Below, piece after piece: positions 1 to 64,000 of a stretch of 64,000 bases of DNA (positions within the stretch are counted from its first letter, which is position 1; each line of letters starts with the position of its first letter). Position numbers and translations under genes: made by a program. Source of the stretch: Nibricoccus sp. GTDB taxonomy: Bacteria; Verrucomicrobiota; Verrucomicrobiia; Opitutales; Opitutaceae. The DNA lies in the NCBI GenBank assembly GCA_047602425.1, contig JASGHG010000001.1, positions 4,352,001 to 4,416,000 of the forward strand, read 5' to 3'. The notes under the pieces are model-generated. The model saw only the letters and a list, made by a program, of their open reading frames with translations. It was not told where the DNA came from and made no database searches.

Positions 1-578
1 ATGAGGTCGATTGTTTCTTCGGCCGCTTGTCCGTCTACCTTGCCGTCCTCGATCATCCGGCGAGCGATATCGAGCAGTCCTTGCCGGGTAAAATGAGAAA
101 TCAACCCAGGGTTGGCGCCATGCTCGATAACGGCGGTTGGGCCTTTTTCAGTCCAATTCGCCACCATTTGACGAAGCTTCATATGGCGCCAATATAAGGT
201 TCGCTCCGTGGGATGTTTTGCCCCTGCTCCATCGTAAGGATCCCACAGCTCAACCGACGCATTGGTGTAAAGTACGCCATGTTCATGGCACCACTGAACC
301 AATGCACAGGTGTCAATATTCCAGGCCAGATCGATCAAGAGGTCGCCTGCGCCCAAGCGATTTTCAAGAATGCGAGCCATGTTTTCAGGAGTGATTCGCT
401 CCCGTTCGAATCGCACGCCGCTACCGCTCCACGCAGCCAGCTTCGACCTGCGGTCCTCGAAATCCAGGATGGTTATGTTGTTTGCACGGATGGGGACGTG
501 TTTAAGGATGAGAGGGAGGGCGCATTCGGCGACTGCACCGAAACCGACGACGAGGATCTTGTTGAGAGTATGAATCAT
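1..578 (-). CDS. hss: homospermidine synthase (partial, runs off window start)
   Basis: Not in the ORF track. Manual minus-strand translation from ATG at 578: MIHTLNKILVVGFGAVAECALPLILKH...DLLIDLAWNID...LYTNASVELWDPY...RTLYWRH...TAVIEHGANPGLISHF. Rossmann GxGxV plus the HGANPGLISHF motif of HSS. Confidence 0.9.
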   Translation of the reverse strand, partial: MIHTLNKILVVGFGAVAECALPLILKHVPIRANNITILDFEDRRSKLAAWSGSGVRFERERITPENMARILENRLGAGDLLIDLAWNIDTCALVQWCHEHGVLYTNASVELWDPYDGAGAKHPTERTLYWRHMKLRQMVANWTEKGPTAVIEHGANPGLISHFTRQGLLDIARRMIEDGKVDGQAAEETIDL

Positions 579-880
579 GATAGCATTAGATTGTAACAAT
601 GTTGGATATAATGGTTGGTTTGCGTCATGAAGACGGCTTTGCCGTTCACGCGCAGCGGATAGCGTGGAAACGATTGCGCAATTGTCCGACTCGCTTGAGC
701 GGTGGAACGGCGCGTTTACAGGCCATGCAGACACGAAAGTGTCTGGGCCGGCCCAAAAGGAACCTGTCTCAACCAGTTATCCTGGGGAATCGTGAATCCC
801 GGCAATGCCCTGGAAGCCGATTTCCAGCAGGAGATAGGTTGTCTGATGGCGGATACAGAGATTGGTTAGCATTGCGACAT

Positions 881-940
881 TTATAAACCAAACGAGACGC
901 CCAAACTCATCTGCCCACGCCTGCGAGAGTTAATTTTCAT
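881..940 (-). CDS. putative 19-aa peptide MKINSRRRGQMSLGVSFGL
   Basis: ATG preceded by the A-rich leader AAAAAACAAACAAACC, 20 nt after the mscS stop; no homology evidence. Confidence 0.3.
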   Translation of the reverse strand: MKINSRRRGQMSLGVSFGL

Positions 941-960
941 GGTTTGTTTGTTTTTAAATG

Positions 961-1506
961 TTAGGCAAGGGAGGGACGTTCGCTCGCGAGTGCGATCGGT
1001 GCGTGACGTTTGAGCACCTTCTGGAAGAAGAGATTATTCGGAATTCGGAGGGTTCCTCCGTCCGCGGTGCGCAGCGTCGTATAAACCAGATTCAGGTCGA
1101 CAACCTTGCCGAGCACGGGATCGTCGCCCACGATCTCGATCTGGTCATCGAGTTCGAAGGGACGAAACACTACGATCAAAAGCGAGGCGAGCATGTGGCT
1201 CAGAATGCTCCACATCGCCACGAAGCCGATGGCGACGAGGCTCAAGACAGCGCCCAGCAACGACCACACTCCCTGGAGATCGATGCCCATCGCGAAGAGG
1301 ACTCCGGCCACTGCGATTCCAATAATCGTCCAGCGCACTGCGCCGACCGCAATCCGCGTCCGGACGGGAGTCATCAGGCGCGGTCGAGGCCGGACACGGC
1401 GTCTGCTAGCGAGCAGATAAACAATCATGGCGACCGCAACCAACAGAGTCGCTGGTCCGAGGTGGAAACGCTGAAGGTACGAAGTGAAGGAGGTGAGTGC
1501 CTGCAT
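961..1506 (-). CDS. small MscS-family mechanosensitive channel
   Basis: Three hydrophobic helices, then RPFELDDQIEI...GKVVDLNLVYTTLRTADG..LRIPNN. Confidence 0.88.
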   Translation of the reverse strand: MQALTSFTSYLQRFHLGPATLLVAVAMIVYLLASRRRVRPRPRLMTPVRTRIAVGAVRWTIIGIAVAGVLFAMGIDLQGVWSLLGAVLSLVAIGFVAMWSILSHMLASLLIVVFRPFELDDQIEIVGDDPVLGKVVDLNLVYTTLRTADGGTLRIPNNLFFQKVLKRHAPIALASERPSLA

Positions 1507-1587
1507 GATGTTTTTGGGCGGCTGCGACCGCGTTGTCGATAGCGATAGTTTTTGTTGAGATTCCCCTCGACGGGAATGGGCCTGCGT

Positions 1588-2019
1588 TTAACGCAACGAG
1601 GTAAACGCCAGGGGCGCCGGCAGGGCATTGTCGGGAGTCGGAGGCGCTACCCGGCGAATCTTCAATTCGCGGATGCCGCCGGGAGTGGCCCATCTTACGA
1701 TGTCACCTTCCCGGCAACCAATGAGCGCGGTGCCGATGGGCGAGAGAATGGAAAGGCGCTTCTCGTCCACGTTGGCCCTATCGGGGAACGTGATGACGTA
1801 GTCCTCGACCTCGCTGGTGGCGAGATCTTCGAATTCAACGCGGGATTCCATTGTCACGACGCCTGCTGGAGCTCCTTCGGCGTCGATGATGAAAGCCCGG
1901 TCGAGTTCGTTTCTGAGATTTTTCAGCGCGCCGTTTGCATTCGAATAAAGTGCCGCGGCAAGCAGGAGGCGGAGTTTGGAATTATCTTCGCGAGTGATAT
2001 AGATAGGAGTGTGATTCAT
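1588..2019 (-). CDS. rnk: Rnk / GreA-GreB family factor
   Basis: IYITRED, ELDRA, VVTMESRV, LSILSPIGTALIG motifs; start trimmed to MNHTPIY. Confidence 0.88.
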   Translation of the reverse strand: MNHTPIYITREDNSKLRLLLAAALYSNANGALKNLRNELDRAFIIDAEGAPAGVVTMESRVEFEDLATSEVEDYVITFPDRANVDEKRLSILSPIGTALIGCREGDIVRWATPGGIRELKIRRVAPPTPDNALPAPLAFTSLR

Positions 2020-2093
2020 GATATTTTTTGTGGTTGTGCAGTCGCATTCCGGGCCGGAATGGCCAGGCTTGCGGACTGGGAGGTTGCGGTTGG

Positions 2094-2819
2094 TTAGTTG
2101 GCCAGAACCGAGACCGTGGGGGCATCGGTGACTGCGATGGGGATGCGCGCGGTCGCCGGAAATTTTTTCGACGTATCCCATTTGTCGACGGTGATGAGTT
2201 CGGAGCTCAGGTCATCCGTCTTTAGGAGAATGTGGTTGGGAAAAAGCGCGTCCGGTGTGCGTCCTGGATTGAGATAGAGTGTTGGCTCCGTCTGTTCGCA
2301 CCAGTGAATTGGATCGTGCACATGTCCAGAAAAGACGACGCGCGGAGCGTAGCGCCGAGCGGGACCGAGCAGATCTGGATCGCCGGCGTCGCGGCCGCTC
2401 GCGCGAGTTGCCACCAAAGTTTTGGCGGGAGGAGCATGGACGACCCAGAGGTCCGCTTTGCCTCCTTTCGGGCGCGTGGTGCAGCCGATATTGAGCAAGG
2501 AAATGCCATCGAGCGCGACGCGCTGCCCGTCGGTCCACACCTTCGGACTTGCGAGAGAACGAAGCCAGTAGGCGGGCGTCCACCGCTCGGCTTTCGCGTC
2601 CCACTCGAGATCATGATTGCCGCTGCACAGGCACATCGGGTGCGGATATTCGTTGATCCAAGTGGAGACCCAATCGATCTGCTTCTGCTGCGAAGTGGCG
2701 TCAGACAGGTTGAGCAGGTCGCCCGACATCACGAGAAGATCGTGGGGTGGGGCATTGTTGGGCAGCCAGTCGAACCAGCGTTTATTGAAATGAAAATCGG
2801 TAACGTGGAGAATAATCAT
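2094..2819 (-). CDS. metallophosphoesterase (calcineurin-like)
   Basis: DFH, GD, GNHD, H, GHVH motifs. Confidence 0.88.
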   Translation of the reverse strand: MIILHVTDFHFNKRWFDWLPNNAPPHDLLVMSGDLLNLSDATSQQKQIDWVSTWINEYPHPMCLCSGNHDLEWDAKAERWTPAYWLRSLASPKVWTDGQRVALDGISLLNIGCTTRPKGGKADLWVVHAPPAKTLVATRASGRDAGDPDLLGPARRYAPRVVFSGHVHDPIHWCEQTEPTLYLNPGRTPDALFPNHILLKTDDLSSELITVDKWDTSKKFPATARIPIAVTDAPTVSVLAN

Positions 2820-3095
2820 GGTGGAATCCAGTTTGAGGCCGCGCCGAAAGTCGTGCGGTGACGACTGCGGGCGGGAGTTGTTTTGGAACAACCACGCGAT
2901 TGTGCGGATTGTGTTTGTTATACGCGGGACCGCCGGAATCCGGACGCGCCGCGGCGCGTTAACTTATCGTATTTGCCCGGTGGCCGCGCCCTTGGTCGGT
3001 TTTCGCGGAAAAATTCGCGCCGACCTCAGCTCGCGGTCCCGGGTCGAGCCGGGAAGATACGCAAGGCCAAGCCTCCCGCCATTTGCGGGCGGGCG

Positions 3096-3167
3096 CAGAA
3101 AATATATTTCTGATGCGTGTTCGGGTTCAAGATAACGCCACCCTGCGGCGGAAATATATATTGTCAA
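3096..3167 (-). promoter_or_regulatory. putative sigma70 -35 (TTGACA, 3162-3167) with two AT-rich operator-like boxes
   Basis: Near-palindrome CAGAAAATATATTTCTG (3096-3112) and related CGGAAATATATATTGTC (3149-3165) overlapping the -35. Confidence 0.45.
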
Positions 3168-3287
3168 GCGACGAAGCCGTTCTTTTTTCGCATTCGTGCC
3201 TGCGTAGTGGAATAACGAATACGCCGGACTTTCGTGCTTCGCCAGATCAACGCATCCCGAGCCGCCAACGAAGCGCGCCGAACGCAA

Positions 3288-3743
3288 TCAGCTCCGTTTG
3301 CGAGGGACTTTGGAAAGCGCCCTGGAGTCGGGGATGGAGGCGATGATGCGTTGTAATTCCGGGCGGATCTGCCGCAGCTCGCGGAGGTGGATGTCTGAAA
3401 GGCGTTTGATCATGGCCTCGCCTTTAGGCGTTAGCTCTAGTTCGACCCGGCGGCGGTCGGAAGGCGCCTCGATGCGGCGCACGAATTTTTTTTGAACCAG
3501 GCGATCGACCAGACCCACCGTGCTATGATGCTTGAGAAATAAATGCTCCGCGAGGTCGCCGATGGAGGCATTGCCGGGACCGCGAAATCCCTTGATTGAG
3601 AGCAAGGCTTGGTGTTGCTGCGGCGTCAGGCCCGCGTTCCGGGCGGCGTTCTGACTAAACGCGAGAAACCGACGAAGCGCGTAGCGCAGTGACGCGAGCA
3701 CCTGATAATGTGTTTTGGCTGCGGGAGAGGGAGTCGTGGGCAT
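3288..3743 (-). CDS. MarR-family transcriptional regulator
   Basis: GLTPQQHQALL, wHTH with HHSTVGLVDRL, DRRRVELELTPKG. Confidence 0.92.
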   Translation of the reverse strand: MPTTPSPAAKTHYQVLASLRYALRRFLAFSQNAARNAGLTPQQHQALLSIKGFRGPGNASIGDLAEHLFLKHHSTVGLVDRLVQKKFVRRIEAPSDRRRVELELTPKGEAMIKRLSDIHLRELRQIRPELQRIIASIPDSRALSKVPRKRS

Positions 3744-3794
3744 GACAGTGAACGTGCGATCAAACCCGCCCGGGCAAAATAGACAATCCCTTGA

Positions 3795-4607
3795 TCAACC
3801 GTCCACCTGTCGTCGCGCACCGAGCCAGGCCAGAACCGAGGACACCGAAGCCCAAAGCGCAAATATAATGGTCAACCAGAGCGTGCTATGAGCGATCCAC
3901 CACTGGGTCAGCGATCCCGCATCGAGTCCACTGAACGCAGCGCGCTCCACGGAGAATACCACAGTGATGCGAAAGGCGTCGAGGGGGTTGGCCATGAGCG
4001 CCGCGACCCAGAGATCGGGATGTTCCTGCGTGGCTGAACCACCCGCCACCGCGATCAACAGCAAGTCAGTGCCGAACAAAAAAACAAACCAAACAGCGAC
4101 CGCGACGATGAGGCCGCGCACTTGATCGCGGATCCAAAGTCCGATGGCGAGGCCGGCCAGACTGCACACGGCACTTACGCCGGCGGCCCCAAAGGCGGCC
4201 ACAAGTAATTCCGACGAACCGCCGCTAAGGAACACCGTCGGAAGCGCCAGCAAACCGGCGGCGGCTACGACAATCGTGACGAGGGCAACGGCTTTGCCAG
4301 TCAGCCAGGGACCGATGCCCGAAGGCAAGCCGACCAGCCACGTAAATTCCTCGGCTTCGGCCTGGGCCGAACTAAGTCCAAGTAACAAGGTCGAGAGGGA
4401 AACTGCATAGAGCACGGCGTGAAGCAGCCACCAGGAGGCGCCCCGTGCAAGAGAGTCGCCGGGCGTCAAAAGAGGGAGAAAACCGGCGACGAGGACGAGC
4501 AGAACATGCGCGTGGAGAAAACGGTTGAGACGATGGCTCAGGAATTCGCGGCGGGCGGCCGCGCGAGCGACGGTGTGGCTGGCAGGAAGCGAGCGTACGG
4601 CGTACAT
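3795..4607 (-). CDS. nosY: NosY ABC permease
   Basis: About 6 TM helices, NPLDAFR motif, follows nosDF. Confidence 0.82.
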   Translation of the reverse strand: MYAVRSLPASHTVARAAARREFLSHRLNRFLHAHVLLVLVAGFLPLLTPGDSLARGASWWLLHAVLYAVSLSTLLLGLSSAQAEAEEFTWLVGLPSGIGPWLTGKAVALVTIVVAAAGLLALPTVFLSGGSSELLVAAFGAAGVSAVCSLAGLAIGLWIRDQVRGLIVAVAVWFVFLFGTDLLLIAVAGGSATQEHPDLWVAALMANPLDAFRITVVFSVERAAFSGLDAGSLTQWWIAHSTLWLTIIFALWASVSSVLAWLGARRQVDG

Positions 4608-4615
4608 GGCATTGG

Positions 4616-5329
4616 CTAGTCGCAGGCGATCAATTTGGCGGAAGGCGGTTGTTCGGCAGCAGATGAATCGAAAAATGCATCGCGCAAACGGTTCGGCTGG
4701 ATCTCACGAGTGCAGCGGCCGTTTTCGACCAAAAGGCAACGATGGGCTTTGCCCTCCCATTCTCCGAGGAGATGAGTAGCGACCAAAACTGTCCGGCCTC
4801 GCGCTGCTTCGCTGGAAAGGAATTGTTGAAGCCGCATTCTCCACTCCGGATCGAGGCTCAAGCCGGGCTCGTCGAGCAAAAGAACAGGAGCCTCGGCCAG
4901 GACGAAGACCGCCAGGGCGAGTCGCTGCCTCAGACCTCCGGAAAGTTTGCCGGTGGGAACGTGTTTGAACTCGAATAACCCCCAGCTTTCCAGCGCGGCC
5001 AGACTGGCATTTTTATTGTGGTCGCGCAGCTGGCCATAAAAGTTCGCGACCTGCGCCGCCGTCAACCGTGGGTGAAAGCGGGGGGCTTGAGGTAGAAACG
5101 ACAGATGAGCGAGGGCTTCGCTCCTGGCCGTTTTCATGTCGTGTCCGGCAATGGCGATCGTGCCGCCATCGGGTTTGGCAAGACCGGCGAGCAGCCGCAT
5201 GGCGGTGGTCTTGCCCGCGCCATTGTTGCCGACCATCAAAGTGATGGCTCCTGGTTCGGCATCGAAATCGAGACCGGTGAGCACGGCCTTCGAGCCAAAT
5301 GATTTTCGCAGATTACGAGTCAGGATCAT
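4616..5329 (-). CDS. nosF: NosF ABC ATPase
   Basis: GNNGAGKT, LSGG, LLLDEP; ATG overlaps the nosD stop. Confidence 0.88.
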   Translation of the reverse strand: MILTRNLRKSFGSKAVLTGLDFDAEPGAITLMVGNNGAGKTTAMRLLAGLAKPDGGTIAIAGHDMKTARSEALAHLSFLPQAPRFHPRLTAAQVANFYGQLRDHNKNASLAALESWGLFEFKHVPTGKLSGGLRQRLALAVFVLAEAPVLLLDEPGLSLDPEWRMRLQQFLSSEAARGRTVLVATHLLGEWEGKAHRCLLVENGRCTREIQPNRLRDAFFDSSAAEQPPSAKLIACD

Positions 5330-6642
5330 GGCTCTTTGGTTGCTTTGACGAGCGGCTTTGGGTCGATTACTCCGGGCAGGGTCGCAAGATTGAGGCGGCT
5401 GTGGATCAGCCGCAGCAGCCTCTCTCCAGGACTGGCGGAAAGGAGACCGATGGCGGGAAAATTGCGGCGCCATTGACCGAAAAGATCGGGTTCGCGATGG
5501 GGTAGGTCGGCGATGCCGTCGCGATTCAAATCGATAGTCAGGGCGTCATCCCAGTGATTGCCGCGCCCGTCGACCGCCCACAGGTTCGCGCCATTGGCGC
5601 CATTTGTCTCAAGCGGATGGATGTTGTTGGTGAAGATGTTTTCGAAAATCTGGCTGTCCGCGGTACTATCGCTCATGCGAAGACCGACATAATTGCCAGC
5701 GATGCGATTGCCGTGGATAACATCGTGATTTCCATTTTCGACGTAGAGACCGACGGTATTCCCTTCGATCGTGTTGTTTTCGATCCGTGTGTCGTCGATT
5801 GCCTGAAGCAGAAGTCCGTACGCGCGATGGCTGCGATTGGAGACGAAAAGATTGGCTCGCAGGAGAAGCTTTTTTGAAAACATCAGCGCGGCGCCAGCGG
5901 CGTTTTCGGAGAAGCGATTTCGCTCAAACACGTTTTCGTCCGAATACATGTAGTGCAGACCGTAACGCACATGCGTGATGAGATTTTCCACAACGTGCGT
6001 TTGCCGGGTGAACGAAAAATAAATTCCGTCGCGCGTGCCCTTGATCGTATTGCGACCGATAAAATGGCCCGAGGAATTCCAGAGGTGAATGCCATTGCCT
6101 CGGGCGTCCTGTGATACGACCACGTCGCAGAATTCTGCGCTGGCCACATCGTTCGTTTTCAGGCCCGAGGAAACCGGATCGGCGATCACCTCGCCCAATG
6201 CGCCATCACCGAGAATGACGTTGTCGACGATTCGGCAATCATTGGCACCGCGCACGTACACACCGTGAAGCATATCAAAAATACGATTATTGCGGATCAC
6301 CGCTCTTGCTCCTGTGATATGGATGGCCGCGACGTCCTCGGACAGGTTGCGCCCCGAACCGCGAACAATAAACCCTGCAATTTCGACATCGGCGGCGCGA
6401 ATGGAGATCACGTTACTTTTCCCGTTGCCGCGCAAAACAGCCCCTTGTGCACCGAGTAAATGGACTGATTTGGCGATAACAAAAGGTCCGTCATAATCAC
6501 CCGCGGCGACGTTGAGGGTGGCGCCGGGCGCGGCAGTTTCGATCTCACGGCGCAGGCGATCACCGGCGGTTTCGGCGGCGGCGAAAGCCCGGACAAGGAA
6601 AAGGCAGTGCACCAGCCACAACCATTGGCGAAAGGCCTTCAC
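5326..6642 (-). CDS. nosD: NosD periplasmic beta-helix maturation protein
   Basis: RGNGIHLWNS, RDGIY, RYGLHYMYS, GNHWD motifs; GTG start overlaps the upstream TGA; signal peptide. Confidence 0.93.
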   Translation of the reverse strand: MKAFRQWLWLVHCLFLVRAFAAAETAGDRLRREIETAAPGATLNVAAGDYDGPFVIAKSVHLLGAQGAVLRGNGKSNVISIRAADVEIAGFIVRGSGRNLSEDVAAIHITGARAVIRNNRIFDMLHGVYVRGANDCRIVDNVILGDGALGEVIADPVSSGLKTNDVASAEFCDVVVSQDARGNGIHLWNSSGHFIGRNTIKGTRDGIYFSFTRQTHVVENLITHVRYGLHYMYSDENVFERNRFSENAAGAALMFSKKLLLRANLFVSNRSHRAYGLLLQAIDDTRIENNTIEGNTVGLYVENGNHDVIHGNRIAGNYVGLRMSDSTADSQIFENIFTNNIHPLETNGANGANLWAVDGRGNHWDDALTIDLNRDGIADLPHREPDLFGQWRRNFPAIGLLSASPGERLLRLIHSRLNLATLPGVIDPKPLVKATKEP

Positions 6643-7256
6643 GGTTCCTCCTTCCGCGAGCACCAGATTGCGACAATCACAAGCAGGAGAAACACGGCGA
6701 GTAAAAGGCCGCCTAAAAGAGGGGTGCTGGACTGCACGAAGTTCGCGATCTGTTGTTTGCCGATAAGGATTGGCGTGAAGGGCTTGATCGTCATCGGCGC
6801 GTGCGGATCGAGCGTGTGGCCGTAGGTATGCAGGCGATAGTAGAAATTCCCGATCGAGAAGATGCTGAAATACAGAAAGAGCGTGCCGAGGTCGATGAGG
6901 CTGATCATTCGGCCAATGGCGGCGGCGCGCAAAGCGAGCAGGCCGAAAATACCGAATGCGAACGGCAACCATTTCATCTCGACAAAGTCGGCCTCGGCCA
7001 GAGGTCGCATGCCGATGTAGTGGTTGAGCATGTTGATCTCGTGCAGATCCTGACCGCCGTTGCCTCCAACCAACTGGTAGGCGTAGATGCGAAGGGTGAG
7101 CCCTTCCTGGTATTGGGGGGCAACGAGTCGGATCTGCCAGAGCGGCAGGAACGCGGCCGAAATAATGGTCGCCGCCGCCAACAACATCAGGGCGCGTGAA
7201 GTCAGGTTGAGCGAACGGCGGAGAAAAAGATTCTCGCGTAGAAAAAACTCCTTCAT
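6639..7256 (-). CDS. clade II nos accessory membrane protein (NosB-like)
   Basis: APQYQEGL, INMLNHYIGM, YGHTLDPHAP; 4 TM; lies between nosZ and nosD. Confidence 0.8.
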   Translation of the reverse strand: MKEFFLRENLFLRRSLNLTSRALMLLAAATIISAAFLPLWQIRLVAPQYQEGLTLRIYAYQLVGGNGGQDLHEINMLNHYIGMRPLAEADFVEMKWLPFAFGIFGLLALRAAAIGRMISLIDLGTLFLYFSIFSIGNFYYRLHTYGHTLDPHAPMTIKPFTPILIGKQQIANFVQSSTPLLGGLLLAVFLLLVIVAIWCSRKEEP

Positions 7257-7270
7257 GGCGGCTTCGCATT

Positions 7271-7303
7271 AAAACGCCGCGGGCAAAAACGCCCGCCCGC
7301 GGC
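7271..7303 (-). terminator. hairpin after nosZ (terminator or mRNA stabiliser)
   Basis: GCCGCGGGC/GCCCGCGGC stem followed by GTTTT on the minus strand. Confidence 0.55.
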
Positions 7304-7321
7304 TGGTGATAGTGGATGGTT

Positions 7322-9223
7322 TTACTTGGCGGCGTAGCCGGCGGGCTTCACCGCGAGATATCCCTGCATTTCCTGGTGAAGCGCTGAGCAAAAATTCGTG
7401 CAATAGAAGGGAAACACGCCGGGTTTCTTCATCGTGAGCCGAATCGTTTTGGTTTCGCCCGGATCGATAATCATGTTCACGTCCTGCTCGACGATGCCGA
7501 GTCCATGAATCATGTCGGGCGTTTGCTCGACGTTGGTGACATGAATCACGAGTTCGTCGCCCTCGTTGGCGTCGATTCGATCGGGTGTGAAGTGACTGCG
7601 GATCGCGAGCATCTTTACCTCAACGACGTTGCCTTTGCGCGTGACGCCGGTGTCTTTTGCGTCCCAGACCGCGTTCGGATTAGTGTTCTCGGTTTTCGGA
7701 TAAACCTCGATCGGTTTGATGGCATCGGCCTTCAGGATTTGCGCGAAATGCGGCTCAGGTTCGGTGAAGGTCTCATATAACATTTCCATTTTCTTGCCGG
7801 AAATATCGATCAACTGACTGTCTTCGGGTTGACCCGGTCCGACGGAAAGATGGCGGCCTTTGGAGAGTTTGTTCATGGCCACCAAATATTTTCCATATGG
7901 CTGCGTTGTGTCGCTGCCGCCCACAACCAAGTGACCGATACTATAATGAACCGGGATTTTATCGAGAACGGCTTTGTTTAGGTCGGCGCGCTCCTCGGTG
8001 CTCCACGGCGGCAGCTTCCATTTTGTCACGACGGACTCGATGAAGAGAGAGGTATATGCGTTGCCCTGTCCGTCATATTGAGTGTGCAGCGGGCCGAGGC
8101 CGACCGGGACTTCGCCTTCGAGCGCGCTATCGTGACGGATGACCGGCACGCCACGGAATTCGCCCTCAAAATCTTTCTTCTCGATTGCGGCGAGGATTTT
8201 TTGGAAATCGAAAACCGACGCCACCGGCTGAAGCTTGCCTGATGCTACGATCCAACGGCCGGACGGATCGGTATCGATCCCATGCGGCGATTTTGGCACG
8301 GCCAAATAGTAAAGCACGCCGGGAACTTTGGCCGGGTCGATGACGGGCACACCGTCCATCACGGTGGTCTGCCCGGCTTTCATCGCCGCTTCGGCAGCAC
8401 GCCAATTCACCACAGCGGCGTAGTCGCGGTCCTTTTGGGTGGAGGTTGCCTCCAGTTGGTTGTGCGCCATCTCGCTGTTGTACGACGTCCAGAAAGCCCA
8501 GCCGTCACTCGGACCCTTGCCGGTGGAACCGAGGTCCCAATCGATCGGAGGCGTAAGAATCTGCCAGCCGACGCTCATTTCACCCGTATTGGAATCGACC
8601 TTGATGCCAGAAACCGAACCATTGAACTCCTTCTCATAGTCGGCGGGGTCGGCGTAGCGACCCTTGGGCAGAGGAACGGAGAAGCGCGTGGCGACCAGGA
8701 CGTATTCGGTGTTGTTCGTTACGAAGGAAGAGCCGTGGTTGCCCATTGAATTCGGGATTGGACCTAGGATCTGTCTCGTCTTGAAATCGCGGAGATCGAT
8801 GCGGGCAATGCGATTGTTGGCGTTGTCATTCACAAACAACCAACGGCCATCGTAGACGCCATTGGTTTTTGAAAGCCCCGGGTGATGCACATCGCCCCAC
8901 GTATAATCGCCGAGCAACTTTTTCGATTCCTCGTCGTAGCCATAGCCGGTGCCCGGGTAGCGGCCGAAAACTGGAATCGTCGAAATGTGCCGCATCGAGG
9001 GAATCCCAGCCACGAAGACCTGGCCCGAATGACCGCCGGAATAGAAAAGATAATACTCGTCCTTCGCGCCTGGTGCCACATACGTGCGAGCGGCGGCCGA
9101 ACTGGCATCCGCGTTCTTGTTTGAGGAGGAACTTGCGGATTTCCCGGGGGGATTGCAGCCAGCGAGGGAAAACGCTGCGACGGCCAAGCCGGCGGAAACA
9201 ACGAATAAACGGGGTGGTTTCAT
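7322..9223 (-). CDS. nosZ: Sec-dependent (clade II) nitrous oxide reductase, lipoprotein
   Basis: SGGHSGQ, DVHH, GNH, PHG, GPLH, EPH CuZ motifs; CuA CTNFCSALHQEM; lipobox LAGC and no Tat RR motif. Confidence 0.97.
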   Translation of the reverse strand: MKPPRLFVVSAGLAVAAFSLAGCNPPGKSASSSSNKNADASSAAARTYVAPGAKDEYYLFYSGGHSGQVFVAGIPSMRHISTIPVFGRYPGTGYGYDEESKKLLGDYTWGDVHHPGLSKTNGVYDGRWLFVNDNANNRIARIDLRDFKTRQILGPIPNSMGNHGSSFVTNNTEYVLVATRFSVPLPKGRYADPADYEKEFNGSVSGIKVDSNTGEMSVGWQILTPPIDWDLGSTGKGPSDGWAFWTSYNSEMAHNQLEATSTQKDRDYAAVVNWRAAEAAMKAGQTTVMDGVPVIDPAKVPGVLYYLAVPKSPHGIDTDPSGRWIVASGKLQPVASVFDFQKILAAIEKKDFEGEFRGVPVIRHDSALEGEVPVGLGPLHTQYDGQGNAYTSLFIESVVTKWKLPPWSTEERADLNKAVLDKIPVHYSIGHLVVGGSDTTQPYGKYLVAMNKLSKGRHLSVGPGQPEDSQLIDISGKKMEMLYETFTEPEPHFAQILKADAIKPIEVYPKTENTNPNAVWDAKDTGVTRKGNVVEVKMLAIRSHFTPDRIDANEGDELVIHVTNVEQTPDMIHGLGIVEQDVNMIIDPGETKTIRLTMKKPGVFPFYCTNFCSALHQEMQGYLAVKPAGYAAK

Positions 9224-9255
9224 GGTTGTGGTTGGTTCGTGTTGTTGGGACGTGG

Positions 9256-9777
9256 TTACTCGACAATCAATTCACCTTTCATGCCGACCTGTAGATGGCC
9301 GGGAAAGGCGCAGAGGAACGGGTAATGACCCGGCTGGGCGGGAGCGTAGAAGAGGATCGTGTCAGACTCCTTGGGCCCGAGGAGCTTGGTCGCAGCGAGC
9401 ACGCGATCCTTGTACGAAGCCGGAATGTATTCGGTGACGGCGGCATTCATCGCCTCGGTGGCAAACGCGTTCAAATCGGTCCCGATCGTGAGCAACACCC
9501 AATTGTGGCCCATGGAGAACTTGGGCACCGTTCCTTCGTTCGTCAGGGTGAGGGCAAGGGCTTCGCCCGGTTTTGCGCGAATTTCCGTCAGGTTAAACTT
9601 CATCGTGTCATTTGCCGTGATCAGAACGGCGCGACCGCTGGCGGGTTTGGCGGATGTTTCCGATTTTGGCGCCGCGGATGGAGGAGGTTGGGCAGTCGTG
9701 TTATCGCTCTTGCTGCAGCCGGCAAGAATGCACAGGGAGAGAACTGAACCGCCAAGGAGGAGTCGTGTTGTTTTCAT
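9256..9777 (-). CDS. azurin-like blue copper lipoprotein
   Basis: MGHNWV and CAFPGH...M type-1 Cu ligands; lipobox LAGC; Pro/Ala linker. Confidence 0.9.
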   Translation of the reverse strand: MKTTRLLLGGSVLSLCILAGCSKSDNTTAQPPPSAAPKSETSAKPASGRAVLITANDTMKFNLTEIRAKPGEALALTLTNEGTVPKFSMGHNWVLLTIGTDLNAFATEAMNAAVTEYIPASYKDRVLAATKLLGPKESDTILFYAPAQPGHYPFLCAFPGHLQVGMKGELIVE

Positions 9778-9816
9778 ATCGTAGTGCGATATTAATACCG
9801 AAACAGTCTCGCAGCC

Positions 9817-9830
9817 TTGATCCCCGTCAA
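9817..9830. promoter_or_regulatory. FNR/DNR-type box
   Basis: TTGATCCCCGTCAA vs consensus TTGAT-N4-ATCAA. Confidence 0.75.
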
Positions 9831-9874
9831 GTCGCCCTGAAATAATTCCTGGCCCTAAAAAACACCCCGCGTGC

Positions 9875-9888
9875 TTGACGCTCATCAA
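9875..9888. promoter_or_regulatory. FNR/DNR-type box
   Basis: TTGACGCTCATCAA. Confidence 0.75.
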
Positions 9889-9922
9889 GGTGCGATGTCG
9901 TTTGCCCTGCCATAGTTCGAAA

Positions 9923-10765
9923 ATGAAACTGCGTTTCTTCCTCTTCCTCGCCGCAATCCTTCTTTGTTTGTCCCCGGCGCGTATGCTGGCCGGCGAAAAA
10001 GTCTACGACGTCACAGGCGTGGTGCGCGCGCCTCTCGATCAAGAAGGGCAGGTTTCCATCGCCCATGACGACATCCCGGGACTAATGCCGGCCATGACGA
10101 TGCGTTTTGACGTGATGGATTCGAAGGAAGCCGCGCCGCTCAAGGCAGGGGACCGCGTCCGCTTTTGGCTGCACGTCAAGGAGTCCGAGATGCGTGCTTC
10201 AGACTTCATTGTGACTGGCGCGGAAAAACTTTCTGGTGCCGAACAAAAATCGAAAGCAACGTCGACTCGCTTGCACGAGGGTGATTCGCTCCCGGAATTT
10301 TCCCTGGTCACGCAAAGCGGTAAGGCCATCACTGCGGCCAATCTCCGCGGACACTTCGCGGTGCTGACATTTATTTTCACGCGTTGCCCGCGCGTCGATT
10401 ATTGTCCGGCGATGGCTTCCCGCTTCGGAGAATTGCAGAATGCGATAAAGGCCGAGCCGAAACTCACCGGTCGGGTTCAACTTTTGAGTATTTCTCTGGA
10501 TCCCGAATACGACACGGCGGAAATATTAAAGTCCTATGGGGAGGCTCAACATGCTGACTTTGCAGTGTGGCAATTCCTAACGGGCAGTCACACGGAAACT
10601 TCAAGACTGACCAAAGCGTTTTCTGTCTTTGCCGAGCGCAATGGCGTGACAATCGACCACACCCTTTGCACGGCGTTGATTGATCCCTCCGGACGCGTGA
10701 CCCACATTTGGCGGGGGAACGGCTGGAAGGCGGAGGAAGTGCTCAAGGCCTTGAACGATCATTAG
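9923..10765 (+). CDS. CusF-like domain + SCO/SenC copper chaperone
   Basis: IAHDDIPGLMPAMTMRF (CusF-like); FIFTRCPRVDYCP, SLDPEYDT, DHT (SCO). Confidence 0.88.
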   Translation: MKLRFFLFLAAILLCLSPARMLAGEKVYDVTGVVRAPLDQEGQVSIAHDDIPGLMPAMTMRFDVMDSKEAAPLKAGDRVRFWLHVKESEMRASDFIVTGAEKLSGAEQKSKATSTRLHEGDSLPEFSLVTQSGKAITAANLRGHFAVLTFIFTRCPRVDYCPAMASRFGELQNAIKAEPKLTGRVQLLSISLDPEYDTAEILKSYGEAQHADFAVWQFLTGSHTETSRLTKAFSVFAERNGVTIDHTLCTALIDPSGRVTHIWRGNGWKAEEVLKALNDH

Positions 10766-11031
10766 CCTCACCAGCGCACCCTCGCGACCTGCATGACCGA
10801 GAGAATCGACAGCCGCCGGGTCGGCGTTGCGTGTCGGTTTTCCAGAGTTTCGTGTCGGCGAAATTGACAGATCTTCGCGTATTCAATCATGCAATACATC
10901 TGCGGAAGCGAGGAATTGTATGTGCAACTCTTGATCACAGAACCACGTAACAGAGTTGTTACGAAATGAAAAACCGCGGGGCACATGTTCTGCAGCTTTT
11001 TGGCGCGTCTTGATTCGTCAACGACACCACT

Positions 11032-11667
11032 ATGAAAAATACAAAACCCAGTTACTTCCTCAAGGGCGCCGCCCTGGCGTTTTCCTTGTCGTGTGTCAGC
11101 ACTGTGGCGCAGGCCAATAGCATTCATTTCCAAGCAGTTCTTTCTGGCGCGGCGGAGGCTCCGCCCAATGCATCGCCGGGCACCGGCTGGGCAGACGTGT
11201 ATTTCGACGATGTCGCTCAGACGATGCAGGTGGTCGTCAGCTTTTCCGGACTGCTTGCCGGAACAACTGCGTCGCACATCCATGCCGCCACCGCGGCTCC
11301 GAATACCGGAACGGCAGGCGTTGCCACGCAAACGCCGACCTTCACGGGATTCCCAACCGGTGTGACGTCGGGCACGTACGATCACATCTTTGACCTCACG
11401 CAGACCTCGACCTTCAACGGCTCCTATGTCACCGCCAACGGTGGCACTGCCGCTGGCGCGTCGGCTGCATTGGAGGCAGCGCTCCTTGGCGACCGAGCTT
11501 ATCTCAACATCCACAGCGGTCAGTTTCCGGGAGGAGAAATTCGCGGATTCCTGCACAATGTGCCGGACACAACGTCGACCCTTTTCCTTCTGTCCGCGGC
11601 GCTTGGCGGTATTGCTTATTTCGCCAAATGGCGCAGGATTGGCGTACCGGCCCAGACGCGCGCATGA
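11032..11667 (+). CDS. CHRD-domain protein with VPDSG/PEP-CTERM-type sorting signal
   Basis: LSGAAEAPPNASPGTG, SHIH, YLNIHSGQFPGGEIRG; C-terminal VPDTTST + TM + KWRR. Confidence 0.88.
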   Translation: MKNTKPSYFLKGAALAFSLSCVSTVAQANSIHFQAVLSGAAEAPPNASPGTGWADVYFDDVAQTMQVVVSFSGLLAGTTASHIHAATAAPNTGTAGVATQTPTFTGFPTGVTSGTYDHIFDLTQTSTFNGSYVTANGGTAAGASAALEAALLGDRAYLNIHSGQFPGGEIRGFLHNVPDTTSTLFLLSAALGGIAYFAKWRRIGVPAQTRA

Positions 11668-11715
11668 TTTGTCCCTGAGTTGTGTTTGCAGTTGTGTTCC
11701 TGGCGCATGAGCGCC

Positions 11716-11746
11716 ACGAGGGACGATGCTCCGCATCGTCCCTCGT
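11716..11746. repeat. perfect 14-bp hairpin between convergent genes
   Basis: ACGAGGGACGATGC-TCC-GCATCGTCCCTCGT. Confidence 0.7.
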
Positions 11747-11832
11747 CCATGTATAGGCGGGGCAATGAGGGTGGGGCGCTTGTCACGTGAGCTCGTTCCG
11801 AAAACCAAAAGATCGCGGGGCCTTCGGCGAGA

Positions 11833-12912
11833 TCAGGCGCGTACGGCCCAACGAAGTTTGGCGGAGGAGCTGCGTGGATTGGCCCGGCGTTCATCCGCTC
11901 CCGCGCGGATGATTTCGTCGTTCGTTGAAGAATAGATTCCGGAACGAAGCCCTTCGCGGAAGGCGTGCTTCACGCGGCGATCTTCACCGGAATGAAATGT
12001 GAGGATCGCGACGCGTCCACCGGATTTCAGGCAGGCGGGCAAATGCCGCAGGAACATATCGAGCGCGCCAAACTCGTCGTTCACCGCGATGCGGATCGCC
12101 TGGAAGACGCGCCGCACGCAATCATCGTCGCTCTCCGGATCGCGACGGGATTTGTGCAGATGGAGGATGGTTCGGATCGCGTCGGCCAGTTGCATGGTCC
12201 GGGTAAAAGGTTTTTCAACCCGACGGGCAATGAGTTCGCGGGCGAGCAACTCCGCGCGGGGTTCGTCGGCGTTCTCGAAGAGCGCAGTTGCCAGCTTTTC
12301 GGCGGAGATTTTTGCGAGCCATTCCGCCGCAGAGGGAGGACGCGTGGGATTTAACCGGAGATCGAGGGCGCTGTCGGTCTTAAACGAAAATCCGCGCGAT
12401 GGATCGTCGATCTGCATCGAAGAGACGCCGAGGTCGGCAAGGATGGCATTGGCTCCGTCGACACCAAGTTCCGCCAACACCTTGGGCAGGCCGGCGAAGT
12501 TCGAACGCACAGCGGTGAAGGCCTCCTCCGTCCAACCTGCCGCGCGCAGGCGGGCGATGGTTTTGGGTTGTTCAATTGGATCGACATCCAGACCGACAAG
12601 CCGGCCGCCCGGGGCGAGACGCATGAGCAACTCCCGGGCATGGCCGCCAAAACCGAGGGTGCAATCCACGACAAGTTCGCCTGGTTGAACCGCGAGCACT
12701 TCGAGGATCTCGTCCACCATGATGGGGCGATGAGTGCCGGCGGGGGTCTTGCCGGAGGCGATGACCTTGGCGACGTCGGCGGCGTAGCGTTCCGGGTTGA
12801 GCTCCTTGTATTTCTCCTCGAAGCGACGCGGATTTTTGCCCGAGTAACGCGGTCGGCGTTTGTGCGGCGTGGCTGGATTCTGCTCGGACGGCGTGGGTTG
12901 AGAATCGGACAT
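11833..12912 (-). CDS. rsmH: 16S rRNA m4C1402 methyltransferase
   Basis: VDCTLGFGGHA, DLGVSSMQID, RGFSF, FHSGEDRRVK, NPRSSSAKLR. Confidence 0.93.
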   Translation of the reverse strand: MSDSQPTPSEQNPATPHKRRPRYSGKNPRRFEEKYKELNPERYAADVAKVIASGKTPAGTHRPIMVDEILEVLAVQPGELVVDCTLGFGGHARELLMRLAPGGRLVGLDVDPIEQPKTIARLRAAGWTEEAFTAVRSNFAGLPKVLAELGVDGANAILADLGVSSMQIDDPSRGFSFKTDSALDLRLNPTRPPSAAEWLAKISAEKLATALFENADEPRAELLARELIARRVEKPFTRTMQLADAIRTILHLHKSRRDPESDDDCVRRVFQAIRIAVNDEFGALDMFLRHLPACLKSGGRVAILTFHSGEDRRVKHAFREGLRSGIYSSTNDEIIRAGADERRANPRSSSAKLRWAVRA

Positions 12913-13028
12913 GACGGCGAAAGAATGACGTAGAGGGTTGCCGCTCTCGGCGCAATAGGCAGTCGCATGACGATGAATGAAACGCGTACCTTGCGCTCAC
13001 TGCGTTTTACTGCCACGCAGAGGTCCGC

Positions 13029-13646
13029 ATGAAGATCAAATCCGCTGAATTCGACCGCAGTGCTTCGGACCTGAAAACCTGTCCCAACTGGAACCGGCCG
13101 GAGTTCGCCTTCATCGGACGTTCCAACGTCGGCAAATCCTCGCTCGTCAACATGCTGGTGGAACGCAAGAACCTGGCGCTTGTTTCGGGCACGCCCGGCA
13201 AAACCAAGCTGCTCAACTTTTTCATCGTGAATGGCAGCTGGTGCCTGGTTGATCTGCCCGGTTACGGTTACGCGAAGACGCTGCAAACGAAGCGAGCGGA
13301 TTTCAACGAAGCAGTCGCTGACTATCTGGAGAAACGCGAGAACCTGCGCTGCGTGTTTGTTCTGATCGATTCAAACGTCCCGCCGCAGTCCATCGATTTG
13401 GAATTTGTGAAATGGTTGGGCAATGTCGGCTCGCCCTTCGTTTTAGTCTTCACCAAAGCCGACCGACAATCTGCCAATGCCACGAAGAACAACGTTGCCG
13501 CCTTTTTGAAAACGCTCTCGACGTGGTGGCCGGAACTGCCCGGCACAATCGTCTGTTCCGCCAAAACCACGGCCGGCCGCGCCGATATTCTCGCCGTGAT
13601 TGAAGAGAATCTGACCGACAAGGGCAAGACGACTGGGCTGTGGTAG
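13029..13646 (+). CDS. engB: ribosome biogenesis GTPase YihA/EngB
   Basis: GRSNVGKSS, TPGKT, DLPGYGYA, TKAD. Confidence 0.95.
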   Translation: MKIKSAEFDRSASDLKTCPNWNRPEFAFIGRSNVGKSSLVNMLVERKNLALVSGTPGKTKLLNFFIVNGSWCLVDLPGYGYAKTLQTKRADFNEAVADYLEKRENLRCVFVLIDSNVPPQSIDLEFVKWLGNVGSPFVLVFTKADRQSANATKNNVAAFLKTLSTWWPELPGTIVCSAKTTAGRADILAVIEENLTDKGKTTGLW

Positions 13647-13689
13647 TTCGCCTTTTTGCTTAGGTGACAAGCCGGATAAAAGGCCGTCC

Positions 13690-15495
13690 TTAGTTTCGCC
13701 CGACTGGCTTCAAGACTCTTGCTTTGGCGAGTTGGACTGGTTCAATGGCAACCTCATTTTCCTGATCCCGACGCGCGACGTTCGCACCGCTAACGAGGCG
13801 CTGCAAATCGTCGACGATCGCTTTCAACGTGACCGACTGCGCGTTGAGTTCCTCGGAAGCGCTCGCGGTTTCCTCGGCGCTTGAAGCATTGGATTGAACG
13901 ACTTGATCCATCTGGGCGACTGCGGTGGAGATTTGTTTGACGCCCTGGTTTTGTTCGCGACTGGCGGTGCTGACTTCCGCGACAAGTTCATCAACCTGAC
14001 GCACCTTCTCGACGATTTCCGTCAGACTGAGGGAAACTTTTTCGCTGATCTGCACGCCTTGATTCGTTTTGGCGATTGCGCCCTCGATTTTACCGGCGGT
14101 TTCACGCGCCGCTTGCGCGGCCCGTTGGGCGAGACTGCGAACTTCGTCGGCCACCACGGCAAAACCTGCGCCGGCTTCTCCGGCCCGCGCCGCTTCCACT
14201 GCGGCGTTGAGCGCGAGGATGTTGGTTTGAAAGGCGATTTCATCGATCGTCTTGATGATTTTGGCGATGTCATCGCTGGAAGCTTTGATGTCGTGCATCG
14301 CGGTCGTCATCACCTGCATGTCGATCGCGCCGGCATCCGCGGCTTTGCGGGCCTCGCGGGTCAAGTCGTTGGCTTTGGCGGCGCTCTCCGCATTGCGGTT
14401 GGTCACCCCATGCATTTCCTCCAGCGAGGCGCTTGTTTCCTCGAGGGAGGCGGCCTGTTCGGTGGAACCCTCGGCGAGCGTTTGGCTGGCGGTGGAAACT
14501 TGGTTGGCTGCCGCGCTGGTTTCGTTTGCCCCGGTCGAGAGCTGCTCGGCTGCGTGCACGATGGGATTGGTTATAGAACGGGCGACATACCACAGGAACA
14601 CAAGACCGACGACGAGGCTTCCCAAGCCTAGTGTGAGGTTGATTTTCCCCATGCGATTGGTTGAGGCGAGCATCTCCGACATCGGCAGGGTGGCGGCGAA
14701 GCCCCAACGCAGTTTTTCGCTCGTCCGGTACTGCACCATTTTCTCGATGCCTTCGTAGGTGTAATAGACTTCACCGTTTTTCTCCTTGAGCATGTTTTTG
14801 CCCCAATCGAAGTCGTCGAGTTTGGTGGTGAGGATCTTCTCGGGCTTGGGGTGGGCGATAAACACACCGTTTTGATCGTACATGTAAGCGTAGCCGGTTT
14901 GGAGGATTTTGATTTGTCCAACCACGTTTGCGCTCACCACCAGCATGTCGAGCGAACCGAAAAGCACTCCGCGCACGGTCAAACCATCCATCACCGGCAC
15001 GGCGATGACGACAATCGGTTTCCCCGTCGACTTGCTGAGCAACACATCGGAGATCGCGATTTTGCCGGCCAATGCATCCTTGAAATACTGGCGGTCGGCG
15101 ACGTTGAGTTTGCCCACGGAATCGGGGTTATTGGACGAAAGGGTATCGCCCTTGACGTCGACCAGCTGCAGATTGGCAAAAACGCCAAAGCTTTTGAAGG
15201 CATGTACAAGTTCCGCGCTGACCTGCTCGCGCATGGCGATGCCTTCCGGTGTCGATTGCGTGGCGGTCAGAATGTGCGCGCTGGCTGCCCAATGCGCGAT
15301 ATTTTGCTGCTGGCCCTCCATCCAGGTTTCCACCTGACGGAGACCGGAGTTACAGATGTCAGCCATCTGGGCGTCGAAAATATCTTCCAGTGACTGACGG
15401 CTTATTCCGTAGGAAGCGGCGCTAATGGAAATAGCGGCGACTGCGAGCAAACTCACTGTGGGAACGAGGATTCGATTGCGTAAGGTCCATTTCAT
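13690..15495 (-). CDS. methyl-accepting chemotaxis protein with dCache sensor
   Basis: Two TM helices; [34 protein letters not shown]. Confidence 0.95.
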
Positions 15496-15614
15496 AAAAG
15501 AGGCAGTATAATGTAAATTTTAGCTCTATGCCCCTTCCGCACAGCGTCATAGAAATTTGTTAAGTCACTTGTAAATTGGTTTGTTGGTTTAAGGCGGATA
15601 AAAGATTCGGCTTA

Positions 15615-15641
15615 GTATCGACCGAAACGAGTGCATCTGAA
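15615..15641 (-). promoter_or_regulatory. putative sigma28 (FliA) promoter
   Basis: TTCAG-N14-GTCGATAC upstream of the MCP. Confidence 0.5.
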
Positions 15642-15902
15642 ACGAAGATGACCGATGGTCGTTGATTGTAATCCCCCCTTATAGGGGTTTTGCCGGGTGC
15701 AAGGCTCTGCTTGCAGTCAACCTCCAAACGAGCGCCGCCGACCCGGCTCGCTTCGGTCTAGACACCGACTAGATTAAATAGTTGTTTCTGCGTTTTGGTT
15801 ACAGTCGAGCTCGCGACCCCGGTCGCGGGCTTTTTTGTAGGTCATTGCGGTGTTCAGAACGCGTTGATGGCGCCCGCACTTGCTTTGCCCGCCGAAATAA
15901 TC

Positions 15903-16331
15903 TTACGCCAAGGGATAGTCAGCCGTCTCTCCAACTACTGTTATGGCTGAATCTAAATCGCATATTTTGCGTACTGTCCCGTGCAGTTTTTCGACGTCCG
16001 ACGTGGTGTCGATAAAGCGAAACAACTTCCAACTCCAACGGCGCTCTTTGGCTGCTGACACGGTCACGCACAAATCAAGTTCGTTTGTCTCGCCGATTTG
16101 AACGCCATAGATGCAAAGTCCGCACGAAAAGGGGAGGTCCGCGACCGTAACCCACCAGCCCCAGTCTTCACAGACTATCCGGGGCGCGCGATAGCCATGC
16201 TCACTCAGTCGCTTTTGTAGATAGAGCGCCAACGCCTTTCCATACATGCCGTCGTTTACCAATTCGTCCTCTTCGCCGGGCATGATCCCCAGGAAGGGAG
16301 CACGTATTTGAATGAATGGATTTTCAGGCAT
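15903..16331 (-). CDS. hypothetical protein
   Basis: 142-aa ORF with EDWGW motif; co-oriented with neighbours. Confidence 0.7.
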   Translation of the reverse strand: MPENPFIQIRAPFLGIMPGEEDELVNDGMYGKALALYLQKRLSEHGYRAPRIVCEDWGWWVTVADLPFSCGLCIYGVQIGETNELDLCVTVSAAKERRWSWKLFRFIDTTSDVEKLHGTVRKICDLDSAITVVGETADYPLA

Positions 16332-16431
16332 GTTGGCGGAACGATCGCATGGATGTTACCCAAAGTAGTTTTTAGAGCACGTACAATAAAACTGTAGCCC
16401 GTAAATCGGTTTTGTGAACCGAGCTGTCTTC

Positions 16432-16502
16432 GTAGGGGCGCAGTCTTGCTGCGCCCTTTCTGTGGCAAAGTCAAACTGGGCGCAGCAAGACTGCGCCCCT
16501 AC
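16432..16502. repeat. REP doublet (GTAG type)
   Basis: GTAGGGGCGCAGTCTTGCTGCGCCC and its perfect inverse, 21 nt apart. Confidence 0.85.
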
Positions 16503-16852
16503 AGCCGGAGTTGTGCGGCTATGACATTTTCAAAAATGCTCTCAACCAAGGATTCAATTCATCCCAAATTTCGCGGGAGAGGTAACCACTTATTATCACT
16601 TATTGGCACTGATAAGAAAGATGCCGTGCAATTATATTGCTCCACGGCGTTCACTCCTCGGATGGCCGTCCTCTCTGGCTTAAGCGGCTTGCTATCAGTG
16701 AATCTTAGTGAAAATAAGTGGTTCAACTGCCGTTTTTAGGTTCATACCGTCAAAGCCGAAACGACACAACAGGAGGAAGATTAGAGCGCGGTTCGATTGC
16801 GAACCGCAGAGCTTCGTCCTGTTTGGTGCCTCTCAGCTCTTCACCGCATTCC

Positions 16853-17383
16853 TCACTCCTCCCGCATGTGCTTCTTCACCGACTTCACCATGCGGCCGAA
16901 ATTTCGGTCTCTCTTTCTTCTTTCGACCTGCGACATTTGGTGAAACGCGGATTCTTTCCGCAGCTTCAGGAAATTCTCATAATGCGCCTGGCTGAGCTCG
17001 CCCGACTCCAATGCCCCAAGCACCGCGCAGCCGGGTTCGCCACTATGACTGCAATCCCGATAACGACATGAGGAGGCGAGGGTAGTAATGTCGGCGAAAC
17101 CTCCGTCCATGCCTGCCTCCGCGCTGAGAATGCCGAATTCCCGCATGCCCGGATTGTCGATCACCAGCGCGCCGCCCTCGAGCCGGATCAATTCGCGTCG
17201 CACCGTAATATGCCGCCCTTCGCCCGTCCCGCTGACGTCGCCGGTCTCCAGACTCGCGTTACCAATCAGTTGATTGATCAACGTGCTTTTGCCGATGCCC
17301 GACGAACCGACGAAGCAATAGGTTTTCCCGGGCAACAACAACCGTTTGAAATCGTCCACGCCCTCGGTTTTTTGCTGCGTCAA
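16853..17383 (-). pseudogene. rsgA: 5'-truncated RsgA-family GTPase
   Basis: GSSGIGKST, DNPGMRE and CRYRDCSH...PGC present; OB domain and G4 motif absent. Confidence 0.8.
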
Positions 17384-17543
17384 AGATCAGCTACGCTTTA
17401 CCTGCGAGCCGAGACAAACAGAAAACGGCCGAACATGGGGATGGGATATTTGCCGAATGTTATGCGTTAGCCGCGCCACGCTGGCGGGCAGAGACTAAAA
17501 GCAAAGACTGGATCATAGGCGTAGTTCTTTGTGGATGGTTCGC

Positions 17544-17981
17544 CTACTTCTTTTCCTCGACCGCCATGTGATGCAGCAACTTTTCGTCCTTCGAGAAATA
17601 GCCGATCAAGTAATATGTCTGCGTCGATTGCGCGCTGCTCCGGGCGAGAGCCATCGGAATCAGAAATACCTCTCCAAGTCCGAGCGTCATGGCACTGACG
17701 GTCGCTTCGCCGCTTCCGTCATCCGACTGTGCCGGTCGCCCCTTCACTTTCCATACGCGGTAAAACGCACTGGACCTCATATCGCGGCTGATCTTGCCTG
17801 CCAAAAACTCAGGGACAACAGCGAGCGGAGGACCAAATCGCTTTGAGATCGCTGCCTCCGAGGCCCCGGGTTTCAACACATCGCGCCCCTTGGCTGTACC
17901 ACGACTGATCCAACTGGATACACAGCCTGCGCTTATAGAGATTGTAAGGAGGATAAACAGAATGCGGATAAAGGGTTTCAT
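17544..17981 (-). CDS. hypothetical lipoprotein
   Basis: Signal peptide ending ISAGC. Confidence 0.7.
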   Translation of the reverse strand: MKPFIRILFILLTISISAGCVSSWISRGTAKGRDVLKPGASEAAISKRFGPPLAVVPEFLAGKISRDMRSSAFYRVWKVKGRPAQSDDGSGEATVSAMTLGLGEVFLIPMALARSSAQSTQTYYLIGYFSKDEKLLHHMAVEEKK

Positions 17982-18011
17982 ATTTTGAAGACTTGCTACA
18001 GGTCAGATTGT

Positions 18012-18381
18012 TTATTTCCACATCTGCAATAGGGCGACGAGTAACGCTGCAAAGAATGCGATAACTCCAACCCAAAAGATCGCCCTCGGATTTGCTTTCT
18101 CAGAAGCATCGCCTCTCGGGTGGCCATCGGTAAACGTCGAGCCTGCACCGGCTCGCACTCCTTCAATGCGAGTGACCTCAGGCAGCGTGGTAAATTGTGG
18201 CAACTTCATGCCTGCGATATTCCGATCCACCAGCGCGATAATATCTTTCACGTGCTCCTCGCATCGCCCCCTTGCATGCACAGCCTCGGTCTAGATCTGC
18301 GAGACAATCTGGACAAATCGCACGCCCGCAGCCTTTGCAGACGGCTACCGCTTCGATATTACGATGTATGTAGTATTTCAT
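18012..18381 (-). pseudogene. frameshifted B-box-like Zn-finger membrane protein
   Basis: H...CKGCGRAICPDC...CACKG joins RCEEHVK...TM in another frame at a G5 run (C5 on + strand, 18267-18271). Confidence 0.7.
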
Positions 18382-18854
18382 GTCTTAACCTAACGTTATA
18401 TGGTCAGTCGCGCGTACTGGCGAGCCAAGATTTAGAAGACAAATGTGATCACAGGTATTGTGGCATGGCGACTAGTTCGTCTGCTTTTCCTTCGCAATCA
18501 TTAACAAGTATTCTTTCATTCGGTCTCCAAAAACTGCAGCCTGATAGATGGCTTGTCTTCCTCCTTTGGGAGGATTTGGTTTTATCGCCTAGAGGGCACA
18601 CTCAAGGGGTTTGTTTGTAAAAGATTGAACAGGGTGGTGTCGGTTGGGTTGGTTGCTTTGCATCGCTTGGTGATCATGGCATTCAAAACAGGGCAGCAGG
18701 TCGAACTATTGTCTCCCTAAGGTCGCCAAAGGTTGGGATGCGGCGTCTCGAAGAGTTGAGCGACGATGCTGAACGAGCGACGCTGCATTCCAAACCAGGC
18801 GCACCGGGACTTATGCCCCACCTCGGCCAGATGAATACCTGACCTTCAGCGGGC

Positions 18855-19196
18855 TCATTTATGGGTCGAGTGAGCAAGCTGCCACGCGCGATAAGCCTCG
18901 TCGCAGTTCGGGCAAACGTGGATGCGCGCCTTCCTGGCATTGAGATAAGCAAGGTCCTCCGCGAAACGAGGCCCACCATGATGTGGAAACTTTGAAATGA
19001 GAGCGGAGCTATATTCGGACGAATAAACCGAGGAGCCCGGAATGCAGCGCACTTCCCGGATTTCCATTTTTTGTTTATGTAGCTCGCAGACCTCCGGCTC
19101 GTTTTTTGTAACGTCAGCGATGTTCACACAGCCAACAAAAGCAGTGGCAGCAACCATGACGCAGAGGAAAAATTTATAGTTAAAAGGGACGCGCAT
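18855..19196 (-). CDS. hypothetical lipoprotein with CxxH...CxxC
   Basis: FVGC lipobox, CELH and CPNC; start trimmed to exclude IS sequence. Confidence 0.65.
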   Translation of the reverse strand: MRVPFNYKFFLCVMVAATAFVGCVNIADVTKNEPEVCELHKQKMEIREVRCIPGSSVYSSEYSSALISKFPHHGGPRFAEDLAYLNARKARIHVCPNCDEAYRAWQLAHSTHK

Positions 19197-19226
19197 AATA
19201 TTTGTTAGTCTAAGATATGAGCCTAA

Positions 19227-20537
19227 CAGGCTGCTGAAGAACGGGGTGTTTTGAGAGGAGGAAGGCTGATTTTGAGCGTTTTTGATATAAACGCAGGCGG
19301 TGCACTGGGTTTTTCGCGCCGTTTTGGGCGCGGCCCGCTTGCGTTTGGCGGCTGGTTCGCAGTGTACGGGCACACTGCGGCCGCGGGGGGCGTCACGCCC
19401 CAGCGAGTTTTGGCGGCGCGGTGAGCATCAGTTTGGCCATGCGCACGAGGTTGCAGGCGGCCACCACGTATTGGCCTTGGGCGTGGGTTCGGTCGACGCC
19501 GCGGTACCGGCTTTTCCGGAAGCAGCCAGTGGTTTTGGCCCAGCCGAAGATTTCCTCGATGCGTTTGCGGCATTTCTGACTGAGGGCGTAAGCGAGTTTG
19601 CAGATCACGCCCTGAGCGTCGCGGTCTTTGCGCAGCGCGGGGTGCGGCTTTATCTTTTGAGCACGCAGGCCTTCGATGAAGTTCTGGTCGTGGTAGCCTT
19701 TGTCGGCTCCCACCGTTTTTGGTGCAAAGCCTCGGTTTTGCAGTTCGATCATTTGCTCGACGGCCACACTCGATTCGGAGGCGCCGACGGCCGGATGCAC
19801 TTCGAACAGTACGCACAGGCCGTGGCGGTTCTCCATTGTGGCGTGGCCGGCGAAGCTTAGGCGCGCTTCTTTTCCAGGGCCTTTGCGCACCAGTTTCGCC
19901 TCGGGGTCGGTAGTGGAAGCGTGCGTGTCGTTGGAGCGTTTTTCGCCTTTGTAATCGGTCCAGTTGTTCCCGCCGCCGGGGCCTGGGGGCTGGTCTTTGC
20001 GTTTGAAACTTTTGAGCGAGGCCCACGATTCGATTAGCGTGCCGTCCACACTGAAGTGATCGTCGCTGACCCAGCCGTGCCGGCGGGCCAGGGCCACCAC
20101 TTCGCTAAAGAACAGATCGGCCACTTCGTGTTGCAGGAGCCGTTCCTGGTTTTTGCTGTAGACCGAGGCGTCGAAGACCGTTTCGTCCAGCGGCAGATCC
20201 ACAAACCAGCGGAACAACAGGTCGGTCTGGAGCCTGGCGCACAGTTGGCGGTCCGAGCGTACGGTGTAGAGCGCTTGCAGCACTTTGCCTTTGAGCAGCA
20301 TCTCCGGCGGCACCGAGGGCGCTCCTCCTTCGGCATAGATCTCGTCAAAGTGCCCGCTCATCGCCGCCAGCACTTCGTCGCACATGCCCTTGATCGCACG
20401 GATCGGATGGTCCCCCGCAATCAGCTGCTCCACATCGATCAAACTCACGAAATCCCCCTGGGTCTTACGTTTTCCTCTCATGCCATTAACTGACGCCTAT
20501 CGCTAATGTTTGTTTCACGGAGTTTTTCAGCAGCCTG
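19227..20537 (-). mobile_element. IS5-family insertion sequence (1311 bp)
   Basis: Terminal IRs CAGGCTGCTGAAGAAC / GTTTTTCAGCAGCCTG; CTAA duplicated at 19223-19226 and 20538-20541. Confidence 0.92.
19393..20481 (-). CDS. IS5-family DDE transposase
   Basis: HFSVDGTLIESWAS, STTDPEAKL, GADKGY, RKRIEEIFGW. Confidence 0.95.
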   Translation of the reverse strand: MRGKRKTQGDFVSLIDVEQLIAGDHPIRAIKGMCDEVLAAMSGHFDEIYAEGGAPSVPPEMLLKGKVLQALYTVRSDRQLCARLQTDLLFRWFVDLPLDETVFDASVYSKNQERLLQHEVADLFFSEVVALARRHGWVSDDHFSVDGTLIESWASLKSFKRKDQPPGPGGGNNWTDYKGEKRSNDTHASTTDPEAKLVRKGPGKEARLSFAGHATMENRHGLCVLFEVHPAVGASESSVAVEQMIELQNRGFAPKTVGADKGYHDQNFIEGLRAQKIKPHPALRKDRDAQGVICKLAYALSQKCRKRIEEIFGWAKTTGCFRKSRYRGVDRTHAQGQYVVAACNLVRMAKLMLTAPPKLAGA

Positions 20538-20909
20538 CTAAGGTCCTTCCGGAGGCAGATTTTCCGTTGTTGGTGCTGATGCTTCGTTCGGTCCGTCTTG
20601 TTCAAGAAGAGGATTCGTTTTCGAGAAGAGAAGCAAGAGCGCAAGACCGATGTTTGCACCGGGAATGAACAACAGCAAAAGCCAGTGCAATCGCATTCCG
20701 GCGTCTTTGGCCCGTGCGCAAACCACAAAAATCAACCAGTATAAGAAAATCGCCAATCCGGAGAGAAGGAGCCACGGATCCCCAAGCACTTGTTCCCACG
20801 ACGAAACGGCTTCGTTGTATGCAATCAGAGCTTCGATCGCACAGGAGCATACTAGGCCTCTGAGCAAGTACGAGAGGCGCCCGATGCGACGCGGGAACAG
20901 AAAGTTCAT
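20538..20909 (-). CDS. DUF805-like membrane protein
   Basis: RIGRLSY...RAKDAG...LLLFIP pattern, 3 TM. Confidence 0.7.
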   Translation of the reverse strand: MNFLFPRRIGRLSYLLRGLVCSCAIEALIAYNEAVSSWEQVLGDPWLLLSGLAIFLYWLIFVVCARAKDAGMRLHWLLLLFIPGANIGLALLLLFSKTNPLLEQDGPNEASAPTTENLPPEGP

Positions 20910-21005
20910 CTCGTTTGGGAACGAACTGGTATTTGTTGTCAGAACGGGCGCGTTATTTGCAATGTACGGGACGTAACGGAGCTGGCGGTTGGAAACGGTG
21001 TTTGG

Positions 21006-21452
21006 TTATTCGAGACTAACGATGCCCCAGTGGTCCAAGGCGAACAGGACAGAAAGCATAATGGCGAAGAAGCCGAGGAACGAGACCACACAAACGACAG
21101 CGACATTTCCTCCGGAGCGACGAACGTAGTTTTCGGACGCAAGAATTTGCTCTTTCGACAACTGCTTCGAAGAGGCAATGCTGACCGCCGCAAACGTGTA
21201 GGCGACCGGAATCACCATGTTGGGGAATTTGTCCGGCAAGAAGGGAAGGACTGCGAGTATGGCGATGAGAAAGGCTCCGCCAAGGTACAGGGTGAATTGC
21301 GTCTCGCGAACCTTGCCGAGGCGCTTGAAATTACAGTATAACGTGTAGACGGCTGCGAACGGACCGCCGATAAATGAAGCAAGTCCAACTTGGAATGGCG
21401 TATATAGCGCCGAAGGTGATGCAAATGGGGTCAGGGGCGATGCAGTATTCAT
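21006..21452 (-). CDS. hypothetical membrane protein
   Basis: 4 hydrophobic segments. Confidence 0.75.
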   Translation of the reverse strand: MNTASPLTPFASPSALYTPFQVGLASFIGGPFAAVYTLYCNFKRLGKVRETQFTLYLGGAFLIAILAVLPFLPDKFPNMVIPVAYTFAAVSIASSKQLSKEQILASENYVRRSGGNVAVVCVVSFLGFFAIMLSVLFALDHWGIVSLE

Positions 21453-21540
21453 GTTAGCAAACGGCTGGGTTGAATAGAGGAGAAACTCGCGTTGTCCAAA
21501 GCAACGGCGTCATGGATATTGTATCTACATACCTGTTCGC

Positions 21541-21900
21541 CTATTTCATTTTTTCGGGGCCGGTTATGGTGATCGTTCCCACCAACCGTTTGGCATCGTG
21601 TCGCATGTAACTCTCAACGTAGACATAGTCTTCCATCTTCGCCTGTTTTGTGAAGGGTCTGCCATCTGCGATCTTTGCGGCAAAATCGTTCCACGCTGCT
21701 TCAATATCTTGTTCCTGACTCGCGCCGGCTCCCAATGCCACAATCTGGTATTCGGTATCGCTGACTTTCTGCGATTTTAGGGCGATATGCGCCAGGTTTT
21801 TCCAAACGCCATCGGAAACTTTGTCCGCACGATAGTCCGTGACGCAGCCCGTCAGGTCAAGGCCGAGGGTCAGAAGAAGGAGCCAGATCTTTTTCTTCAT
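21541..21900 (-). CDS. hypothetical lipoprotein
   Basis: MKKKIW...LTGC. Confidence 0.7.
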   Translation of the reverse strand: MKKKIWLLLLTLGLDLTGCVTDYRADKVSDGVWKNLAHIALKSQKVSDTEYQIVALGAGASQEQDIEAAWNDFAAKIADGRPFTKQAKMEDYVYVESYMRHDAKRLVGTITITGPEKMK

Positions 21901-21906
21901 ATTTTG

Positions 21907-21986
21907 GCTCAACATTCTGTACTCGGTTATACCGAATTGGCGATTTCAAACTCGCAATCGGTATAATTGGGACGTTGCGTTGGTTT
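21907..21986 (-). repeat. attC-like imperfect palindrome
   Basis: GCTCAAC...TTATACCGA...TCGGTATAA...GTT filling the whole spacer between a stop codon and the next gene start. Confidence 0.5.
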
Positions 21987-22434
21987 AGCTTTTGGGCGGC
22001 CATTCCACGCCTTTGAGTTCCGGCGGCAGTTGAGTTGGTTCGACGGGATAGTGTTGCTTCAAATCGATTTTGCCGGATTCGAATTCCTTGTCCGGTGCGC
22101 CAATGATGAGCCAGAGCACCTCTGAATCGGAATCGTTGAAGATTTGGCGAAGGGCAGCCGGTCCGATCAGCACGCCGCCATAGCGGGGAATGGTTAAAGT
22201 CTCCTCGCCGACGCGAATTCGTCCGGTGCCCTCAAGAACGAAATAAAATTCCTCCGCGATCACGTGCTTATGAAGTGTATTCGCACTCTTGGGCGGCAAA
22301 CGCCAGAGACGGGCACCCAGGATTTCGCTTCCTGTGCGCTCCAGGTAATCGGCATTTGGAATGCGCATCATATTCGATGGCCGCCAATTCAATTCACTGG
22401 GCAAGATCAATCGATAACCTTCGATGGCTTTCAT
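21985..22434 (-). CDS. cupin-domain protein
   Basis: HKH...EEFYFVLEGTG. Confidence 0.85.
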   Translation of the reverse strand: MKAIEGYRLILPSELNWRPSNMMRIPNADYLERTGSEILGARLWRLPPKSANTLHKHVIAEEFYFVLEGTGRIRVGEETLTIPRYGGVLIGPAALRQIFNDSDSEVLWLIIGAPDKEFESGKIDLKQHYPVEPTQLPPELKGVEWPPKS

Positions 22435-22518
22435 TTTATTCCTTAATGTTGTTTAGTTTATTTTTTCTTCCGTACGAGTTCGCGGACTTTCGGTTTTAGC
22501 GGCTGGTTTCGCTTCGTT

Positions 22519-23541
22519 CTAGTTTTTCCGCGTGAACCACATCGAGCATGATTGTTTATGACTATGCTTCACCAGGAAGGACACGACGCCTTCAAATGCT
22601 TCAGCCACTTTCGGTCGTGACAAACCGACGGGCGGGCCTTCGGGCGGGTAGGAGGGGAAGACGTCAAAAGCGTGGTTAAAGCCTTCCATTCGGATGAATC
22701 GGTGTTCCACGCGGTGCTCGGCGAGCTTGGCGGCCATCCGCTCTGACATTTCGAACGGCACATCGACATCCTGGTCTCCGTGAAGAAGGAGCGTCGGAGG
22801 GAAATCTTTTGTCACAAGCCGCTCCACGCTAAAAGCCGCGTACGGAGCAGGGCCTGCGTTTGGGAGCGGACCAACGACTTCGTAGGGCCAAGAACCATTC
22901 TGACGGCAATAAATATAAAAGGCGTTTCGTTCTCGGACGGGGGCTTCCGAAATTTCTTTTACGCCGATTGCGCGATGGGCGTCTTGATGCGAAACGCGCG
23001 GCAAGGTGGCATAGAAGGGACTCGGACGGTTGTACCATTCTCCGCCGATATCGCCATAACCATAAAAAGATACAATTGCATTGAGACGAGGCTGCACTCT
23101 GGCGCCTGCCATGAGAGCCAAATAGCCACCCGCCGAGGAACCGACTGCAACGACACGCTTTGGATCTCCGTCGAACAAAGTCGCGCCGGCTCCGCGCACC
23201 CACTTGAAGGCATCGGCAATATCAGCGAGGATTTCCGGGAGCTTTGTTTCGGGGGCCAAACGGTAGTCGATAGCGACGACGATAAAACCCGCGCGCAAAA
23301 ACCTTTCGCATTCATCCAACAGAAGCATCGCTCGACTGCCCATGATAAGACCGCCGGGATGGATCCAAACGATGATCGGGCGGAGCCCTTCGCCGGGGGG
23401 ACGATACACATCCGCTTTGATCGCCATGGATCCAACCGTTTTGTAGGTGAAGGTTTGTTTCGCGTAGGGAGGTTCGGCTGCGGCGGAAACTCCCACCAGA
23501 AAAACAAAAAGCGCAAGGCATATTCCGAGACGGAGCTTCAT
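22519..23541 (-). CDS. secreted alpha/beta hydrolase (esterase/lipase)
   Basis: HPGG, DYRLAPE, GSSAGG, HGDQD, H; signal peptide. Confidence 0.9.
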   Translation of the reverse strand: MKLRLGICLALFVFLVGVSAAAEPPYAKQTFTYKTVGSMAIKADVYRPPGEGLRPIIVWIHPGGLIMGSRAMLLLDECERFLRAGFIVVAIDYRLAPETKLPEILADIADAFKWVRGAGATLFDGDPKRVVAVGSSAGGYLALMAGARVQPRLNAIVSFYGYGDIGGEWYNRPSPFYATLPRVSHQDAHRAIGVKEISEAPVRERNAFYIYCRQNGSWPYEVVGPLPNAGPAPYAAFSVERLVTKDFPPTLLLHGDQDVDVPFEMSERMAAKLAEHRVEHRFIRMEGFNHAFDVFPSYPPEGPPVGLSRPKVAEAFEGVVSFLVKHSHKQSCSMWFTRKN

Positions 23542-23784
23542 GGTTGTCGAGTTGCGGAGTACTATGGTCGTGCCAACGTTTTAATACCTAGGCATTGGCT
23601 CCTTGTAAGTGAGGTGCGCAACCTAAGCGTTTTCTTCTGCACTTCGAGTTCAGGGCGCAAAAAAACGCCGACGTCGTCTGATTGGAGAGAATTCGCTGGT
23701 TTGACTTGAGAGGGGTGAACCATGGAAGATGGCGTCGATTTATTTTTTCTCCACGTTCCAACCACGATCACGATACGCCCTTTG

Positions 23785-25143
23785 ATGAAGCCCGCGCAGC
23801 CTTCGATTTTTTCAATGCCAGGGAAACTCTTTTCGTGGATCGTGGTTGCGGTGGTGTTTATCGGACTCGCCTGGAGACAGCATGCGTTTGTCGACCGTTA
23901 TGCGGTGAATGTCATGTACTGGGATCAATGGGGAATTTACGGGCCGATGTTCGAAGAGCGGGGCTGGTGGGCGGGATTCGATTTTCAACACGGGCCTCAC
24001 CGGCAAGGCGCGGGCTTTCTTGTCACACGGGTGCTTGCGGAGGCGAGTGACTGGAATTCGCGCTGGGATGCATTTGGCGTGAGCTGGGTGCTGATCGCAG
24101 CGGCGGGCGCGGGCCTGATTTTGGCGTGGCGTTGCGGGGCGCGAAACGCAGCGGCTTTGGCAATGGTGCCGTTGCTGTATTTGAATATCCGGCAGTACGA
24201 ACAATTCGCGGGGCCCTCGAATATTTCGCACGGAGCGATGCCGCTGCTCCTGCTTACGTTGTATGGCCTCGCGTGGTTTGTGAAAACGCGCGGACTGCGA
24301 CTGGGGCTGCTGACAGGGCTGACGTTTTTGGCGATTTTCACCGGGTTTGGATTTTATGTCGGCGGGATTTCCTTGGTGCTCTTCGGACTCGAAAGCGTGC
24401 AGCTGGCGCGACAAAAAGACCGGCGCGGAGCAATACAGGCGGCACTCGCGCTGGCTGCCGTGGTGGCGTCGTGGGGATTGTTCTTTTGTCACTACAAGAC
24501 TGAAACCGCGGCGACAGGATTTTCTCAGGTCGTGGGGCAGGTGGGACAGACCTTGCGTTTTGTCGGGGTGATGCTGGCGAATGCGCAAGGCGTTTGGGGC
24601 GCGGGCTGGGTGGCGACGACCACGGGGCTGGTGGTCTTTGGGTTATTGGTGGCGCTCTGCTTTTATCAAGGTGTGCAATTGGTTCGGGTCGGCGTGGCAA
24701 AAACCGAGCCGCGGAGCGTGGTGTTTTTTTCCCTGACGGCTTTTGTTGCGACGTATTGCGTGAGCGCAGCGTTGGGACGATTGGGCGAAGGGATCGAGGC
24801 GGCGCGAGCTTCGCGTTACGTCACGTTGATGGTTCCCGCGGGGCTGGCGTTTTGTTTGCAGTTGTCGGCGATGAAACAAACGTGGAGCGCACGCGGACTG
24901 TTTGCCGGTTACTTCGGGTTGTTGTTGATTTTGACGGTGCAACTGAGGCCGGGAGATTTGAAGCAAGCGGAGTCATTTCGCGCGACGCGCGTGGTTTGGG
25001 CGCAGACATATTTGGAAACGCGCGACATCCGAACGGCCAATGAGAAGGCGGGACAGGAGATATTTCCGGGTTCGACCGTTCAGGCGCAGGTCGACTATCT
25101 GCAGGAGCATCGACTGAACTTTTTCAAAAACGCCGGCAAATGA
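23785..25143 (+). CDS. multi-pass membrane protein, possibly a GT-C glycosyltransferase
   Basis: About 11 TM; WDQW and QHGPHR in the first loop, SRY motif; start uncertain. Confidence 0.55.
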   Translation: MKPAQPSIFSMPGKLFSWIVVAVVFIGLAWRQHAFVDRYAVNVMYWDQWGIYGPMFEERGWWAGFDFQHGPHRQGAGFLVTRVLAEASDWNSRWDAFGVSWVLIAAAGAGLILAWRCGARNAAALAMVPLLYLNIRQYEQFAGPSNISHGAMPLLLLTLYGLAWFVKTRGLRLGLLTGLTFLAIFTGFGFYVGGISLVLFGLESVQLARQKDRRGAIQAALALAAVVASWGLFFCHYKTETAATGFSQVVGQVGQTLRFVGVMLANAQGVWGAGWVATTTGLVVFGLLVALCFYQGVQLVRVGVAKTEPRSVVFFSLTAFVATYCVSAALGRLGEGIEAARASRYVTLMVPAGLAFCLQLSAMKQTWSARGLFAGYFGLLLILTVQLRPGDLKQAESFRATRVVWAQTYLETRDIRTANEKAGQEIFPGSTVQAQVDYLQEHRLNFFKNAGK

Positions 25144-25253
25144 GTGTACAAAGGCGTTGAATCCGTAGATGATACGAGTCCTCGGAAACGTCAGGCGCCA
25201 AAGCACGGCTATCCTCTAAAGTTTTGACGCAAAACCCCGTATTTTACCTCAGC

Positions 25254-27539
25254 ATGAGCGCATATAAACGAATCCCGATGTTGCTGTTAGGGCTGGTGGC
25301 CGGTTTGGGCGGCACGCCATTGTCCGCCAAGCCCGAAACCCTGCTGGAGGCACCGGGCATGCGCCTCAGCCTTGAAGACGGGCACGTGCAGATTTTCCGT
25401 GAAAAGGACCTGGTGTTGGAAGTGCACGCATTTGAGTTCAACTTTCGTGCACCCAAAGCCGTGGCGGTGAACGAACGCACACCGGAGCGCGTGACTTTGC
25501 TCGCGGTTTATCCCGGTGAGGTCGAATTTTTGGAAAAAGTCAGCGAGGTTTCGGCGGAAATTATCATCGAGCGAGTCGCAGGCGGATTTAGATTTCGCTC
25601 AAAACCGGAATGGGCTGGTCACACCACGCTGAGGCTGCGTGATCTGGACGATCATTTTTTTGGCGTACTCGAACAACTCAATCCCGGTAATCGAAGGAGT
25701 CCCGATCTGCGCGGCGCCACAATCGACATCGATGCGGCGGGCAACGAGCGCCAGTACCATGAGAATTACGCTTCGGTCTGGTCCGCCTTTTACATGACGG
25801 CGAAAGGCTGCGCGTCGTTCTTCGATACTTTTGCGAAAGGCCGCTACAAACTGGGGCTGCAAGGCGAAACTGAACTCTATCACCAAACCGGCACGCTGGA
25901 TTGGTACGTTTTTCTCGGGCGCAACGGCGACGAATTGCTGGCGTCGTATTACAAAGTGATCGGAAAGCCGAAGGCCTTGCCCATGTGGGCCGCGGGGCCG
26001 ATTGGCTGGCGCGATCAGAACAACGGCGGATCCGCCGAAATCCTCGACGATGTGAAACGCATGACCGAGATAAAAATTCCGTTTACGGCCTGGTTCGTCG
26101 ATCGGCCGTATAGCGACGGAGAGCACAGCTGGTCGAAAATGAATTTCAGCGAAAGCTTTGCAAAACCGGCGGAATGGATCTCCACGCTCGAAAAGTCTTA
26201 TGGGCTCAAATTCATGACTTGGATCGCGCCGCAGACCTTCGGCGATCCGGCATTTCCCGGACTGCTTGCCGGCGACAACGGTTATCTGGACCTCTCCGAT
26301 TCCGCAGCCGTCGTGGAATGGGAAAAACGCCTGAAGCTCCAATACGCGGCGGGGGTGCGCGGCCACAAGGACGATCGTGGCGAAGAACTTTTTCCCGAGG
26401 CGACGAAGTGGAAGGACGGAACGCCGCTGCCCGAACGACGCAACAGGTACCTTTACCTCTACGCGAAGGTTACGCACGAAATGCTCACGAACGCGTGGGG
26501 AACGGATCAGTTTAATTTCGCCCGCGGCGCCTTTCACCGTTCGCAGCCCTATCTCTCGGCGATCTGGGGCGGCGACTCGCGCGGAACGTGGAATGGGATG
26601 GCCTCGAATCTCGCCAACGCGATCCGGTGCGGCTTCATGGGATTTCCTCTTTGGGGCACCGACGTCGGCGGTTATTTTGGAGGACGCATCGACGAAGAAC
26701 TTTACGCCCGATGGCTGGAGTGGGGCGCCTGGAACGGCCTTTATGAAATCAAGCTCGACGATGCCGCTGGCAAAAACCAGGACCGTCCGCCGTGGGTTTA
26801 CGGCGAGGGCTTGCAGGCTGCGTTTCGCGAGTCGTGTGCGACGCGCATGCAACTGATGCCCTATATCTATTCGCTTTCGCACACCGCGGACCGAACCGGT
26901 GTCTTGATGAAACCGATGGCCTACGTTTGGCCGGAGGACGATGCTACGTATGGAATTTGGGATCAATATATGTTTGGGCATGCGTTTCTGGTGGCGCCGA
27001 TCCTCACCCCCGGCGGGCAGCGCACCGTTTACCTCCCCGACGGCCACGAATGGCACAACTTTTATCAGCCCAACGAAGTTCACAAGGGCGGCAACACCAT
27101 CAAGGTGAAGGCGCCATTCAACCGCATTCCGGTTTTCGTTTCCGACAACACGATTTATGTCACAGGTACAATTCCCGCGGGCAATCGCGCGCAGTGGGAT
27201 GCTTCGGCCGCGAAACCCCAGTATGTGATCCACGCGATCCCGAGCCGCAAAAGCGAGCAGACACAATTTGAACTCATCGACGCTTACGATGAGAATAAGT
27301 CGAAACTTCTTCGTCTCAGCGTCCGGATGGATGTCATCCGAATCTCCATCCCAGCTCTGGGCGCTCCTTGCGAGCTGCAGATTCGGCGCGAGCCCCCCAA
27401 TCGCATCCGACTGAACGGGCGTCCCTATGACGCAAAATACGATCCTGCGCAGGCGGTTTATCGCGTGCCTCTGTCGGCGGGAACCGCCTACGAAATAGAA
27501 GTGGTGCCCATCATCCCGGGAGCAGGACTGCCGCAGTAA
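25254..27539 (+). CDS. glycoside hydrolase family 31
   Basis: KDDRGEE nucleophile region, WGGD, GTDVGGY, ELYARW, LMPYIYS, QYMFG..LVAP; signal peptide. Confidence 0.9.
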   Translation: MSAYKRIPMLLLGLVAGLGGTPLSAKPETLLEAPGMRLSLEDGHVQIFREKDLVLEVHAFEFNFRAPKAVAVNERTPERVTLLAVYPGEVEFLEKVSEVSAEIIIERVAGGFRFRSKPEWAGHTTLRLRDLDDHFFGVLEQLNPGNRRSPDLRGATIDIDAAGNERQYHENYASVWSAFYMTAKGCASFFDTFAKGRYKLGLQGETELYHQTGTLDWYVFLGRNGDELLASYYKVIGKPKALPMWAAGPIGWRDQNNGGSAEILDDVKRMTEIKIPFTAWFVDRPYSDGEHSWSKMNFSESFAKPAEWISTLEKSYGLKFMTWIAPQTFGDPAFPGLLAGDNGYLDLSDSAAVVEWEKRLKLQYAAGVRGHKDDRGEELFPEATKWKDGTPLPERRNRYLYLYAKVTHEMLTNAWGTDQFNFARGAFHRSQPYLSAIWGGDSRGTWNGMASNLANAIRCGFMGFPLWGTDVGGYFGGRIDEELYARWLEWGAWNGLYEIKLDDAAGKNQDRPPWVYGEGLQAAFRESCATRMQLMPYIYSLSHTADRTGVLMKPMAYVWPEDDATYGIWDQYMFGHAFLVAPILTPGGQRTVYLPDGHEWHNFYQPNEVHKGGNTIKVKAPFNRIPVFVSDNTIYVTGTIPAGNRAQWDASAAKPQYVIHAIPSRKSEQTQFELIDAYDENKSKLLRLSVRMDVIRISIPALGAPCELQIRREPPNRIRLNGRPYDAKYDPAQAVYRVPLSAGTAYEIEVVPIIPGAGLPQ

Positions 27540-27683
27540 GTTTCCAGATCGAAACGGTTTTGCGTTGAGGAGCTTTCACCACGAGGCTCCGATCATCGTC
27601 GATTTTGACGTCGGAAGATATTAAACCGCTATTTATCGCTAATTGCCGCTAGGTTCGGAAGAGAGCGATGCATGCTCAAGGGA

Positions 27684-28415
27684 TTATCCAGCCGGACTTT
27701 TTGCGGGAAGAACGGCCTGCTCGGCCGCGACAAGGGCATCGTAGGCGGCTGCGGAATCGGGCGCTTCGTAGAGTTGTTCCAAGATCTTGGTTTTAGTGGC
27801 GACTAAACAAAGTCGGGCCAGTGTGTGCAGATGGATGCGGTCGTCCTGACAGCAAATCAGGAAAAAGAGGCGAGTGGGGGCGCCGTCCGGAGCGCCGAAG
27901 GGAATACTTTGAATGGTTCGTCCCAGAACGATGAACGAACTCTCGAAGCGATACGCATCGTAGTTTCGCGCGTGAAGAAGGGCGAGTCCGCCCGGGACTG
28001 CAGTCGAGCAGAGTTCCTCGCGCGCCTCGATGCTTTGCAGAAGTTCGCGCGAATCGAAGACCTTGCCGGTGCTTTCGGCGAGGCCGACCATGTCACGCAG
28101 GACGGAGGCCCGCGTTTTGGAAGGCAGTTCCAAGTTAACTCCTGAACGCGTGAGCAACTCGGGAATGAGCGCTTGTTCGGGAAAAATCTCCCGGGTACCG
28201 CGCATCGTTTTTTCGTGGTAGGCATCGAGCCGTTTGCCGGGCATGCCGAGAATGCGTTGCGAGGCCCAGGCATCGATCTCCGCGCGACGGAACTGAAGAT
28301 GCCCGCCGCGTTCTACGCGCGGCAGATCGCTTTCGCGCAACAGCCGTTCGACATCGCTGGCTGAGAGATGAAGGTAGTCGGCGAGTTCCGCGAGATTGAG
28401 TGTGCGATGCGGCAT
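27684..28415 (-). CDS. excisionase-like HTH fused to PTS EIIA (Ntr/Fru type)
   Basis: LNLAELADYLHLS...FRRAEIDAW; REELCSTA...ALLHAR phospho-His motif. Confidence 0.85.
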   Translation of the reverse strand: MPHRTLNLAELADYLHLSASDVERLLRESDLPRVERGGHLQFRRAEIDAWASQRILGMPGKRLDAYHEKTMRGTREIFPEQALIPELLTRSGVNLELPSKTRASVLRDMVGLAESTGKVFDSRELLQSIEAREELCSTAVPGGLALLHARNYDAYRFESSFIVLGRTIQSIPFGAPDGAPTRLFFLICCQDDRIHLHTLARLCLVATKTKILEQLYEAPDSAAAYDALVAAEQAVLPAKSPAG

Positions 28416-28551
28416 TGAGGGGAGCGTAACCTCGTCGCGGAAAATGGAAAGCTTGTAACTTTGGGGCCGGAAAGCGCGTTTGACTCCCCAATGCGGCCGT
28501 CCGAAGCGGTTTTTCGTTGCGGATTGAGGTTGGTTTTGGCGGGCTTTGGCG

Positions 28552-30051
28552 ATGATCAAACGCGCCTATTTCCAGGTTTTGTGCGTCGTGGTGGGATTTT
28601 GCTCGGCTGGCTTGGGCTGGCTGGAGGCTTCGGGCGGACGAGGGCTGCCGCCACGGGCAGAAGCGCTGCGGACCGACATCGGATATGCGCGGGACTTGAT
28701 GGTGCGCTCATTAGAATGGCGCCAAAGAGCGCGGACCTTTGTCAAAGAAGCGCAACCGCGGCTCAACGGCGGTGTGTTGACGAGTGGCGATCTAAACGCG
28801 CTGTATCGCGGTGGCGAAGATTACGTCTTCCTGAGCCGTCGCTGGCGGGCCTTGGTGGATGTCCAGGGATCTGAGGCTTGGCACCGCGCCGCGCCTGCGC
28901 TGGTGCACGATCCACTCGCACGCACCCAAACGAAACTCGTGCTGGCGGCGGCTTTGGTTCAACACGATGATTATGCCATGGGCGTGGACCCTTATTTCAA
29001 GGAGCGGAAGTTGCGAAAACTTTTGAAAAACGACCATCCGGCCGTGGTGGGCGAGTTGGATGAAGCCGTGCAACGTTTTCTTGATCCTGTGGCTCGGTTG
29101 AGGTTGGCGCGGGCCGTGGTTTGGTATCGAGCCGAAGGCGGACAGGCGGAAGACCGCTCTGAGGACGAAAAATTTTTGGACGAAGTCATCACTCAAAGTC
29201 CGGGTTATCAATTTTTCTCAAAACAATTGCCCGCGCGGGTTATCGCCGAGTGGTCGACCGGCGGACATGCCGGCGTGACATACGTGATGGATCTGCTGTC
29301 ACGCATGGGATCGACGATGATGAACACCACCAGCCTTGTGGTCGGCAATGCGATGGGTTTGGTGCAAACACGCAACGGATATTTGAACGCTATGCCTGCG
29401 GAACAGCGACTGGCGTTGCGCAATCGTTTACGGCCACTCGATGTGCTGCTGGAAAAAACGCCTTTCCGCCTGACCGATAAATCCATTCCCGGCCATTATG
29501 GCCACGTGGCTGTTTGGGTGGGCGGTGAAGAGGAGTTGAAGGCGTTGGGTGTTTGGAACGACCCATTGGTTCGGCCGCATCATCAGCGGATCCAGGCGGG
29601 TGCCTCGATTGTGGAAGCATTGCGACCCGGAGTGGAGATCAACACGCTGGAACATTTCCTAAACATCGACGATCTGCTGGTCATTCGCCGCCGCACGCTG
29701 ACGCCCGATGAAACAAAAGCGGGAGTCCTGCGGGCCTTTGCGCAAATCGGCAAGGCCTACGATTTCAATTTCGATGTCGAGAGCGACCGGAAGATCGTTT
29801 GTTCGGAACTGGCATTCGTCGTTTTTCCCGACGTGGTATGGCCGACGAGTTCGGTCTTGGGAAGATATTCCATCTCTCCGGATCAGGTGGCGGTGCGCGC
29901 GCAGGGCGACGGACCTTTTGCGCCGGAAGTGATTTTTCACGATGGGGTGGAGGTCACGGAGAAACTGCCTGAGACACTCGATTGTTTTCTGAAAACAGAT
30001 TACGCGCGTTTCGCGGCGCAGCATCCGGAGTTCAAAGGACGCTCGAAGTAA
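28552..30051 (+). CDS. YiiX/YebB-like permuted papain amidase with long helical N-terminus
   Basis: PGHYGHVAVW, IVEAL, GKAYDFNF, IVCSEL. Confidence 0.82.
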   Translation: MIKRAYFQVLCVVVGFCSAGLGWLEASGGRGLPPRAEALRTDIGYARDLMVRSLEWRQRARTFVKEAQPRLNGGVLTSGDLNALYRGGEDYVFLSRRWRALVDVQGSEAWHRAAPALVHDPLARTQTKLVLAAALVQHDDYAMGVDPYFKERKLRKLLKNDHPAVVGELDEAVQRFLDPVARLRLARAVVWYRAEGGQAEDRSEDEKFLDEVITQSPGYQFFSKQLPARVIAEWSTGGHAGVTYVMDLLSRMGSTMMNTTSLVVGNAMGLVQTRNGYLNAMPAEQRLALRNRLRPLDVLLEKTPFRLTDKSIPGHYGHVAVWVGGEEELKALGVWNDPLVRPHHQRIQAGASIVEALRPGVEINTLEHFLNIDDLLVIRRRTLTPDETKAGVLRAFAQIGKAYDFNFDVESDRKIVCSELAFVVFPDVVWPTSSVLGRYSISPDQVAVRAQGDGPFAPEVIFHDGVEVTEKLPETLDCFLKTDYARFAAQHPEFKGRSK

Positions 30052-30101
30052 CGGTAGTTGCGGACCGAATACGCGGCGCGGCGAACTCCCGGGGACGAAA
30101 A

Positions 30102-32612
30102 TTATTCGTTTTTCGCGGTCAGGCAGTCGTTTACCGCGCTGAGGAACTCGGCAATTTGGAAAGGCTTGCTCAGTACGCGGTCGACCTTGGCCTCGGTGAT
30201 CTCGCTTAGGTCGTCGGAACTCAAGCGTCCGCTGATGATCATGATGCGGCCCTTGTATTCGCCGGCGCCGCGCACGCGGCGGGCAAGTTCGATGCCATCG
30301 AGGCCGGGCATATTCACGTCGAGAATGATGAGATCGTAACGTTCCAAGTTGGCCTGAAGATGTTTCCACGCAGCGATGCCATTGGGCTCGTGGATGGGCT
30401 TGTGGCCGGCGCGTTGAAGCGACGCGATGATCGAGGAGGCTACCATTTCATCATCCTCGGCAAGGAATATGGAGTGGTTGACGGTGGTGACCGGTTGTGG
30501 AGGTTTGACCGCCGCGACAGCGGTCGGATAGCTGGCAAAAACCGGCAGGTGAATGTGGAAGGCGGAGCCCTGGCCTTTCAAGGATTCGACCTCGATGCGG
30601 CCGCTGACCTCAGTGACGAGATGCCAGACGGTCGCGAGCCCAAGTCCGGTGCCCTTGCCAACATCCTTGGTGGTGTAAAATGGTTCGAAAGCGCGCTCGC
30701 GCACCTCAGGGGTCATGCCCATGCCATTGTCGCGAATGGTGAGGCGCTGCCATCCGAGGATTTCGCGACGCGAAGGCACGCTCGGTTCGAGGCGACCCAC
30801 GGCGGTTGCGGGCAGTTGGATTGCCTCGACGCGGATGGTGGGCACCCAACCCTCGGGATGAGGACTGGCGAGTTTTTCCATCAAGGTGTCGCGAGCATTG
30901 AGGACGAGATTGAGGATGATCTGGTTGAGGTCGGTGGGATTGAAGGTGAGGGGAGGCAGGTTCGTGGGAATCACGTTCTCCCAAACGATGCGCCGGTCGA
31001 CGGTGAGTTTCAGGAGCGCCAGGCAAGCGTTGGTGATAGACGCCAGGTAGACCTGCTCGACGCGGTCGTCGACCTTGCGGCCAAAAGTCAGCAGACGGCG
31101 CGTAAGTTCGGAGGCGCGTTGGGCGGCGTCTGAAATGAGCTGGATCTCCGCGTGGAGACGGGCGTCGCCGGGCCAATCGAGTTGGATTTCGCTGGTTTTA
31201 AGCGCGATCGGCGTGAGGAGATTGTTGAATTCGTGAGCGATGCCGCCGACGAGTTCACCGATGGCGCGCAGCCGGCGGGACTGGCTGATTTCTTCGTCGA
31301 GCGTGCGACGCTCGGTAATATCCTCACCGAGCACGCAGAGACGGGGGTTGCCCTGGCCGGCCACGGGCATGGGGACGAGCGTGAAGATGATGCGCTTGGT
31401 GCTTTGCGCGAGACGGCGTTCCTCGCGAACGAGCGTGGTGATCGAAGGACGGGCGGAAAGGAGTCCGGCGAACTCAAGCAACCACTCGGTGGGTTTTTGG
31501 ACCTTATGCAGGTATTCGTTCTTGAGATTGGTTGCGGTGAGGCCGATCCAGGGTTCCGCCTGCTGATTGATGGAGAGAAATCTGTACCCGGTGGCGTCGC
31601 GCTCAAGCAGGCACACGGCCATGGGAATGTTGTCGTAAAGCGCCTGGAGGTGGGCTTGCTGAGCGGACAATTCGGCGGTCTGCCGTGCGATCAGGCGCTT
31701 AAGCACCTGCCGGTAAAAAATTCCGGCAAGGAGAAGCCCGACGATTACACAAAGAGCGATGATGCTATAGCGCAGCAGCACACGCTGGCTGACACTGGCG
31801 GTTTCGAGTTTGCCGAACCAGTGATCGTAAATGCGCTGAAATTCTCCGGTGCGATTGAGGATGGCCAGGCCCTCGTTGAGGCGCGCGAGGAGCTGCGTGT
31901 TTCCCTTGTGGACGGCGAAGCAATGGCGGATATCGTAGTCGGCGTAGGGTTCGCCGAGCATGACAACGTTTTTGTGGCCGTTGCGCTGGATGAGTGAGAG
32001 GGCGGTGAGTTGGGAAATGAAGGTGCCGGCATAGAGGCCTTTTTCGATTCCAGCGAGGGCCTCCTCGGAGGAACTCATATAAACGGCTTCGGCGCGCAGA
32101 CCCTGATCGCGCAGAAAACGTTCGCCCATGCTTCCGCGACCGATGATGGCGAATTTTTGCCCATTGAGGTCGGAAAGTTTTTTGATCGCGCCGGTTTTCG
32201 GAACAAAGATGGCGCCTTGGAGGGTTAAGAATGGTACGGAAAAATCGGTGTAGCTATCGCGTATCGGCGTCTGGCTGTAAGTTTGCAGCATATCGAATTC
32301 GCCCTCGCTGAAACGGCGATGGACTTCGATGCCGGGGGCACCGACACGCTGGATTTCCAAGTGCATGAGACGCGCGACGGCGTCGAGCAGATCGGCCGAG
32401 AAGCCCGCCAGCATGCCATCGGGCTTTGTGTAGGCGTAAGGGTAACTGTCCGCCGGCGCGCCGACAATGTAGAGACGTTTTTGTCGGTTTTCTAGTGGTG
32501 CGGCGCTGGGATTTTCTTCACCACGGCCTTGTTGACAGAAAAATACGACTCCGAAGAGCACGACGATGCGCAGCAGCGAAACGAAAACACGAAAAGACAG
32601 CTGGAGGCGCAT
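30102..32612 (-). CDS. hybrid sensor kinase (periplasmic binding domain, PAS, HisKA, HATPase, REC)
   Basis: IAHEFNNLL, NARD, EPFYTTK..GKGTGLGL, LDVNMP. Confidence 0.93.
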   Translation of the reverse strand: MRLQLSFRVFVSLLRIVVLFGVVFFCQQGRGEENPSAAPLENRQKRLYIVGAPADSYPYAYTKPDGMLAGFSADLLDAVARLMHLEIQRVGAPGIEVHRRFSEGEFDMLQTYSQTPIRDSYTDFSVPFLTLQGAIFVPKTGAIKKLSDLNGQKFAIIGRGSMGERFLRDQGLRAEAVYMSSSEEALAGIEKGLYAGTFISQLTALSLIQRNGHKNVVMLGEPYADYDIRHCFAVHKGNTQLLARLNEGLAILNRTGEFQRIYDHWFGKLETASVSQRVLLRYSIIALCVIVGLLLAGIFYRQVLKRLIARQTAELSAQQAHLQALYDNIPMAVCLLERDATGYRFLSINQQAEPWIGLTATNLKNEYLHKVQKPTEWLLEFAGLLSARPSITTLVREERRLAQSTKRIIFTLVPMPVAGQGNPRLCVLGEDITERRTLDEEISQSRRLRAIGELVGGIAHEFNNLLTPIALKTSEIQLDWPGDARLHAEIQLISDAAQRASELTRRLLTFGRKVDDRVEQVYLASITNACLALLKLTVDRRIVWENVIPTNLPPLTFNPTDLNQIILNLVLNARDTLMEKLASPHPEGWVPTIRVEAIQLPATAVGRLEPSVPSRREILGWQRLTIRDNGMGMTPEVRERAFEPFYTTKDVGKGTGLGLATVWHLVTEVSGRIEVESLKGQGSAFHIHLPVFASYPTAVAAVKPPQPVTTVNHSIFLAEDDEMVASSIIASLQRAGHKPIHEPNGIAAWKHLQANLERYDLIILDVNMPGLDGIELARRVRGAGEYKGRIMIISGRLSSDDLSEITEAKVDRVLSKPFQIAEFLSAVNDCLTAKNE

Positions 32613-32728
32613 GATTGCTCGGGGAGATAGCGAGCATGTTGAAAATCAGCTGCAATACAAGCCTTCGCCAAGGTTTCTTGAAGAAGGTTAGTTTACATAA
32701 TTTGCCGTGGGTGAGGCACAAACAACGG

Positions 32729-32756
32729 AAAAGCCCGGGCGAAAAAGGGCCCGGGC
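32729..32756 (-). terminator. intrinsic terminator
   Basis: GCCCGGGC stem + T4 on the minus strand. Confidence 0.55.
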
Positions 32757-32824
32757 ATTTGCAGCGAAAGCCAAAGAGAATGGGAATGGATACGAACTAT
32801 CTCGATTCCCTGCCAGCTGATGCT

Positions 32825-33919
32825 TTAGCGAACGACGCGGGCGCCGCCACCACCCATGAGCTTCTCGACTTCCTTGCGGGTTGCCATGGAGGTATCGCCC
32901 GGGGTCGTCGAAGCGAGCGCGCCATGAGCGGCACCGTACTCGACCGCCTTCTGGGCATCGTTGAAGGTGAGGAAGCCGAACTGCACGCCGGAGGCAAAAC
33001 TGTCGCCACCGCCAACGCGGTCGAGGATTTCGAGTTTCGGGTATTTCTTGCTCTCGTGGAATTTCCCTTCGTGCCAGAGAATCGCGCTCCAGTCATTGCT
33101 GGTGGCGGTGTGCACATGGCGGAGGGTGGTGGCTGCAACTTTGAAGTTGGGATATTCCTTCACCGCAGTTTCGATCATGGCTTTGAAGGCGTCGGTCTCG
33201 ATGTGCTTGAGGTCCTCGGCGCCCTTGACGGCGAAACCGAGCGAGGCCGTGAAATCCTCCTCGTTGCCGATCATGACGTCGACGTACTTGGCGATTTCAC
33301 GGTTCACTTCCTGCGCCTTCTTCAGGCCGCCGATGGATTTCCAGAGCGATGGACGATAGTTGAGATCGTAGCTGACGATCGTGCCGTGTTTCTTGGCGGC
33401 TTTGACCGCTTCGATCACGACGTCGGCCGTGGAAGCAGAAAGAGCCGCGAAAATGCCGCCGGTGTGAAGCCAGCGCACGCCGAGTTTGCCGAAGATGTGT
33501 TCCCAATCGAAGTCACCGGGCTTGAGCTGCGAGGCTGCCGTGTTGCCACGATCGGAAACGCCAACCGCGCCGCGGACGCCGAAGCCGCGCTCGGTGAAGT
33601 TTAGGCCATTGCGAATGGATCGGCCAATGCCATCGTCTTCGCGCCACTTGATGAAGTCAGTCGCGACGCCGCCTTGCATGATGAAGTCTTCGACAAGGTG
33701 GCCGACTTCGTTGTCAACAAAAGCGGTGCAGACGGCCGTCTTCAGGCCGAAACATTTGCGCAGGCCGCGCGAGGTATTGTATTCGCCGCCGCCTTCCCAG
33801 GCGGTGAAGGAGCGGGTGGTGCGGATGCGGTCCTCGCCGGGGTCAAGACGAAGCATGACCTCGCCGAGCGAGATCTGGTCGAATGCACATTGATTGGCAG
33901 GTTTGATTTGGAGGCTCAT
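32825..33919 (-). CDS. PfkB sugar kinase, KDG-kinase-like
   Basis: GEVMLRL, GGGEYN, DLNYR, GNEED, DRVGGGDSF. Confidence 0.9.
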   Translation of the reverse strand: MSLQIKPANQCAFDQISLGEVMLRLDPGEDRIRTTRSFTAWEGGGEYNTSRGLRKCFGLKTAVCTAFVDNEVGHLVEDFIMQGGVATDFIKWREDDGIGRSIRNGLNFTERGFGVRGAVGVSDRGNTAASQLKPGDFDWEHIFGKLGVRWLHTGGIFAALSASTADVVIEAVKAAKKHGTIVSYDLNYRPSLWKSIGGLKKAQEVNREIAKYVDVMIGNEEDFTASLGFAVKGAEDLKHIETDAFKAMIETAVKEYPNFKVAATTLRHVHTATSNDWSAILWHEGKFHESKKYPKLEILDRVGGGDSFASGVQFGFLTFNDAQKAVEYGAAHGALASTTPGDTSMATRKEVEKLMGGGGARVVR

Positions 33920-34030
33920 GGTTTGGGAAATAGGCAACGACATCGGAGCGAAACCAACCAGCGCAGTCAACAAGCGAGGTGGACAGGTGTCCGTTTCAAG
34001 GCCGGCACACGGTTGAGATTAGTTACCCGT

Positions 34031-34258
34031 ATGGGACTTGTGCAGTCGTTTAATAGGCATGCTGGAAGTAATTATGACAACTTCGTCATTTTAGCCGACC
34101 CTATGGGAAAGTTGTGGGGTCGCATTTTCGACAAGGCGACGAATCAACCGGTGGAACACGTAACGGTTGAACTGAAGAAAAAGGACGGCGCGAAAACGCT
34201 TTTTGTGGGCATCACGGATAATATTGGTAAATTCGTGCTCGAAGGTGTTGGCGGCTGA
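34031..34258 (+). pseudogene. possible remnant of a carboxypeptidase-regulatory-like domain (as at TonB receptor N-termini)
   Basis: GRIFDKATNQPVEHVTVEL...TDNIGKFVLEGV then an abrupt stop. Confidence 0.45.
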
Positions 34259-34266
34259 TCAAGGTT

Positions 34267-34298
34267 AAAAAAAAACGCCCGCCGGAGTAGGCGGGCGT
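34267..34298 (-). terminator. intrinsic terminator
   Basis: CGCCCGCC/GGCGGGCG stem + T9. Confidence 0.85.
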
Positions 34299-34307
34299 GA
34301 TGGAAAA

Positions 34308-35690
34308 TTATTTTGCCTCTGGTGGTCGGTTTTGGCCGGGAGCGTCGAAGCATTCCTCGGGCTTTTTGACGCGGAGGCTGTCGCCTTCGGCTGACTTGTT
34401 GTCTTTCCAGCGGGGTAGCGTGAGCGTGAAGGTGGCGCCTTTGCCCACGCCGTCGCTTTCGGCCGAGAGCGATCCGTTCATTTGTTTGGCGGCAAGAGCG
34501 GAAGAATGGAGGCCGAAGCCGTGGCCATCTTTGCGCGTGGTGAAACCATGCGAGAATATCTTGGTGAGATTTTCCGCCGGAATACCGATGCCATTGTCGA
34601 TGACCTTCATCAGGATCGTCTCGTCGGGGCCGTTTTCGACGCGGATCAGCATGCGACGTTGCGAGGGCTCTTTGCAGTCCATGGCTTTTTTCGCATTGCT
34701 GATGAGATTAACGAGGATCTGAAGAACCTTGTGACGTTCGGCGCGCGCGGCGGGCGTTTGTGCGATTTGTTTTTCAACGTGAACGTTGTGCCGCTGCAGC
34801 GCATTGGTGCTGAGTTTTATCGCGTCTTCGATGGTTTCGGAGGGAACGAGTGGTTCGACCATGCCGGCGACAGAGGCGTAGCTCTGCTGCATCCAGATGA
34901 TGTCCTTAATGTGGTCGATGCTCTTGAGGAGCGTCGAGAGATCGGCCATGGTGTCGACACGTTCCTTGTCGAGATTGTTGGCGAGGCTCTCAAGGTAGGT
35001 TGGGAGTTTTCCGGCGCGCGGATCCTTGGCGAAAAACTCGCCGAGGTTGTTCTGATTGTCGCGAAGAAGTGCGCAGACTTTAAAAATGCTGGTGACTTTC
35101 GAATCGCGGAAACGGTCGGAAATCAAATTGGCGGTGACGTTGATCGAGGTGAGGACGTTGCCAACATTGTGAAGAACACCCGTGGCGACCTCGGCCATGC
35201 CGGCCTGACGCGTGGCTTCCATCAGCTGGCGATTGGAGTCTTCGAGGGCTTTTTGCGTTTCGACGGATTTGGTGACGTCGCGGCTCATGCCGAACGTGCC
35301 GATGATTTTGCCCTGCTGATCGCGCCACGGCAGTTTGCTAGTGACGACCCAGGTCACGCGCCCGTCGGGCCAGACTTCTTTTTCGAGTTTTTCCAAAATG
35401 GGCTGCCCTGTTTGCATGATGGCCTGTTCATCGGCGAACGCGTTTCGCGCGTGCGCATCGGCAAAGAAATCGAAATCGGTTTTGCCGATGTAGTCCTCCA
35501 CTTTTTTGCCGTCGCGCAGAGCCTTGGCCTTGCTCAGCGTGATGAAGCGTGACTGCAGATCCTTAAAATAGATCTGGTCGGGAATGTTATCCAGGAAGGC
35601 GCTGAGGAGCAGGTTCTCGATATTGGGAATCGGCGAGCCGGAAGCGGTGGTGGGCACGGGGTGGGCGGGATTTTCCTGGGGCTGACTCAT
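34308..35690 (-). CDS. cytoplasmic PAS histidine kinase
   Basis: PAS (IYFKD..GKTDFDFF), LHNVGNVL, GHGFGLH. Confidence 0.92.
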   Translation of the reverse strand: MSQPQENPAHPVPTTASGSPIPNIENLLLSAFLDNIPDQIYFKDLQSRFITLSKAKALRDGKKVEDYIGKTDFDFFADAHARNAFADEQAIMQTGQPILEKLEKEVWPDGRVTWVVTSKLPWRDQQGKIIGTFGMSRDVTKSVETQKALEDSNRQLMEATRQAGMAEVATGVLHNVGNVLTSINVTANLISDRFRDSKVTSIFKVCALLRDNQNNLGEFFAKDPRAGKLPTYLESLANNLDKERVDTMADLSTLLKSIDHIKDIIWMQQSYASVAGMVEPLVPSETIEDAIKLSTNALQRHNVHVEKQIAQTPAARAERHKVLQILVNLISNAKKAMDCKEPSQRRMLIRVENGPDETILMKVIDNGIGIPAENLTKIFSHGFTTRKDGHGFGLHSSALAAKQMNGSLSAESDGVGKGATFTLTLPRWKDNKSAEGDSLRVKKPEECFDAPGQNRPPEAK

Positions 35691-35692
35691 GG

Positions 35693-37930
35693 TTAGAAGG
35701 GGCGGTTGGTTGAACGTGCTTTGTTAATGGCGTCGATGTTGCGTTGGAGAGCTTCGCGAATGCCGGCGATCGTAACGGGTTTTGAGAGGTAGTCGTCCAT
35801 GCCGGCTTGCAGGAGGCGTTCGCGTTCCGTGGGAAGAGCGTTGGCGGTGAGGGCGATGAGGCGCAAATGCTTTTTATACCTGACATCGCCGCCAGCTTGG
35901 GCCTTGCGAATGATTTGGGTGGCTTCCACGCCGTCGAGGACGGGCATTTGTTCGTCCATGAACACGATGTCGTACGGGGTGCGCTGGAGCGCGGAAATGG
36001 CCTGCTGCCCGTCATTGGCGAAGTCCGCGGTGTAGCCGAGCCTTTGGAGCTGGTGGCCGGTTACGGTGCGGTTGACGGCATTGTCATCCACCACGAGAAT
36101 GCTGAGCGCTGCATTGGTTCGGAAAAGCGGGGTTTCGACGAGGGCGCTTTCCGCCACACCCGAACCGGGCGCCATGGTCTCGATGATGGTGTTGAAAAGA
36201 GGCGTGGGTTTGACGGGTTTGAGCAGGCAGGCAGAGAGACAATATTGCTTGAGTTGCTCGCCCGTTAGGTGATCGCCGAGGGAGGTGATGAGCACCATTT
36301 TCGGCCGCGGAATGTCGAGATTGGACGCGATGCTCGTGGCAACGGCCAGTCCGTCCATTTCCGGCATGTGGTAGTCGAGCAGCACCAAATCGTATGGCAT
36401 GCCTTCCATCACGGCATGCTTGAGAGCGGTGAGCGCGGCGGGGCCGCTGTCGACGGAGTCGTGCGCCACCTGGCGGTAGGTTAGCTGATGATGGAGAACT
36501 TTGCGGTTGGTTTCGTTGTCGTCGACAATAAGGACGCGTTTTGCGGGAATGGCAAAAGGGGTGGCGCTGGGAGGCGAAGGCTGGGCGTGCTCAAGACAGG
36601 CGGTGAACCAGAATTTACTTCCTTTTCCTGGTTCGCCGATCACGCCGATTTCGCCGCCCATCATTTCCACGAGGCGTTTGCAGATCGCGAGGCCGAGTCC
36701 GGTGCCGCCATATTTGCGGCTCGTGGAGTTATCGCCCTGGGTGAAGGGCTGGAAAAGTATTTCCTGAACCTTTTGCGAGATGCCAATTCCGGTGTCGGAC
36801 ACTTCGAACCGCACAGTCAGCTCCTGCGCGCTGAAGCGTTCCAAGGTGACATGCAGGAAAACTTCGCCCTGATCGGTGAATTTGACGGCGTTGCCGAGAA
36901 GATTGAAAAGCACCTGGCGCAACCGCGTGGCATCGCCACGGAGGCGTCGTGGAACCTCGTTTTCAATGAGGCAGGCCAGTTCGAGCTTTTTGCTGGCGGC
37001 GGGCTGGGCCTGCACGTCGAGCGCGGAATTGACGACGTCGGCGAGAGTGAAATCGGTTTTTTCCAGGATGACCTTGCCGGCCTCGATCTTGGAGAAGTCG
37101 AGGATTTCGTTGACCACGGTCAGCAGGGCTTCGCCGCTATGGCAGAGCGTCTGGACGAAATCCCGCTGGAGATTGGTTAAGTCGGTTTGAAGCAGAAGGT
37201 CCCCCATGCCAATGATGCCATTGAGGGGAGTGCGCACCTCGTGGCTCATGTTTGCGAGGAACATGCTTTTCGCATGGTTGGCGGCCTCGGCGGCGTCCTT
37301 GGCCTTGAGGAGCTCGACTTCGATATTGGTTCTTTCGATGATTTCGGAAGAGAGCTTGCGATTGGTCGCCATCAACTCGGCCGTGCGCTCGGCGACGGCC
37401 TGTTCGAGATTCTGCACGCGCGTGCGCGTCTGTTGCAGCAACGACCATTTTTCGGTGAGGGTATTGGCGATCTGGCGGACCTCGATGTTGTCGAAAGGTT
37501 TTTTGAGAATGAGCAGGCGGTCGCTCATTCCAAGGCGTTTTATAACCTCTTCCCAGGAGTAATCGGAGTAGGCGGTGCAGAGCACGGCCTGCAAATCGGG
37601 ATCTATTCTCCAAATGCGTTCAAGGGCCTCGACGCCGTCAATGCCCGGGGGCATGCGCACGTCGACGAACGCCATGGCGTAGGGTTTTCCAGCGGTGATG
37701 GCCTGGGAAACTTTTTCAATGCCGTCGAGCCCCTGATAGGCGGAGTCGATGTGATAAAAATTTTCCTCCGCGAAAGGCGCGCGACTTAAGGCGCCAAACA
37801 ATTCCTTCTCCAAATCGTCCAGACCCTTTTTCGATTCATCCCTCGGACGCAAAATCCGCGAAAAATCCTCGTGGATGGCGTGGTTGTCGTCGATGACGAG
37901 AATGCGTCGGTTTTTTTCGTGAGCGGACAT
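35693..37930 (-). CDS. hybrid kinase REC-HisKA-HATPase-REC-REC
   Basis: [24 protein letters not shown], two further receiver domains. Confidence 0.93.
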
Positions 37931-38012
37931 GAAAGCGTTTGAAGGCGGGAGGGGAACGCGGGCTGCGGGCGAGGGCTCGCGTAAAAACTTTGGGAAAGAA
38001 TGAGCTGATTCA

Positions 38013-38039
38013 ATATCGACGCAATTCTATGCAGCTTGA
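38013..38039 (-). promoter_or_regulatory. putative sigma28 (FliA) promoter
   Basis: TCAAG-N14-GTCGATAT, 83 nt upstream of the ATG. Confidence 0.6.
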
Positions 38040-38195
38040 GGTGTTTACCCTCGTTTTCGTGCGACGACAAAGTAGGTAACATTTAAAACTACTGTAGGTC
38101 TTCGATGGGTGAAGTCCGCCCATTGCAAGTGGTTAGCAAGGTGTCGGATGATTTGCAAAATTGGTTAGGGTTTTTACCCGATCCGCGTTGCGCAC

Positions 38196-38224
38196 AAAAA
38201 AACCGCGGTTTTGACCGCGGCTTT
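38196..38224 (-). terminator. intrinsic terminator
   Basis: CCGCGGT/ACCGCGG stem + T7. Confidence 0.8.
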
Positions 38225-38256
38225 GGAAAGCGAGTTTTGCCTTGAAAACGTAGAGC

Positions 38257-39531
38257 TTACTGCTCGAAACGTCCGCGATACGCCCAGAGGCCAAGCGCGG
38301 GATTCGAGATGTAGAAGAACTTCTCGCCGTCGGCTCCGGTGTTCCAGCCATCCTTGAGCTTTTCCGGGTTGTAACGCGCAGTCATCGTCTTGAGGTCGGC
38401 ATACTTGAAACCTACGCTCTCGATCTCGGCCTGCGTGAGATGACCGGGGCAATAAGTGATGTTGAAACGGCCTTCGCTCGAACCGTGGATCAAGTGCGCG
38501 GCGGCGCTCAGGTTATTGCGGAGCTCCTCGTTGGCCTTCGTCGCGGCGAGTGTCTTGGGCGTGCCGAAATAACCGTACTTCCTAATCAGCCGGTCGATCT
38601 CGTGGTCTTCACCGAACTCTTTCAAACCGGGAGCGAGAATGATAAGCTCGCCCTTGTCGGCCATGGCCATGCGGGTGCGGTAAATGGCCTTGTTGCCGAG
38701 CCAGGTGCTCTTGAATTCCGATGGATCGAGGTAAACGACGACTTTGTTGAGTTGCACGTCGAGCATCTGGAAGTTGACCTCAAGCGAGAGCTTGGCGGCC
38801 TTGTTGAACACCTCGTGATCGTCGCCGATGTAGAGCCCGCGCACGTGGAGTTTGCCGTCTTCGCCGCGGCCGACCACGGTGTGAATATATACGATCGGCA
38901 AGTGGCTGGTGAACTTCTCGCCGGCGTAGTTGAGGATTTTGCGCACGGGGGTGTTGGCGCGGCCCATCATGCGTTCCATGCCGTAGGCGGCGCCGACGAA
39001 ATGGCTCTTGTTGATGCCCTCCTGGCCGCCGGTGCCGACGAAGATGTTCTTGTTGTAGTTCGCCATGCCGATGACCTCGTGGGGAACCACTTGACCGATG
39101 GAAAGTATCAGATCGTGTTTGCCGGTGGCGATGAGGTTGGCAACCTGTGCGGGCCACGGGAAATCGACGGCGCCTTCGGAAACTTCCTTCACGAATTCCG
39201 CCGGCACGGTGCCGACGGTTGTGATGCCGGTGCGCCAGTTGTGTACGCGGAAAAGCGATTCGGGCACGCCGGGGAACATCTCGTGGATCTGCTCGGATGT
39301 CATCGGCGAATGCGTGCCGAGAGCGGGGAGGACGTCGGTTAGATTTTTGCCGTAGTACTCGTGGACGAGGCTGGTGAGGCGTCCGGCCTGCGAGTGGAAG
39401 CGAGTGAAGTCCGGTGGCACGGCGAGCACGCGTTTGCGGGCGCCGAGTTTGTCGAGGGCCTGTTTGAGGGCCGCGCGCATATCGTCGACGGAAATTTTAT
39501 CGGTAGGGGAGCCGCGTTCGAAGTAGAGCAT
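38257..39531 (-). CDS. LarA/DUF2088-family 2-hydroxyacid racemase/epimerase
   Basis: PPDFTR, ALGTH, HNW, VVPHEVIG...K. Confidence 0.82.
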   Translation of the reverse strand: MLYFERGSPTDKISVDDMRAALKQALDKLGARKRVLAVPPDFTRFHSQAGRLTSLVHEYYGKNLTDVLPALGTHSPMTSEQIHEMFPGVPESLFRVHNWRTGITTVGTVPAEFVKEVSEGAVDFPWPAQVANLIATGKHDLILSIGQVVPHEVIGMANYNKNIFVGTGGQEGINKSHFVGAAYGMERMMGRANTPVRKILNYAGEKFTSHLPIVYIHTVVGRGEDGKLHVRGLYIGDDHEVFNKAAKLSLEVNFQMLDVQLNKVVVYLDPSEFKSTWLGNKAIYRTRMAMADKGELIILAPGLKEFGEDHEIDRLIRKYGYFGTPKTLAATKANEELRNNLSAAAHLIHGSSEGRFNITYCPGHLTQAEIESVGFKYADLKTMTARYNPEKLKDGWNTGADGEKFFYISNPALGLWAYRGRFEQ

Positions 39532-39553
39532 GGGAGAAGGATTCGGAAGAGAG

Positions 39554-39782
39554 GCCCAAGGTCAGAAGCCGGAGGCCAGATGTCGGTTTCGGAGGTCGGA
39601 AGTCGGAAGTCAGAGTTCGGAGTGTGCAGAATGGAAAACAGAGGCCGGAGACCGGAGAACAAACGTGATCATATTTGTTAAAGAAGCGAGCGTCCGAAAA
39701 GCAAAAGACCGCGAAGCATGAAGGCTCGCGGTCTTATTGTTTTCAAATGCTGGTATCCGGCATCTGGCTTCTAGCCTCTGGT
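39554..39782. repeat. palindromic heptamer-repeat element (GYCRGAR type) with internal terminator-like hairpin (39703-39735)
   Basis: About 12 direct heptamers at 39554-39657; 5 inverted heptamers at 39748-39782. Confidence 0.8.
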
Positions 39783-39786
39783 TCGA

Positions 39787-40869
39787 TCAGCGTTGGATGC
39801 GGGCGGAGCCGCCTTTGGCGAAGGCTTTCACCTGTTCGACCGTCGCCATGGTGGTGTCGCCGGGGAAGGTGGTGAGCAGCGCGCCATGCGACCAGCCGAG
39901 GTTGACGGATTCCTGTTCGGAAGCGCCGCTGAGCAAGCCGTAGAAGAAGCCGGTCGCGTAACCGTCGCCGCCGCCGACGCGATCGACGACGTCGAGTTCG
40001 CACATCGGGGATTGGTAGGTCTTGCCGTTGACCCAAGCGACCGCGCCCCAAGTGTGGCGGTTGGTCGAGTGAACTTCGCGCAACGTCGTCGCGACGGCTT
40101 TCACGTTCGGGAATTTCTTGGTGGCCTTTTCGATGACGGCGTAGAACGCGGTCGGATCGAGCTTCGACTTCGACTCGACGTCCTGGCCTTCGATGCCGAG
40201 GCCCTTCTGAAGGTCTTCTTCGTTGCCGACGAGAACGTCGACGTGCTGCACAATGCGGCCGAGCACATCGAGCGCCTTGGACTGGCCGCCCCAGATGTCC
40301 CAGAGCTTTTGACGGTAGTTGAGGTCGAAGGAGGTGATTGCACCGGCCTTCTTGGCGGCCTGCATGGCTTCGACGATCAGTTCGCCGGTCGTTTCCGACA
40401 GCGCCGCGAAGATGCCGCCGCTATGGAACCAACGCACGCCCTGTCCAAAAATTTGTGCCCAATCGAAGTCGCCCTTCTTGAGCTGACCGGCGGCTTCGTT
40501 GGAACGGTTATAAAACACCACCGGAGCGCGCACGCCCTGGCCGCGATCGGAGTAAACGGTCGCCATATTCGGGCCGCGCACGCCGTCGTGTTTGAACTTC
40601 TTGTAGAAAGGTTTCACGCCCATCGCGCGCACGCGTTCCGCGATCAAATCGCCGATCGGGTAATCGACCATGGCGCTCGCGACCGCGGTATTCAGGCGGA
40701 AGCAATCCGAGAGATTGGCCGAAACGTTGAACTCGCCGCCACTGACATGAATGTCGCAATGGTTTGCCTTGCGAAAGGGGATGATACCGGGATCGAGGCG
40801 ATGAACCAGCGCGCCGAGCGAGAGAAAATCGATGGCGCCATCTTGGCGGATATTCAGGGAGTTACTCAT
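39787..40869 (-). CDS. PfkB sugar kinase, KDG-kinase-like (paralogue of 32825-33919)
   Basis: SGGEFN, DLNYR, GNEED, DRVGGGDG. Confidence 0.9.
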   Translation of the reverse strand: MSNSLNIRQDGAIDFLSLGALVHRLDPGIIPFRKANHCDIHVSGGEFNVSANLSDCFRLNTAVASAMVDYPIGDLIAERVRAMGVKPFYKKFKHDGVRGPNMATVYSDRGQGVRAPVVFYNRSNEAAGQLKKGDFDWAQIFGQGVRWFHSGGIFAALSETTGELIVEAMQAAKKAGAITSFDLNYRQKLWDIWGGQSKALDVLGRIVQHVDVLVGNEEDLQKGLGIEGQDVESKSKLDPTAFYAVIEKATKKFPNVKAVATTLREVHSTNRHTWGAVAWVNGKTYQSPMCELDVVDRVGGGDGYATGFFYGLLSGASEQESVNLGWSHGALLTTFPGDTTMATVEQVKAFAKGGSARIQR

Positions 40870-41005
40870 ATTTGTGGAGGTTGTGTATGGTATGGGAGTG
40901 TGTGACGAAAGGGAGCCGCGAACCTACCGGTTTGGCGGTGAATGAAAAGCAAAAATACGGCGTCGTGTCTTCGGGTGCGCATTCCTTGTCATCTCAAGAC
41001 ATTGG

Positions 41006-41133
41006 GCCACAGAGAGCACAGAGCTCGGACACAGAGTTCACGGAGCGGCAATGGGGTGCCTTTGTAATCCTCCTTACTTCTTCAGTGGTTTGACTCCGTG
41101 TTCTCTGTGTCGGAGCTCTGTGTCCTCTGTGGC
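41006..41133. repeat. 40-bp inverted repeat built from CACAGAG units
   Basis: 41006-41045 vs reverse complement of 41094-41133, 35/40 identical. Confidence 0.85.
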
Positions 41134-41241
41134 AAAAATGTCTGCATTCATTTCAAATCACTGTACTGGCTGACCTTGGTTTGCCTCTTGCCAATCCGAG
41201 CTTCCTCATAACTTCCTCTTTTCCACCATTCGCCGATTTCA

Positions 41242-42687
41242 TTGAAACCGAAACCCACACCCTTCGCCAAAGCCACCGCTCAGCTTGTCCGCTCGCTCGG
41301 CCCTCGCGTTGCCACCTCGGACGACGCGCTTTTCCGCGCCTCATTTGACAGCAGCAAATTGTCCTTCCTGCCCGAGGCGGTGATTTCGCCGAAGAAAAAT
41401 GACGACATCGCCACGACACTCGCGCTCGCCAACCAGCACCGCGTACCCGTCACGGTGCGCGGCGGCGGCACATCGCTTACCGGCTCCGGCTCACCGGTCA
41501 AGGGCGGTTGGGTACTCGATGTTTCGAAGTGGAATAAAATCGAAATCGACGCCGAAGCCGGCATGGCCCACGTGCAAGCCGGCGCGATTGTCGCGCAAAT
41601 CCACGCCGCTGCCGAAGCCGCCGGTTGGTTCTATCCAGCGGATCCGGCTTCGAAACAGTATTGCACCATCGGCGGCAACATCGCTTGCAACGCCGGCGGC
41701 ATGCACGGCGGCAAGTACGGCGTGACCCGCGATTTCGTCCTCGCGCTCAAAGGCTTTCTCCCGACCGGCGAATACGTGGAGTGGGGGCGCCCCACGAAAA
41801 AATTCTCCGCCGGCTTCAACCTCCGCGATCTCTGGATCGGCGCCGAGGGCATGCTCGGCGTCGTCACCGAGGCCACGTTGAAACTCGTCCCGCTGCCGCC
41901 CGCGCGCTGGACGCTCCTCACCGCCTTTGCCGATGAGGTCTCTGCTTTCAAGGCCATCCGCGCGCTCTTCGCCCAGCGCGTGCAACCCGCCATCTGCGAA
42001 TTTCTCGACCGCCATGCCGTGCAATGCGCCGAAGCCAAGACCGGCCAAACCGTTTTCCAGGGCCAAGCCGGCCGCCCGGTCATCCTTCTCGAACTGGCTG
42101 GTACCGCCAACGAACTCGCCGACTTGAAGCCCACCGTACTCGCCTGGGCCGAACAACACGCCATCGCCCACCGCGAAGCCGCCAACCGCGCCGAGGCCGA
42201 GGAACTCTGGACCGTGCGCCGCAAATGCTCGTCCGCCATGTTCGCGCTCGGCGACTCGAAGCTCAACGAGGACATCGTCGTCCCGCTGAAAAACTACGAA
42301 AAGTTCGCCGTCTTCCTCGACAAACTCCGCAAATCTTCACGCCTGCCGATCCCGACCTTCGGCCATCTTGCCGATGGCAACTTGCACGTGAACATCATGT
42401 ATCACCGCGAGAACCGCGCCGAATACCTCCGCGCGGAAAAAGCCGTCGGCCAGCTCATGGCCGGCGTGGTCAAACTCGGCGGCGCCATCTCCGGCGAGCA
42501 CGGCATCGGCCTCGCGAAGACGCCGTTCCTCGCGCTGCAACATTCCCCTGCGCAGATCAAAGCCATGCAGGCCGTGAAACAAGCGCTAGATCCAAACGGA
42601 ATTTTGAACCCGGGCAAAATGTTCACCCTCTTCAAAGTCTGGGAACACCCGCGCCTGAAGATCGAACTGCCGTGGGATCATAAATAG
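41242..42687 (+). CDS. FAD-linked 2-hydroxyacid oxidoreductase (GlcD-like)
   Basis: RGGGTSLTG, TIGGNIACNAGG, GAEGMLG, GHLADGNLH, SGEHGIG, NPGK. Confidence 0.92.
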   Translation: MKPKPTPFAKATAQLVRSLGPRVATSDDALFRASFDSSKLSFLPEAVISPKKNDDIATTLALANQHRVPVTVRGGGTSLTGSGSPVKGGWVLDVSKWNKIEIDAEAGMAHVQAGAIVAQIHAAAEAAGWFYPADPASKQYCTIGGNIACNAGGMHGGKYGVTRDFVLALKGFLPTGEYVEWGRPTKKFSAGFNLRDLWIGAEGMLGVVTEATLKLVPLPPARWTLLTAFADEVSAFKAIRALFAQRVQPAICEFLDRHAVQCAEAKTGQTVFQGQAGRPVILLELAGTANELADLKPTVLAWAEQHAIAHREAANRAEAEELWTVRRKCSSAMFALGDSKLNEDIVVPLKNYEKFAVFLDKLRKSSRLPIPTFGHLADGNLHVNIMYHRENRAEYLRAEKAVGQLMAGVVKLGGAISGEHGIGLAKTPFLALQHSPAQIKAMQAVKQALDPNGILNPGKMFTLFKVWEHPRLKIELPWDHK

Positions 42688-42850
42688 TTTTTACCACGGA
42701 TTGCGCGGATACCTCGGTTAAAACCATCTGACTTGGGGCAACGCGCCGTCGTTGCCGTATCCCGTATACGCTTAGCCGTGATCGCGGGTAGGGATGGACC
42801 GCCGGGCCGTCCGCTTCGACCCTGAACCGTTTTAAACCGCTTATGCACAC
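42682..42850. repeat. REP/nonamer mosaic, copy A
   Basis: Shares modules with 44162-44372; contains GTAGGGATGGACCGCCGGGCCGTCCG at 42788. Confidence 0.75.
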
Positions 42851-42903
42851 TGATGAGCAGGTCGTCGCGATCGCTTCGAACTCCGATGTACGGGGCCTTA
42901 CAC

Positions 42904-42942
42904 GCAAAAATCCCGCATCGCTGAAGATGACGGGTTTTTTGC
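42904..42942. terminator. bidirectional terminator-like hairpin
   Basis: A5-TCCCG..CATC/GATG..CGGG-T6. Confidence 0.55.
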
Positions 42943-43333
42943 TTGGAAAAAAATAGGTCCCACCGCGGTAGTGGAGAATTTATTCGAGTTTTATTTCAAA
43001 CATTTCCTCTCGTACTGCAGCGCTCGATCATCTTGCTGTTTAGGGCTAGATAAGTTGCGCGTTTTTTGGTGGGACGCCCGCACTATAGCTCAAGGAGAAC
43101 GAACCTGCCATCGGACCTTTTGCATAACGCGTTATAGGAAAATTTCTGAACGCCAACTGGCGCGATCCGCGGGTAAGAGCATTGTGCAATGTGCAAAATT
43201 TGACTCTGTTTCAGGCTCCCGCTCCTACAGCTTCTCCGAAGGTGGCGCGCGTTGACCTCAACGCGTGGGTTCGAACAACTCAACATTCGCGGAAAGGGCA
43301 GTTGCTCTGGGCCGTCGTGTTGTCCGCCGGCGC

Positions 43334-43543
43334 TTACTGCGTTTTATATTTCCCCGAATCTTCGGCCACCGACAAATCCTGCCGCGTGGTCTTTTGCGCC
43401 TGAGCGGTGGCTTGTTTCAACCTCAGGCCGAGTTCGTGCAACTCCAGCGCCCGTAAGATCCGCTGACCGGGGGTGAGCTTGAGCATAGCTTCGCGGGAGG
43501 CTCTTGCCGCAGCTTCGAAGTCGTGCTTTTCGGACGGATTCAT
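43334..43543 (-). CDS. small putative antitoxin
   Basis: 69 aa, LTPGQRILRALELHELG helix; 10 nt downstream of the nucleotidyltransferase. Confidence 0.6.
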   Translation of the reverse strand: MNPSEKHDFEAAARASREAMLKLTPGQRILRALELHELGLRLKQATAQAQKTTRQDLSVAEDSGKYKTQ

Positions 43544-43553
43544 AGAGCGTGTT

Positions 43554-44066
43554 TCAAGAAACACCAGACGCATCGGGGTGCAACTCCCTCAGTACCCGTA
43601 TATCTTCCTGATCCTTGGGACGGCCAGCATCCTTTTTCATCGCGAGCAAGAGGTCCAACGGCACGACAGGCACCACTACACCGGTAAACAACTCTGCCTT
43701 GGCCGCTTTTTCGTAGGCTGGTTCGAAAGCGAATGGTTCGGTTACAAAAAGATCGACAGGAATATCAAGAGGGTCACCGGTGCGCATTTGAAAAACGAGC
43801 ATGCCCTTCTCTTCGATCCAGCGTTTCCGTATACCGGCTTCTGCATAGTCAGCGGCGTTTACCGGAACTGCCGGTTTATAGCCGAGTGCGACCAACGACT
43901 GAATGGCATTGAGCGCATTCTCGCGCTCCAACGCGACGACAAGATCAATGTCATTGGTTGCCCGGCTATGTCCGTGCGCGGCCACAGCCAAACCGCCCAC
44001 CAGCAGATAACGAACGTCGTGTTGGTTGAGGCTAGCAAAAACACTTTTGACCGTATCGAGAAACAT
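43554..44066 (-). CDS. nucleotidyltransferase, AbiEii/MenT-like
   Basis: LVGGLAV..HG..RATNDID, VDLF, LLAMK...RPKDQED. Confidence 0.85.
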   Translation of the reverse strand: MFLDTVKSVFASLNQHDVRYLLVGGLAVAAHGHSRATNDIDLVVALERENALNAIQSLVALGYKPAVPVNAADYAEAGIRKRWIEEKGMLVFQMRTGDPLDIPVDLFVTEPFAFEPAYEKAAKAELFTGVVVPVVPLDLLLAMKKDAGRPKDQEDIRVLRELHPDASGVS

Positions 44067-44161
44067 GGGACGCGCAGTGCGAAGCGTCGGAGAAAACCAG
44101 CGAAAAGCAATCAGGCATTCCGAGTCGCACCCGCGTTTGATGCTAGCATGGCCGCGGGACC

Positions 44162-44372
44162 AAAATAGTTTTAACCATGGATTGCACGGATTTCACGGAC
44201 GAAACCATCTGGCATGGAGGGCGACGCGCTGTCGTCGCCGGTTCGACCCAAAACCGTCTTTAACCGCAAATTAAATAATCGACGCAAATTCCGAAGGTGG
44301 CACGCGACGTCCTCGGCGCGTGGGTTTGAGCGGCTCGCGGTCCGCGGGTAGGGTGGCTTCGGAGCAACCGCT
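44162..44372. repeat. REP/nonamer mosaic, copy B
   Basis: AAATAGTTTTAACCATGGATTGCACGGAT...AAACCATCTG...GGCGACGCGCTGTCGTCGCCG. Confidence 0.75.
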
Positions 44373-44402
44373 GCGGTAGCAACGTGCAAAAGTTGATCCG
44401 TC

Positions 44403-45296
44403 TCAGGCTTCCTCCCTAGGCTGCGCAAATTTGAATGCATGTGGTTGCCTAAGGAGGGGGGTACTGGCTGGCGCCGGGCCAGTCTGCGGAGAGGACTTTT
44501 CAGGTTGGCTGTTCGTAGGAAATGATCCGAGAAGCCATCCGGCGATGCGGTGGGCCGCACGCCAGATAATCCATCCAAGCAGCAAATTCAAAAGCAGCAA
44601 AACTGCGGTCGAAAGCATTCCCGTAAGGCTGGCACTGCTTGTATTGGGGATGTTCGCCGATCTCTGGTACATCGAGAGGTACGTCGCGAGGTGGCCGAGA
44701 CCAAAGATGCCGGAGAGAATATACGAAAGAGCAAAGAGCCGGATTATCGCTGCGACGATTCGCATGGTTTCAATCGGTTGTGCGGTCTTTTGTCGTGAAG
44801 TTCGTTTGAAACTGACGACAAGCGCGCCGAGCGCGAAAAGACAGCTGGTAACCGACACTCCGATCACGGCCCATGCCATTCCGTTGATCCTGGATGGAGC
44901 TGGCTGCTTTGCGACGGGTGTTGGTGTTTCTGGTTGTGGTGAGGTGACGGGAGCTGGTTCGTTGGAAGGTGGAAGCGGGCGTTCCGGCGCGGTGTCATAG
45001 ATCTTGATGATGCCGTTTTCTTCCCGCCACGCGAAGCCCACGGGTTTTAAGACAAGGTCGTAGATTTGCTTCCACGAGCAATGCATGACCTTGATGCTTG
45101 TTCTCCCAGGAAGGTTTGCGGGGATGACGACGTTGAGCTCGAAGAGGTCTGCGATATTACGGAGAATTACTACACGTGATTCGTCCGGGAAATCGACGCT
45201 GACCGTGTCATCGGCAGCTTTCGCATGAAGCGATAGGGCGAGCAGTAGGGCAAGGCAGACGAAGCTGCGTTTTAGGATGAGCAACATGGTGGTCAT
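44403..45296 (-). CDS. membrane protein with a secretin N-terminal-like domain
   Basis: Signal peptide; VSVDFPDE...ILRNIADLFELNVVIP...GIIKI; Pro-rich linker; 3 TM. Confidence 0.6.
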   Translation of the reverse strand: MTTMLLILKRSFVCLALLLALSLHAKAADDTVSVDFPDESRVVILRNIADLFELNVVIPANLPGRTSIKVMHCSWKQIYDLVLKPVGFAWREENGIIKIYDTAPERPLPPSNEPAPVTSPQPETPTPVAKQPAPSRINGMAWAVIGVSVTSCLFALGALVVSFKRTSRQKTAQPIETMRIVAAIIRLFALSYILSGIFGLGHLATYLSMYQRSANIPNTSSASLTGMLSTAVLLLLNLLLGWIIWRAAHRIAGWLLGSFPTNSQPEKSSPQTGPAPASTPLLRQPHAFKFAQPREEA

Positions 45297-45589
45297 TGTG
45301 CAGGGGTTAACGCGGTCGCGAAGCTGGTGCTGGTTTTCCCGCTTAGTCGTTGAAGCTGGCCTCCACGGGATGGGCGTTGGTTCTAAGCGGTGGGACGGGA
45401 AGTTCAAGGCGGTTCTTGGCGGAACGGTGCAGTTGAGGTGGAGCGCATTGACCCCAATGCGCTGGTTTGGGCGCGACGTCGGCATACGTGTTGCGCCATT
45501 TCGACAGGCTCAAATCGAAACGGCGGGCACGGCGGTCCGCCTTTCAGCGTCGAGGTGCTACCCCAAAGGCTGCGTGCGGCTACCTCGGG

Positions 45590-45835
45590 GCTTGGCGGTT
45601 TGAGCTCGGAGGGCGGGCGGCCGAGTTCGGAGGTTTCTCCGTCCACCTTTCGTGGTGCATGGGCGGAGCTTTGAGGTAGGAGCTCCGGGCTTGAAGGTGG
45701 ACGGTTGGACCTTTCAGGGTTGGTCGGCCGAGCTTGGAGGTGGGTCGATGGAGCTCGAAGGCTTGCGCGCCGAGCTTTGAGGTAGCCCGGGGTACCCTAA
45801 AGCTCGGCTGAGATACCTCAAAGGTACCCCGGCCC
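45590..45835. repeat. degenerate 21-bp tandem repeat (about 12 units)
   Basis: GAGCTTYGAGGT-like core recurring about every 21 nt; minus-strand translation gives heptads such as TSKLGRP. Confidence 0.6.
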
Positions 45836-45880
45836 ATGTCGTGGTAGGTGGGGCTATCGCTTTGGTACGTGGGTTCTTAG

Positions 45881-45965
45881 GTAGGGACTGCCAGCCTTGG
45901 CCGTCCGCGGTTGTTCAGGTCAGTTGCAAGAGACATTGACGGTCGGCCCGGCGGTCCAACCCTAC
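45881..45965. repeat. REP doublet (GTAGGG type)
   Basis: Right unit reverse complement GTAGGGTTGGACCGCCGGGCCGACCG matches the unit at 42788. Confidence 0.75.
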
Positions 45966-46024
45966 CTATGGATGTTGATAAAAGACATCCGTCCCGGGCC
46001 CTTGCGAGCACGGTTGCACGCTGG

Positions 46025-47005
46025 TCACCGGTATTGTTGCGTCAGGCGTCGGACGGCGGCCTTGATGCTTTTGCGGAGCTCGGCGGGGGCGAGGACTTCG
46101 GCGTCGGAGCCCCAGCTCAGTATCCAACTTTCAACTTCAGGGAGCGCGCCGAGTTTCATGCTGAGTTCGACGCCGCCGTTGGGCAATTCGAGGAGGGCTT
46201 GCGAATCGTGCCAGACACGCTCACGCACGCGGTCGGCGACTTTGGCGGTGAAACGCACGCGCACCTGGTAGTTGCCGCTGCCGCCGAGCACGCCGAGGGC
46301 ATTGGAGAAAAAGTTTTCGGGCGAAAAATCCTGGGGACGGGAGAACGTCGTCTTCGTGGTGCGAACGTCCGCGATGCGGGGCAGGGCGAAGGTGCGCAGG
46401 GCCTTGCGTTCGACGTCGTGGCCGACCAGGTACCAGAGATTTTGGCGGTGAGATAAATGGTAAGGTTGAACCGAGCGGCGCGACGCGCGGGCATCGCCGG
46501 GCTTGCGATAGTCGAAGGTGACTTCCAGTTGCTTGAGCACGGCGGTGCTGAGGGTGTTGAAGACGACGAGATCGGCTTTGCCGAGGCCCATGTTTTTGAA
46601 CGATACGGCGCTGAGTTCCTCGGCGGGCGAAAAGGAAATGCGATCCTTGAGTCCTTCAGTGAGTTTATCGAAGGCGATTTCAAGCTGCCGGTGAAAGGGT
46701 GTGCCTTGATATTGCTCGACAGCGCGTCGCGCGACGAGCAACGCCATGAGTTCGCCCTCGGTGACTTCCACGGTGGGAAACGAACTCACCGGGTGCGTGT
46801 AGCGGTAGGCGTTGAGCTGCGCGTCGAATTCGATCGGGAGGTCGAGCTGGTCGCGCATATAGGCGATGTCGCGAACAACGGTTTTGCGCGAAACTTCGAG
46901 GTCGTGCATGAGCTGCGTGCAGTTGGTCATGGCTCCGCGCCGCAGGTCCTCGTGGATGCGCAGCATGCGTTCTAGAGGGGGCCGGGAGCGTCCGCGTGTG
47001 ATCAT
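46025..47005 (-). CDS. HTH-WYL-WCX transcriptional regulator
   Basis: LEVSRKTVVRDI, VQPYHL...WYLVG...RTFALPRI, WILSWG..AEVLAP. Confidence 0.94.
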   Translation of the reverse strand: MITRGRSRPPLERMLRIHEDLRRGAMTNCTQLMHDLEVSRKTVVRDIAYMRDQLDLPIEFDAQLNAYRYTHPVSSFPTVEVTEGELMALLVARRAVEQYQGTPFHRQLEIAFDKLTEGLKDRISFSPAEELSAVSFKNMGLGKADLVVFNTLSTAVLKQLEVTFDYRKPGDARASRRSVQPYHLSHRQNLWYLVGHDVERKALRTFALPRIADVRTTKTTFSRPQDFSPENFFSNALGVLGGSGNYQVRVRFTAKVADRVRERVWHDSQALLELPNGGVELSMKLGALPEVESWILSWGSDAEVLAPAELRKSIKAAVRRLTQQYR

Positions 47006-47026
47006 AAAATAATTTCAGTTTTTTTT

Positions 47027-47053
47027 AGGGTGGGACAGCTAGTGACCCACCCT
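47027..47053. promoter_or_regulatory. palindromic operator in the WYL divergent promoter
   Basis: AGGGTGGGACA-GCTAG-TGACCCACCCT followed by a -10-like TATTGT. Confidence 0.7.
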
Positions 47054-47071
47054 GGGTGGTATTGTCAACGC

Positions 47072-47698
47072 ATGAACATGAATACCACCTCCAAAAAACT
47101 GCTCACCCGCTCGATCGAAATCATCTGGTCTCACTATGGCGAACGCTACCGCGTCGACAGCGATATGAAATTTTACCGCGAAAGCGACGAGGGCTGGGTC
47201 AACTGGCAGCCCGATCCCTCGACGGCGATCTTCTCCTCGGCGGCCGACGGCATCTCGGAAACGCGCTGGTCGGCTTTCCTCGAATTCGTTCCGACGGCGG
47301 AGCGGCGGCTGCTCGAAATGTTCGACGTGGGCCGCGCCGGCGTGCTGGCGGTGGTGGCGCTTTGCCCGGGGCTGGTGGCGGATTTGCTGGCGACGCCGGC
47401 ACTTGCGCCCTTCGTGGCCGAACATGCGCGGTTGCGCGGGACCGAAACGCGTTGGGAAGAAATCGCGGCAGTGCACAGTCGCGGTGGCGTTTACGCGCTG
47501 CTCGAATGGCTCGGTCTGCCGGCCTCGCGTCAGACGTTGACGATCTTGCAGAAGATTGCCGAACCCGATCTCGCGCGCCGTTTGCTCGAACCGATCCGCG
47601 CGTCGCTGTGGGAGCCGGAGACAATTTGGTTCCTCCAGCACACGCCTACGCTGACCGAACGCGCGCTCACGCACCACTGCGATTGCGTGGCGGCGTGA
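47072..47698 (+). CDS. hypothetical protein divergent from the WYL regulator
   Basis: 208-aa ORF with natural composition. Confidence 0.75.
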   Translation: MNMNTTSKKLLTRSIEIIWSHYGERYRVDSDMKFYRESDEGWVNWQPDPSTAIFSSAADGISETRWSAFLEFVPTAERRLLEMFDVGRAGVLAVVALCPGLVADLLATPALAPFVAEHARLRGTETRWEEIAAVHSRGGVYALLEWLGLPASRQTLTILQKIAEPDLARRLLEPIRASLWEPETIWFLQHTPTLTERALTHHCDCVAA

Positions 47699-47707
47699 GC
47701 GATTTCC

Positions 47708-49399
47708 TCAACGTGCAGCGAGGAATGCCCGCCAGCCGCCGAACGAGGTGACGTCGCGAGCGTTTGCCACGGCGGCGGCTTCGCAGAGGAAACTCTGCAC
47801 GGTCGAGCCGTCGTCGAGCGTGACGGTGCCGATGCCAAGCGGACTCGGAATGTTGGAAACGAAATGGCCGTAACCCGCGACGGGGACGTTCCAGACTTCG
47901 ACTTCAATGGGCGCGCCGCCTTCGACGACCCGGATCAGTCCGGGTTTGGGCGGCGTGGTGCCGGGCAGGGCGAAGAGTTTGTAGGTGGGAGCCGTTTTGG
48001 TCGCGCGGTCGAGGGTCGCGCCGAGCTGGGTGAGTTGCCAGTTGAGCGGGAGTCCGCTGAGGTGCGCGCCGCAGACGGCAAGTTTAATCGTGCGGCCGGC
48101 AGATGGCAGGGAGCGTTGCGGCGCGGTTTCGCCGAGAAATTTTGCGCCGAGGCGGAGCACGCGATCATCGCAAAATGCGGGAGCGACGAGCGTAACGCCC
48201 CAAGGCATTTTGTTTGGCAAAAAGCCCACGGGAACGGCGACGGCACAGAGATCGAATAGGTTCAGGTAATTAGTATAGGTGCCGAGGTTCGAATTGAGAC
48301 GGATGGGATCGGACTCGACTTCGGCGACGGTGTAGACCGTGCCCGTGGTGGGCGTGAGCAATACGTCGATGTCGGCCCAAACGGCCTCGGCTTGGCGGCG
48401 GAGCGCAGCGAGTTTGTAGGCGGCCTCGAAGGCGGACGTGGCAGTGAGGGCGCGCGCGCTTTCGATGATCTGGCGCGTGACGGGATGCAGCGCGGCGGGT
48501 TGGCTCTCGATGAAAGGGCGGATGGCCGCATAACGCTCGGCGACCCACGGTCCCTCGTAGAGCAAGCGGGCCGCGGCGAGAAACGGCGTGAAGTCGATTT
48601 CGACGATTTTGGCGCCGAGCGAACGCCAGCGCGCGATGGCGGTGGCAAAAAGTTCGGCGGCGGCGGCGTTGCCGAAAAATTCGAGTTGGTCGGCGCGCGG
48701 CACGCCGATGCGAGGCGGCCAGACTTCATCGATCACCGGCGGAGTGGCGGGGCGGCTGTATGGATCTTCCGGATCGTAGGCGGCAGCGACGGAGAGAATT
48801 TCGGCGGCGTCGGAAATTGTGCGTGTGAAGATGGAAACGCAGTCGAGTGTGCGGCAGGCTGGAACCACGCCGCGGGTGCTGAGGAGGCCGCGCGTGGGTT
48901 TGAGGCCAACGAGGTTGTTGAAGGCGGCGGGAACGCGACCGGAACCGGCCGTGTCGGTGCCGAGGGCAAAATCGCATAAACCAGCCGCCACCGCCACGGC
49001 GGAGCCGGAGCTGGAGCCGCCGGGGATGTAAGCTGAGTTGAACGGATTTACGGGCACGCCATACGGTGAGCGCACGCCGACGAGGCCGGTGGCAAATTGG
49101 TCGAGATTGGTTTTGCCGAGGGGAATCGCTCCGGCATTGACGAGCCGTTGCACGACAGGAGCGGAAGTGGAGGGCGTGTACGCGAAATCGGGGCAGGCGG
49201 CGGTGGTGGGCACGCCAGCGAAGTCGATATTGTCCTTGATCGCAAACGTCAGACCGCGCAGTGGAGCGGGACCGAAAAGTTTGGCCGCGGCATCGGCGAG
49301 TCCGAGCACGTGCTCGCGGCACAGGCGCGAAATCCAGACGGGGTCCTTTCCGCGGGCGTCGAGGCGGGCGAGAGTTTCGGCGATGGGTGAAGGGGCCAT
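47708..49399 (-). CDS. atzF: allophanate hydrolase
   Basis: KDNID, GKTNLDQFATGLVG, GGSSSGS, GTDTAGSGRVP; C-domain VCGAHLSGLPLN. Confidence 0.95.
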   Translation of the reverse strand: MAPSPIAETLARLDARGKDPVWISRLCREHVLGLADAAAKLFGPAPLRGLTFAIKDNIDFAGVPTTAACPDFAYTPSTSAPVVQRLVNAGAIPLGKTNLDQFATGLVGVRSPYGVPVNPFNSAYIPGGSSSGSAVAVAAGLCDFALGTDTAGSGRVPAAFNNLVGLKPTRGLLSTRGVVPACRTLDCVSIFTRTISDAAEILSVAAAYDPEDPYSRPATPPVIDEVWPPRIGVPRADQLEFFGNAAAAELFATAIARWRSLGAKIVEIDFTPFLAAARLLYEGPWVAERYAAIRPFIESQPAALHPVTRQIIESARALTATSAFEAAYKLAALRRQAEAVWADIDVLLTPTTGTVYTVAEVESDPIRLNSNLGTYTNYLNLFDLCAVAVPVGFLPNKMPWGVTLVAPAFCDDRVLRLGAKFLGETAPQRSLPSAGRTIKLAVCGAHLSGLPLNWQLTQLGATLDRATKTAPTYKLFALPGTTPPKPGLIRVVEGGAPIEVEVWNVPVAGYGHFVSNIPSPLGIGTVTLDDGSTVQSFLCEAAAVANARDVTSFGGWRAFLAAR

Positions 49400-49414
49400 G
49401 CGGGAGGAAGATTA

Positions 49415-49495
49415 GTAATTTGTAGTTGGTAGTTTGTAGTTGGTTTTTGACGAAGGGCAGCTTTGACGAACTACTAATTTCAAACTGCCAATTAC
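49415..49495. repeat. heptamer palindromic element, empty intergenic copy (81 nt)
   Basis: GTAATTT GTAGTTG GTAGTTT GTAGTTG - 25 nt - GAACTAC TAATTTC AAACTGC CAATTAC. Confidence 0.9.
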
Positions 49496-52400
49496 ACTGC
49501 CGTTGCGGCGGCGATTGGCTTGATGACGACGAGTGGATCGCCGGCTTGCACGGGTTTGCCTTCGGCGCAGAGGACCTGTGTGACCTCGCCTGCGCCGGTG
49601 GCGAAGACGGAAATTTCCATTTTCATGGATTCGAGGATGACGAGAGCTTGATCGCGCGTGATGCGGTCGCCGGGCTGGACGTTGATCTTCCAAACGTTGC
49701 CGGGAACCTGTGCGACGATGGCGGTATGGCCTGGCGGGAGCGCGGCATGTTCGGCGGGGCCGGTGGAGGCTTCGCTCTCGGCGGAAAAGTTGAGCTGGCC
49801 GGACGCTTCCCAGCGTTTGCGCTCGGCTTCGAACGATTGCTGCTGGTTCGTCTTGAAGGCGGTGATGGAGGCGGCGTTATCGCGAAGGAATTTCCGATAG
49901 TCGCGCAGGCGAAATGTCTCGTGGTCAATCTTGAGCTTGTAACGGCCGAGCGGGAAATCCTGGCGGAATTTCAACAACTCCTGGGCACTGACCTCGTGGA
50001 ACTTAATCTGGTCAAAGAAGCGCAGCAACCACGGCTTACCGCCAGTGAAGTCAGAGGTTTGCCGCCAGCGGTTCCACATCTGCACGGTGCGGCCGATGAA
50101 CTGATAGCCGCCGGGACCTTCCATGCCATAAACGCACAGGTATGCGCCGCCAATGCCGACGGCGTTCTCGGGCGTCCACGTGCGAGCGGGATTGTATTTC
50201 GTGGTAACGAGGCGGTGACGCGGATCGACAGGCGTGGCGACGGGTGCGCCCAGATAAACGTCGCCAAGGCCGAGAACGAGATAGTTTGCGTCGAAGGCGA
50301 TGCGCTTCACGTCGTCGATGGAGTCGAGGCCGTTGATGCGGCGGATAAATTCGATATTGCTCGGGCACCACGGCGCGTCCTTGCGGACGGTCTGCATGTA
50401 TTTTCGGATGGCGAGGAGTGTGGACTCGTCTTCCCACGAGAGCGGCAAGTGGACGATGCGCGTGGGAACTTCCATATCGTCGAGAGCAGGAAGGTGAACC
50501 TCGGCGTCGATCAATGTCTCCATCAGACGTTCGAGCGGAAGCACGCGGCTGTCGAAGTGAACCTGAAGCGAACGGATGCCGGGAGTGAGATCGAGGATGC
50601 CGGGCGTGTGGCTGTCGACAAGCCAGTCCATCAAGGCGTGAACGCGGAAGCGAAGTTCGAGGTCGAGGACGGCGGGGCCGTATTCGATCAGCAAATACTT
50701 ATCGCCGGCGCGCCGGTAGACGACGGCGGGCAAATCGTCGCGAGGCGGAATGGTGTGGAGGATGGAGGAGGCAGTGGTTGGTAGTTGGTAGTTGGTGGTT
50801 GGTGCGGACGCAGGCGTGGCTTTGGAAGTTTTACCAATTCCCAAATCCCAACGACCAATTGCCCCGGCTCGTTGCCGGCCGGGAATCAAGGTCTCGATCT
50901 GCGCTTCGTGGACCGCTTCGAGTTCGCGGGCCTTGGCGGCGGTGACGGGCCGGAACCGGACTTTGTCGCCAGGCTTAAGCTGGCCGACTTTCCAGAGATC
51001 GGCGGTGATGATCGTCGCGGGGCATACGAAACCGCCGCAGCTCGGGCCGTCGGGACCGAGGATGATCGGCATGTCGCCGGTGAAATCGATCGCGCCGATT
51101 GCGTAGGCGTTATCGTGGATGTTGGACGGATGCAGGCCGGCTTCGCCACCGTCGGTGCGCGCCCAGCGCGGTTTTGGGCCAATCAGGCGGACGCCGGTGC
51201 GGGCGGAGTTGAAGTGAACCTCGTAGGTCGCGGAGAAAAGATCGGCGATGTCTTCGTCTTTGAAAAAATCGGGCGCACCATGCGGACCGTAGAGGACGGC
51301 GATGTCCCATTCGCGGGTATATGTTGGAACGAGGGCGGCCGGGAGTTTGCGGAGCGCGGAGGAGGTAGTTGGTAGTTGGGAGTTGGAAATTGGTGCGGAC
51401 GCAGGCGTAGGCGAAGGGTTTTCACCAATTACTAAAAACGAATTACCAACTACGGTTTGAGCGAAGTGAAGCACGTCGCCAGCGCGCAACGCACGTCCAG
51501 CGTGGCCGCCGAAGAGGCCGAGCGTGAAGGTGGCCTTGCTGCCGAGGTAATCGGGGACATCGAAACCATGCTGAATCGCCAAATAGGCGCGCATGCCGGC
51601 CTCGGTGACTGCACCGACGCGGAGGGTTTGGCCGCGTTTCACGCGGAAGGCGCGCCAGAAAGTCACGGGCTTGTCGTCGAGTGTCGCGGACGTGGCCGCG
51701 CCGGTCAGGGCGACGATGGCAGAAGTGTTGAAGCGGAGCGTGGGACCGCTGAGGGTAATTTCGAGCCCGGCGGCGGAAGCGGGATTGTCGACAAGACGAT
51801 TGGCTAGCCGGAACGCGAGGGCATCCATCGGTCCGGAGGGAGGAACGCCGACATCCCAATGCCCGAGGCGGCCGGGATAGTCCTGCACGGTGGTTTGGGT
51901 TCCGCCGTCGAGAACCTCAATGGTTGGTGCGGAGTAGGGAAGTTTTTCGAGATACCGCGTGGTGACTTTACCGGCGCGGAACCCTTCGGAGGCGAGAATC
52001 TGGCGCAAGTAGAGCAGGTTGGTTTCGAGGCCGGCGACGCGCGTTTCGGCGAGCGCCTGAGCGAGGCGGTTGAGCGCTTCGTCGCGTGTCGAACCGCGCG
52101 AAATCAGTTTCGCGATCATCGGATCGTAGTACGGGCTGACTTCGGAGCCACGCTCGACCCAGGTTTCAGTACGCAAGCTGTGCGGAACGACAAACTCGGT
52201 GAGCACGCCGGTGGCGGGTTGGAAATTTTTGCCAGGATCCTCAGAGTAGAGACGGACTTGGATCGAGGCGCCAAAAGAGCGGCGCTGAAAATTCGTGAGG
52301 TCAAGTTCGCCAGCGGCCTGCTTGACCATCCACTCGACAAGATCGATGCCGGTGACTTCCTCGGTCACGCCGTGCTCGACCTGGAGGCGGGTGTTAACTT

Positions 52401-53262
52401 CGAGAAAATAGAATTTGTTTGTCGCGTCGTCGAAGACGAATTCGACGGTGCCGGCGGACTCGTAGCCGGCGGCGTGGCCGAGTTTCTCGGCGCAAGCAAG
52501 TAGTTCGGCACGGACGTTTTCGGGCAGGCCGGGTGCGGGCGTTTCCTCGATGATCTTTTGGTTGCGACGCTGGATGGAGCATTCGCGCTCGCCGAGGGCG
52601 ACGACGTGGCCGCGTCCATCGCCAAAAATCTGCACTTCGATGTGACGGGCTCGCTCGACGTATTTTTCGAGGAAGAGACCGCTCTCTTTGAAATTGGCGC
52701 GACTGAGGCGATCGACGCGGGCGAACGCGGGTTCGAGCTCAGCGGCGTTCCAACAGAGTTGCATGCCGATGCCACCGCCGCCGGCCGTGCTCTTGAGCAT
52801 GACCGGATAACCGATGCGCTCGGCTTCGCGCAGCGCGGTGGCGACATCGGGCAAAAGTCCAGTGCCGGGAAGAAGCGGAGCGTTTTCTTTTTGCGCGATT
52901 TCGCGGGCGGTGTGCTTCAGGCCGAAGCGACGCATCTGATCGGGTTTCGGGCCGATGAACACGATGCCAGCGGCAGCGCAGGCTTCGGCGAAGCCTGGAT
53001 TTTCCGAGAGAAAACCATAACCAGGATGTATCGCCTGGGCGCCCGTCTGCTTGGCCACCTCAAGGATTTTTTCGATGACGAGATAGCTTTGGGCGGCTGG
53101 CGCAGGACCGATCAGAACAGATTCATCGGCCTCTGCAACGTGGAGCGAGCCGACATCGGCTTCGGAGTACACGGCAACGGACTTGATGCCCATTTTGCGC
53201 AGGGTGCGCTCGATGCGGCAGGCGATGGCACCACGGTTGGCGATGAGGACTTTGGTGAACAC
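49492..53262 (-). CDS. uca: urea/guanidine carboxylase
   Basis: ANRGAIA, HPGYGFLSEN, EVNTRLQVEH, HPSNIHDNAY, KYNPARTWTPEN, biotin motif ESMKME; two low-complexity inserts. Confidence 0.96.
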   Translation of the reverse strand: MFTKVLIANRGAIACRIERTLRKMGIKSVAVYSEADVGSLHVAEADESVLIGPAPAAQSYLVIEKILEVAKQTGAQAIHPGYGFLSENPGFAEACAAAGIVFIGPKPDQMRRFGLKHTAREIAQKENAPLLPGTGLLPDVATALREAERIGYPVMLKSTAGGGGIGMQLCWNAAELEPAFARVDRLSRANFKESGLFLEKYVERARHIEVQIFGDGRGHVVALGERECSIQRRNQKIIEETPAPGLPENVRAELLACAEKLGHAAGYESAGTVEFVFDDATNKFYFLEVNTRLQVEHGVTEEVTGIDLVEWMVKQAAGELDLTNFQRRSFGASIQVRLYSEDPGKNFQPATGVLTEFVVPHSLRTETWVERGSEVSPYYDPMIAKLISRGSTRDEALNRLAQALAETRVAGLETNLLYLRQILASEGFRAGKVTTRYLEKLPYSAPTIEVLDGGTQTTVQDYPGRLGHWDVGVPPSGPMDALAFRLANRLVDNPASAAGLEITLSGPTLRFNTSAIVALTGAATSATLDDKPVTFWRAFRVKRGQTLRVGAVTEAGMRAYLAIQHGFDVPDYLGSKATFTLGLFGGHAGRALRAGDVLHFAQTVVGNSFLVIGENPSPTPASAPISNSQLPTTSSALRKLPAALVPTYTREWDIAVLYGPHGAPDFFKDEDIADLFSATYEVHFNSARTGVRLIGPKPRWARTDGGEAGLHPSNIHDNAYAIGAIDFTGDMPIILGPDGPSCGGFVCPATIITADLWKVGQLKPGDKVRFRPVTAAKARELEAVHEAQIETLIPGRQRAGAIGRWDLGIGKTSKATPASAPTTNYQLPTTASSILHTIPPRDDLPAVVYRRAGDKYLLIEYGPAVLDLELRFRVHALMDWLVDSHTPGILDLTPGIRSLQVHFDSRVLPLERLMETLIDAEVHLPALDDMEVPTRIVHLPLSWEDESTLLAIRKYMQTVRKDAPWCPSNIEFIRRINGLDSIDDVKRIAFDANYLVLGLGDVYLGAPVATPVDPRHRLVTTKYNPARTWTPENAVGIGGAYLCVYGMEGPGGYQFIGRTVQMWNRWRQTSDFTGGKPWLLRFFDQIKFHEVSAQELLKFRQDFPLGRYKLKIDHETFRLRDYRKFLRDNAASITAFKTNQQQSFEAERKRWEASGQLNFSAESEASTGPAEHAALPPGHTAIVAQVPGNVWKINVQPGDRITRDQALVILESMKMEISVFATGAGEVTQVLCAEGKPVQAGDPLVVIKPIAAATAV
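50774..50862. repeat. heptamer palindromic element, in frame within uca (89 nt)
   Basis: GTGGTTG GTAGTTG GTAGTTG GTGGTTG - 33 nt - CAATTCC CAAATCC CAACGAC CAATTGC. Confidence 0.9.
51365..51453. repeat. heptamer palindromic element, in frame within uca (89 nt)
   Basis: GTAGTTG GTAGTTG GGAGTTG GAAATTG - 33 nt - CAATTAC TAAAAAC GAATTAC CAACTAC. Confidence 0.9.
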
Positions 53263-53268
53263 GGGAAA

Positions 53269-53798
53269 GTAGTTGGTAGTTTGTAGTTGGTAATTGGTAC
53301 GGGGATGCTCAATCTTTTGTTGCTCTCGTGCATTGGTGCAGGCTTCCTATAAATCCACTATGGCGACTTTTGTATTGGATGAACTGAGGGTTTACCGCAT
53401 GGCGGAGGAATTGGCGGACGCGACGTGGGATTTGATTGGTGATTGGGCTCCGTTTGCTAAGGAAACCGTTGGCAAGCAGCTGGTGCGCGCGGCCGATAGC
53501 GTCGGTGCAAACATCGCCGAGGGTTACGGACGAGCGTCGCCGGCCGACAATCAACGTTTCGTGAGAATGGCACGCGGATCTCTTTACGAAGTTAGGCATT
53601 TTCTGCGCCGAGCGGATAAGCGAGGGCTGGTGGATAAGACGTCGAAGCAGGCATTGCAGAAAGTTCTCAGTGAATTGCTCCCGGGATTGAATGCATACCT
53701 TCGTTCCCTGCGAAATGGCGGGGATGGTGACAAATAGGAATTTTACGGAGGTGCACACAGGTGTTTCGACCAACTACCAAATACAAACTACTAACTCC
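53269..53798 (+). mobile_element. candidate gene-carrying heptamer palindromic element
   Basis: 4 heptamers (53269-53296) and 4 inverted heptamers (53771-53798) enclosing one ORF; mobility is inferred, not shown. Confidence 0.6.
53360..53737 (+). CDS. four-helix-bundle protein (23S rRNA IVP family)
   Basis: LRVY, QLVRAADSVGANIAEGYGR, ARGSLYEV. Confidence 0.93.
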   Translation: MATFVLDELRVYRMAEELADATWDLIGDWAPFAKETVGKQLVRAADSVGANIAEGYGRASPADNQRFVRMARGSLYEVRHFLRRADKRGLVDKTSKQALQKVLSELLPGLNAYLRSLRNGGDGDK

Positions 53799-54491
53799 TC
53801 AATCCGACGCATGGGAGGGCTTGGCATTCCAAACCAAAACTTCGATTGGCGTCGGGTTGTAGGCGTTGCAGGGGTTGTTGAGTTGGGGGCAATTTGAGAT
53901 GAGGCAGATGACGTCGCGTTCGGCGCGGAGCTCGACGTAACGGCCCGGCCCTGAAACGCCGTCTTCGAACGTGAGGCGACCGTCGGGCGTGACGGGGACG
54001 TTCATGAAGAAGTTGATGTTGCAGGTGATGTCGCGTTTGCCCCAGTCATGTTTTTCGAGATGGAAACTGTGGCATGAGCAGGAAATTTCCTGGGCGCCGC
54101 GAATAAAACTGTCGCGGCAGGCGTGCATGTGCTCCTTTTCAAGGGCGTAGCGCATGGTGTTGCTTTCGCGCGAGCAGGCGCCGCCGAGCGTGTCGTGGCG
54201 ACCGCAGGTGTCGGCAACGATAGTGAGGAGCGCGTCGCCTTCGGTGGAAACGAGGCGCGTTCCGGTTGTGAGGTAGAGAGCACCTTGGTGACGAATCGTA
54301 TCGGAGGCGCTGTAGCGGTTGGCTGGTTCGTGTGCGTCGTAGAAAAGTGTGTCGGCCGCCTGATTTCCCTCGAGATCGACGATGCGGAGGGTTTGGCCCT
54401 TTTTAACGACGTAGGAAAAATAGTCGCCGGCGAGCACGACCTTACGGAATGCCGCGGTGGATGGGTCGAGTTTGCTTTCGGTGAGGGTCAT
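53799..54491 (-). CDS. urea amidolyase-associated protein 2 (DUF1989, CgdB-like)
   Basis: [43 protein letters not shown]. Confidence 0.92.
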
Positions 54492-54558
54492 GGGAGGCGG
54501 TGTCTCGCGAAGATACGAAGGGGGCGAAGGAGGAGTTGATAATCAATCCGAAGAAAGG

Positions 54559-55281
54559 TTAGGAGCTTAGCGCGTAGTAGTTCTCGGTGTTGAGGAAAGC
54601 TCGGGCGTTTTCCGGGCGGGAGTTGCGGCACGGGTCGTCCGCGGTGGGCGGTGGTGTGGCGAAGATTTCTACCTTCACGTTGCGCGGGTGGTAGACGGGA
54701 TCTGGATCGAGCGGGTGCTGACAGGTGTTGAGCACGACGAGCGTGTTCATCTCGAAACGGAGATCGACGGAGCCGCCGGCTTTCGAGTGGTCCGAGACGA
54801 AGGAGAGTTTGCCGGAGTCGTCGGCGACAACTTTGGAAAATAGATTAAGGTTCGGCACGAGATCGCGTTTGCCGAGACCATGCTTGGCGAGTTCGATGAG
54901 GAAGCAGTCACGGCCGTTGCGGAAAAATTCGTTTCGAGAGGTCTGGTAGTTTTTGTCGCCGTATTTTTGGGCGACGAGGTTGGCGTCGGAGCAGCCGCAA
55001 ACGGTGTCGTGCCAGCCGGCGGAATCGGCGACGATCGATGCGAGGACACGTCCCATGTCGGAATGCAGACAATACGGTGCGCGGACATGGAAGATATGCT
55101 GGCCCTTGAGCGTATCAGGCATGTTGTACCGTTCGGTTGGTTGGTCGGCGTTGTAGAGAAGCAGGCCAACGTTCGCACCGCCTTCGAGATCGGTGAGACG
55201 CAGAGTCTTGCCGCGAGAAATCACGCCCGACCACATGCCGGCGTGGTGGAGTTGCTTGGTGAGGAGTGGGGCGGAGATCAT
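54559..55281 (-). CDS. urea amidolyase-associated protein 1 (DUF1989, CgdA-like)
   Basis: [30 protein letters not shown]. Confidence 0.92.
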
Positions 55282-55286
55282 TGGCG

Positions 55287-55314
55287 GTATTACGAAATTA
55301 ATGAAAAGTGTTAC
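55287..55314. promoter_or_regulatory. NikR-like operator 1
   Basis: Minus strand GTAACAC-N14-GTAATAC. Confidence 0.7.
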
Positions 55315-55330
55315 TGCAAGGATCGTGCCG
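55315..55330 (-). promoter_or_regulatory. sigma54 promoter
   Basis: CGGCACGATCCTTGCA (GG-N10-GC). Confidence 0.85.
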
Positions 55331-55377
55331 ATTCCTCAGGACGGGTGAAAATTGCCACTGCTTTGTGCTCGGATTGT

Positions 55378-55878
55378 CTACCGAAGGGGTGGAATGGCGG
55401 CGGCGGTGAGATTGAGCCGGCCATTTTTCACGCCTTTGCACGTGACGAGCTCGTCGGTCAGTTTGCGCAGTTCGTTTGCCGGCCCCTGAACGAGGAGAAC
55501 TTCGAGGTAGTTGTGATGTTCCAAGTGTACGTGCATACTGGATACAATCAGCAAGTAGTAGCGGTGTTGGATTTCCGCGAGGCGCGCCTGGAGATCTTTT
55601 TTTCGATAGTCGTAAACGAGGCTGACCGTGCCGGCGACAGAACCGGTGCCGATTTCGCTGGCAAACTCGACCAAACCGTCGCGAGCGAGCGCAGCCACAG
55701 CTTGCGAGCGACTCTGAAAGCCACGACTTGCCACCATGGCGTCGAGCTCGTCGAGCAGGCTTTCAGGAAGCGAAATGCTGAAGCGGGCGACTTTGTCGGA
55801 GCGGGCAGCTGCGACCGGCGAATCCGTTGAAGGATTCGCCGCTGTGGGCAGAGTTGAGTTTCTAGAAGAGGCGGGCAT
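55378..55878 (-). CDS. NikR-like ribbon-helix-helix regulator
   Basis: [11 protein letters not shown]...[13 protein letters not shown]...QH...HVH..LEV. Confidence 0.88.
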
Positions 55879-57223
55879 AACGATCGACTTCCCACTGGCT
55901 GACAGTGAGGTGGTAGGCGCGCCATTCCTCGGATTTGTAGGTGATAAACTCGTCGCGCAATTCCTGGCCGAGCGTTTTGGCGATAAACGGATCGGCGGCG
56001 AAAAGCTCCACGGCTTCCTCCAAGTCGCGTGGCAGATAGGAAATGTTTCGTTTGGCTAGTTCGGTTTCAGGAAGTTCATAGAGGTTCTCCTCCTGGGGTG
56101 AGCCCGGATCGAGTTTTTCGCGGACGCCTTCCAGGCCGGCGGCGAGCAGCAGCGTCGCGGCGAGGTAGGGGTTGCAGGCGGAGTCGGCATTGCGGCTTTC
56201 GCAGCGGCCTCCGCCCATAGGCACGCGAATGGAGTTGGTGCGATTGTTGGTGCCGAAGCTGTTGAAGACTGGCGCCCATGAATAGTAACTCATCGCACCG
56301 CGGCGAACGAGGCGTTTGTAACTGTTGACCGTCGGAGCGAGCGCCGCACAGATCGAGCGACCGTGGCGAATGACGCCGGCGATGAATGAGTAGGCGAGCG
56401 GCGTGAGTCCTAGGCCGCGCGGGTCTTCCTTTGGATCGCACTTGAATGCGTTTTTTCCCGAGGCGAGCTCGTAGAGCGACATGTTGAAATGGGCGCCGTT
56501 ACCGGTTTTGTCGGCGAAGGGCTTGGGCATGAACGTGGCGAGCAGGCCCTCCTCGGAAGCAAACTGCTTCGCCATCATGCGGAAAAAGACGTAGCGGTCG
56601 CACATGGTTAGGGCGTCGGCATATTTGAAATCGAACTCGAACTGCGAAGGCGCATCCTCGTGGTCGAGCGAATAAAGGTCCCAGCCGAGGTTGTTGATCG
56701 CGGTCGAAACCTTGTCGAGCCAGGTGTAGCGATCCATGAAGCGCTTGATGTCGTAGCAGCTCTTCACGAGGTTGTCGTCGGAGTTGGGAATCGAGAGCTT
56801 GCCATCGTCACCGTGCTTCACGACGAAGACCTCACACTCGATGCCGAGGTTGAAACCGAGTCCGAGCTTGGCGGCGTCGGCGAGGACGTTTTTCAGCGCG
56901 ACCCGTGTGTTGATAGGATATGGTTCGTCGTGGAAGGTGTTATCGGCGGGAAACCAGGCGACTTCGGATTTCCACGGCAAAATGATACCACGATCGAGAT
57001 CGGGGAGGGAGGCGATTTCGTCGTCGTTTGGGCGCTGGCCCAAGCCATCGAGCGCGTAGCCGGTGTAAAGCTCGGACCCGTGCGCAAAGTGGAGGAAATG
57101 ATCGATGGGCACGAATTTGCCCTTCGGAATGCCGTGAATATCAGTGTAGGCGCCGACGCAATATTTGACGCCCTTGGCTTTGAGTTCGGCCTGAAGTTTA
57201 AGAATGTCGGAATCGGATTTCAT
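55862..57223 (-). CDS. glutamine-synthetase-like (GlnT/type III-like) ligase
   Basis: [22 protein letters not shown]...GNGAH, NSYKRL, NNRT, ESR, NPYL. Confidence 0.85.
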
Positions 57224-57285
57224 TTATGAAAAGATAAAGGGTTGTTGGCGATGGGTGATGGGTCCTGTTACTGGCTATTCTCTTT

Positions 57286-58101
57286 TCATAAATGCGAAGG
57301 CGACTGGCCGCTGGCGGACGGAAAATAAGGCACGTCGAGTGGAGAACGTTCGCGCATGCCGCGGCGGACGAGCTTGGCGAGATCGGTGACGAGCCAACGA
57401 AGAAGGCGCTGGCCTTTGGCCTGGGTTGCGCGGCTGGGAAAGCCCGTAACGCCATTGGCACTGGTGCGGTTGACTGGGTGGGCAAAAACGAGACCGCCGG
57501 TGCGGTCAGGATCGTCGGATTTTTTCAGAAGGCGGGGACGGAGGATTTCCGGCGCAGCCGCGAGCATGAGGGCGGTTTCGGCGGCGTTGGCGTGCCAATC
57601 TGCAGCGTCGGAAAAAAACTCACGTCTAACGCGCGGGCTGGCCTCCGCGGCATTGATCACCGCGATCATGAAGCCGTCGTGGCGGCTCCGCAGAATTTCG
57701 AGCGCGCAGCGAAGCGGTGCGTGGTTCGTGACGTGAGTGTTGAGTAAAAAAAGGCGGCGGAAACCCGCGGCAAAGAGCCAGTCGCCGATGTCAGTCACAA
57801 GTGAAATCAGCGTCTGTGGCTGCAGCGCCAGCGTGCCGGGCCAGCGATGCGAATGTCCCAGAGAGCAGCCGTAGTGCAGCGTCGGCAGGACAGGAACGCG
57901 GGTCGTGGCAGAAACGGCTTCGCCCAGAATGGTCGCCAGGGAAGCATCCATGCCGGTGCCGAGGTGCGGACCATGCTGCTCGGTGGCGCCGCAGGGCAGG
58001 ATCACGCCGTCGACGCCGCTGGCGTGCAATGCAGCGATCTCGGGCCAGGTTAGTTTGTCCCAGGCGAGCGGTTTTGGCGAAGACTGTTTTTTGCGCGGCA
58101 T
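57286..58101 (-). CDS. creatininase-family amidohydrolase
   Basis: GATEQHGPHLGTGMD, NTH..N, DWHANAAET, GVTG. Confidence 0.9.
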   Translation of the reverse strand: MPRKKQSSPKPLAWDKLTWPEIAALHASGVDGVILPCGATEQHGPHLGTGMDASLATILGEAVSATTRVPVLPTLHYGCSLGHSHRWPGTLALQPQTLISLVTDIGDWLFAAGFRRLFLLNTHVTNHAPLRCALEILRSRHDGFMIAVINAAEASPRVRREFFSDAADWHANAAETALMLAAAPEILRPRLLKKSDDPDRTGGLVFAHPVNRTSANGVTGFPSRATQAKGQRLLRWLVTDLAKLVRRGMRERSPLDVPYFPSASGQSPSHL

Positions 58102-58103
58102 AG

Positions 58104-59021
58104 TTATTCAACGTCGTCGCCGACCTGGGTCAGACGCACGATGGGAAGTCTTTCGATTTCGGCGCTGTGGACGTCCGTTTTGGGGTGGATCAATTCGTCC
58201 AACCGCCTCCGGGTGGCGAGGAACTCCGGCGAATTCACCTGCGCCAGATTGCGAGGCCGGGGCACGGGCACTTCGATGATTTCCTGAACTTCGCCGGGAT
58301 TGGCCTTGAGCACGAGAATGCGATCGGCGAGGAGCACGGCTTCATCGAGATCGTGCGTGATGAAGAGGATGGTGACGTCGACATTGCGCCAGATTTCGAG
58401 CAAGTGCGTCTGCATCTGCGCGCGCGTCTGGGCATCGAGCGCGCCGAACGGTTCGTCCATCAGGAGGATTCGTGGATTGGCGGCCAGCGCACGCGCGATG
58501 GCGGTGCGCTGCTTCATGCCGCCGGAGAGCTGGGCTGGGTAGGCATTTTCGAACCTTGAAAGACCGACAAGCTCGATCCACTGACGCGCTTCGCTGGAGG
58601 CCTGCGTGCGTTCCATGCCCTGCATCTGCAAGCCGAACATCACATTTTCCGCAACCGTGCGCCAGGGGAAAAGCGTGTAGCCCTGGAAGACCATGCCGCG
58701 ATCGGGGCCGGGGCCGTGGACCTCCTTGCCGTCGAGCAGCATGCGACCGGAAGTCGGATAATCGAGGCCGGCGACCATGCGGATGAGCGTGGACTTGCCG
58801 CAGCCGGAGGGGCCGATCACGCAGAGAAATTCGCGGCGGTGGACTTTGAACGACACATCGCGCAAGGCGGTGACCGGGCCATTTTCGCCCTCGAACGACC
58901 GGCCGAGTTGCTGCACATCGAGGACGACGGGGCGTTCCTTGAGCTTGCGAAAACGTTCCGCGACGGCAGACGATTGCGTGCGATAGTCGGGAAGGCTGGA
59001 AATTTCGGTCGCGGAAGTCAC
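58104..59021 (-). CDS. NitT/TauT-type ABC ATPase
   Basis: [30 protein letters not shown]. Confidence 0.95.
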
Positions 59022-60070
59022 TTGGTAAGAATGGGCTTGTAAGGTGGAATTTTAATCAGCGGCGTGGCGTAACGATCGGTGACGAGACGGACGAAATACG
59101 TGCGCAGACGGCTGGGGCGCGGATTTTTCCACGCGAAAACGCGAACTCCGATAAAGGCGAGTACCTGATCGGTGAGCAGGCCGATGACGCCAATGATCAC
59201 GATGGCGGCATAAACGTTGTCGAAGTTGCGGTACTTGGCCTGCTGATTGATGAAGAAAGTGATTCCCGAACTAACGCCTACCACCTCCGCAACGATCAGG
59301 TAGGTCCAAGCCCACCCCAGCAGAATGCGCAGGTCGTTATAGAGATCAGGGAGGCTGGCGGGGACAATGACGCGCCAGACGAGTTGCCGGCGTCTCGCTC
59401 CGAGTGTCTGCGCAGCCTCGATCAGGCTGATCTCGGTTTTTCGCACCGTATTTGAAACTACGAGGACCTGCTGGAAGAAAGTTCCGATGACAATGATGGC
59501 GACCTTGGGTTCGAGATGGATGCCGAAGATGGCGACCATGAGCGCTCCGAAGGCCGGAGCTGGCATATACCGGATGAAATCGACAAAAGGCTCGGTGAGA
59601 CGGGCGATCGCAGGATGCGCACCGCAAAAAATCCCAAGCGGCACACCGATCAGCGAAGAGATGACGAAGCCCCAGAAGATGGTCTTGATGCTCATCCAAA
59701 GACTCTCATGCAACCAAAGGTCGCCACGCAGAACCGGCTTGGTGGTGAACGCGGTGTAAAGCGCCCGGGCGACGGCGTGCGGAGCGGGAAGAAAAATCGG
59801 ATTTGCGCGCGTGCCCGTGGGAAGGTTTCCGCCCTCGGACTGCAAGCGCGTTGCTTCCTTGGTGAAATCGGCTCGAGGAATAAGCAAGCCCGGGCGAAAC
59901 CAGGAGACATCGCCAGGCGAATCCACTTTCACCATCGGGTGCCAGATGAACGGCACATAGCTCACGATGCACCAGAGCGCCAGGGGTAGCAAAAACGCCA
60001 GCACGCCGAGCACCATGCGGCGGCGGGGTGTGAGGTCTTTGCGGACCGAAAGCCAGCTCTGTTTAGGCAT
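59018..60070 (-). CDS. NitT/TauT-type ABC permease
   Basis: [28 protein letters not shown]. Confidence 0.93.
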
Positions 60071-60163
60071 GACGTGGAATTTTGGATACAACCCAGCCCT
60101 GCGCCGGGCCATTGGCTGCCCGGCGGGGCGAAGAAGACGGAGGGGTTTACGAAGGGCGGGTGA

Positions 60164-61162
60164 TTACTTTTTCTTTAGAACTTCAGCAGTGAGCGACGCG
60201 TCGATGTACGAAGGAACGTTCTGCGCTTCTTTGTAGACGCCATTGGTTACGTTGAATTCGTCGGCGATTTTCGAAGAGCCGATGAGCGAGTCGAAACCCT
60301 TGGTCTGAGCCGAGAGGACTTTACCGCCTTCGGCGAGGGTGAGGAACTGGGTGCCGGGCATGAAGGAAGCGTACTCCTTGGGATCCACACCGGCGCGGGC
60401 AGCCATGATCTTGATGCCGTCTTCACGGGTCTTCGGATCTTTCAAATAAGCCACAACCTTGTCCCAGACGGAAACGAACTTGACCCAATCGGCACGGCGC
60501 TGGGCGAGACTCTGCGGGGTGACGACGACGGCGTCGTAGATCAACCCGGGTTCATTGGCGCTGGTGTAAATGGCCTTGGAGCCGGGGACGGCCTTGAGAG
60601 CGGCCCCGGAATTGGGCTGCCAGGCGCCAATGGCGTCGACCTGTCCGGACGCGAGCACCTGCGGCGTCTGATTTGTGGGGGTGGGAACCAGTTCGAGATC
60701 TTTTTCGGTGAGGCCCACTTTCTTCAGGCCGTTGAGCAGGAGAAGATGTTCAACGAAGCCGATCTCGATGCCGATTTTTTTGCCCTTGAGGTCTTTCAAC
60801 GAGGCGATGCCGGGCTTGGCGACGATCATGTCGTTACCATTGGAAAAATCGGTCATGAGGATCATGACGTTTTTCGCGCCGTTGGCGCCCGTAACGAGGG
60901 CGTCGCCGTTGGTTACGGTAACGGCGTCGCATTTACCGGCGGTGAAAGCTTCCATCGACGGGCCGTACTCGAACCAGAGCAGTTCGACTTCGACGCCGGC
61001 TTCTTTGAACCAACCCTTTTGTGCGGCGATTTCGAGAGCGGTCCAGCCGGGCCAGTCCGAGAAGGCGACTTTGAGTGGTGCGGCGGAAGCGAGGCTGGTG
61101 ATGAGAACGAAGAGCGTGGCGAAAACAGACAGACGGCGGCGGAGGGAGGAGGTGGTGATCAT
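60164..61162 (-). CDS. ABC substrate-binding protein (NitT/TauT type)
   Basis: [25 protein letters not shown]; signal peptide. Confidence 0.93.
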
Positions 61163-61170
61163 TGGAGGCA

Positions 61171-61198
61171 GTGTTACTTTTTGAGCAAAACGTGTTAC
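61171..61198. promoter_or_regulatory. NikR-like operator 2
   Basis: Minus strand GTAACAC-N14-GTAACAC. Confidence 0.7.
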
Positions 61199-61209
61199 GC
61201 CTGTCTCTC

Positions 61210-61225
61210 AGCACGGGCTATGCCA
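61210..61225 (-). promoter_or_regulatory. sigma54 promoter
   Basis: TGGCATAGCCCGTGCT (GG-N10-GC). Confidence 0.7.
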
Positions 61226-61327
61226 CGAATGGCCGCATGAATATTTCCACGCTTAGTGTAGAGGACGCGGCTCTCAGGTGTGGTGCTTGCCTCCGAGAAG
61301 ACCGGGAGGGTAGCTTGCGGTGATTGT

Positions 61328-61741
61328 ATGAAAACCATCGATGAATTTTTTCGGAGCGACCAGTTTGTGAATCACTGCGGTATTGAACTGATATCGCATG
61401 CGCCAGGACAGGCGGTGGCTCGAATGGTGGTAAGGCCGACTCATCTGAATGCGTTGGGCATCGTGCAAGGCGGAGCGATTTTCACGCTGGCGGATTACGC
61501 CTTTGGTGTGGCCTCGAACGGCCATGGCTCGGCTGCGGTTGGCATTAGTGTGAGTATAACCTACGTCAAAGCGACAACCCACGGCACGCTCACGGCGGAG
61601 GCGCGCGAAGTATCGCTAAACCCGAAGCTGGGCAGCTATACCGTCAATGTGACGGATGAGAATGGCACCATGGTCGCGATCTTCCAAGGGCTCGCATATC
61701 GGAAGAAACAGCCGATCGCCGACGAAGTGAAGCACGGCTGA
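61328..61741 (+). CDS. PaaI-family hotdog thioesterase
   Basis: HLNALGIVQGGAIFTLADYAFGVASN. Confidence 0.9.
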   Translation: MKTIDEFFRSDQFVNHCGIELISHAPGQAVARMVVRPTHLNALGIVQGGAIFTLADYAFGVASNGHGSAAVGISVSITYVKATTHGTLTAEAREVSLNPKLGSYTVNVTDENGTMVAIFQGLAYRKKQPIADEVKHG

Positions 61742-61757
61742 CAACGCACCCGGATAG

Positions 61758-64000
61758 TTACCGATCGCGGGCGAGCCACTGCTCCAAGTCAGAGGATGAA
61801 TCTATCTGATGGCTGGTTCGGTATTCGGAGGCGAGGAGCTTGGTGTAACTTGGTTCGGCAAAGCGACGGCAATGCAGGAGCACCTTGGCTTGTTGTCCCG
61901 GTGCGCGCACAAGGCGCCCGAGCGCTTGGTTCACTTTTTGGATGCCGGGAGCTTGATACACCCGACGAAAGGCTTCGTCGCGACCGAGTGGGGCGGCCTC
62001 GGCAAGCCGGGCTTTTTGCACCGGGTTGACCTCGGGCAGCGCCGGGCCGACGACCATGGCGTGGCTGACGCGTCCGCCGAGCAGATCGATGCCCTCGGCG
62101 AAACTACTGCCAAGAACCAAAAATAGGACGTCGGCTTGCACGAGCGATTCCTCGACCCAGGCGGTCTGGGCAGCGAGATCGGGCAGGCGGGGTTGCAGCG
62201 CGACGCGAAGACGAGAGCCGTTGTCCCGCAGGATGGTTTGAATGGCTTCGGCGTAGCGATAGCTCGAAAAGAAAACGGCGCATGGTCCGTGAGCGGCGGC
62301 ATGGATTTTCTCGATGGTTGCCGCGGTCGTCCCATGGTGGCGGGTGCGTTGCTGGTAGGAAGTGTCGACGCGCAGGTCGATGGCGACGTCGTAAGCGTGG
62401 TCGCGCCAAGGGGCGTGAGCTTGCACGAGCGCAGGTGCCTGACTGGCGTTGGTCTCCTCGACTTTGAGCAATTCGGCACCGGAAGTGAGCTGTTTATAAA
62501 GACGCCGAGTATCGCGTTTATTAAGTTTCCCGAGACGTTCTGGTGGCGTGGCAGGTGGTTCGGGTTCGGTGATGGACGGAGTGTCGAGACCGCAATCGGC
62601 GGCAAAGGTGTCACTTGGGGTCAGGGTGGCGGAAACAAGAAGCGCTCCGCCAAAGGATCGCAGGGTTTGGCCGATCGCCGCGGCGGCATCGAGGCAGGTC
62701 ACGGCGAGTTCGCCAGGCTGGGGACTCCACCAGAGGCGTGGCAGGGCGAGATTGGCGAGTTCGTCGGCGAAGGAAGGGAATTGCCAAAGCTGCTCCATGA
62801 CGTCGGGGCCGAGCGCGGTATTATCAAGCGGCGTCGTGCTGACGAGGCTGGCGACCGTTTCGAGAAGGTGGCGTGTATCGTCCTCTTCGGCGAGCGAGAG
62901 ACTATCGCTGACACCGAGTTGGCTCAGGTGATGCGTCCATTGGTCCCACGCTTGTACGAGGCGTGCTGGAGCGCGGATTTGGTGAAGTTCGGCAGCGACG
63001 GTATTGGCGATTGTAGCGGAGAAGCGCCTCGAAAACACATCGGCGACGCGTGAAGGAAGATTGTGCGCTTCGTCGAGGACAAGGAGCGTGCGCGCTGGAT
63101 CGTAGCCGGGCTGATTTTCGAACAGGCCACGGCTGGAAGGCGAAAAAACGTAGTTGTAATCCCCGATCCAGACATCGTTGAAGGCGAGGGCGGCGCGGGT
63201 GATTTCGTAGGGGCAAACGGAAGCGGCGCGCCCCGCTTTGCGCAGATTGTCGATGTCGCGCGTTTCGGTATCGAAAAGATAAAAACGCGAAAGGCCGCTG
63301 CGCGGCCACTTGCGTTCGAGGTCGTTGAGATGAGGGCAGACTTCGCGCGAACAGTGATACGTTGTGTGAATGCAATGCTCGCGCTTGTTGCGTATTTGCC
63401 AGGCCAATACGCCAGCGCGGCCGTCGGGTTGCCGGGTCATGCGCGCGAGAGTCTCGGCGACGTGCAGTTGGCCGGTCGATTTACTGGTGAGATAAATGAG
63501 TCGCTCAAAACGACCGGAGCGCAGGAGTTCCAACGCGCATTCGAGCGTGACGCCGGTTTTTCCGAACCCAGTCGGCGCTTCGAAAAAAACGATGGGATGT
63601 TGGGCGAGGGCTGTGGCCAGCTCGTTCTGCACCGTTTCCTGTCCCGGGCGTAGCGCGGCGAATGCCGGTTGGAAGCGCAGGGTTTGCAGACGTTCACGGG
63701 CACGGAGGCGCTGATCGAGAAATTCCGTGATTCGTTCCAGTTGGGTGCGGAAAATGGCATCGTCGGCCGGCGAGAATGTGACCGTTTGTGACAACCCGGT
63801 GTCGACTTCGACGAAGACGAGTTCACCCCGAATTTTGGACGACGTTGTTTCCGTCAACGCCGTGAGCGCGACATAGGTGGCAAGTTGGGCGAAGTATTCG
63901 GGATACTCAGCGCGCAATTCTTCTTCGGCGGCGGGAAGCGCGCGGGTAATGGTTTTTATTTCGCGCAGCAGTGCGCCCGACCCGTCAGGAATAATCTGAT
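61758..64000 (-). CDS. DinG/XPD-family Fe-S DNA helicase (5' end beyond window)
   Basis: APTGFGKT, Cys cluster C..C..C..CPY, DEAHNL, SAT, FAEGID, QALGRLVR. Confidence 0.9.
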   Translation of the reverse strand, partial: QIIPDGSGALLREIKTITRALPAAEEELRAEYPEYFAQLATYVALTALTETTSSKIRGELVFVEVDTGLSQTVTFSPADDAIFRTQLERITEFLDQRLRARERLQTLRFQPAFAALRPGQETVQNELATALAQHPIVFFEAPTGFGKTGVTLECALELLRSGRFERLIYLTSKSTGQLHVAETLARMTRQPDGRAGVLAWQIRNKREHCIHTTYHCSREVCPHLNDLERKWPRSGLSRFYLFDTETRDIDNLRKAGRAASVCPYEITRAALAFNDVWIGDYNYVFSPSSRGLFENQPGYDPARTLLVLDEAHNLPSRVADVFSRRFSATIANTVAAELHQIRAPARLVQAWDQWTHHLSQLGVSDSLSLAEEDDTRHLLETVASLVSTTPLDNTALGPDVMEQLWQFPSFADELANLALPRLWWSPQPGELAVTCLDAAAAIGQTLRSFGGALLVSATLTPSDTFAADCGLDTPSITEPEPPATPPERLGKLNKRDTRRLYKQLTSGAELLKVEETNASQAPALVQAHAPWRDHAYDVAIDLRVDTSYQQRTRHHGTTAATIEKIHAAAHGPCAVFFSSYRYAEAIQTILRDNGSRLRVALQPRLPDLAAQTAWVEESLVQADVLFLVLGSSFAEGIDLLGGRVSHAMVVGPALPEVNPVQKARLAEAAPLGRDEAFRRVYQAPGIQKVNQALGRLVRAPGQQAKVLLHCRRFAEPSYTKLLASEYRTSHQIDSSSDLEQWLARDR

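What the first reader, a model, noticed from the sequence alone, without database searches (positions are those of the whole stretch)
49415..53798. Candidate new element family: heptamer palindromes, one carrying a four-helix-bundle gene and three empty
SEEN: four elements within 4.4 kb share one design: four tandem heptamers (consensus GTAGTTG), a spacer, then four inverted heptamers (CAACTAC). Copies are at 49415-49495, 50774-50862, 51365-51453 and 53269-53798. In the last, the spacer holds one ORF (53360-53737), antisense to the operon, encoding a four-helix-bundle protein. Its arms co-vary (GTAGTTT faces AAACTAC). I saw no transposase or target-site duplication, and did not notice this heptamer elsewhere in the window. 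KNOWN: this protein family (23S_rRNA_IVP / TIGR02436) was first found inside excised 23S rRNA intervening sequences, is structurally related to the DGR accessory protein Avd, and has no established function. INFERENCE: a protein plus cognate repeat system. It is either a selfish element with gene-less derivatives that spread locally, or a nucleic-acid-binding protein whose hairpin sites tag the operon it sits in.
Basis: partly seen in the sequence, partly recalled or inferred. Interest (0 to 1): 0.92.

Follow-up and report, generated by a model that had tools for sequence, protein, structure and literature searches.

The report
Helix-bundle gene seeds its repeats
A small gene of unknown function sits between two mirror-image runs of a 7-base repeat, and related bacteria that carry the gene have repeatedly gained copies of that repeat, even inside a neighbouring enzyme gene, which offers a testable function for a large unexplained protein family and an origin for bacterial heptamer repeats.

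Summary
The four elements are real. E4 is a four-helix-bundle gene (TIGR02436; Xcc0516/Avd fold) between inverted four-unit heptamer arms at the UAAP2–urea carboxylase junction. E1 holds the uca stop codon.

In uca orthologues these arms occupy the two loops in 13/18 gene-bearing loci but 3/48 others (independent pairs, p≈0.016). E3 was gained repeatedly and replaced a conserved loop without target duplication. E2/E3 carry a leader piece of a relative's gene-bearing cassette. Both arms conserve G-N-A-R-T-T-N. They show no G·U strand bias and only marginal co-variation, so they look like protein-read sites, not a structure-selected stem. The gene is under purifying selection. Spread is genome-wide in relatives, and some genomes keep arms without the gene.

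Best reading: a selfish protein-plus-cognate-repeat system copied by overwriting. Binding and catalysis are untested. Gene-less heptamer palindromes (Xanthomonas, Nostoc) and heptamers in the Coxiella rRNA IVS are published; I found no paper linking repeats outside rRNA to this protein. This scan noted the cassette class before on other DNA (357 notes).

The parts
53269..53798 (.). E4: gene-bearing cassette at the UAAP2-uca junction; abuts the UAAP2 stop (53799-53801) and ends 6 nt before the uca start codon
   Evidence: at this junction 19 of 70 readable orthologous loci hold the antisense gene, 5 an unrelated GxxExxY cassette, 46 neither
53269..53296 (+). E4 arm, four GNARTTN units, 5' of the helix-bundle gene
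53771..53798 (-). E4 inverted arm, four units
53360..53737 (+). four-helix-bundle gene (TIGR02436/PF05635), 125 aa, pI 9.3, antisense to the operon, under purifying selection
53348..53353 (+). candidate -10-like box 6 nt before the ATG (leaderless promoter; inferred)
   Evidence: TA at -13/-12 in 12 of 24 antisense genes vs 0 of 26 others; the consensus promoter scan did not call it
51365..51453 (.). E3: gene-less two-arm element, in-frame in Uca residues 604-633; 89 bp but net +69 nt, ancestral loop residues replaced
50774..50862 (.). E2: gene-less two-arm element, in-frame in the Uca inter-domain linker, residues 801-830
51390..51409 (-). arm-adjacent leader remnant in E3, shared with E2 and with the gene leader of the cassette in relative L116
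50799..50818 (-). arm-adjacent leader remnant in E2 (16-nt core identical to the L116 cassette leader)
49415..49495 (.). E1: gene-less two-arm element at the uca-allophanate hydrolase junction; supplies the uca stop codon; absent in sister genome G004
49492..53262 (-). host gene: urea (guanidine-type) carboxylase, TIGR02712, open through E2 and E3
53799..54491 (-). host gene: UAAP2 (TIGR03424), upstream of E4
47708..49399 (-). host gene: allophanate hydrolase, downstream of E1

Best explanation
E4 is one member of a widespread selfish cassette: a four-helix-bundle gene between two inverted arrays of about four short units, each protein clade with its own unit. E1-E3 are gene-less copies of its arms.

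Shown by comparison: the cassette has sat at this junction in Verrucomicrobia for a long time and occurs there in both orientations. Its gene is kept by selection. Its arms were gained repeatedly at tolerant sites (just after stop codons, in protein loops when the frame stays open), replacing host bases without target duplication, mostly in genomes that carry the cognate gene.

Inferred: the protein, probably a pentameric ring like Xcc0516 and Avd, reads the fixed bases of the unit (G-N-A-R-T-T-N), about one unit per subunit, at both ends alike. The bound arm then serves as donor in a conversion-like copying step carried out by host repair or replication enzymes, since the protein has no known catalytic role and no transposase or reverse transcriptase is linked. 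Arms persist as orphans after the gene is lost.
For: Packaging is general: 62 of 68 metagenome/viral loci with usable flanks have inverted arms (>=20/28; 0 of 68 after shuffling); 66 of 75 genome loci (counted); 26 of 30 paralogues in family genomes; 4 of 5 paralogues in this genome. Unit follows protein clade. Gene-repeat coupling: arms in the uca loops in 13/18 gene-bearing, 2/5 GxxExxY-bearing and 1/43 other loci; independent pairs 6.6 same way vs 0.1 opposite, median p 0.016; arrays anywhere in 10 of 11 genomes with the gene vs 7 of 110 without. Unit variants shift together in one operon (second base A at E4 and at gene-less sites of L110/L111/L161; a different unit at E4 and E2 of L122). 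Descent: 16-nt leader shared by E2, E3 and the L116 cassette; dispersed solo arms in G155/G007 keep leader remnants (score 8.8 vs 6.1, p 2e-5) and 5 of 33 equal the sister genome's cassette arm exactly. Overwriting: E3 net +69 nt for 89 bp with the conserved loop gone, 9 changes on the tree, 42 of 69 loci at the ancestral length; a 28-nt arm adds only 6-9 nt at another loop in 4 of 5 comparisons. Read-out signature: G1 100%, A3 85-97%, T5/T6 93-100% in both arms, positions 2, 4, 7 loose, G.U 20 vs 20. dN 0.18-0.30 vs dS >=1.55 or saturated in 14 comparisons. Fold: Xcc0516 Z 19.7, Avd Z 14.3; Avd binds an RNA stem-loop with all five protomers (bioRxiv 10.1101/2023.10.23.563531, passages).
Against: No binding or mobility was shown. 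Arms and gene are inherited together, so clade-unit matching alone does not prove recognition. 5 of 18 gene-bearing loci have no arms in the loops. G155 (46 matches), G147 (29) and G007 (10; closed genome, no PF05635 hit at all) hold arrays without a cognate gene found, and their arms look well kept. G098 has the gene but no array at the threshold. Trees do not reject plain vertical descent of the gene at this site (AU p 0.31, 0.39; DNA 0.052), so homing of the whole cassette is not shown. The Tyr56-to-Phe change that goes with the second-base change may be a single event (AU p 0.42, 0.36), and Phe also occurs with other units (L239, L246). 4 of 19 genes at this site are broken (assembly errors possible). 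The same loops also collect unrelated hairpins, so the sites are generally permissive.
Confidence: 0.6

Rival explanations
1. Passive repeats. The arms spread by host slippage and ectopic gene conversion from the cassette as the nearest donor. The protein does something else or nothing for the repeats, and the hairpin only hides the insert from the transcript, as rRNA intervening sequences are removed by RNase III.
For: Orphan arrays without the gene. Overwriting and leader remnants fit ordinary conversion. Coxiella IVS stem is cut by RNase III and its ORF decays (PMC4990558, passages). Stop codon at the arm start in 11 of 19 and uca start 2-13 nt from the arm end in 17 of 19.
Against: Fixed G1/T5/T6 across lineages with saturated synonymous sites, no G.U preference and weak arm co-variation are not what a structure-only stem gives; E1-E3 fold worse on the operon strand than on the other. 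The gene is conserved even when antisense.
Confidence: 0.17
2. Domesticated regulator. The protein binds the arms in mRNA and tunes translation coupling or decay of the genes they mark; the repeats are its regulon.
For: Arms sit at stop/start junctions. Solo arms have the C/A-rich strand on the sense strand of a flanking gene in 33 of 33, 25 of them outside ORFs. A translational role was proposed for Beggiatoaceae heptamers (PMC4679880, section read). Avd binds RNA.
Against: Rapid gain, loss and replacement by unrelated repeat families at the same sites in close relatives; sister genome G004 has none of the four; copies inside coding loops; arrays kept without the protein.
Confidence: 0.13
3. 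Non-autonomous elements moved in trans by an unlinked enzyme (an HUH/RAYT-type transposase or a group II intron reverse transcriptase), with the helix-bundle gene as cargo.
For: The genome has 4 Y1_Tnp matches and one group II intron-type RT. REP-like hairpins share the same sites (the REP label is my reading from recall).
Against: None of these enzymes lies near the operon; gains track the helix-bundle gene; host bases are replaced rather than pushed apart, with no fixed ends or target duplication.
Confidence: 0.1

Closest known systems
ORF-bearing 23S rRNA intervening sequences (Coxiella burnetii, Leptospira; S23p), PMC4990558 (passages read)
   Same: Same protein family in the loop of terminal inverted repeats; the Coxiella element has tandem heptamers before the ORF; about 430-530 nt.
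   Different: Here it lies in a protein-coding operon, antisense, with a conserved rather than decaying ORF, gene-less copies elsewhere and no sign of stem selection; RNase III excision untested.
GGGAATC heptamer repeats of Xanthomonas and GGGGAYT of Nostoc, PMC4692102 (passages read)
   Same: Mostly four units, position-specific conservation, about 70 inverted pairs, G-rich arm just after stop codons and on the antisense strand before ORFs, few inside ORFs.
   Different: Explained there as G-quadruplex sequences, with no link to this protein (0 hits for xcc0516, helix, intervening). The unit here has no run of three G.
Nostoc tRNA-Leu intron P6b heptamer stems (PMC4476775, passages) and Beggiatoaceae TAACTGA repeats (PMC4679880, abstract, passages, section 23)
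   Same: Heptamer hairpins of one class repeatedly replaced by another at one site; solo arrays oriented just before start codons; a mobile repeat-binding protein was floated as an idea.
   Different: No protein was identified (0 hits for helix bundle or intervening in PMC4679880).
Avd of diversity-generating retroelements (bioRxiv 10.1101/2023.10.23.563531, passages)
   Same: Same fold (Z 14.3, rmsd 2.2, 114 residues); pentamer reading repeated features of a nucleic acid; DGRs also overwrite a target region (recalled).
   Different: 8% identity; no linked reverse transcriptase, template repeat or adenine-specific variation.
REP/REPIN and RAYT systems (recalled, not read)
   Same: One gene flanked by its own repeat type, with many gene-less palindromes in the genome.
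   Different: RAYT is an HUH nuclease; here the gene has no known catalytic fold, arms are tandem arrays, and copies overwrite and enter ORFs.

Membership tests
TIGR02436 / PF05635 four-helix-bundle proteins | profile score above curated cut-off | tested here: met
   82.9 bits vs 24; 86.3 vs 33.8
TIGR02436 / PF05635 four-helix-bundle proteins | four-helix fold of Xcc0516 | tested here: met
   model pLDDT 91.6; 2gsc Z 19.7, rmsd 1.0, 113 aligned; sequence E 6.5e-8
TIGR02436 / PF05635 four-helix-bundle proteins | homopentameric ring | not tested
   inferred from Xcc0516 (five chains in 2gsc; PMC4990558); no complex prediction was obtained
rRNA intervening sequence (IVS) | located within an rRNA gene | tested here: not met
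   lies between UAAP2 and uca; no Rfam match in 47000-64000
rRNA intervening sequence (IVS) | terminal inverted repeats around an S23p-type ORF | tested here: met
   24 of 28 arm positions complementary
rRNA intervening sequence (IVS) | excised from RNA by RNase III | not testable with these tools
   needs RNA end mapping or an in vitro assay
Diversity-generating retroelement | Avd-like protein | tested here: met
   Z 14.3 and 13.8 to Avd; unrelated bundles reach 12.6, so the margin is modest
Diversity-generating retroelement | linked DGR reverse transcriptase and template/variable repeat pair | tested here: not met
   only RT found is about 3.5 Mb away and has a group II maturase domain; variable unit positions are not the adenines of either strand
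IS / MITE | cognate transposase and target-site duplication | tested here: not met
   no transposase in the cassette; no duplication; host bases replaced
REP-RAYT | HUH tyrosine transposase flanked by the repeats | tested here: not met
   cargo is PF05635; the 4 Y1_Tnp matches lie 40 kb or more away; their flanks were not examined in detail
Xanthomonas/Nostoc-type intergenic heptamer repeats | about four units, inverted pairs, G-rich arm after the stop codon | tested here: met
   against PMC4692102

The most novel reading that the evidence does not exclude
The Avd-like pentamer captures one single-stranded arm (RNA or DNA exposed during transcription), about one unit per subunit, and delivers it as template for a retrohoming-like overwrite of the chromosome using a host polymerase or borrowed reverse transcriptase. 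That would be a transposase-free, nuclease-free way of spreading, ancestrally tied to DGRs, and the common source of bacterial heptamer repeats and ORF-bearing rRNA intervening sequences. Fits: solo arms of four units (30 of 33), one strand polarity relative to transcription (33 of 33), variable leader remnants on one side, replacement without duplication.
Probability: 0.18. Interest if true: 0.94.

Novelty: new variant of a known kind. Interest (0 to 1): 0.77.

Why it matters
PF05635 has had solved structures since 2006 and no function, and the excess of heptamer repeats in bacteria is unexplained in the papers I read. This locus ties the two together with a specific prediction: a named 125-residue protein should bind G-N-A-R-T-T-N arrays and not the units of its paralogues, four of which sit in the same genome as controls. 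It adds evidence that gene-less copies are gained repeatedly where the gene is present, replace host bases, and write new 20-30 residue loops into an enzyme. If true, it is a mode of selfish spread without a transposase, a source of protein loop variation, and a likely origin for ORF-bearing rRNA intervening sequences.

Tried and rejected
RNA-hairpin selection: no G.U excess on either strand (12 vs 16, 24 vs 31, 26 vs 38; 20 vs 20, 27 vs 33, 4 vs 7). Arm co-variation: marginal only. Left arm grown from the host loop by palindrome perfection (idea): dropped, because the bases inside that arm recur at E2 and E4 of other lineages. Lateral homing of the cassette, two separate inversions, and two separate Tyr/Phe changes: suggested by best trees but not established by AU tests (p 0.33; 0.052-0.42). 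A one-residue recognition code at position 56: holds only within this clade. 'Solo arms are always the 3' arm' as a rule for all families: not consistent, so claimed only for this unit. Strictly local spread: true in this genome (4 of 5 loci) but not in relatives. No Rfam family. Only 1 relative in viral contigs. No RNA holder was listed. No complex prediction was obtained; no verdict on oligomer state. Literature searches for a prior description listed none; subscription journals are not covered and supplements were not read.
Full report
OBSERVATION. The four elements are as described. They lie in a minus-strand operon: UAAP1, UAAP2, urea carboxylase (uca) and allophanate hydrolase. Most such carboxylases act on guanidine (PMC12186494, passages). 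E4 (53269-53798) abuts the UAAP2 stop, ends 6 nt before the uca start and holds an antisense 125-aa TIGR02436/PF05635 gene. E3 and E2 are in-frame in Uca, residues 604-633 and 801-830. E1 contains the uca stop. Eight of the 13 genome-wide peaks at >=21/28 are these arms, and two block shuffles gave none. Period 7 is the commonest short period in this genome (68 regions, against 1-39 for periods 5-11). The closest named relatives of the protein are from Opitutaceae.

THE PROTEIN. The model (pLDDT 91.6, 24-row alignment) matches Xcc0516 (Z 19.7), BT0352 (14.7) and Avd (14.3, 13.8); the best unrelated bundle scores 12.6. Against 14 full-length relatives at the same site dN is 0.18-0.30 and dS is 1.55-2.67 or saturated. 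Four of 19 copies are broken. Antisense genes have TA at -13/-12 in 12 of 24 cases against 0 of 26 others, and 5 of 24 have a Shine-Dalgarno-like motif (kin are not independent). I infer that the antisense gene has its own expression signals. Avd contacts an RNA stem-loop with all five protomers, with flipped-out bases between them (bioRxiv 10.1101/2023.10.23.563531, passages).

THE CASSETTE IS GENERAL. Inverted arms (>=20 of 28) flank 62 of 68 loci with usable flanks out of 81 fetched, against 0 of 68 shuffled. They flank 66 of 75 scorable loci out of 79 from genomes (counted) and 26 of 30 paralogue loci fetched out of 44 matches. In this genome 4 of 5 paralogues have arms, each of its own unit, and all 5 GxxExxY genes have 9-10-mer arms (read by eye). 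Units follow protein clades. Two heptamer families of this genome that lack a gene match units of paralogue clades found in G084.

HISTORY OF THIS SITE. I compared 72 uca loci: the best-matching ones among 110 of 401 family genomes with a hit, plus one from another family; the roughly 60%-identical clade and most fragments were not fetched. At the UAAP2-uca junction (70 readable), 19 hold the antisense gene and 5 a sense GxxExxY cassette. The other 46 hold gene-less hairpins of other families or a plain junction. Four further loci hold the gene here in sense orientation with a related unit (L038, L051, L174, L186), so the cargo has flipped or inserted twice. The upstream stop starts at -3 or +1 of the arm in 11 of 19. 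Trees do not reject vertical descent with repeated loss.

THE EMPTY COPIES TRACK THE GENE. Arms of this unit are in the E2 or E3 loop in 13 of 18 gene-bearing loci, 2 of 5 GxxExxY loci (one a different unit scored at threshold, one with a relic arm at E4) and 1 of 43 others. On a tree without the linkers (64 loci), independent pairs go the same way 6.6 times and the other way 0.1 times (median p 0.016). All 137 E2/E3 segments are in frame. The empty E3 loop is a conserved sequence of fixed length (42 of 69 loci). Filled loops are nested among these (9 changes; 9 of 10 carry the gene) and have lost the ancestral residues. E3 was therefore gained several times by replacement; here it is net +69 nt for 89 bp. 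E2 and E3 share a 16-nt stretch beside the arm with the gene leader of the L116 cassette (exact in E2) and more loosely with L112. Unit variants change together within an operon. GxxExxY nonamer arms appear at E1 and E2 of their carriers in the same way. Among 121 family genomes, three-unit matches occur in 10 of 11 with the cognate gene and 7 of 110 without (same draw assumed from identical genus tallies; kin not independent). In several carriers they lie across the genome. Against this, G155, G147 and G007 keep 46, 29 and 10 matches with no cognate gene found, and G007 is closed and has no PF05635 hit.

HOW COPIES LOOK. In G155 and G007 all 33 arrays sampled (32 loci, part of the 56 overlapping matches) are solo arms, 30 of them of four units. 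The C/A-rich strand is the sense strand of at least one flanking gene in all 33, and 25 lie outside ORFs (gene strand from a simple coding model). They keep leader remnants (8.8 vs 6.1, p 2e-5), and 5 equal the G084 cassette arm exactly. At one protein loop (a UvrA-like gene by my reading) a 28-nt arm adds 6-9 nt relative to four orthologues and is 6 nt shorter than the fifth.

WHAT THE ARMS ARE SELECTED FOR. In E4 and in-frame copies both arms keep G1 at 100%, A3 at 85-97% and T5/T6 at 93-100%, while positions 2, 4 and 7 are loose. G.U pairs are 20 on the operon strand and 20 on the other at E4. Deviations are shared between arms in 44 of 256 cases, near both nulls. E1-E3 fold better on the antisense strand; stop-codon avoidance may explain this for E2/E3. 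This pattern points to sequence read-out at both ends. It does not tell DNA from RNA. All carriers whose unit has A at position 2 have Phe for Tyr56, but this may be one event and Phe occurs with other units.

MECHANISM. Most likely (0.6): a selfish protein-plus-repeat system in which the ring protein binds its own units and the arm is copied over tolerant sites by host enzymes. Shown: packaging, coupling, descent, replacement, selection. Inferred: oligomer, binding, dependence of copying on the protein, catalyst. The genome's one RT is a distant group II-type enzyme and its four Y1 transposase matches are unlinked. Rivals: passive conversion with a masking hairpin (0.17), a domesticated mRNA regulator (0.13), mobilisation in trans (0.10).

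KNOWN AND NEW. The Coxiella IVS has inverted termini, heptamers before the S23p ORF and RNase III excision (PMC4990558, passages). Xanthomonas has four-unit heptamer arrays, about 70 inverted pairs, placed just after stops (PMC4692102, passages). Nostoc P6b heptamer stems replace one another (PMC4476775, passages). Beggiatoaceae arrays sit before start codons (PMC4679880, abstract, passages, section 23). Term searches in the Xanthomonas and Beggiatoaceae papers found no mention of the protein; I did not search the Nostoc paper for it. PMC8700078 only lists such genes (passages). Six searches found no paper on the link; subscription journals and supplements were not covered. REP/RAYT and DGR overwriting are recalled. 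The scan's own notes record the cassette class 357 times and the GxxExxY analogue. These are unchecked leads, not support. A word search for antisense, solo arm and in-frame together found no full match. It works like an IVS-type cassette with REP-like derivatives but fails membership of IVS, DGR, IS/MITE and REP-RAYT on tested features.

VERDICT. Real, and a new variant of known kinds whose parts are published separately. Interest 0.77.

Noticed in passing
window 54500-54533: A solo arm of the nonamer family that brackets GxxExxY genes in relatives lies at the UAAP1-UAAP2 junction of the same operon.
   Followed up: partly
window 39560-39790: A gene-less two-arm element of another heptamer family, cognate to the paralogue at G000:624198, which has 53 loci in the genome.
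   Followed up: partly
window 42690-42730 and 44170-44200: Two similar nonamer arms in the same orientation flank a region with a small nucleotidyltransferase-like gene (43554-44066, weak AbiEii match) and a short downstream ORF.
   Followed up: no
L008, L127, L136, L138, L147 (UAAP2-uca junction): An unrelated GxxExxY nuclease-fold cassette with nonamer arms occupies the same junction in sense orientation; L136 keeps a relic heptamer arm inside it, suggesting replacement of one cassette by the other.
   Followed up: partly
L111 E3; L140, L141, L162 E2; L118, L131 E1: GTAG-starting REP-like hairpins (label from recall) occupy the same permissive sites; in L141 one sits inside a decayed heptamer element.
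   Followed up: no
G000:C1:1047756-1047790 (L258): A solo in-frame arm of this unit lies in a loop of a ~980-aa gene (glycine dehydrogenase-like by my reading, not tested); a second family's arm is 0.9 kb further on in the same gene.
   Followed up: no
G000:C1:3849026-3849472: This paralogue's arms have reversed polarity (C/A-rich arm first), as do relatives L286, L292, L296.
   Followed up: no
G000:C1:840190-840780: A heptamer pair encloses three tandem copies of a ~120-nt GC-rich unit instead of a gene.
   Followed up: no
L175 and L177: The cassette has a small gene-less hairpin nested in the gene's leader, followed by an extended -10-like motif.
   Followed up: no
G000:C1:922947-926680 (L254): A group II intron-type reverse transcriptase next to an IS110-family transposase.
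   Followed up: partly
window 46025-47698: A WYL/WCX regulator is divergent from a 222-aa ORF with no Pfam or NCBIfam match.
   Followed up: no
window 47000-64000: No riboswitch reached Rfam thresholds around this carboxylase and ABC transporter operon; a NikR-like regulator and a type III glutamine synthetase-like gene lie within it.
   Followed up: no

What the first reader, a model, noticed from the sequence alone, without database searches (positions are those of the whole stretch)
50774..51453. Two 89-nt palindromes lie in frame inside urea carboxylase, with their stop codons removed
SEEN: both copies are 89 nt with 33-nt loops and share TTGGTGCGGACGCAGGCGT, so they have a common origin. 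They translate as AIGRWDLGIGKTSKATPASAPTTNYQLPTT and VVGNSFLVIGENPSPTPASAPISNSQLPTT. With a 7-nt period, the third heptamer of the first mRNA arm would read G-TAG-TTG (a stop) in this frame. That unit is altered in both copies, differently (G-GAT-TTG and G-TTT-TTA). INFERENCE: the inserts are translated and tolerated in loops or linkers (one follows GDVLHF, one follows the GDKVRF...helix segment), analogous to Rickettsia palindromic elements. The ORF is 1256 aa, whereas I recall about 1200 aa for typical Uca.
Basis: partly seen in the sequence, partly recalled or inferred. Interest (0 to 1): 0.85.

Follow-up and report, generated by a model that had tools for sequence, protein, structure and literature searches.

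The report
Heptamer hairpin cassettes colonising enzyme linkers
Two 89-base hairpins built from a 7-base repeat sit in frame in two variable linkers of a urea/guanidine carboxylase gene and are likely read as extra peptide; across related bacteria they appear mostly when a small gene framed by the same repeats lies next door, which suggests a poorly understood selfish element that likely seeds miniature copies nearby.

Summary
Both 89-nt imperfect palindromes lie in frame in uca (aa 604-633, 801-830). Both sites are variable linkers; the net gain over the nearest relative is +23 and +19 aa, not 30, and there is no target duplication. The same GTAGTTG arms frame a four-helix-bundle gene (PF05635, IVP) just upstream and an intergenic hairpin just downstream. 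Among Opitutaceae-like orthologues I found 24 such inserts in 15 loci, all in one frame. The heptamer that would give a stop carries TAA/TAG in 0 of 24, its pairing partner in 11 of 24, so selection for translation is supported. Inserts occur in 11 of 14 loci with an adjacent IVP cassette and 2 of 56 without, scattered over the tree. One foreign insert is 87% identical to the window's while synonymous sites are 60% identical. Best reading: gene-less miniatures of the IVP cassette, copied repeatedly into tolerant linkers. In-frame palindromes are published (Rickettsia RPE; REPs of Opitutus terrae). This scan already noted heptamer/IVP cassettes, and REP inserts in two carboxylase linkers, on other DNA. 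The copying mechanism is untested.

The parts
49492..53262 (-). Host gene: urea carboxylase family (uca), 1256 aa, uninterrupted
   Evidence: TIGR02712 over cut-off; Pfam BC, CT_A_B 471-772, CT_C_D 849-1068, biotin carrier; 93% aa identity but 53% four-fold-site identity to its nearest orthologue L002
51365..51453 (.). Insert B (site S1, aa 604-633): four-heptamer arm, 33-nt loop, inverted arm; read on the + strand the loop begins with the cassette-leader motif and ends with the cassette-trailer motif
   Evidence: lies inside Pfam CT_A_B where the PxpC model match ends (449-602); pLDDT 39-47, no secondary structure
50774..50862 (.). Insert A (site S2, aa 801-830): same layout, 79% identical to B
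   Evidence: lies between Pfam CT_A_B and CT_C_D; pLDDT under 50
53269..53798 (+). IVP cassette: GTAGTTG-type left arm 53269-53296, four-helix-bundle gene, inverted right arm 53771-53798; left arm begins 6 nt upstream of the uca start codon
   Evidence: inverted repeat I3
53360..53737 (+). Four-helix-bundle / 23S rRNA-IVP gene (125 aa from the ATG; open frame from 53294), antisense to the operon
   Evidence: PF05635 E 2.9e-24; TIGR02436 E 2.7e-23; PDB 2gsc E 7e-8
49415..49495 (.). Hairpin C, 81 nt, same arms, between uca and the allophanate hydrolase gene; its first heptamer on the mRNA strand supplies the uca TAA stop
   Evidence: keeps stops in four of six frames

Best explanation
The two inserts are gene-less miniatures of the heptamer-armed four-helix-bundle (IVP) cassette family, likely translated as tolerated linker peptide and likely copied into these linkers from a cassette lodged next to the gene. 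SHOWN: same arms as the adjacent cassette; loop motifs that in relatives lie just inside the cassette arms, in the same order and orientation; both sites are variable linkers; selection keeps the frame open; inserts co-occur with an adjacent cassette. INFERRED: the cassette, or a deleted form, is copied short-range by a templated replacement (gene-conversion-like: a few native codons lost, no target duplication), copies survive only where the protein tolerates them and the frame stays open, and they have no function for the enzyme. UNTESTED: that the IVP protein binds the arms or drives the copying.
For: Arms: 8 of 13 GTAGTTG-type arm clusters of the genome lie in these 4.4 kb. Anatomy: the 16-nt motif after the left arm of A is identical to the leader of the IVP cassette of L018 (partly L030, L088); the 9-nt motif before the right arm of B is the cassette trailer of L007, L008, L016; metagenome locus L204 holds arm + both motifs + arm with no long open frame through it and no uca or IVP match nearby. 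Linkers: S1 usually 23-31 aa against 52, S2 usually 56-66 against 82. Frame: 24 of 24 inserts open in the coding frame; the other five frames are closed in 14-21 of 24. Co-occurrence: 11 of 14 loci with adjacent IVP against 2 of 56 without; at least 8 changes forced on a linker-free tree; independent pairs 6-7 same way, 0 opposite, sign test p 0.016-0.031. All 5 genomes tested, with or without inserts, hold IVP genes elsewhere, so adjacency, not mere presence, is what tracks. Recency or templating: B is 77 of 89 identical to the S1 insert of L018, evenly over codon positions, while four-fold sites of the two genes are 60% identical and the sisters of both lack it. In L017 the S2 insert uses the same two deviant words as its own cassette arms.
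Against: The window's own cassette lacks both loop motifs, so it is not the direct template in its present form. The leader motif also follows arms at loci with no IVP or uca match nearby, so it marks the family, not this cassette. The match of insert words to the own cassette is modest (mean relative rank 0.27, 19 inserts, not independent; 3 rank in the lower half). Within-genome S1/S2 identity (0.69) is only a little above between-genome (0.62-0.63). 3 loci have the cassette without inserts and 2 the reverse. The tree is FastTree only and change counts cannot tell gain from loss. No direct evidence of translation or of IVP activity.
Confidence: 0.6

Rival explanations
1. One or two ancient insertions were inherited vertically, kept similar by selection or by conversion with cassette arms, and lost in most lineages together with the cassette.
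For: All 24 inserts share one reading phase and 19 of 24 lengths are 2 mod 3, as a common 89-nt ancestor would give; the IVP tree does not reject co-descent with uca (AU p 0.15); change counts are undirected.
Against: 87% insert identity against 60% at four-fold sites; 12 loci without the hairpin carry single arrays of other heptamer words at S2 and Thiobacillus-type orthologues carry unrelated palindromes at both sites, so the sites are refilled repeatedly.
Confidence: 0.15
2. The heptamer hairpins are moved genome-wide by another enzyme (a Y1 tyrosine transposase, the reverse transcriptase, or repair and slippage); IVP is only cargo, and the local cluster reflects short-range hopping of any arm-bearing element.
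For: The genome has 4 PF01797 matches, 1 reverse transcriptase and 116 period-7 arms of many words (6 in a shuffle); the same linkers take GTAG/CGTC-type palindromes in other species.
Against: The arms are not self-complementary as REPs are; 15 of 16 adjacent IVP matches are free of stops and 67-86% identical to the window's, which suggests a maintained protein; 4 of 5 IVP genes of this genome have periodic arms (by eye).
Confidence: 0.2
3. The hairpins are excised from, or cut in, the mRNA (IVS-like), so the peptide is not made or the mRNA is processed.
For: The Coxiella 23S IVS has heptamer repeats, a 28-bp stem and an S23p gene and is cut out by RNase III (PMC4990558; abstract and passages read).
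Against: Strict frame and stop avoidance would be needless; 89 is not a multiple of 3; the mRNA-strand stems are weak or interrupted; no strand bias in wobble pairs, 34 against 38; rRNA IVS cleavage leaves fragments (same paper), which would destroy an mRNA (inference).
Confidence: 0.05

Closest known systems
Rickettsia palindromic elements (RPE) and intragenic REPs, including those of Opitutus terrae (PMC2229807 passages; PMC3733652 section 15, passages and a supplement search)
   Same: Palindromic DNA in frame in conserved genes, 20-30 aa, sometimes twice per gene; O. terrae, in the same family as these relatives, has the most intragenic GTAG REPs (70 rows in supplement file 3; no 'urea' or 'carboxylase' match there).
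   Different: Arms are tandem heptamers with no hairpin of their own; the partner gene is a four-helix-bundle protein, not a RAYT/TIRYT; insertion replaces native codons; the same sites are refilled across lineages, whereas that paper reports mostly different sites.
S23p/IVP-bearing intervening sequences of 23S rRNA (PMC4990558, abstract and passages)
   Same: Inverted ends with heptamer repeats around a PF05635 gene; mobility by the encoded protein was proposed there as one hypothesis.
   Different: Here the cassette lies between protein genes, antisense to the operon, and its gene-less forms lie inside a coding sequence and are under selection to be translated.
Dispersed heptamer repeats of Beggiatoaceae, Xanthomonas and Nostoc (PMC4679880 abstract, section 15, passages; PMC4692102 passages)
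   Same: 7-nt tandem units, one orientation closed by stops, some inverted pairs, a minority inside ORFs.
   Different: In what I read those papers do not link the repeats to IVP genes ('four helix' and 'intervening sequence' 0 hits in PMC4679880); in Beggiatoaceae coding copies are single-orientation and peripheral, here both arms lie mid-protein.

Membership tests
RPE-type coding palindrome | Palindromic insert in frame, absent from orthologues | tested here: met
RPE-type coding palindrome | Located in a variable, surface linker | tested here: met
   Variable length across orthologues and domain borders; model pLDDT under 50, which is weak evidence because few alignment rows cover the inserts
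RPE-type coding palindrome | Expressed in an active protein | not testable with these tools
   Only indirect: stop avoidance, purifying selection on uca
RPE-type coding palindrome | Sequence homology to Rickettsia RPE families | not tested
   No RPE model was searched against the inserts alone; the whole-protein NCBIfam scan showed the best 25 of 37 families, none an RPE
GTAG REP / REPIN | Each unit is a GTAG-tagged short stem-loop | tested here: not met
   Single arms fold at 0 kcal/mol
GTAG REP / REPIN | Flanks a RAYT/TIRYT transposase gene | tested here: inconclusive
   The arms flank a PF05635 gene; 4 Y1 transposase matches lie elsewhere, none at a GTAGTTG arm cluster; their flanks were not read
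MITE | Terminal inverted repeats shared with a gene-bearing element | tested here: met
MITE | Target-site duplication | tested here: not met
   Flanks of A, B, C and the cassette share no direct repeat; native codons are lost
MITE | Partner encodes a transposase | tested here: not met
   Partner matches only four-helix-bundle/IVP and hypothetical families
23S rRNA IVS | Heptamer-containing inverted ends around an S23p/IVP gene | tested here: met
   Cassette 53269-53798
23S rRNA IVS | Located in 23S rRNA | tested here: not met
   Lies between protein genes; Rfam scan of 49300-54000 gave one chance-level hit, E 0.35
23S rRNA IVS | Cut out by RNase III | not testable with these tools
   Folding only

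The most novel reading that the evidence does not exclude
The four-helix-bundle IVP protein is the mobility factor of a transposase-free element family: it recognises its own heptamer arms and seeds deleted copies in cis, by templated replacement without target duplication, repeatedly writing the same 30-residue peptide into neighbouring enzyme linkers. The uca locus would be a ready test system for the long-unknown function of IVP/S23p proteins.
Probability: 0.25. Interest if true: 0.85.

Novelty: new variant of a known kind. Interest (0 to 1): 0.52.

Why it matters
What adds value is the tie to a candidate source: inserts at two fixed linkers track an adjacent IVP cassette across independent lineages. 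That turns two old unknowns, the role of IVP/S23p proteins and the origin of dispersed bacterial heptamer repeats, into one testable prediction (cis seeding of word-matched miniatures). It also shows that such elements reshape linkers of many housekeeping proteins in Opitutaceae.

Tried and rejected
RNA evidence: no RNA holder was listed for 49400-53900; no evidence either way, and no reads were laid. Strand-specific RNA structure: the three window hairpins fold better on the IVP strand, but over 24 inserts wobble pairs split 34 to 38, so I do not claim it. Horizontal movement of the IVP gene: tree unresolved, AU p 0.153. Concerted evolution of S1 and S2 within genomes: weak. GTAG REP identity: rejected. 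Target duplication: none. Rfam: nothing. Phage carriage: 0 matches in viral contigs with the corrected pattern; the first pattern was mis-spaced, would not match the window's own copies, and its blanks mean nothing. The maximum-likelihood uca tree did not finish; FastTree was used. The structure model is mediocre (mean pLDDT 64.5, TM 0.56 to 3va7). Literature: 9 searches; none listed a paper on IVP cassettes or their miniatures inside protein genes; 'TIGR02436' gave 0 papers. The library lacks most subscription journals and bioRxiv supplements are closed, so this is not proof of absence.

Full report
1. Observation. The ORF 49492-53262 (-) is 1256 aa and a urea carboxylase family member (TIGR02712), flanked by the UAAP1/UAAP2 genes and allophanate hydrolase. 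Earlier scan notes and my recollection say such operons act on guanidine; I did not test this. Inserts A (50774-50862) and B (51365-51453) are 89 nt, start on codon boundaries and translate as reported. Each has two 28-nt arms of four heptamers and a 33-nt loop; 19 and 21 of 28 arm positions pair. The shared motif is far beyond chance.

2. Surroundings. The same arms frame two more things: a four-helix-bundle gene (PF05635, TIGR02436) on the opposite strand just upstream of the uca start, and an 81-nt hairpin just downstream whose first heptamer supplies the uca stop codon. 8 of the 13 GTAGTTG-type arm clusters of the genome lie in these 4.4 kb. The genome holds 5 PF05635 genes, 4 of them with visibly periodic flanks of other words (by eye), and 116 period-7 arms against 6 in a codon shuffle. 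I picked 20 long ORFs with internal arms from that list; 20 of 20 matched Pfam families, among them IspG, GcvP, RF3, UvrA, SMC, DnaE, MetH, Mfd, HrpA and HemF; in 2 (Dus, ScpB) the arm precedes the first domain. For 4 of them I aligned 4-5 relatives: some lack the insert and some carry a different one at the same spot. The uca case is one of many in this genome.

3. Orthologues. One search gave 69 loci; one search found matches in 86 of 301 family genomes, of which 30 loci came automatically and I fetched 40 more, leaving the remaining, mostly weaker or partial, matches unfetched. The Opitutaceae-like set was 99 loci, 79 after removing duplicates. Both sites are variable linkers: S1 is 52 aa here against 29 in the nearest orthologue L002, S2 82 against 63. 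Native codons are replaced and no target duplication is seen. B lies where the PxpC model match ends and A between Pfam CT_A_B and CT_C_D; an AlphaFold model gives both no secondary structure and pLDDT under 50 beside better-predicted blocks, weak evidence on its own. Thiobacillus-type orthologues carry unrelated palindromes at both sites, L007 has a different GTAG-ended palindrome at S1, and 12 loci carry single arrays of other heptamer words at S2.

4. Translation. 15 loci carry the two-armed GTAGTTG hairpin; I first labelled them by eye, and a both-arms score of at least 14 of 21 then picked the same 15. 24 inserts were analysed; two single-arm cases (L005 S2, L123 S1) were left out, and arm register is doubtful in about three. 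All 24 start in the same phase. TAA/TAG per heptamer of the first mRNA arm: 13, 11, 0, 5 of 24; of the partner arm: 11, 14, 11, 11. The coding frame is open in 24 of 24, other frames in 3-10 of 24. The searches read through stops; 1 full-span locus of the 79 (L139) had a shortened ORF, with ordinary linkers. The inserts are not independent; with about 10 origins the chance is near 0.6^10 = 0.006. So selection for an open frame is supported. Whether stops were removed after insertion or absent from the start is open, since only 38 of 96 heptamers in cassette arms carry TAA/TAG. uca is under purifying selection (93% aa, 53% four-fold identity to L002). Excision from mRNA is unlikely (see rivals), but no RNA data could be examined.

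5. Origin. Read on the IVP strand, B is left arm, leader motif, 8 nt, trailer motif, right arm. The leader motif follows the left arm of the IVP cassette in L018 (16 nt identical to A), the trailer precedes the right arm in L007, L008 and L016, and L204 holds both motifs joined between two arms outside uca. The window's own cassette has neither motif, and the leader also follows arms at other loci: of 22 matches in 18 of 301 genomes, 7 were uca inserts, 1 an IVP leader, about 6 arm-linked elsewhere and the rest chance. An IVP gene sits at the same junction in 16 of 79 loci. On a tree of 74 proteins without the linkers, 70 scored for both traits: hairpin in 11 of 14 with adjacent IVP, 2 of 56 without; 10 changes, at least 8 forced by starred branches; independent pairs 6-7 to 0, p 0.016-0.031 (FastTree; flanks of only about 1.5 kb for most loci). 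5 of 5 genomes tested hold IVP genes elsewhere. B matches the L018 S1 insert at 77 of 89 nt while four-fold sites match at 60% and both sister lineages lack it, which neutral vertical descent does not explain.

6. Mechanism. Most likely (0.6): miniatures of the IVP cassette family are copied short-range by templated replacement, survive in tolerant linkers in a stop-free phase, and are translated as passengers. Shown: anatomy, linker location, frame selection, co-occurrence. Inferred: direction, cis copying, neutrality. Untested: any role of the IVP protein; its resemblance to the Avd protein of diversity-generating retroelements is recalled and named in earlier scan notes, and one search returned only two uncharacterised structures.

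7. Known kinds. It works like RPE and intragenic REP inserts (PMC2229807 passages; PMC3733652 section 15 and passages, supplement search), but fails the REP and MITE tests on arm structure, target duplication and transposase. The cassette resembles the S23p-bearing rRNA IVS (PMC4990558 abstract and passages) but is not in rRNA. Heptamer repeats in ORFs are described (PMC4679880; PMC4692102 passages). This scan has already reported heptamer-armed IVP cassettes, in-frame heptamer cassettes, and REP-type inserts in two linkers of this carboxylase on other DNA; the notes pointed me to PMC4990558, and my IVP reading was written before I saw them. Nine literature searches listed no paper on IVP miniatures in coding sequence.

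8. Verdict. Real, and a new variant of a known kind. Interest 0.52: the translated palindrome is known; the phylogenetically replicated link to an adjacent IVP cassette is the useful addition.

Noticed in passing
G000 genome-wide (L162-L181): Period-7 arms of several words lie in frame inside many housekeeping genes (IspG, GcvP, RF3, CheA, two UvrA, SMC, SNF2, DnaE, MetH, Mfd, HrpA, HrpB, HemF, Wzt); relatives lack them or carry other words at the same spots.
   Followed up: partly
L033, L035, L039, L040, L043, L051, L053, L054, L059, L062 (uca linkers): Thiobacillus-type orthologues carry at least three unrelated palindrome families, translated, in the same two linkers.
   Followed up: partly
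G262:C17, G201:C149, G041:C57, near uca aa 325: Matches split near aa 325 with an open frame, suggesting a third insertion-tolerant site in the biotin carboxylase domain.
   Followed up: no
window 41006-41133: 40-nt inverted arms, 88% complementary, with a short internal period; another repeat family.
   Followed up: no
window 16432-16502: Perfect 25-nt inverted repeat beginning GTAG with self-complementary arms, REP-dimer-like.
   Followed up: no
window 39558-39622: Heptamer arm of another word (GGAAGTC/GGAGGCC type).
   Followed up: no
window 55378-55878: NikR-like regulator (RHH + NikR_C) upstream of the UAAP/carboxylase genes, with glutamine-synthetase-like and creatininase-family genes beyond it.
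   Followed up: no
L161, L142, L155: Arm plus the same leader motif in frame in other genes of other genomes (by eye a sulfite reductase flavoprotein, a 2-oxoacid dehydrogenase E2 linker and a helicase), two of them with different heptamer words.
   Followed up: partly
L088 upstream of uca: The adjacent IVP gene has one in-frame stop; the other 15 matches have none.
   Followed up: no
G129:C16:60814: L090 has inserts but no adjacent IVP; an IVP gene lies about 18 kb upstream on the same contig.
   Followed up: no
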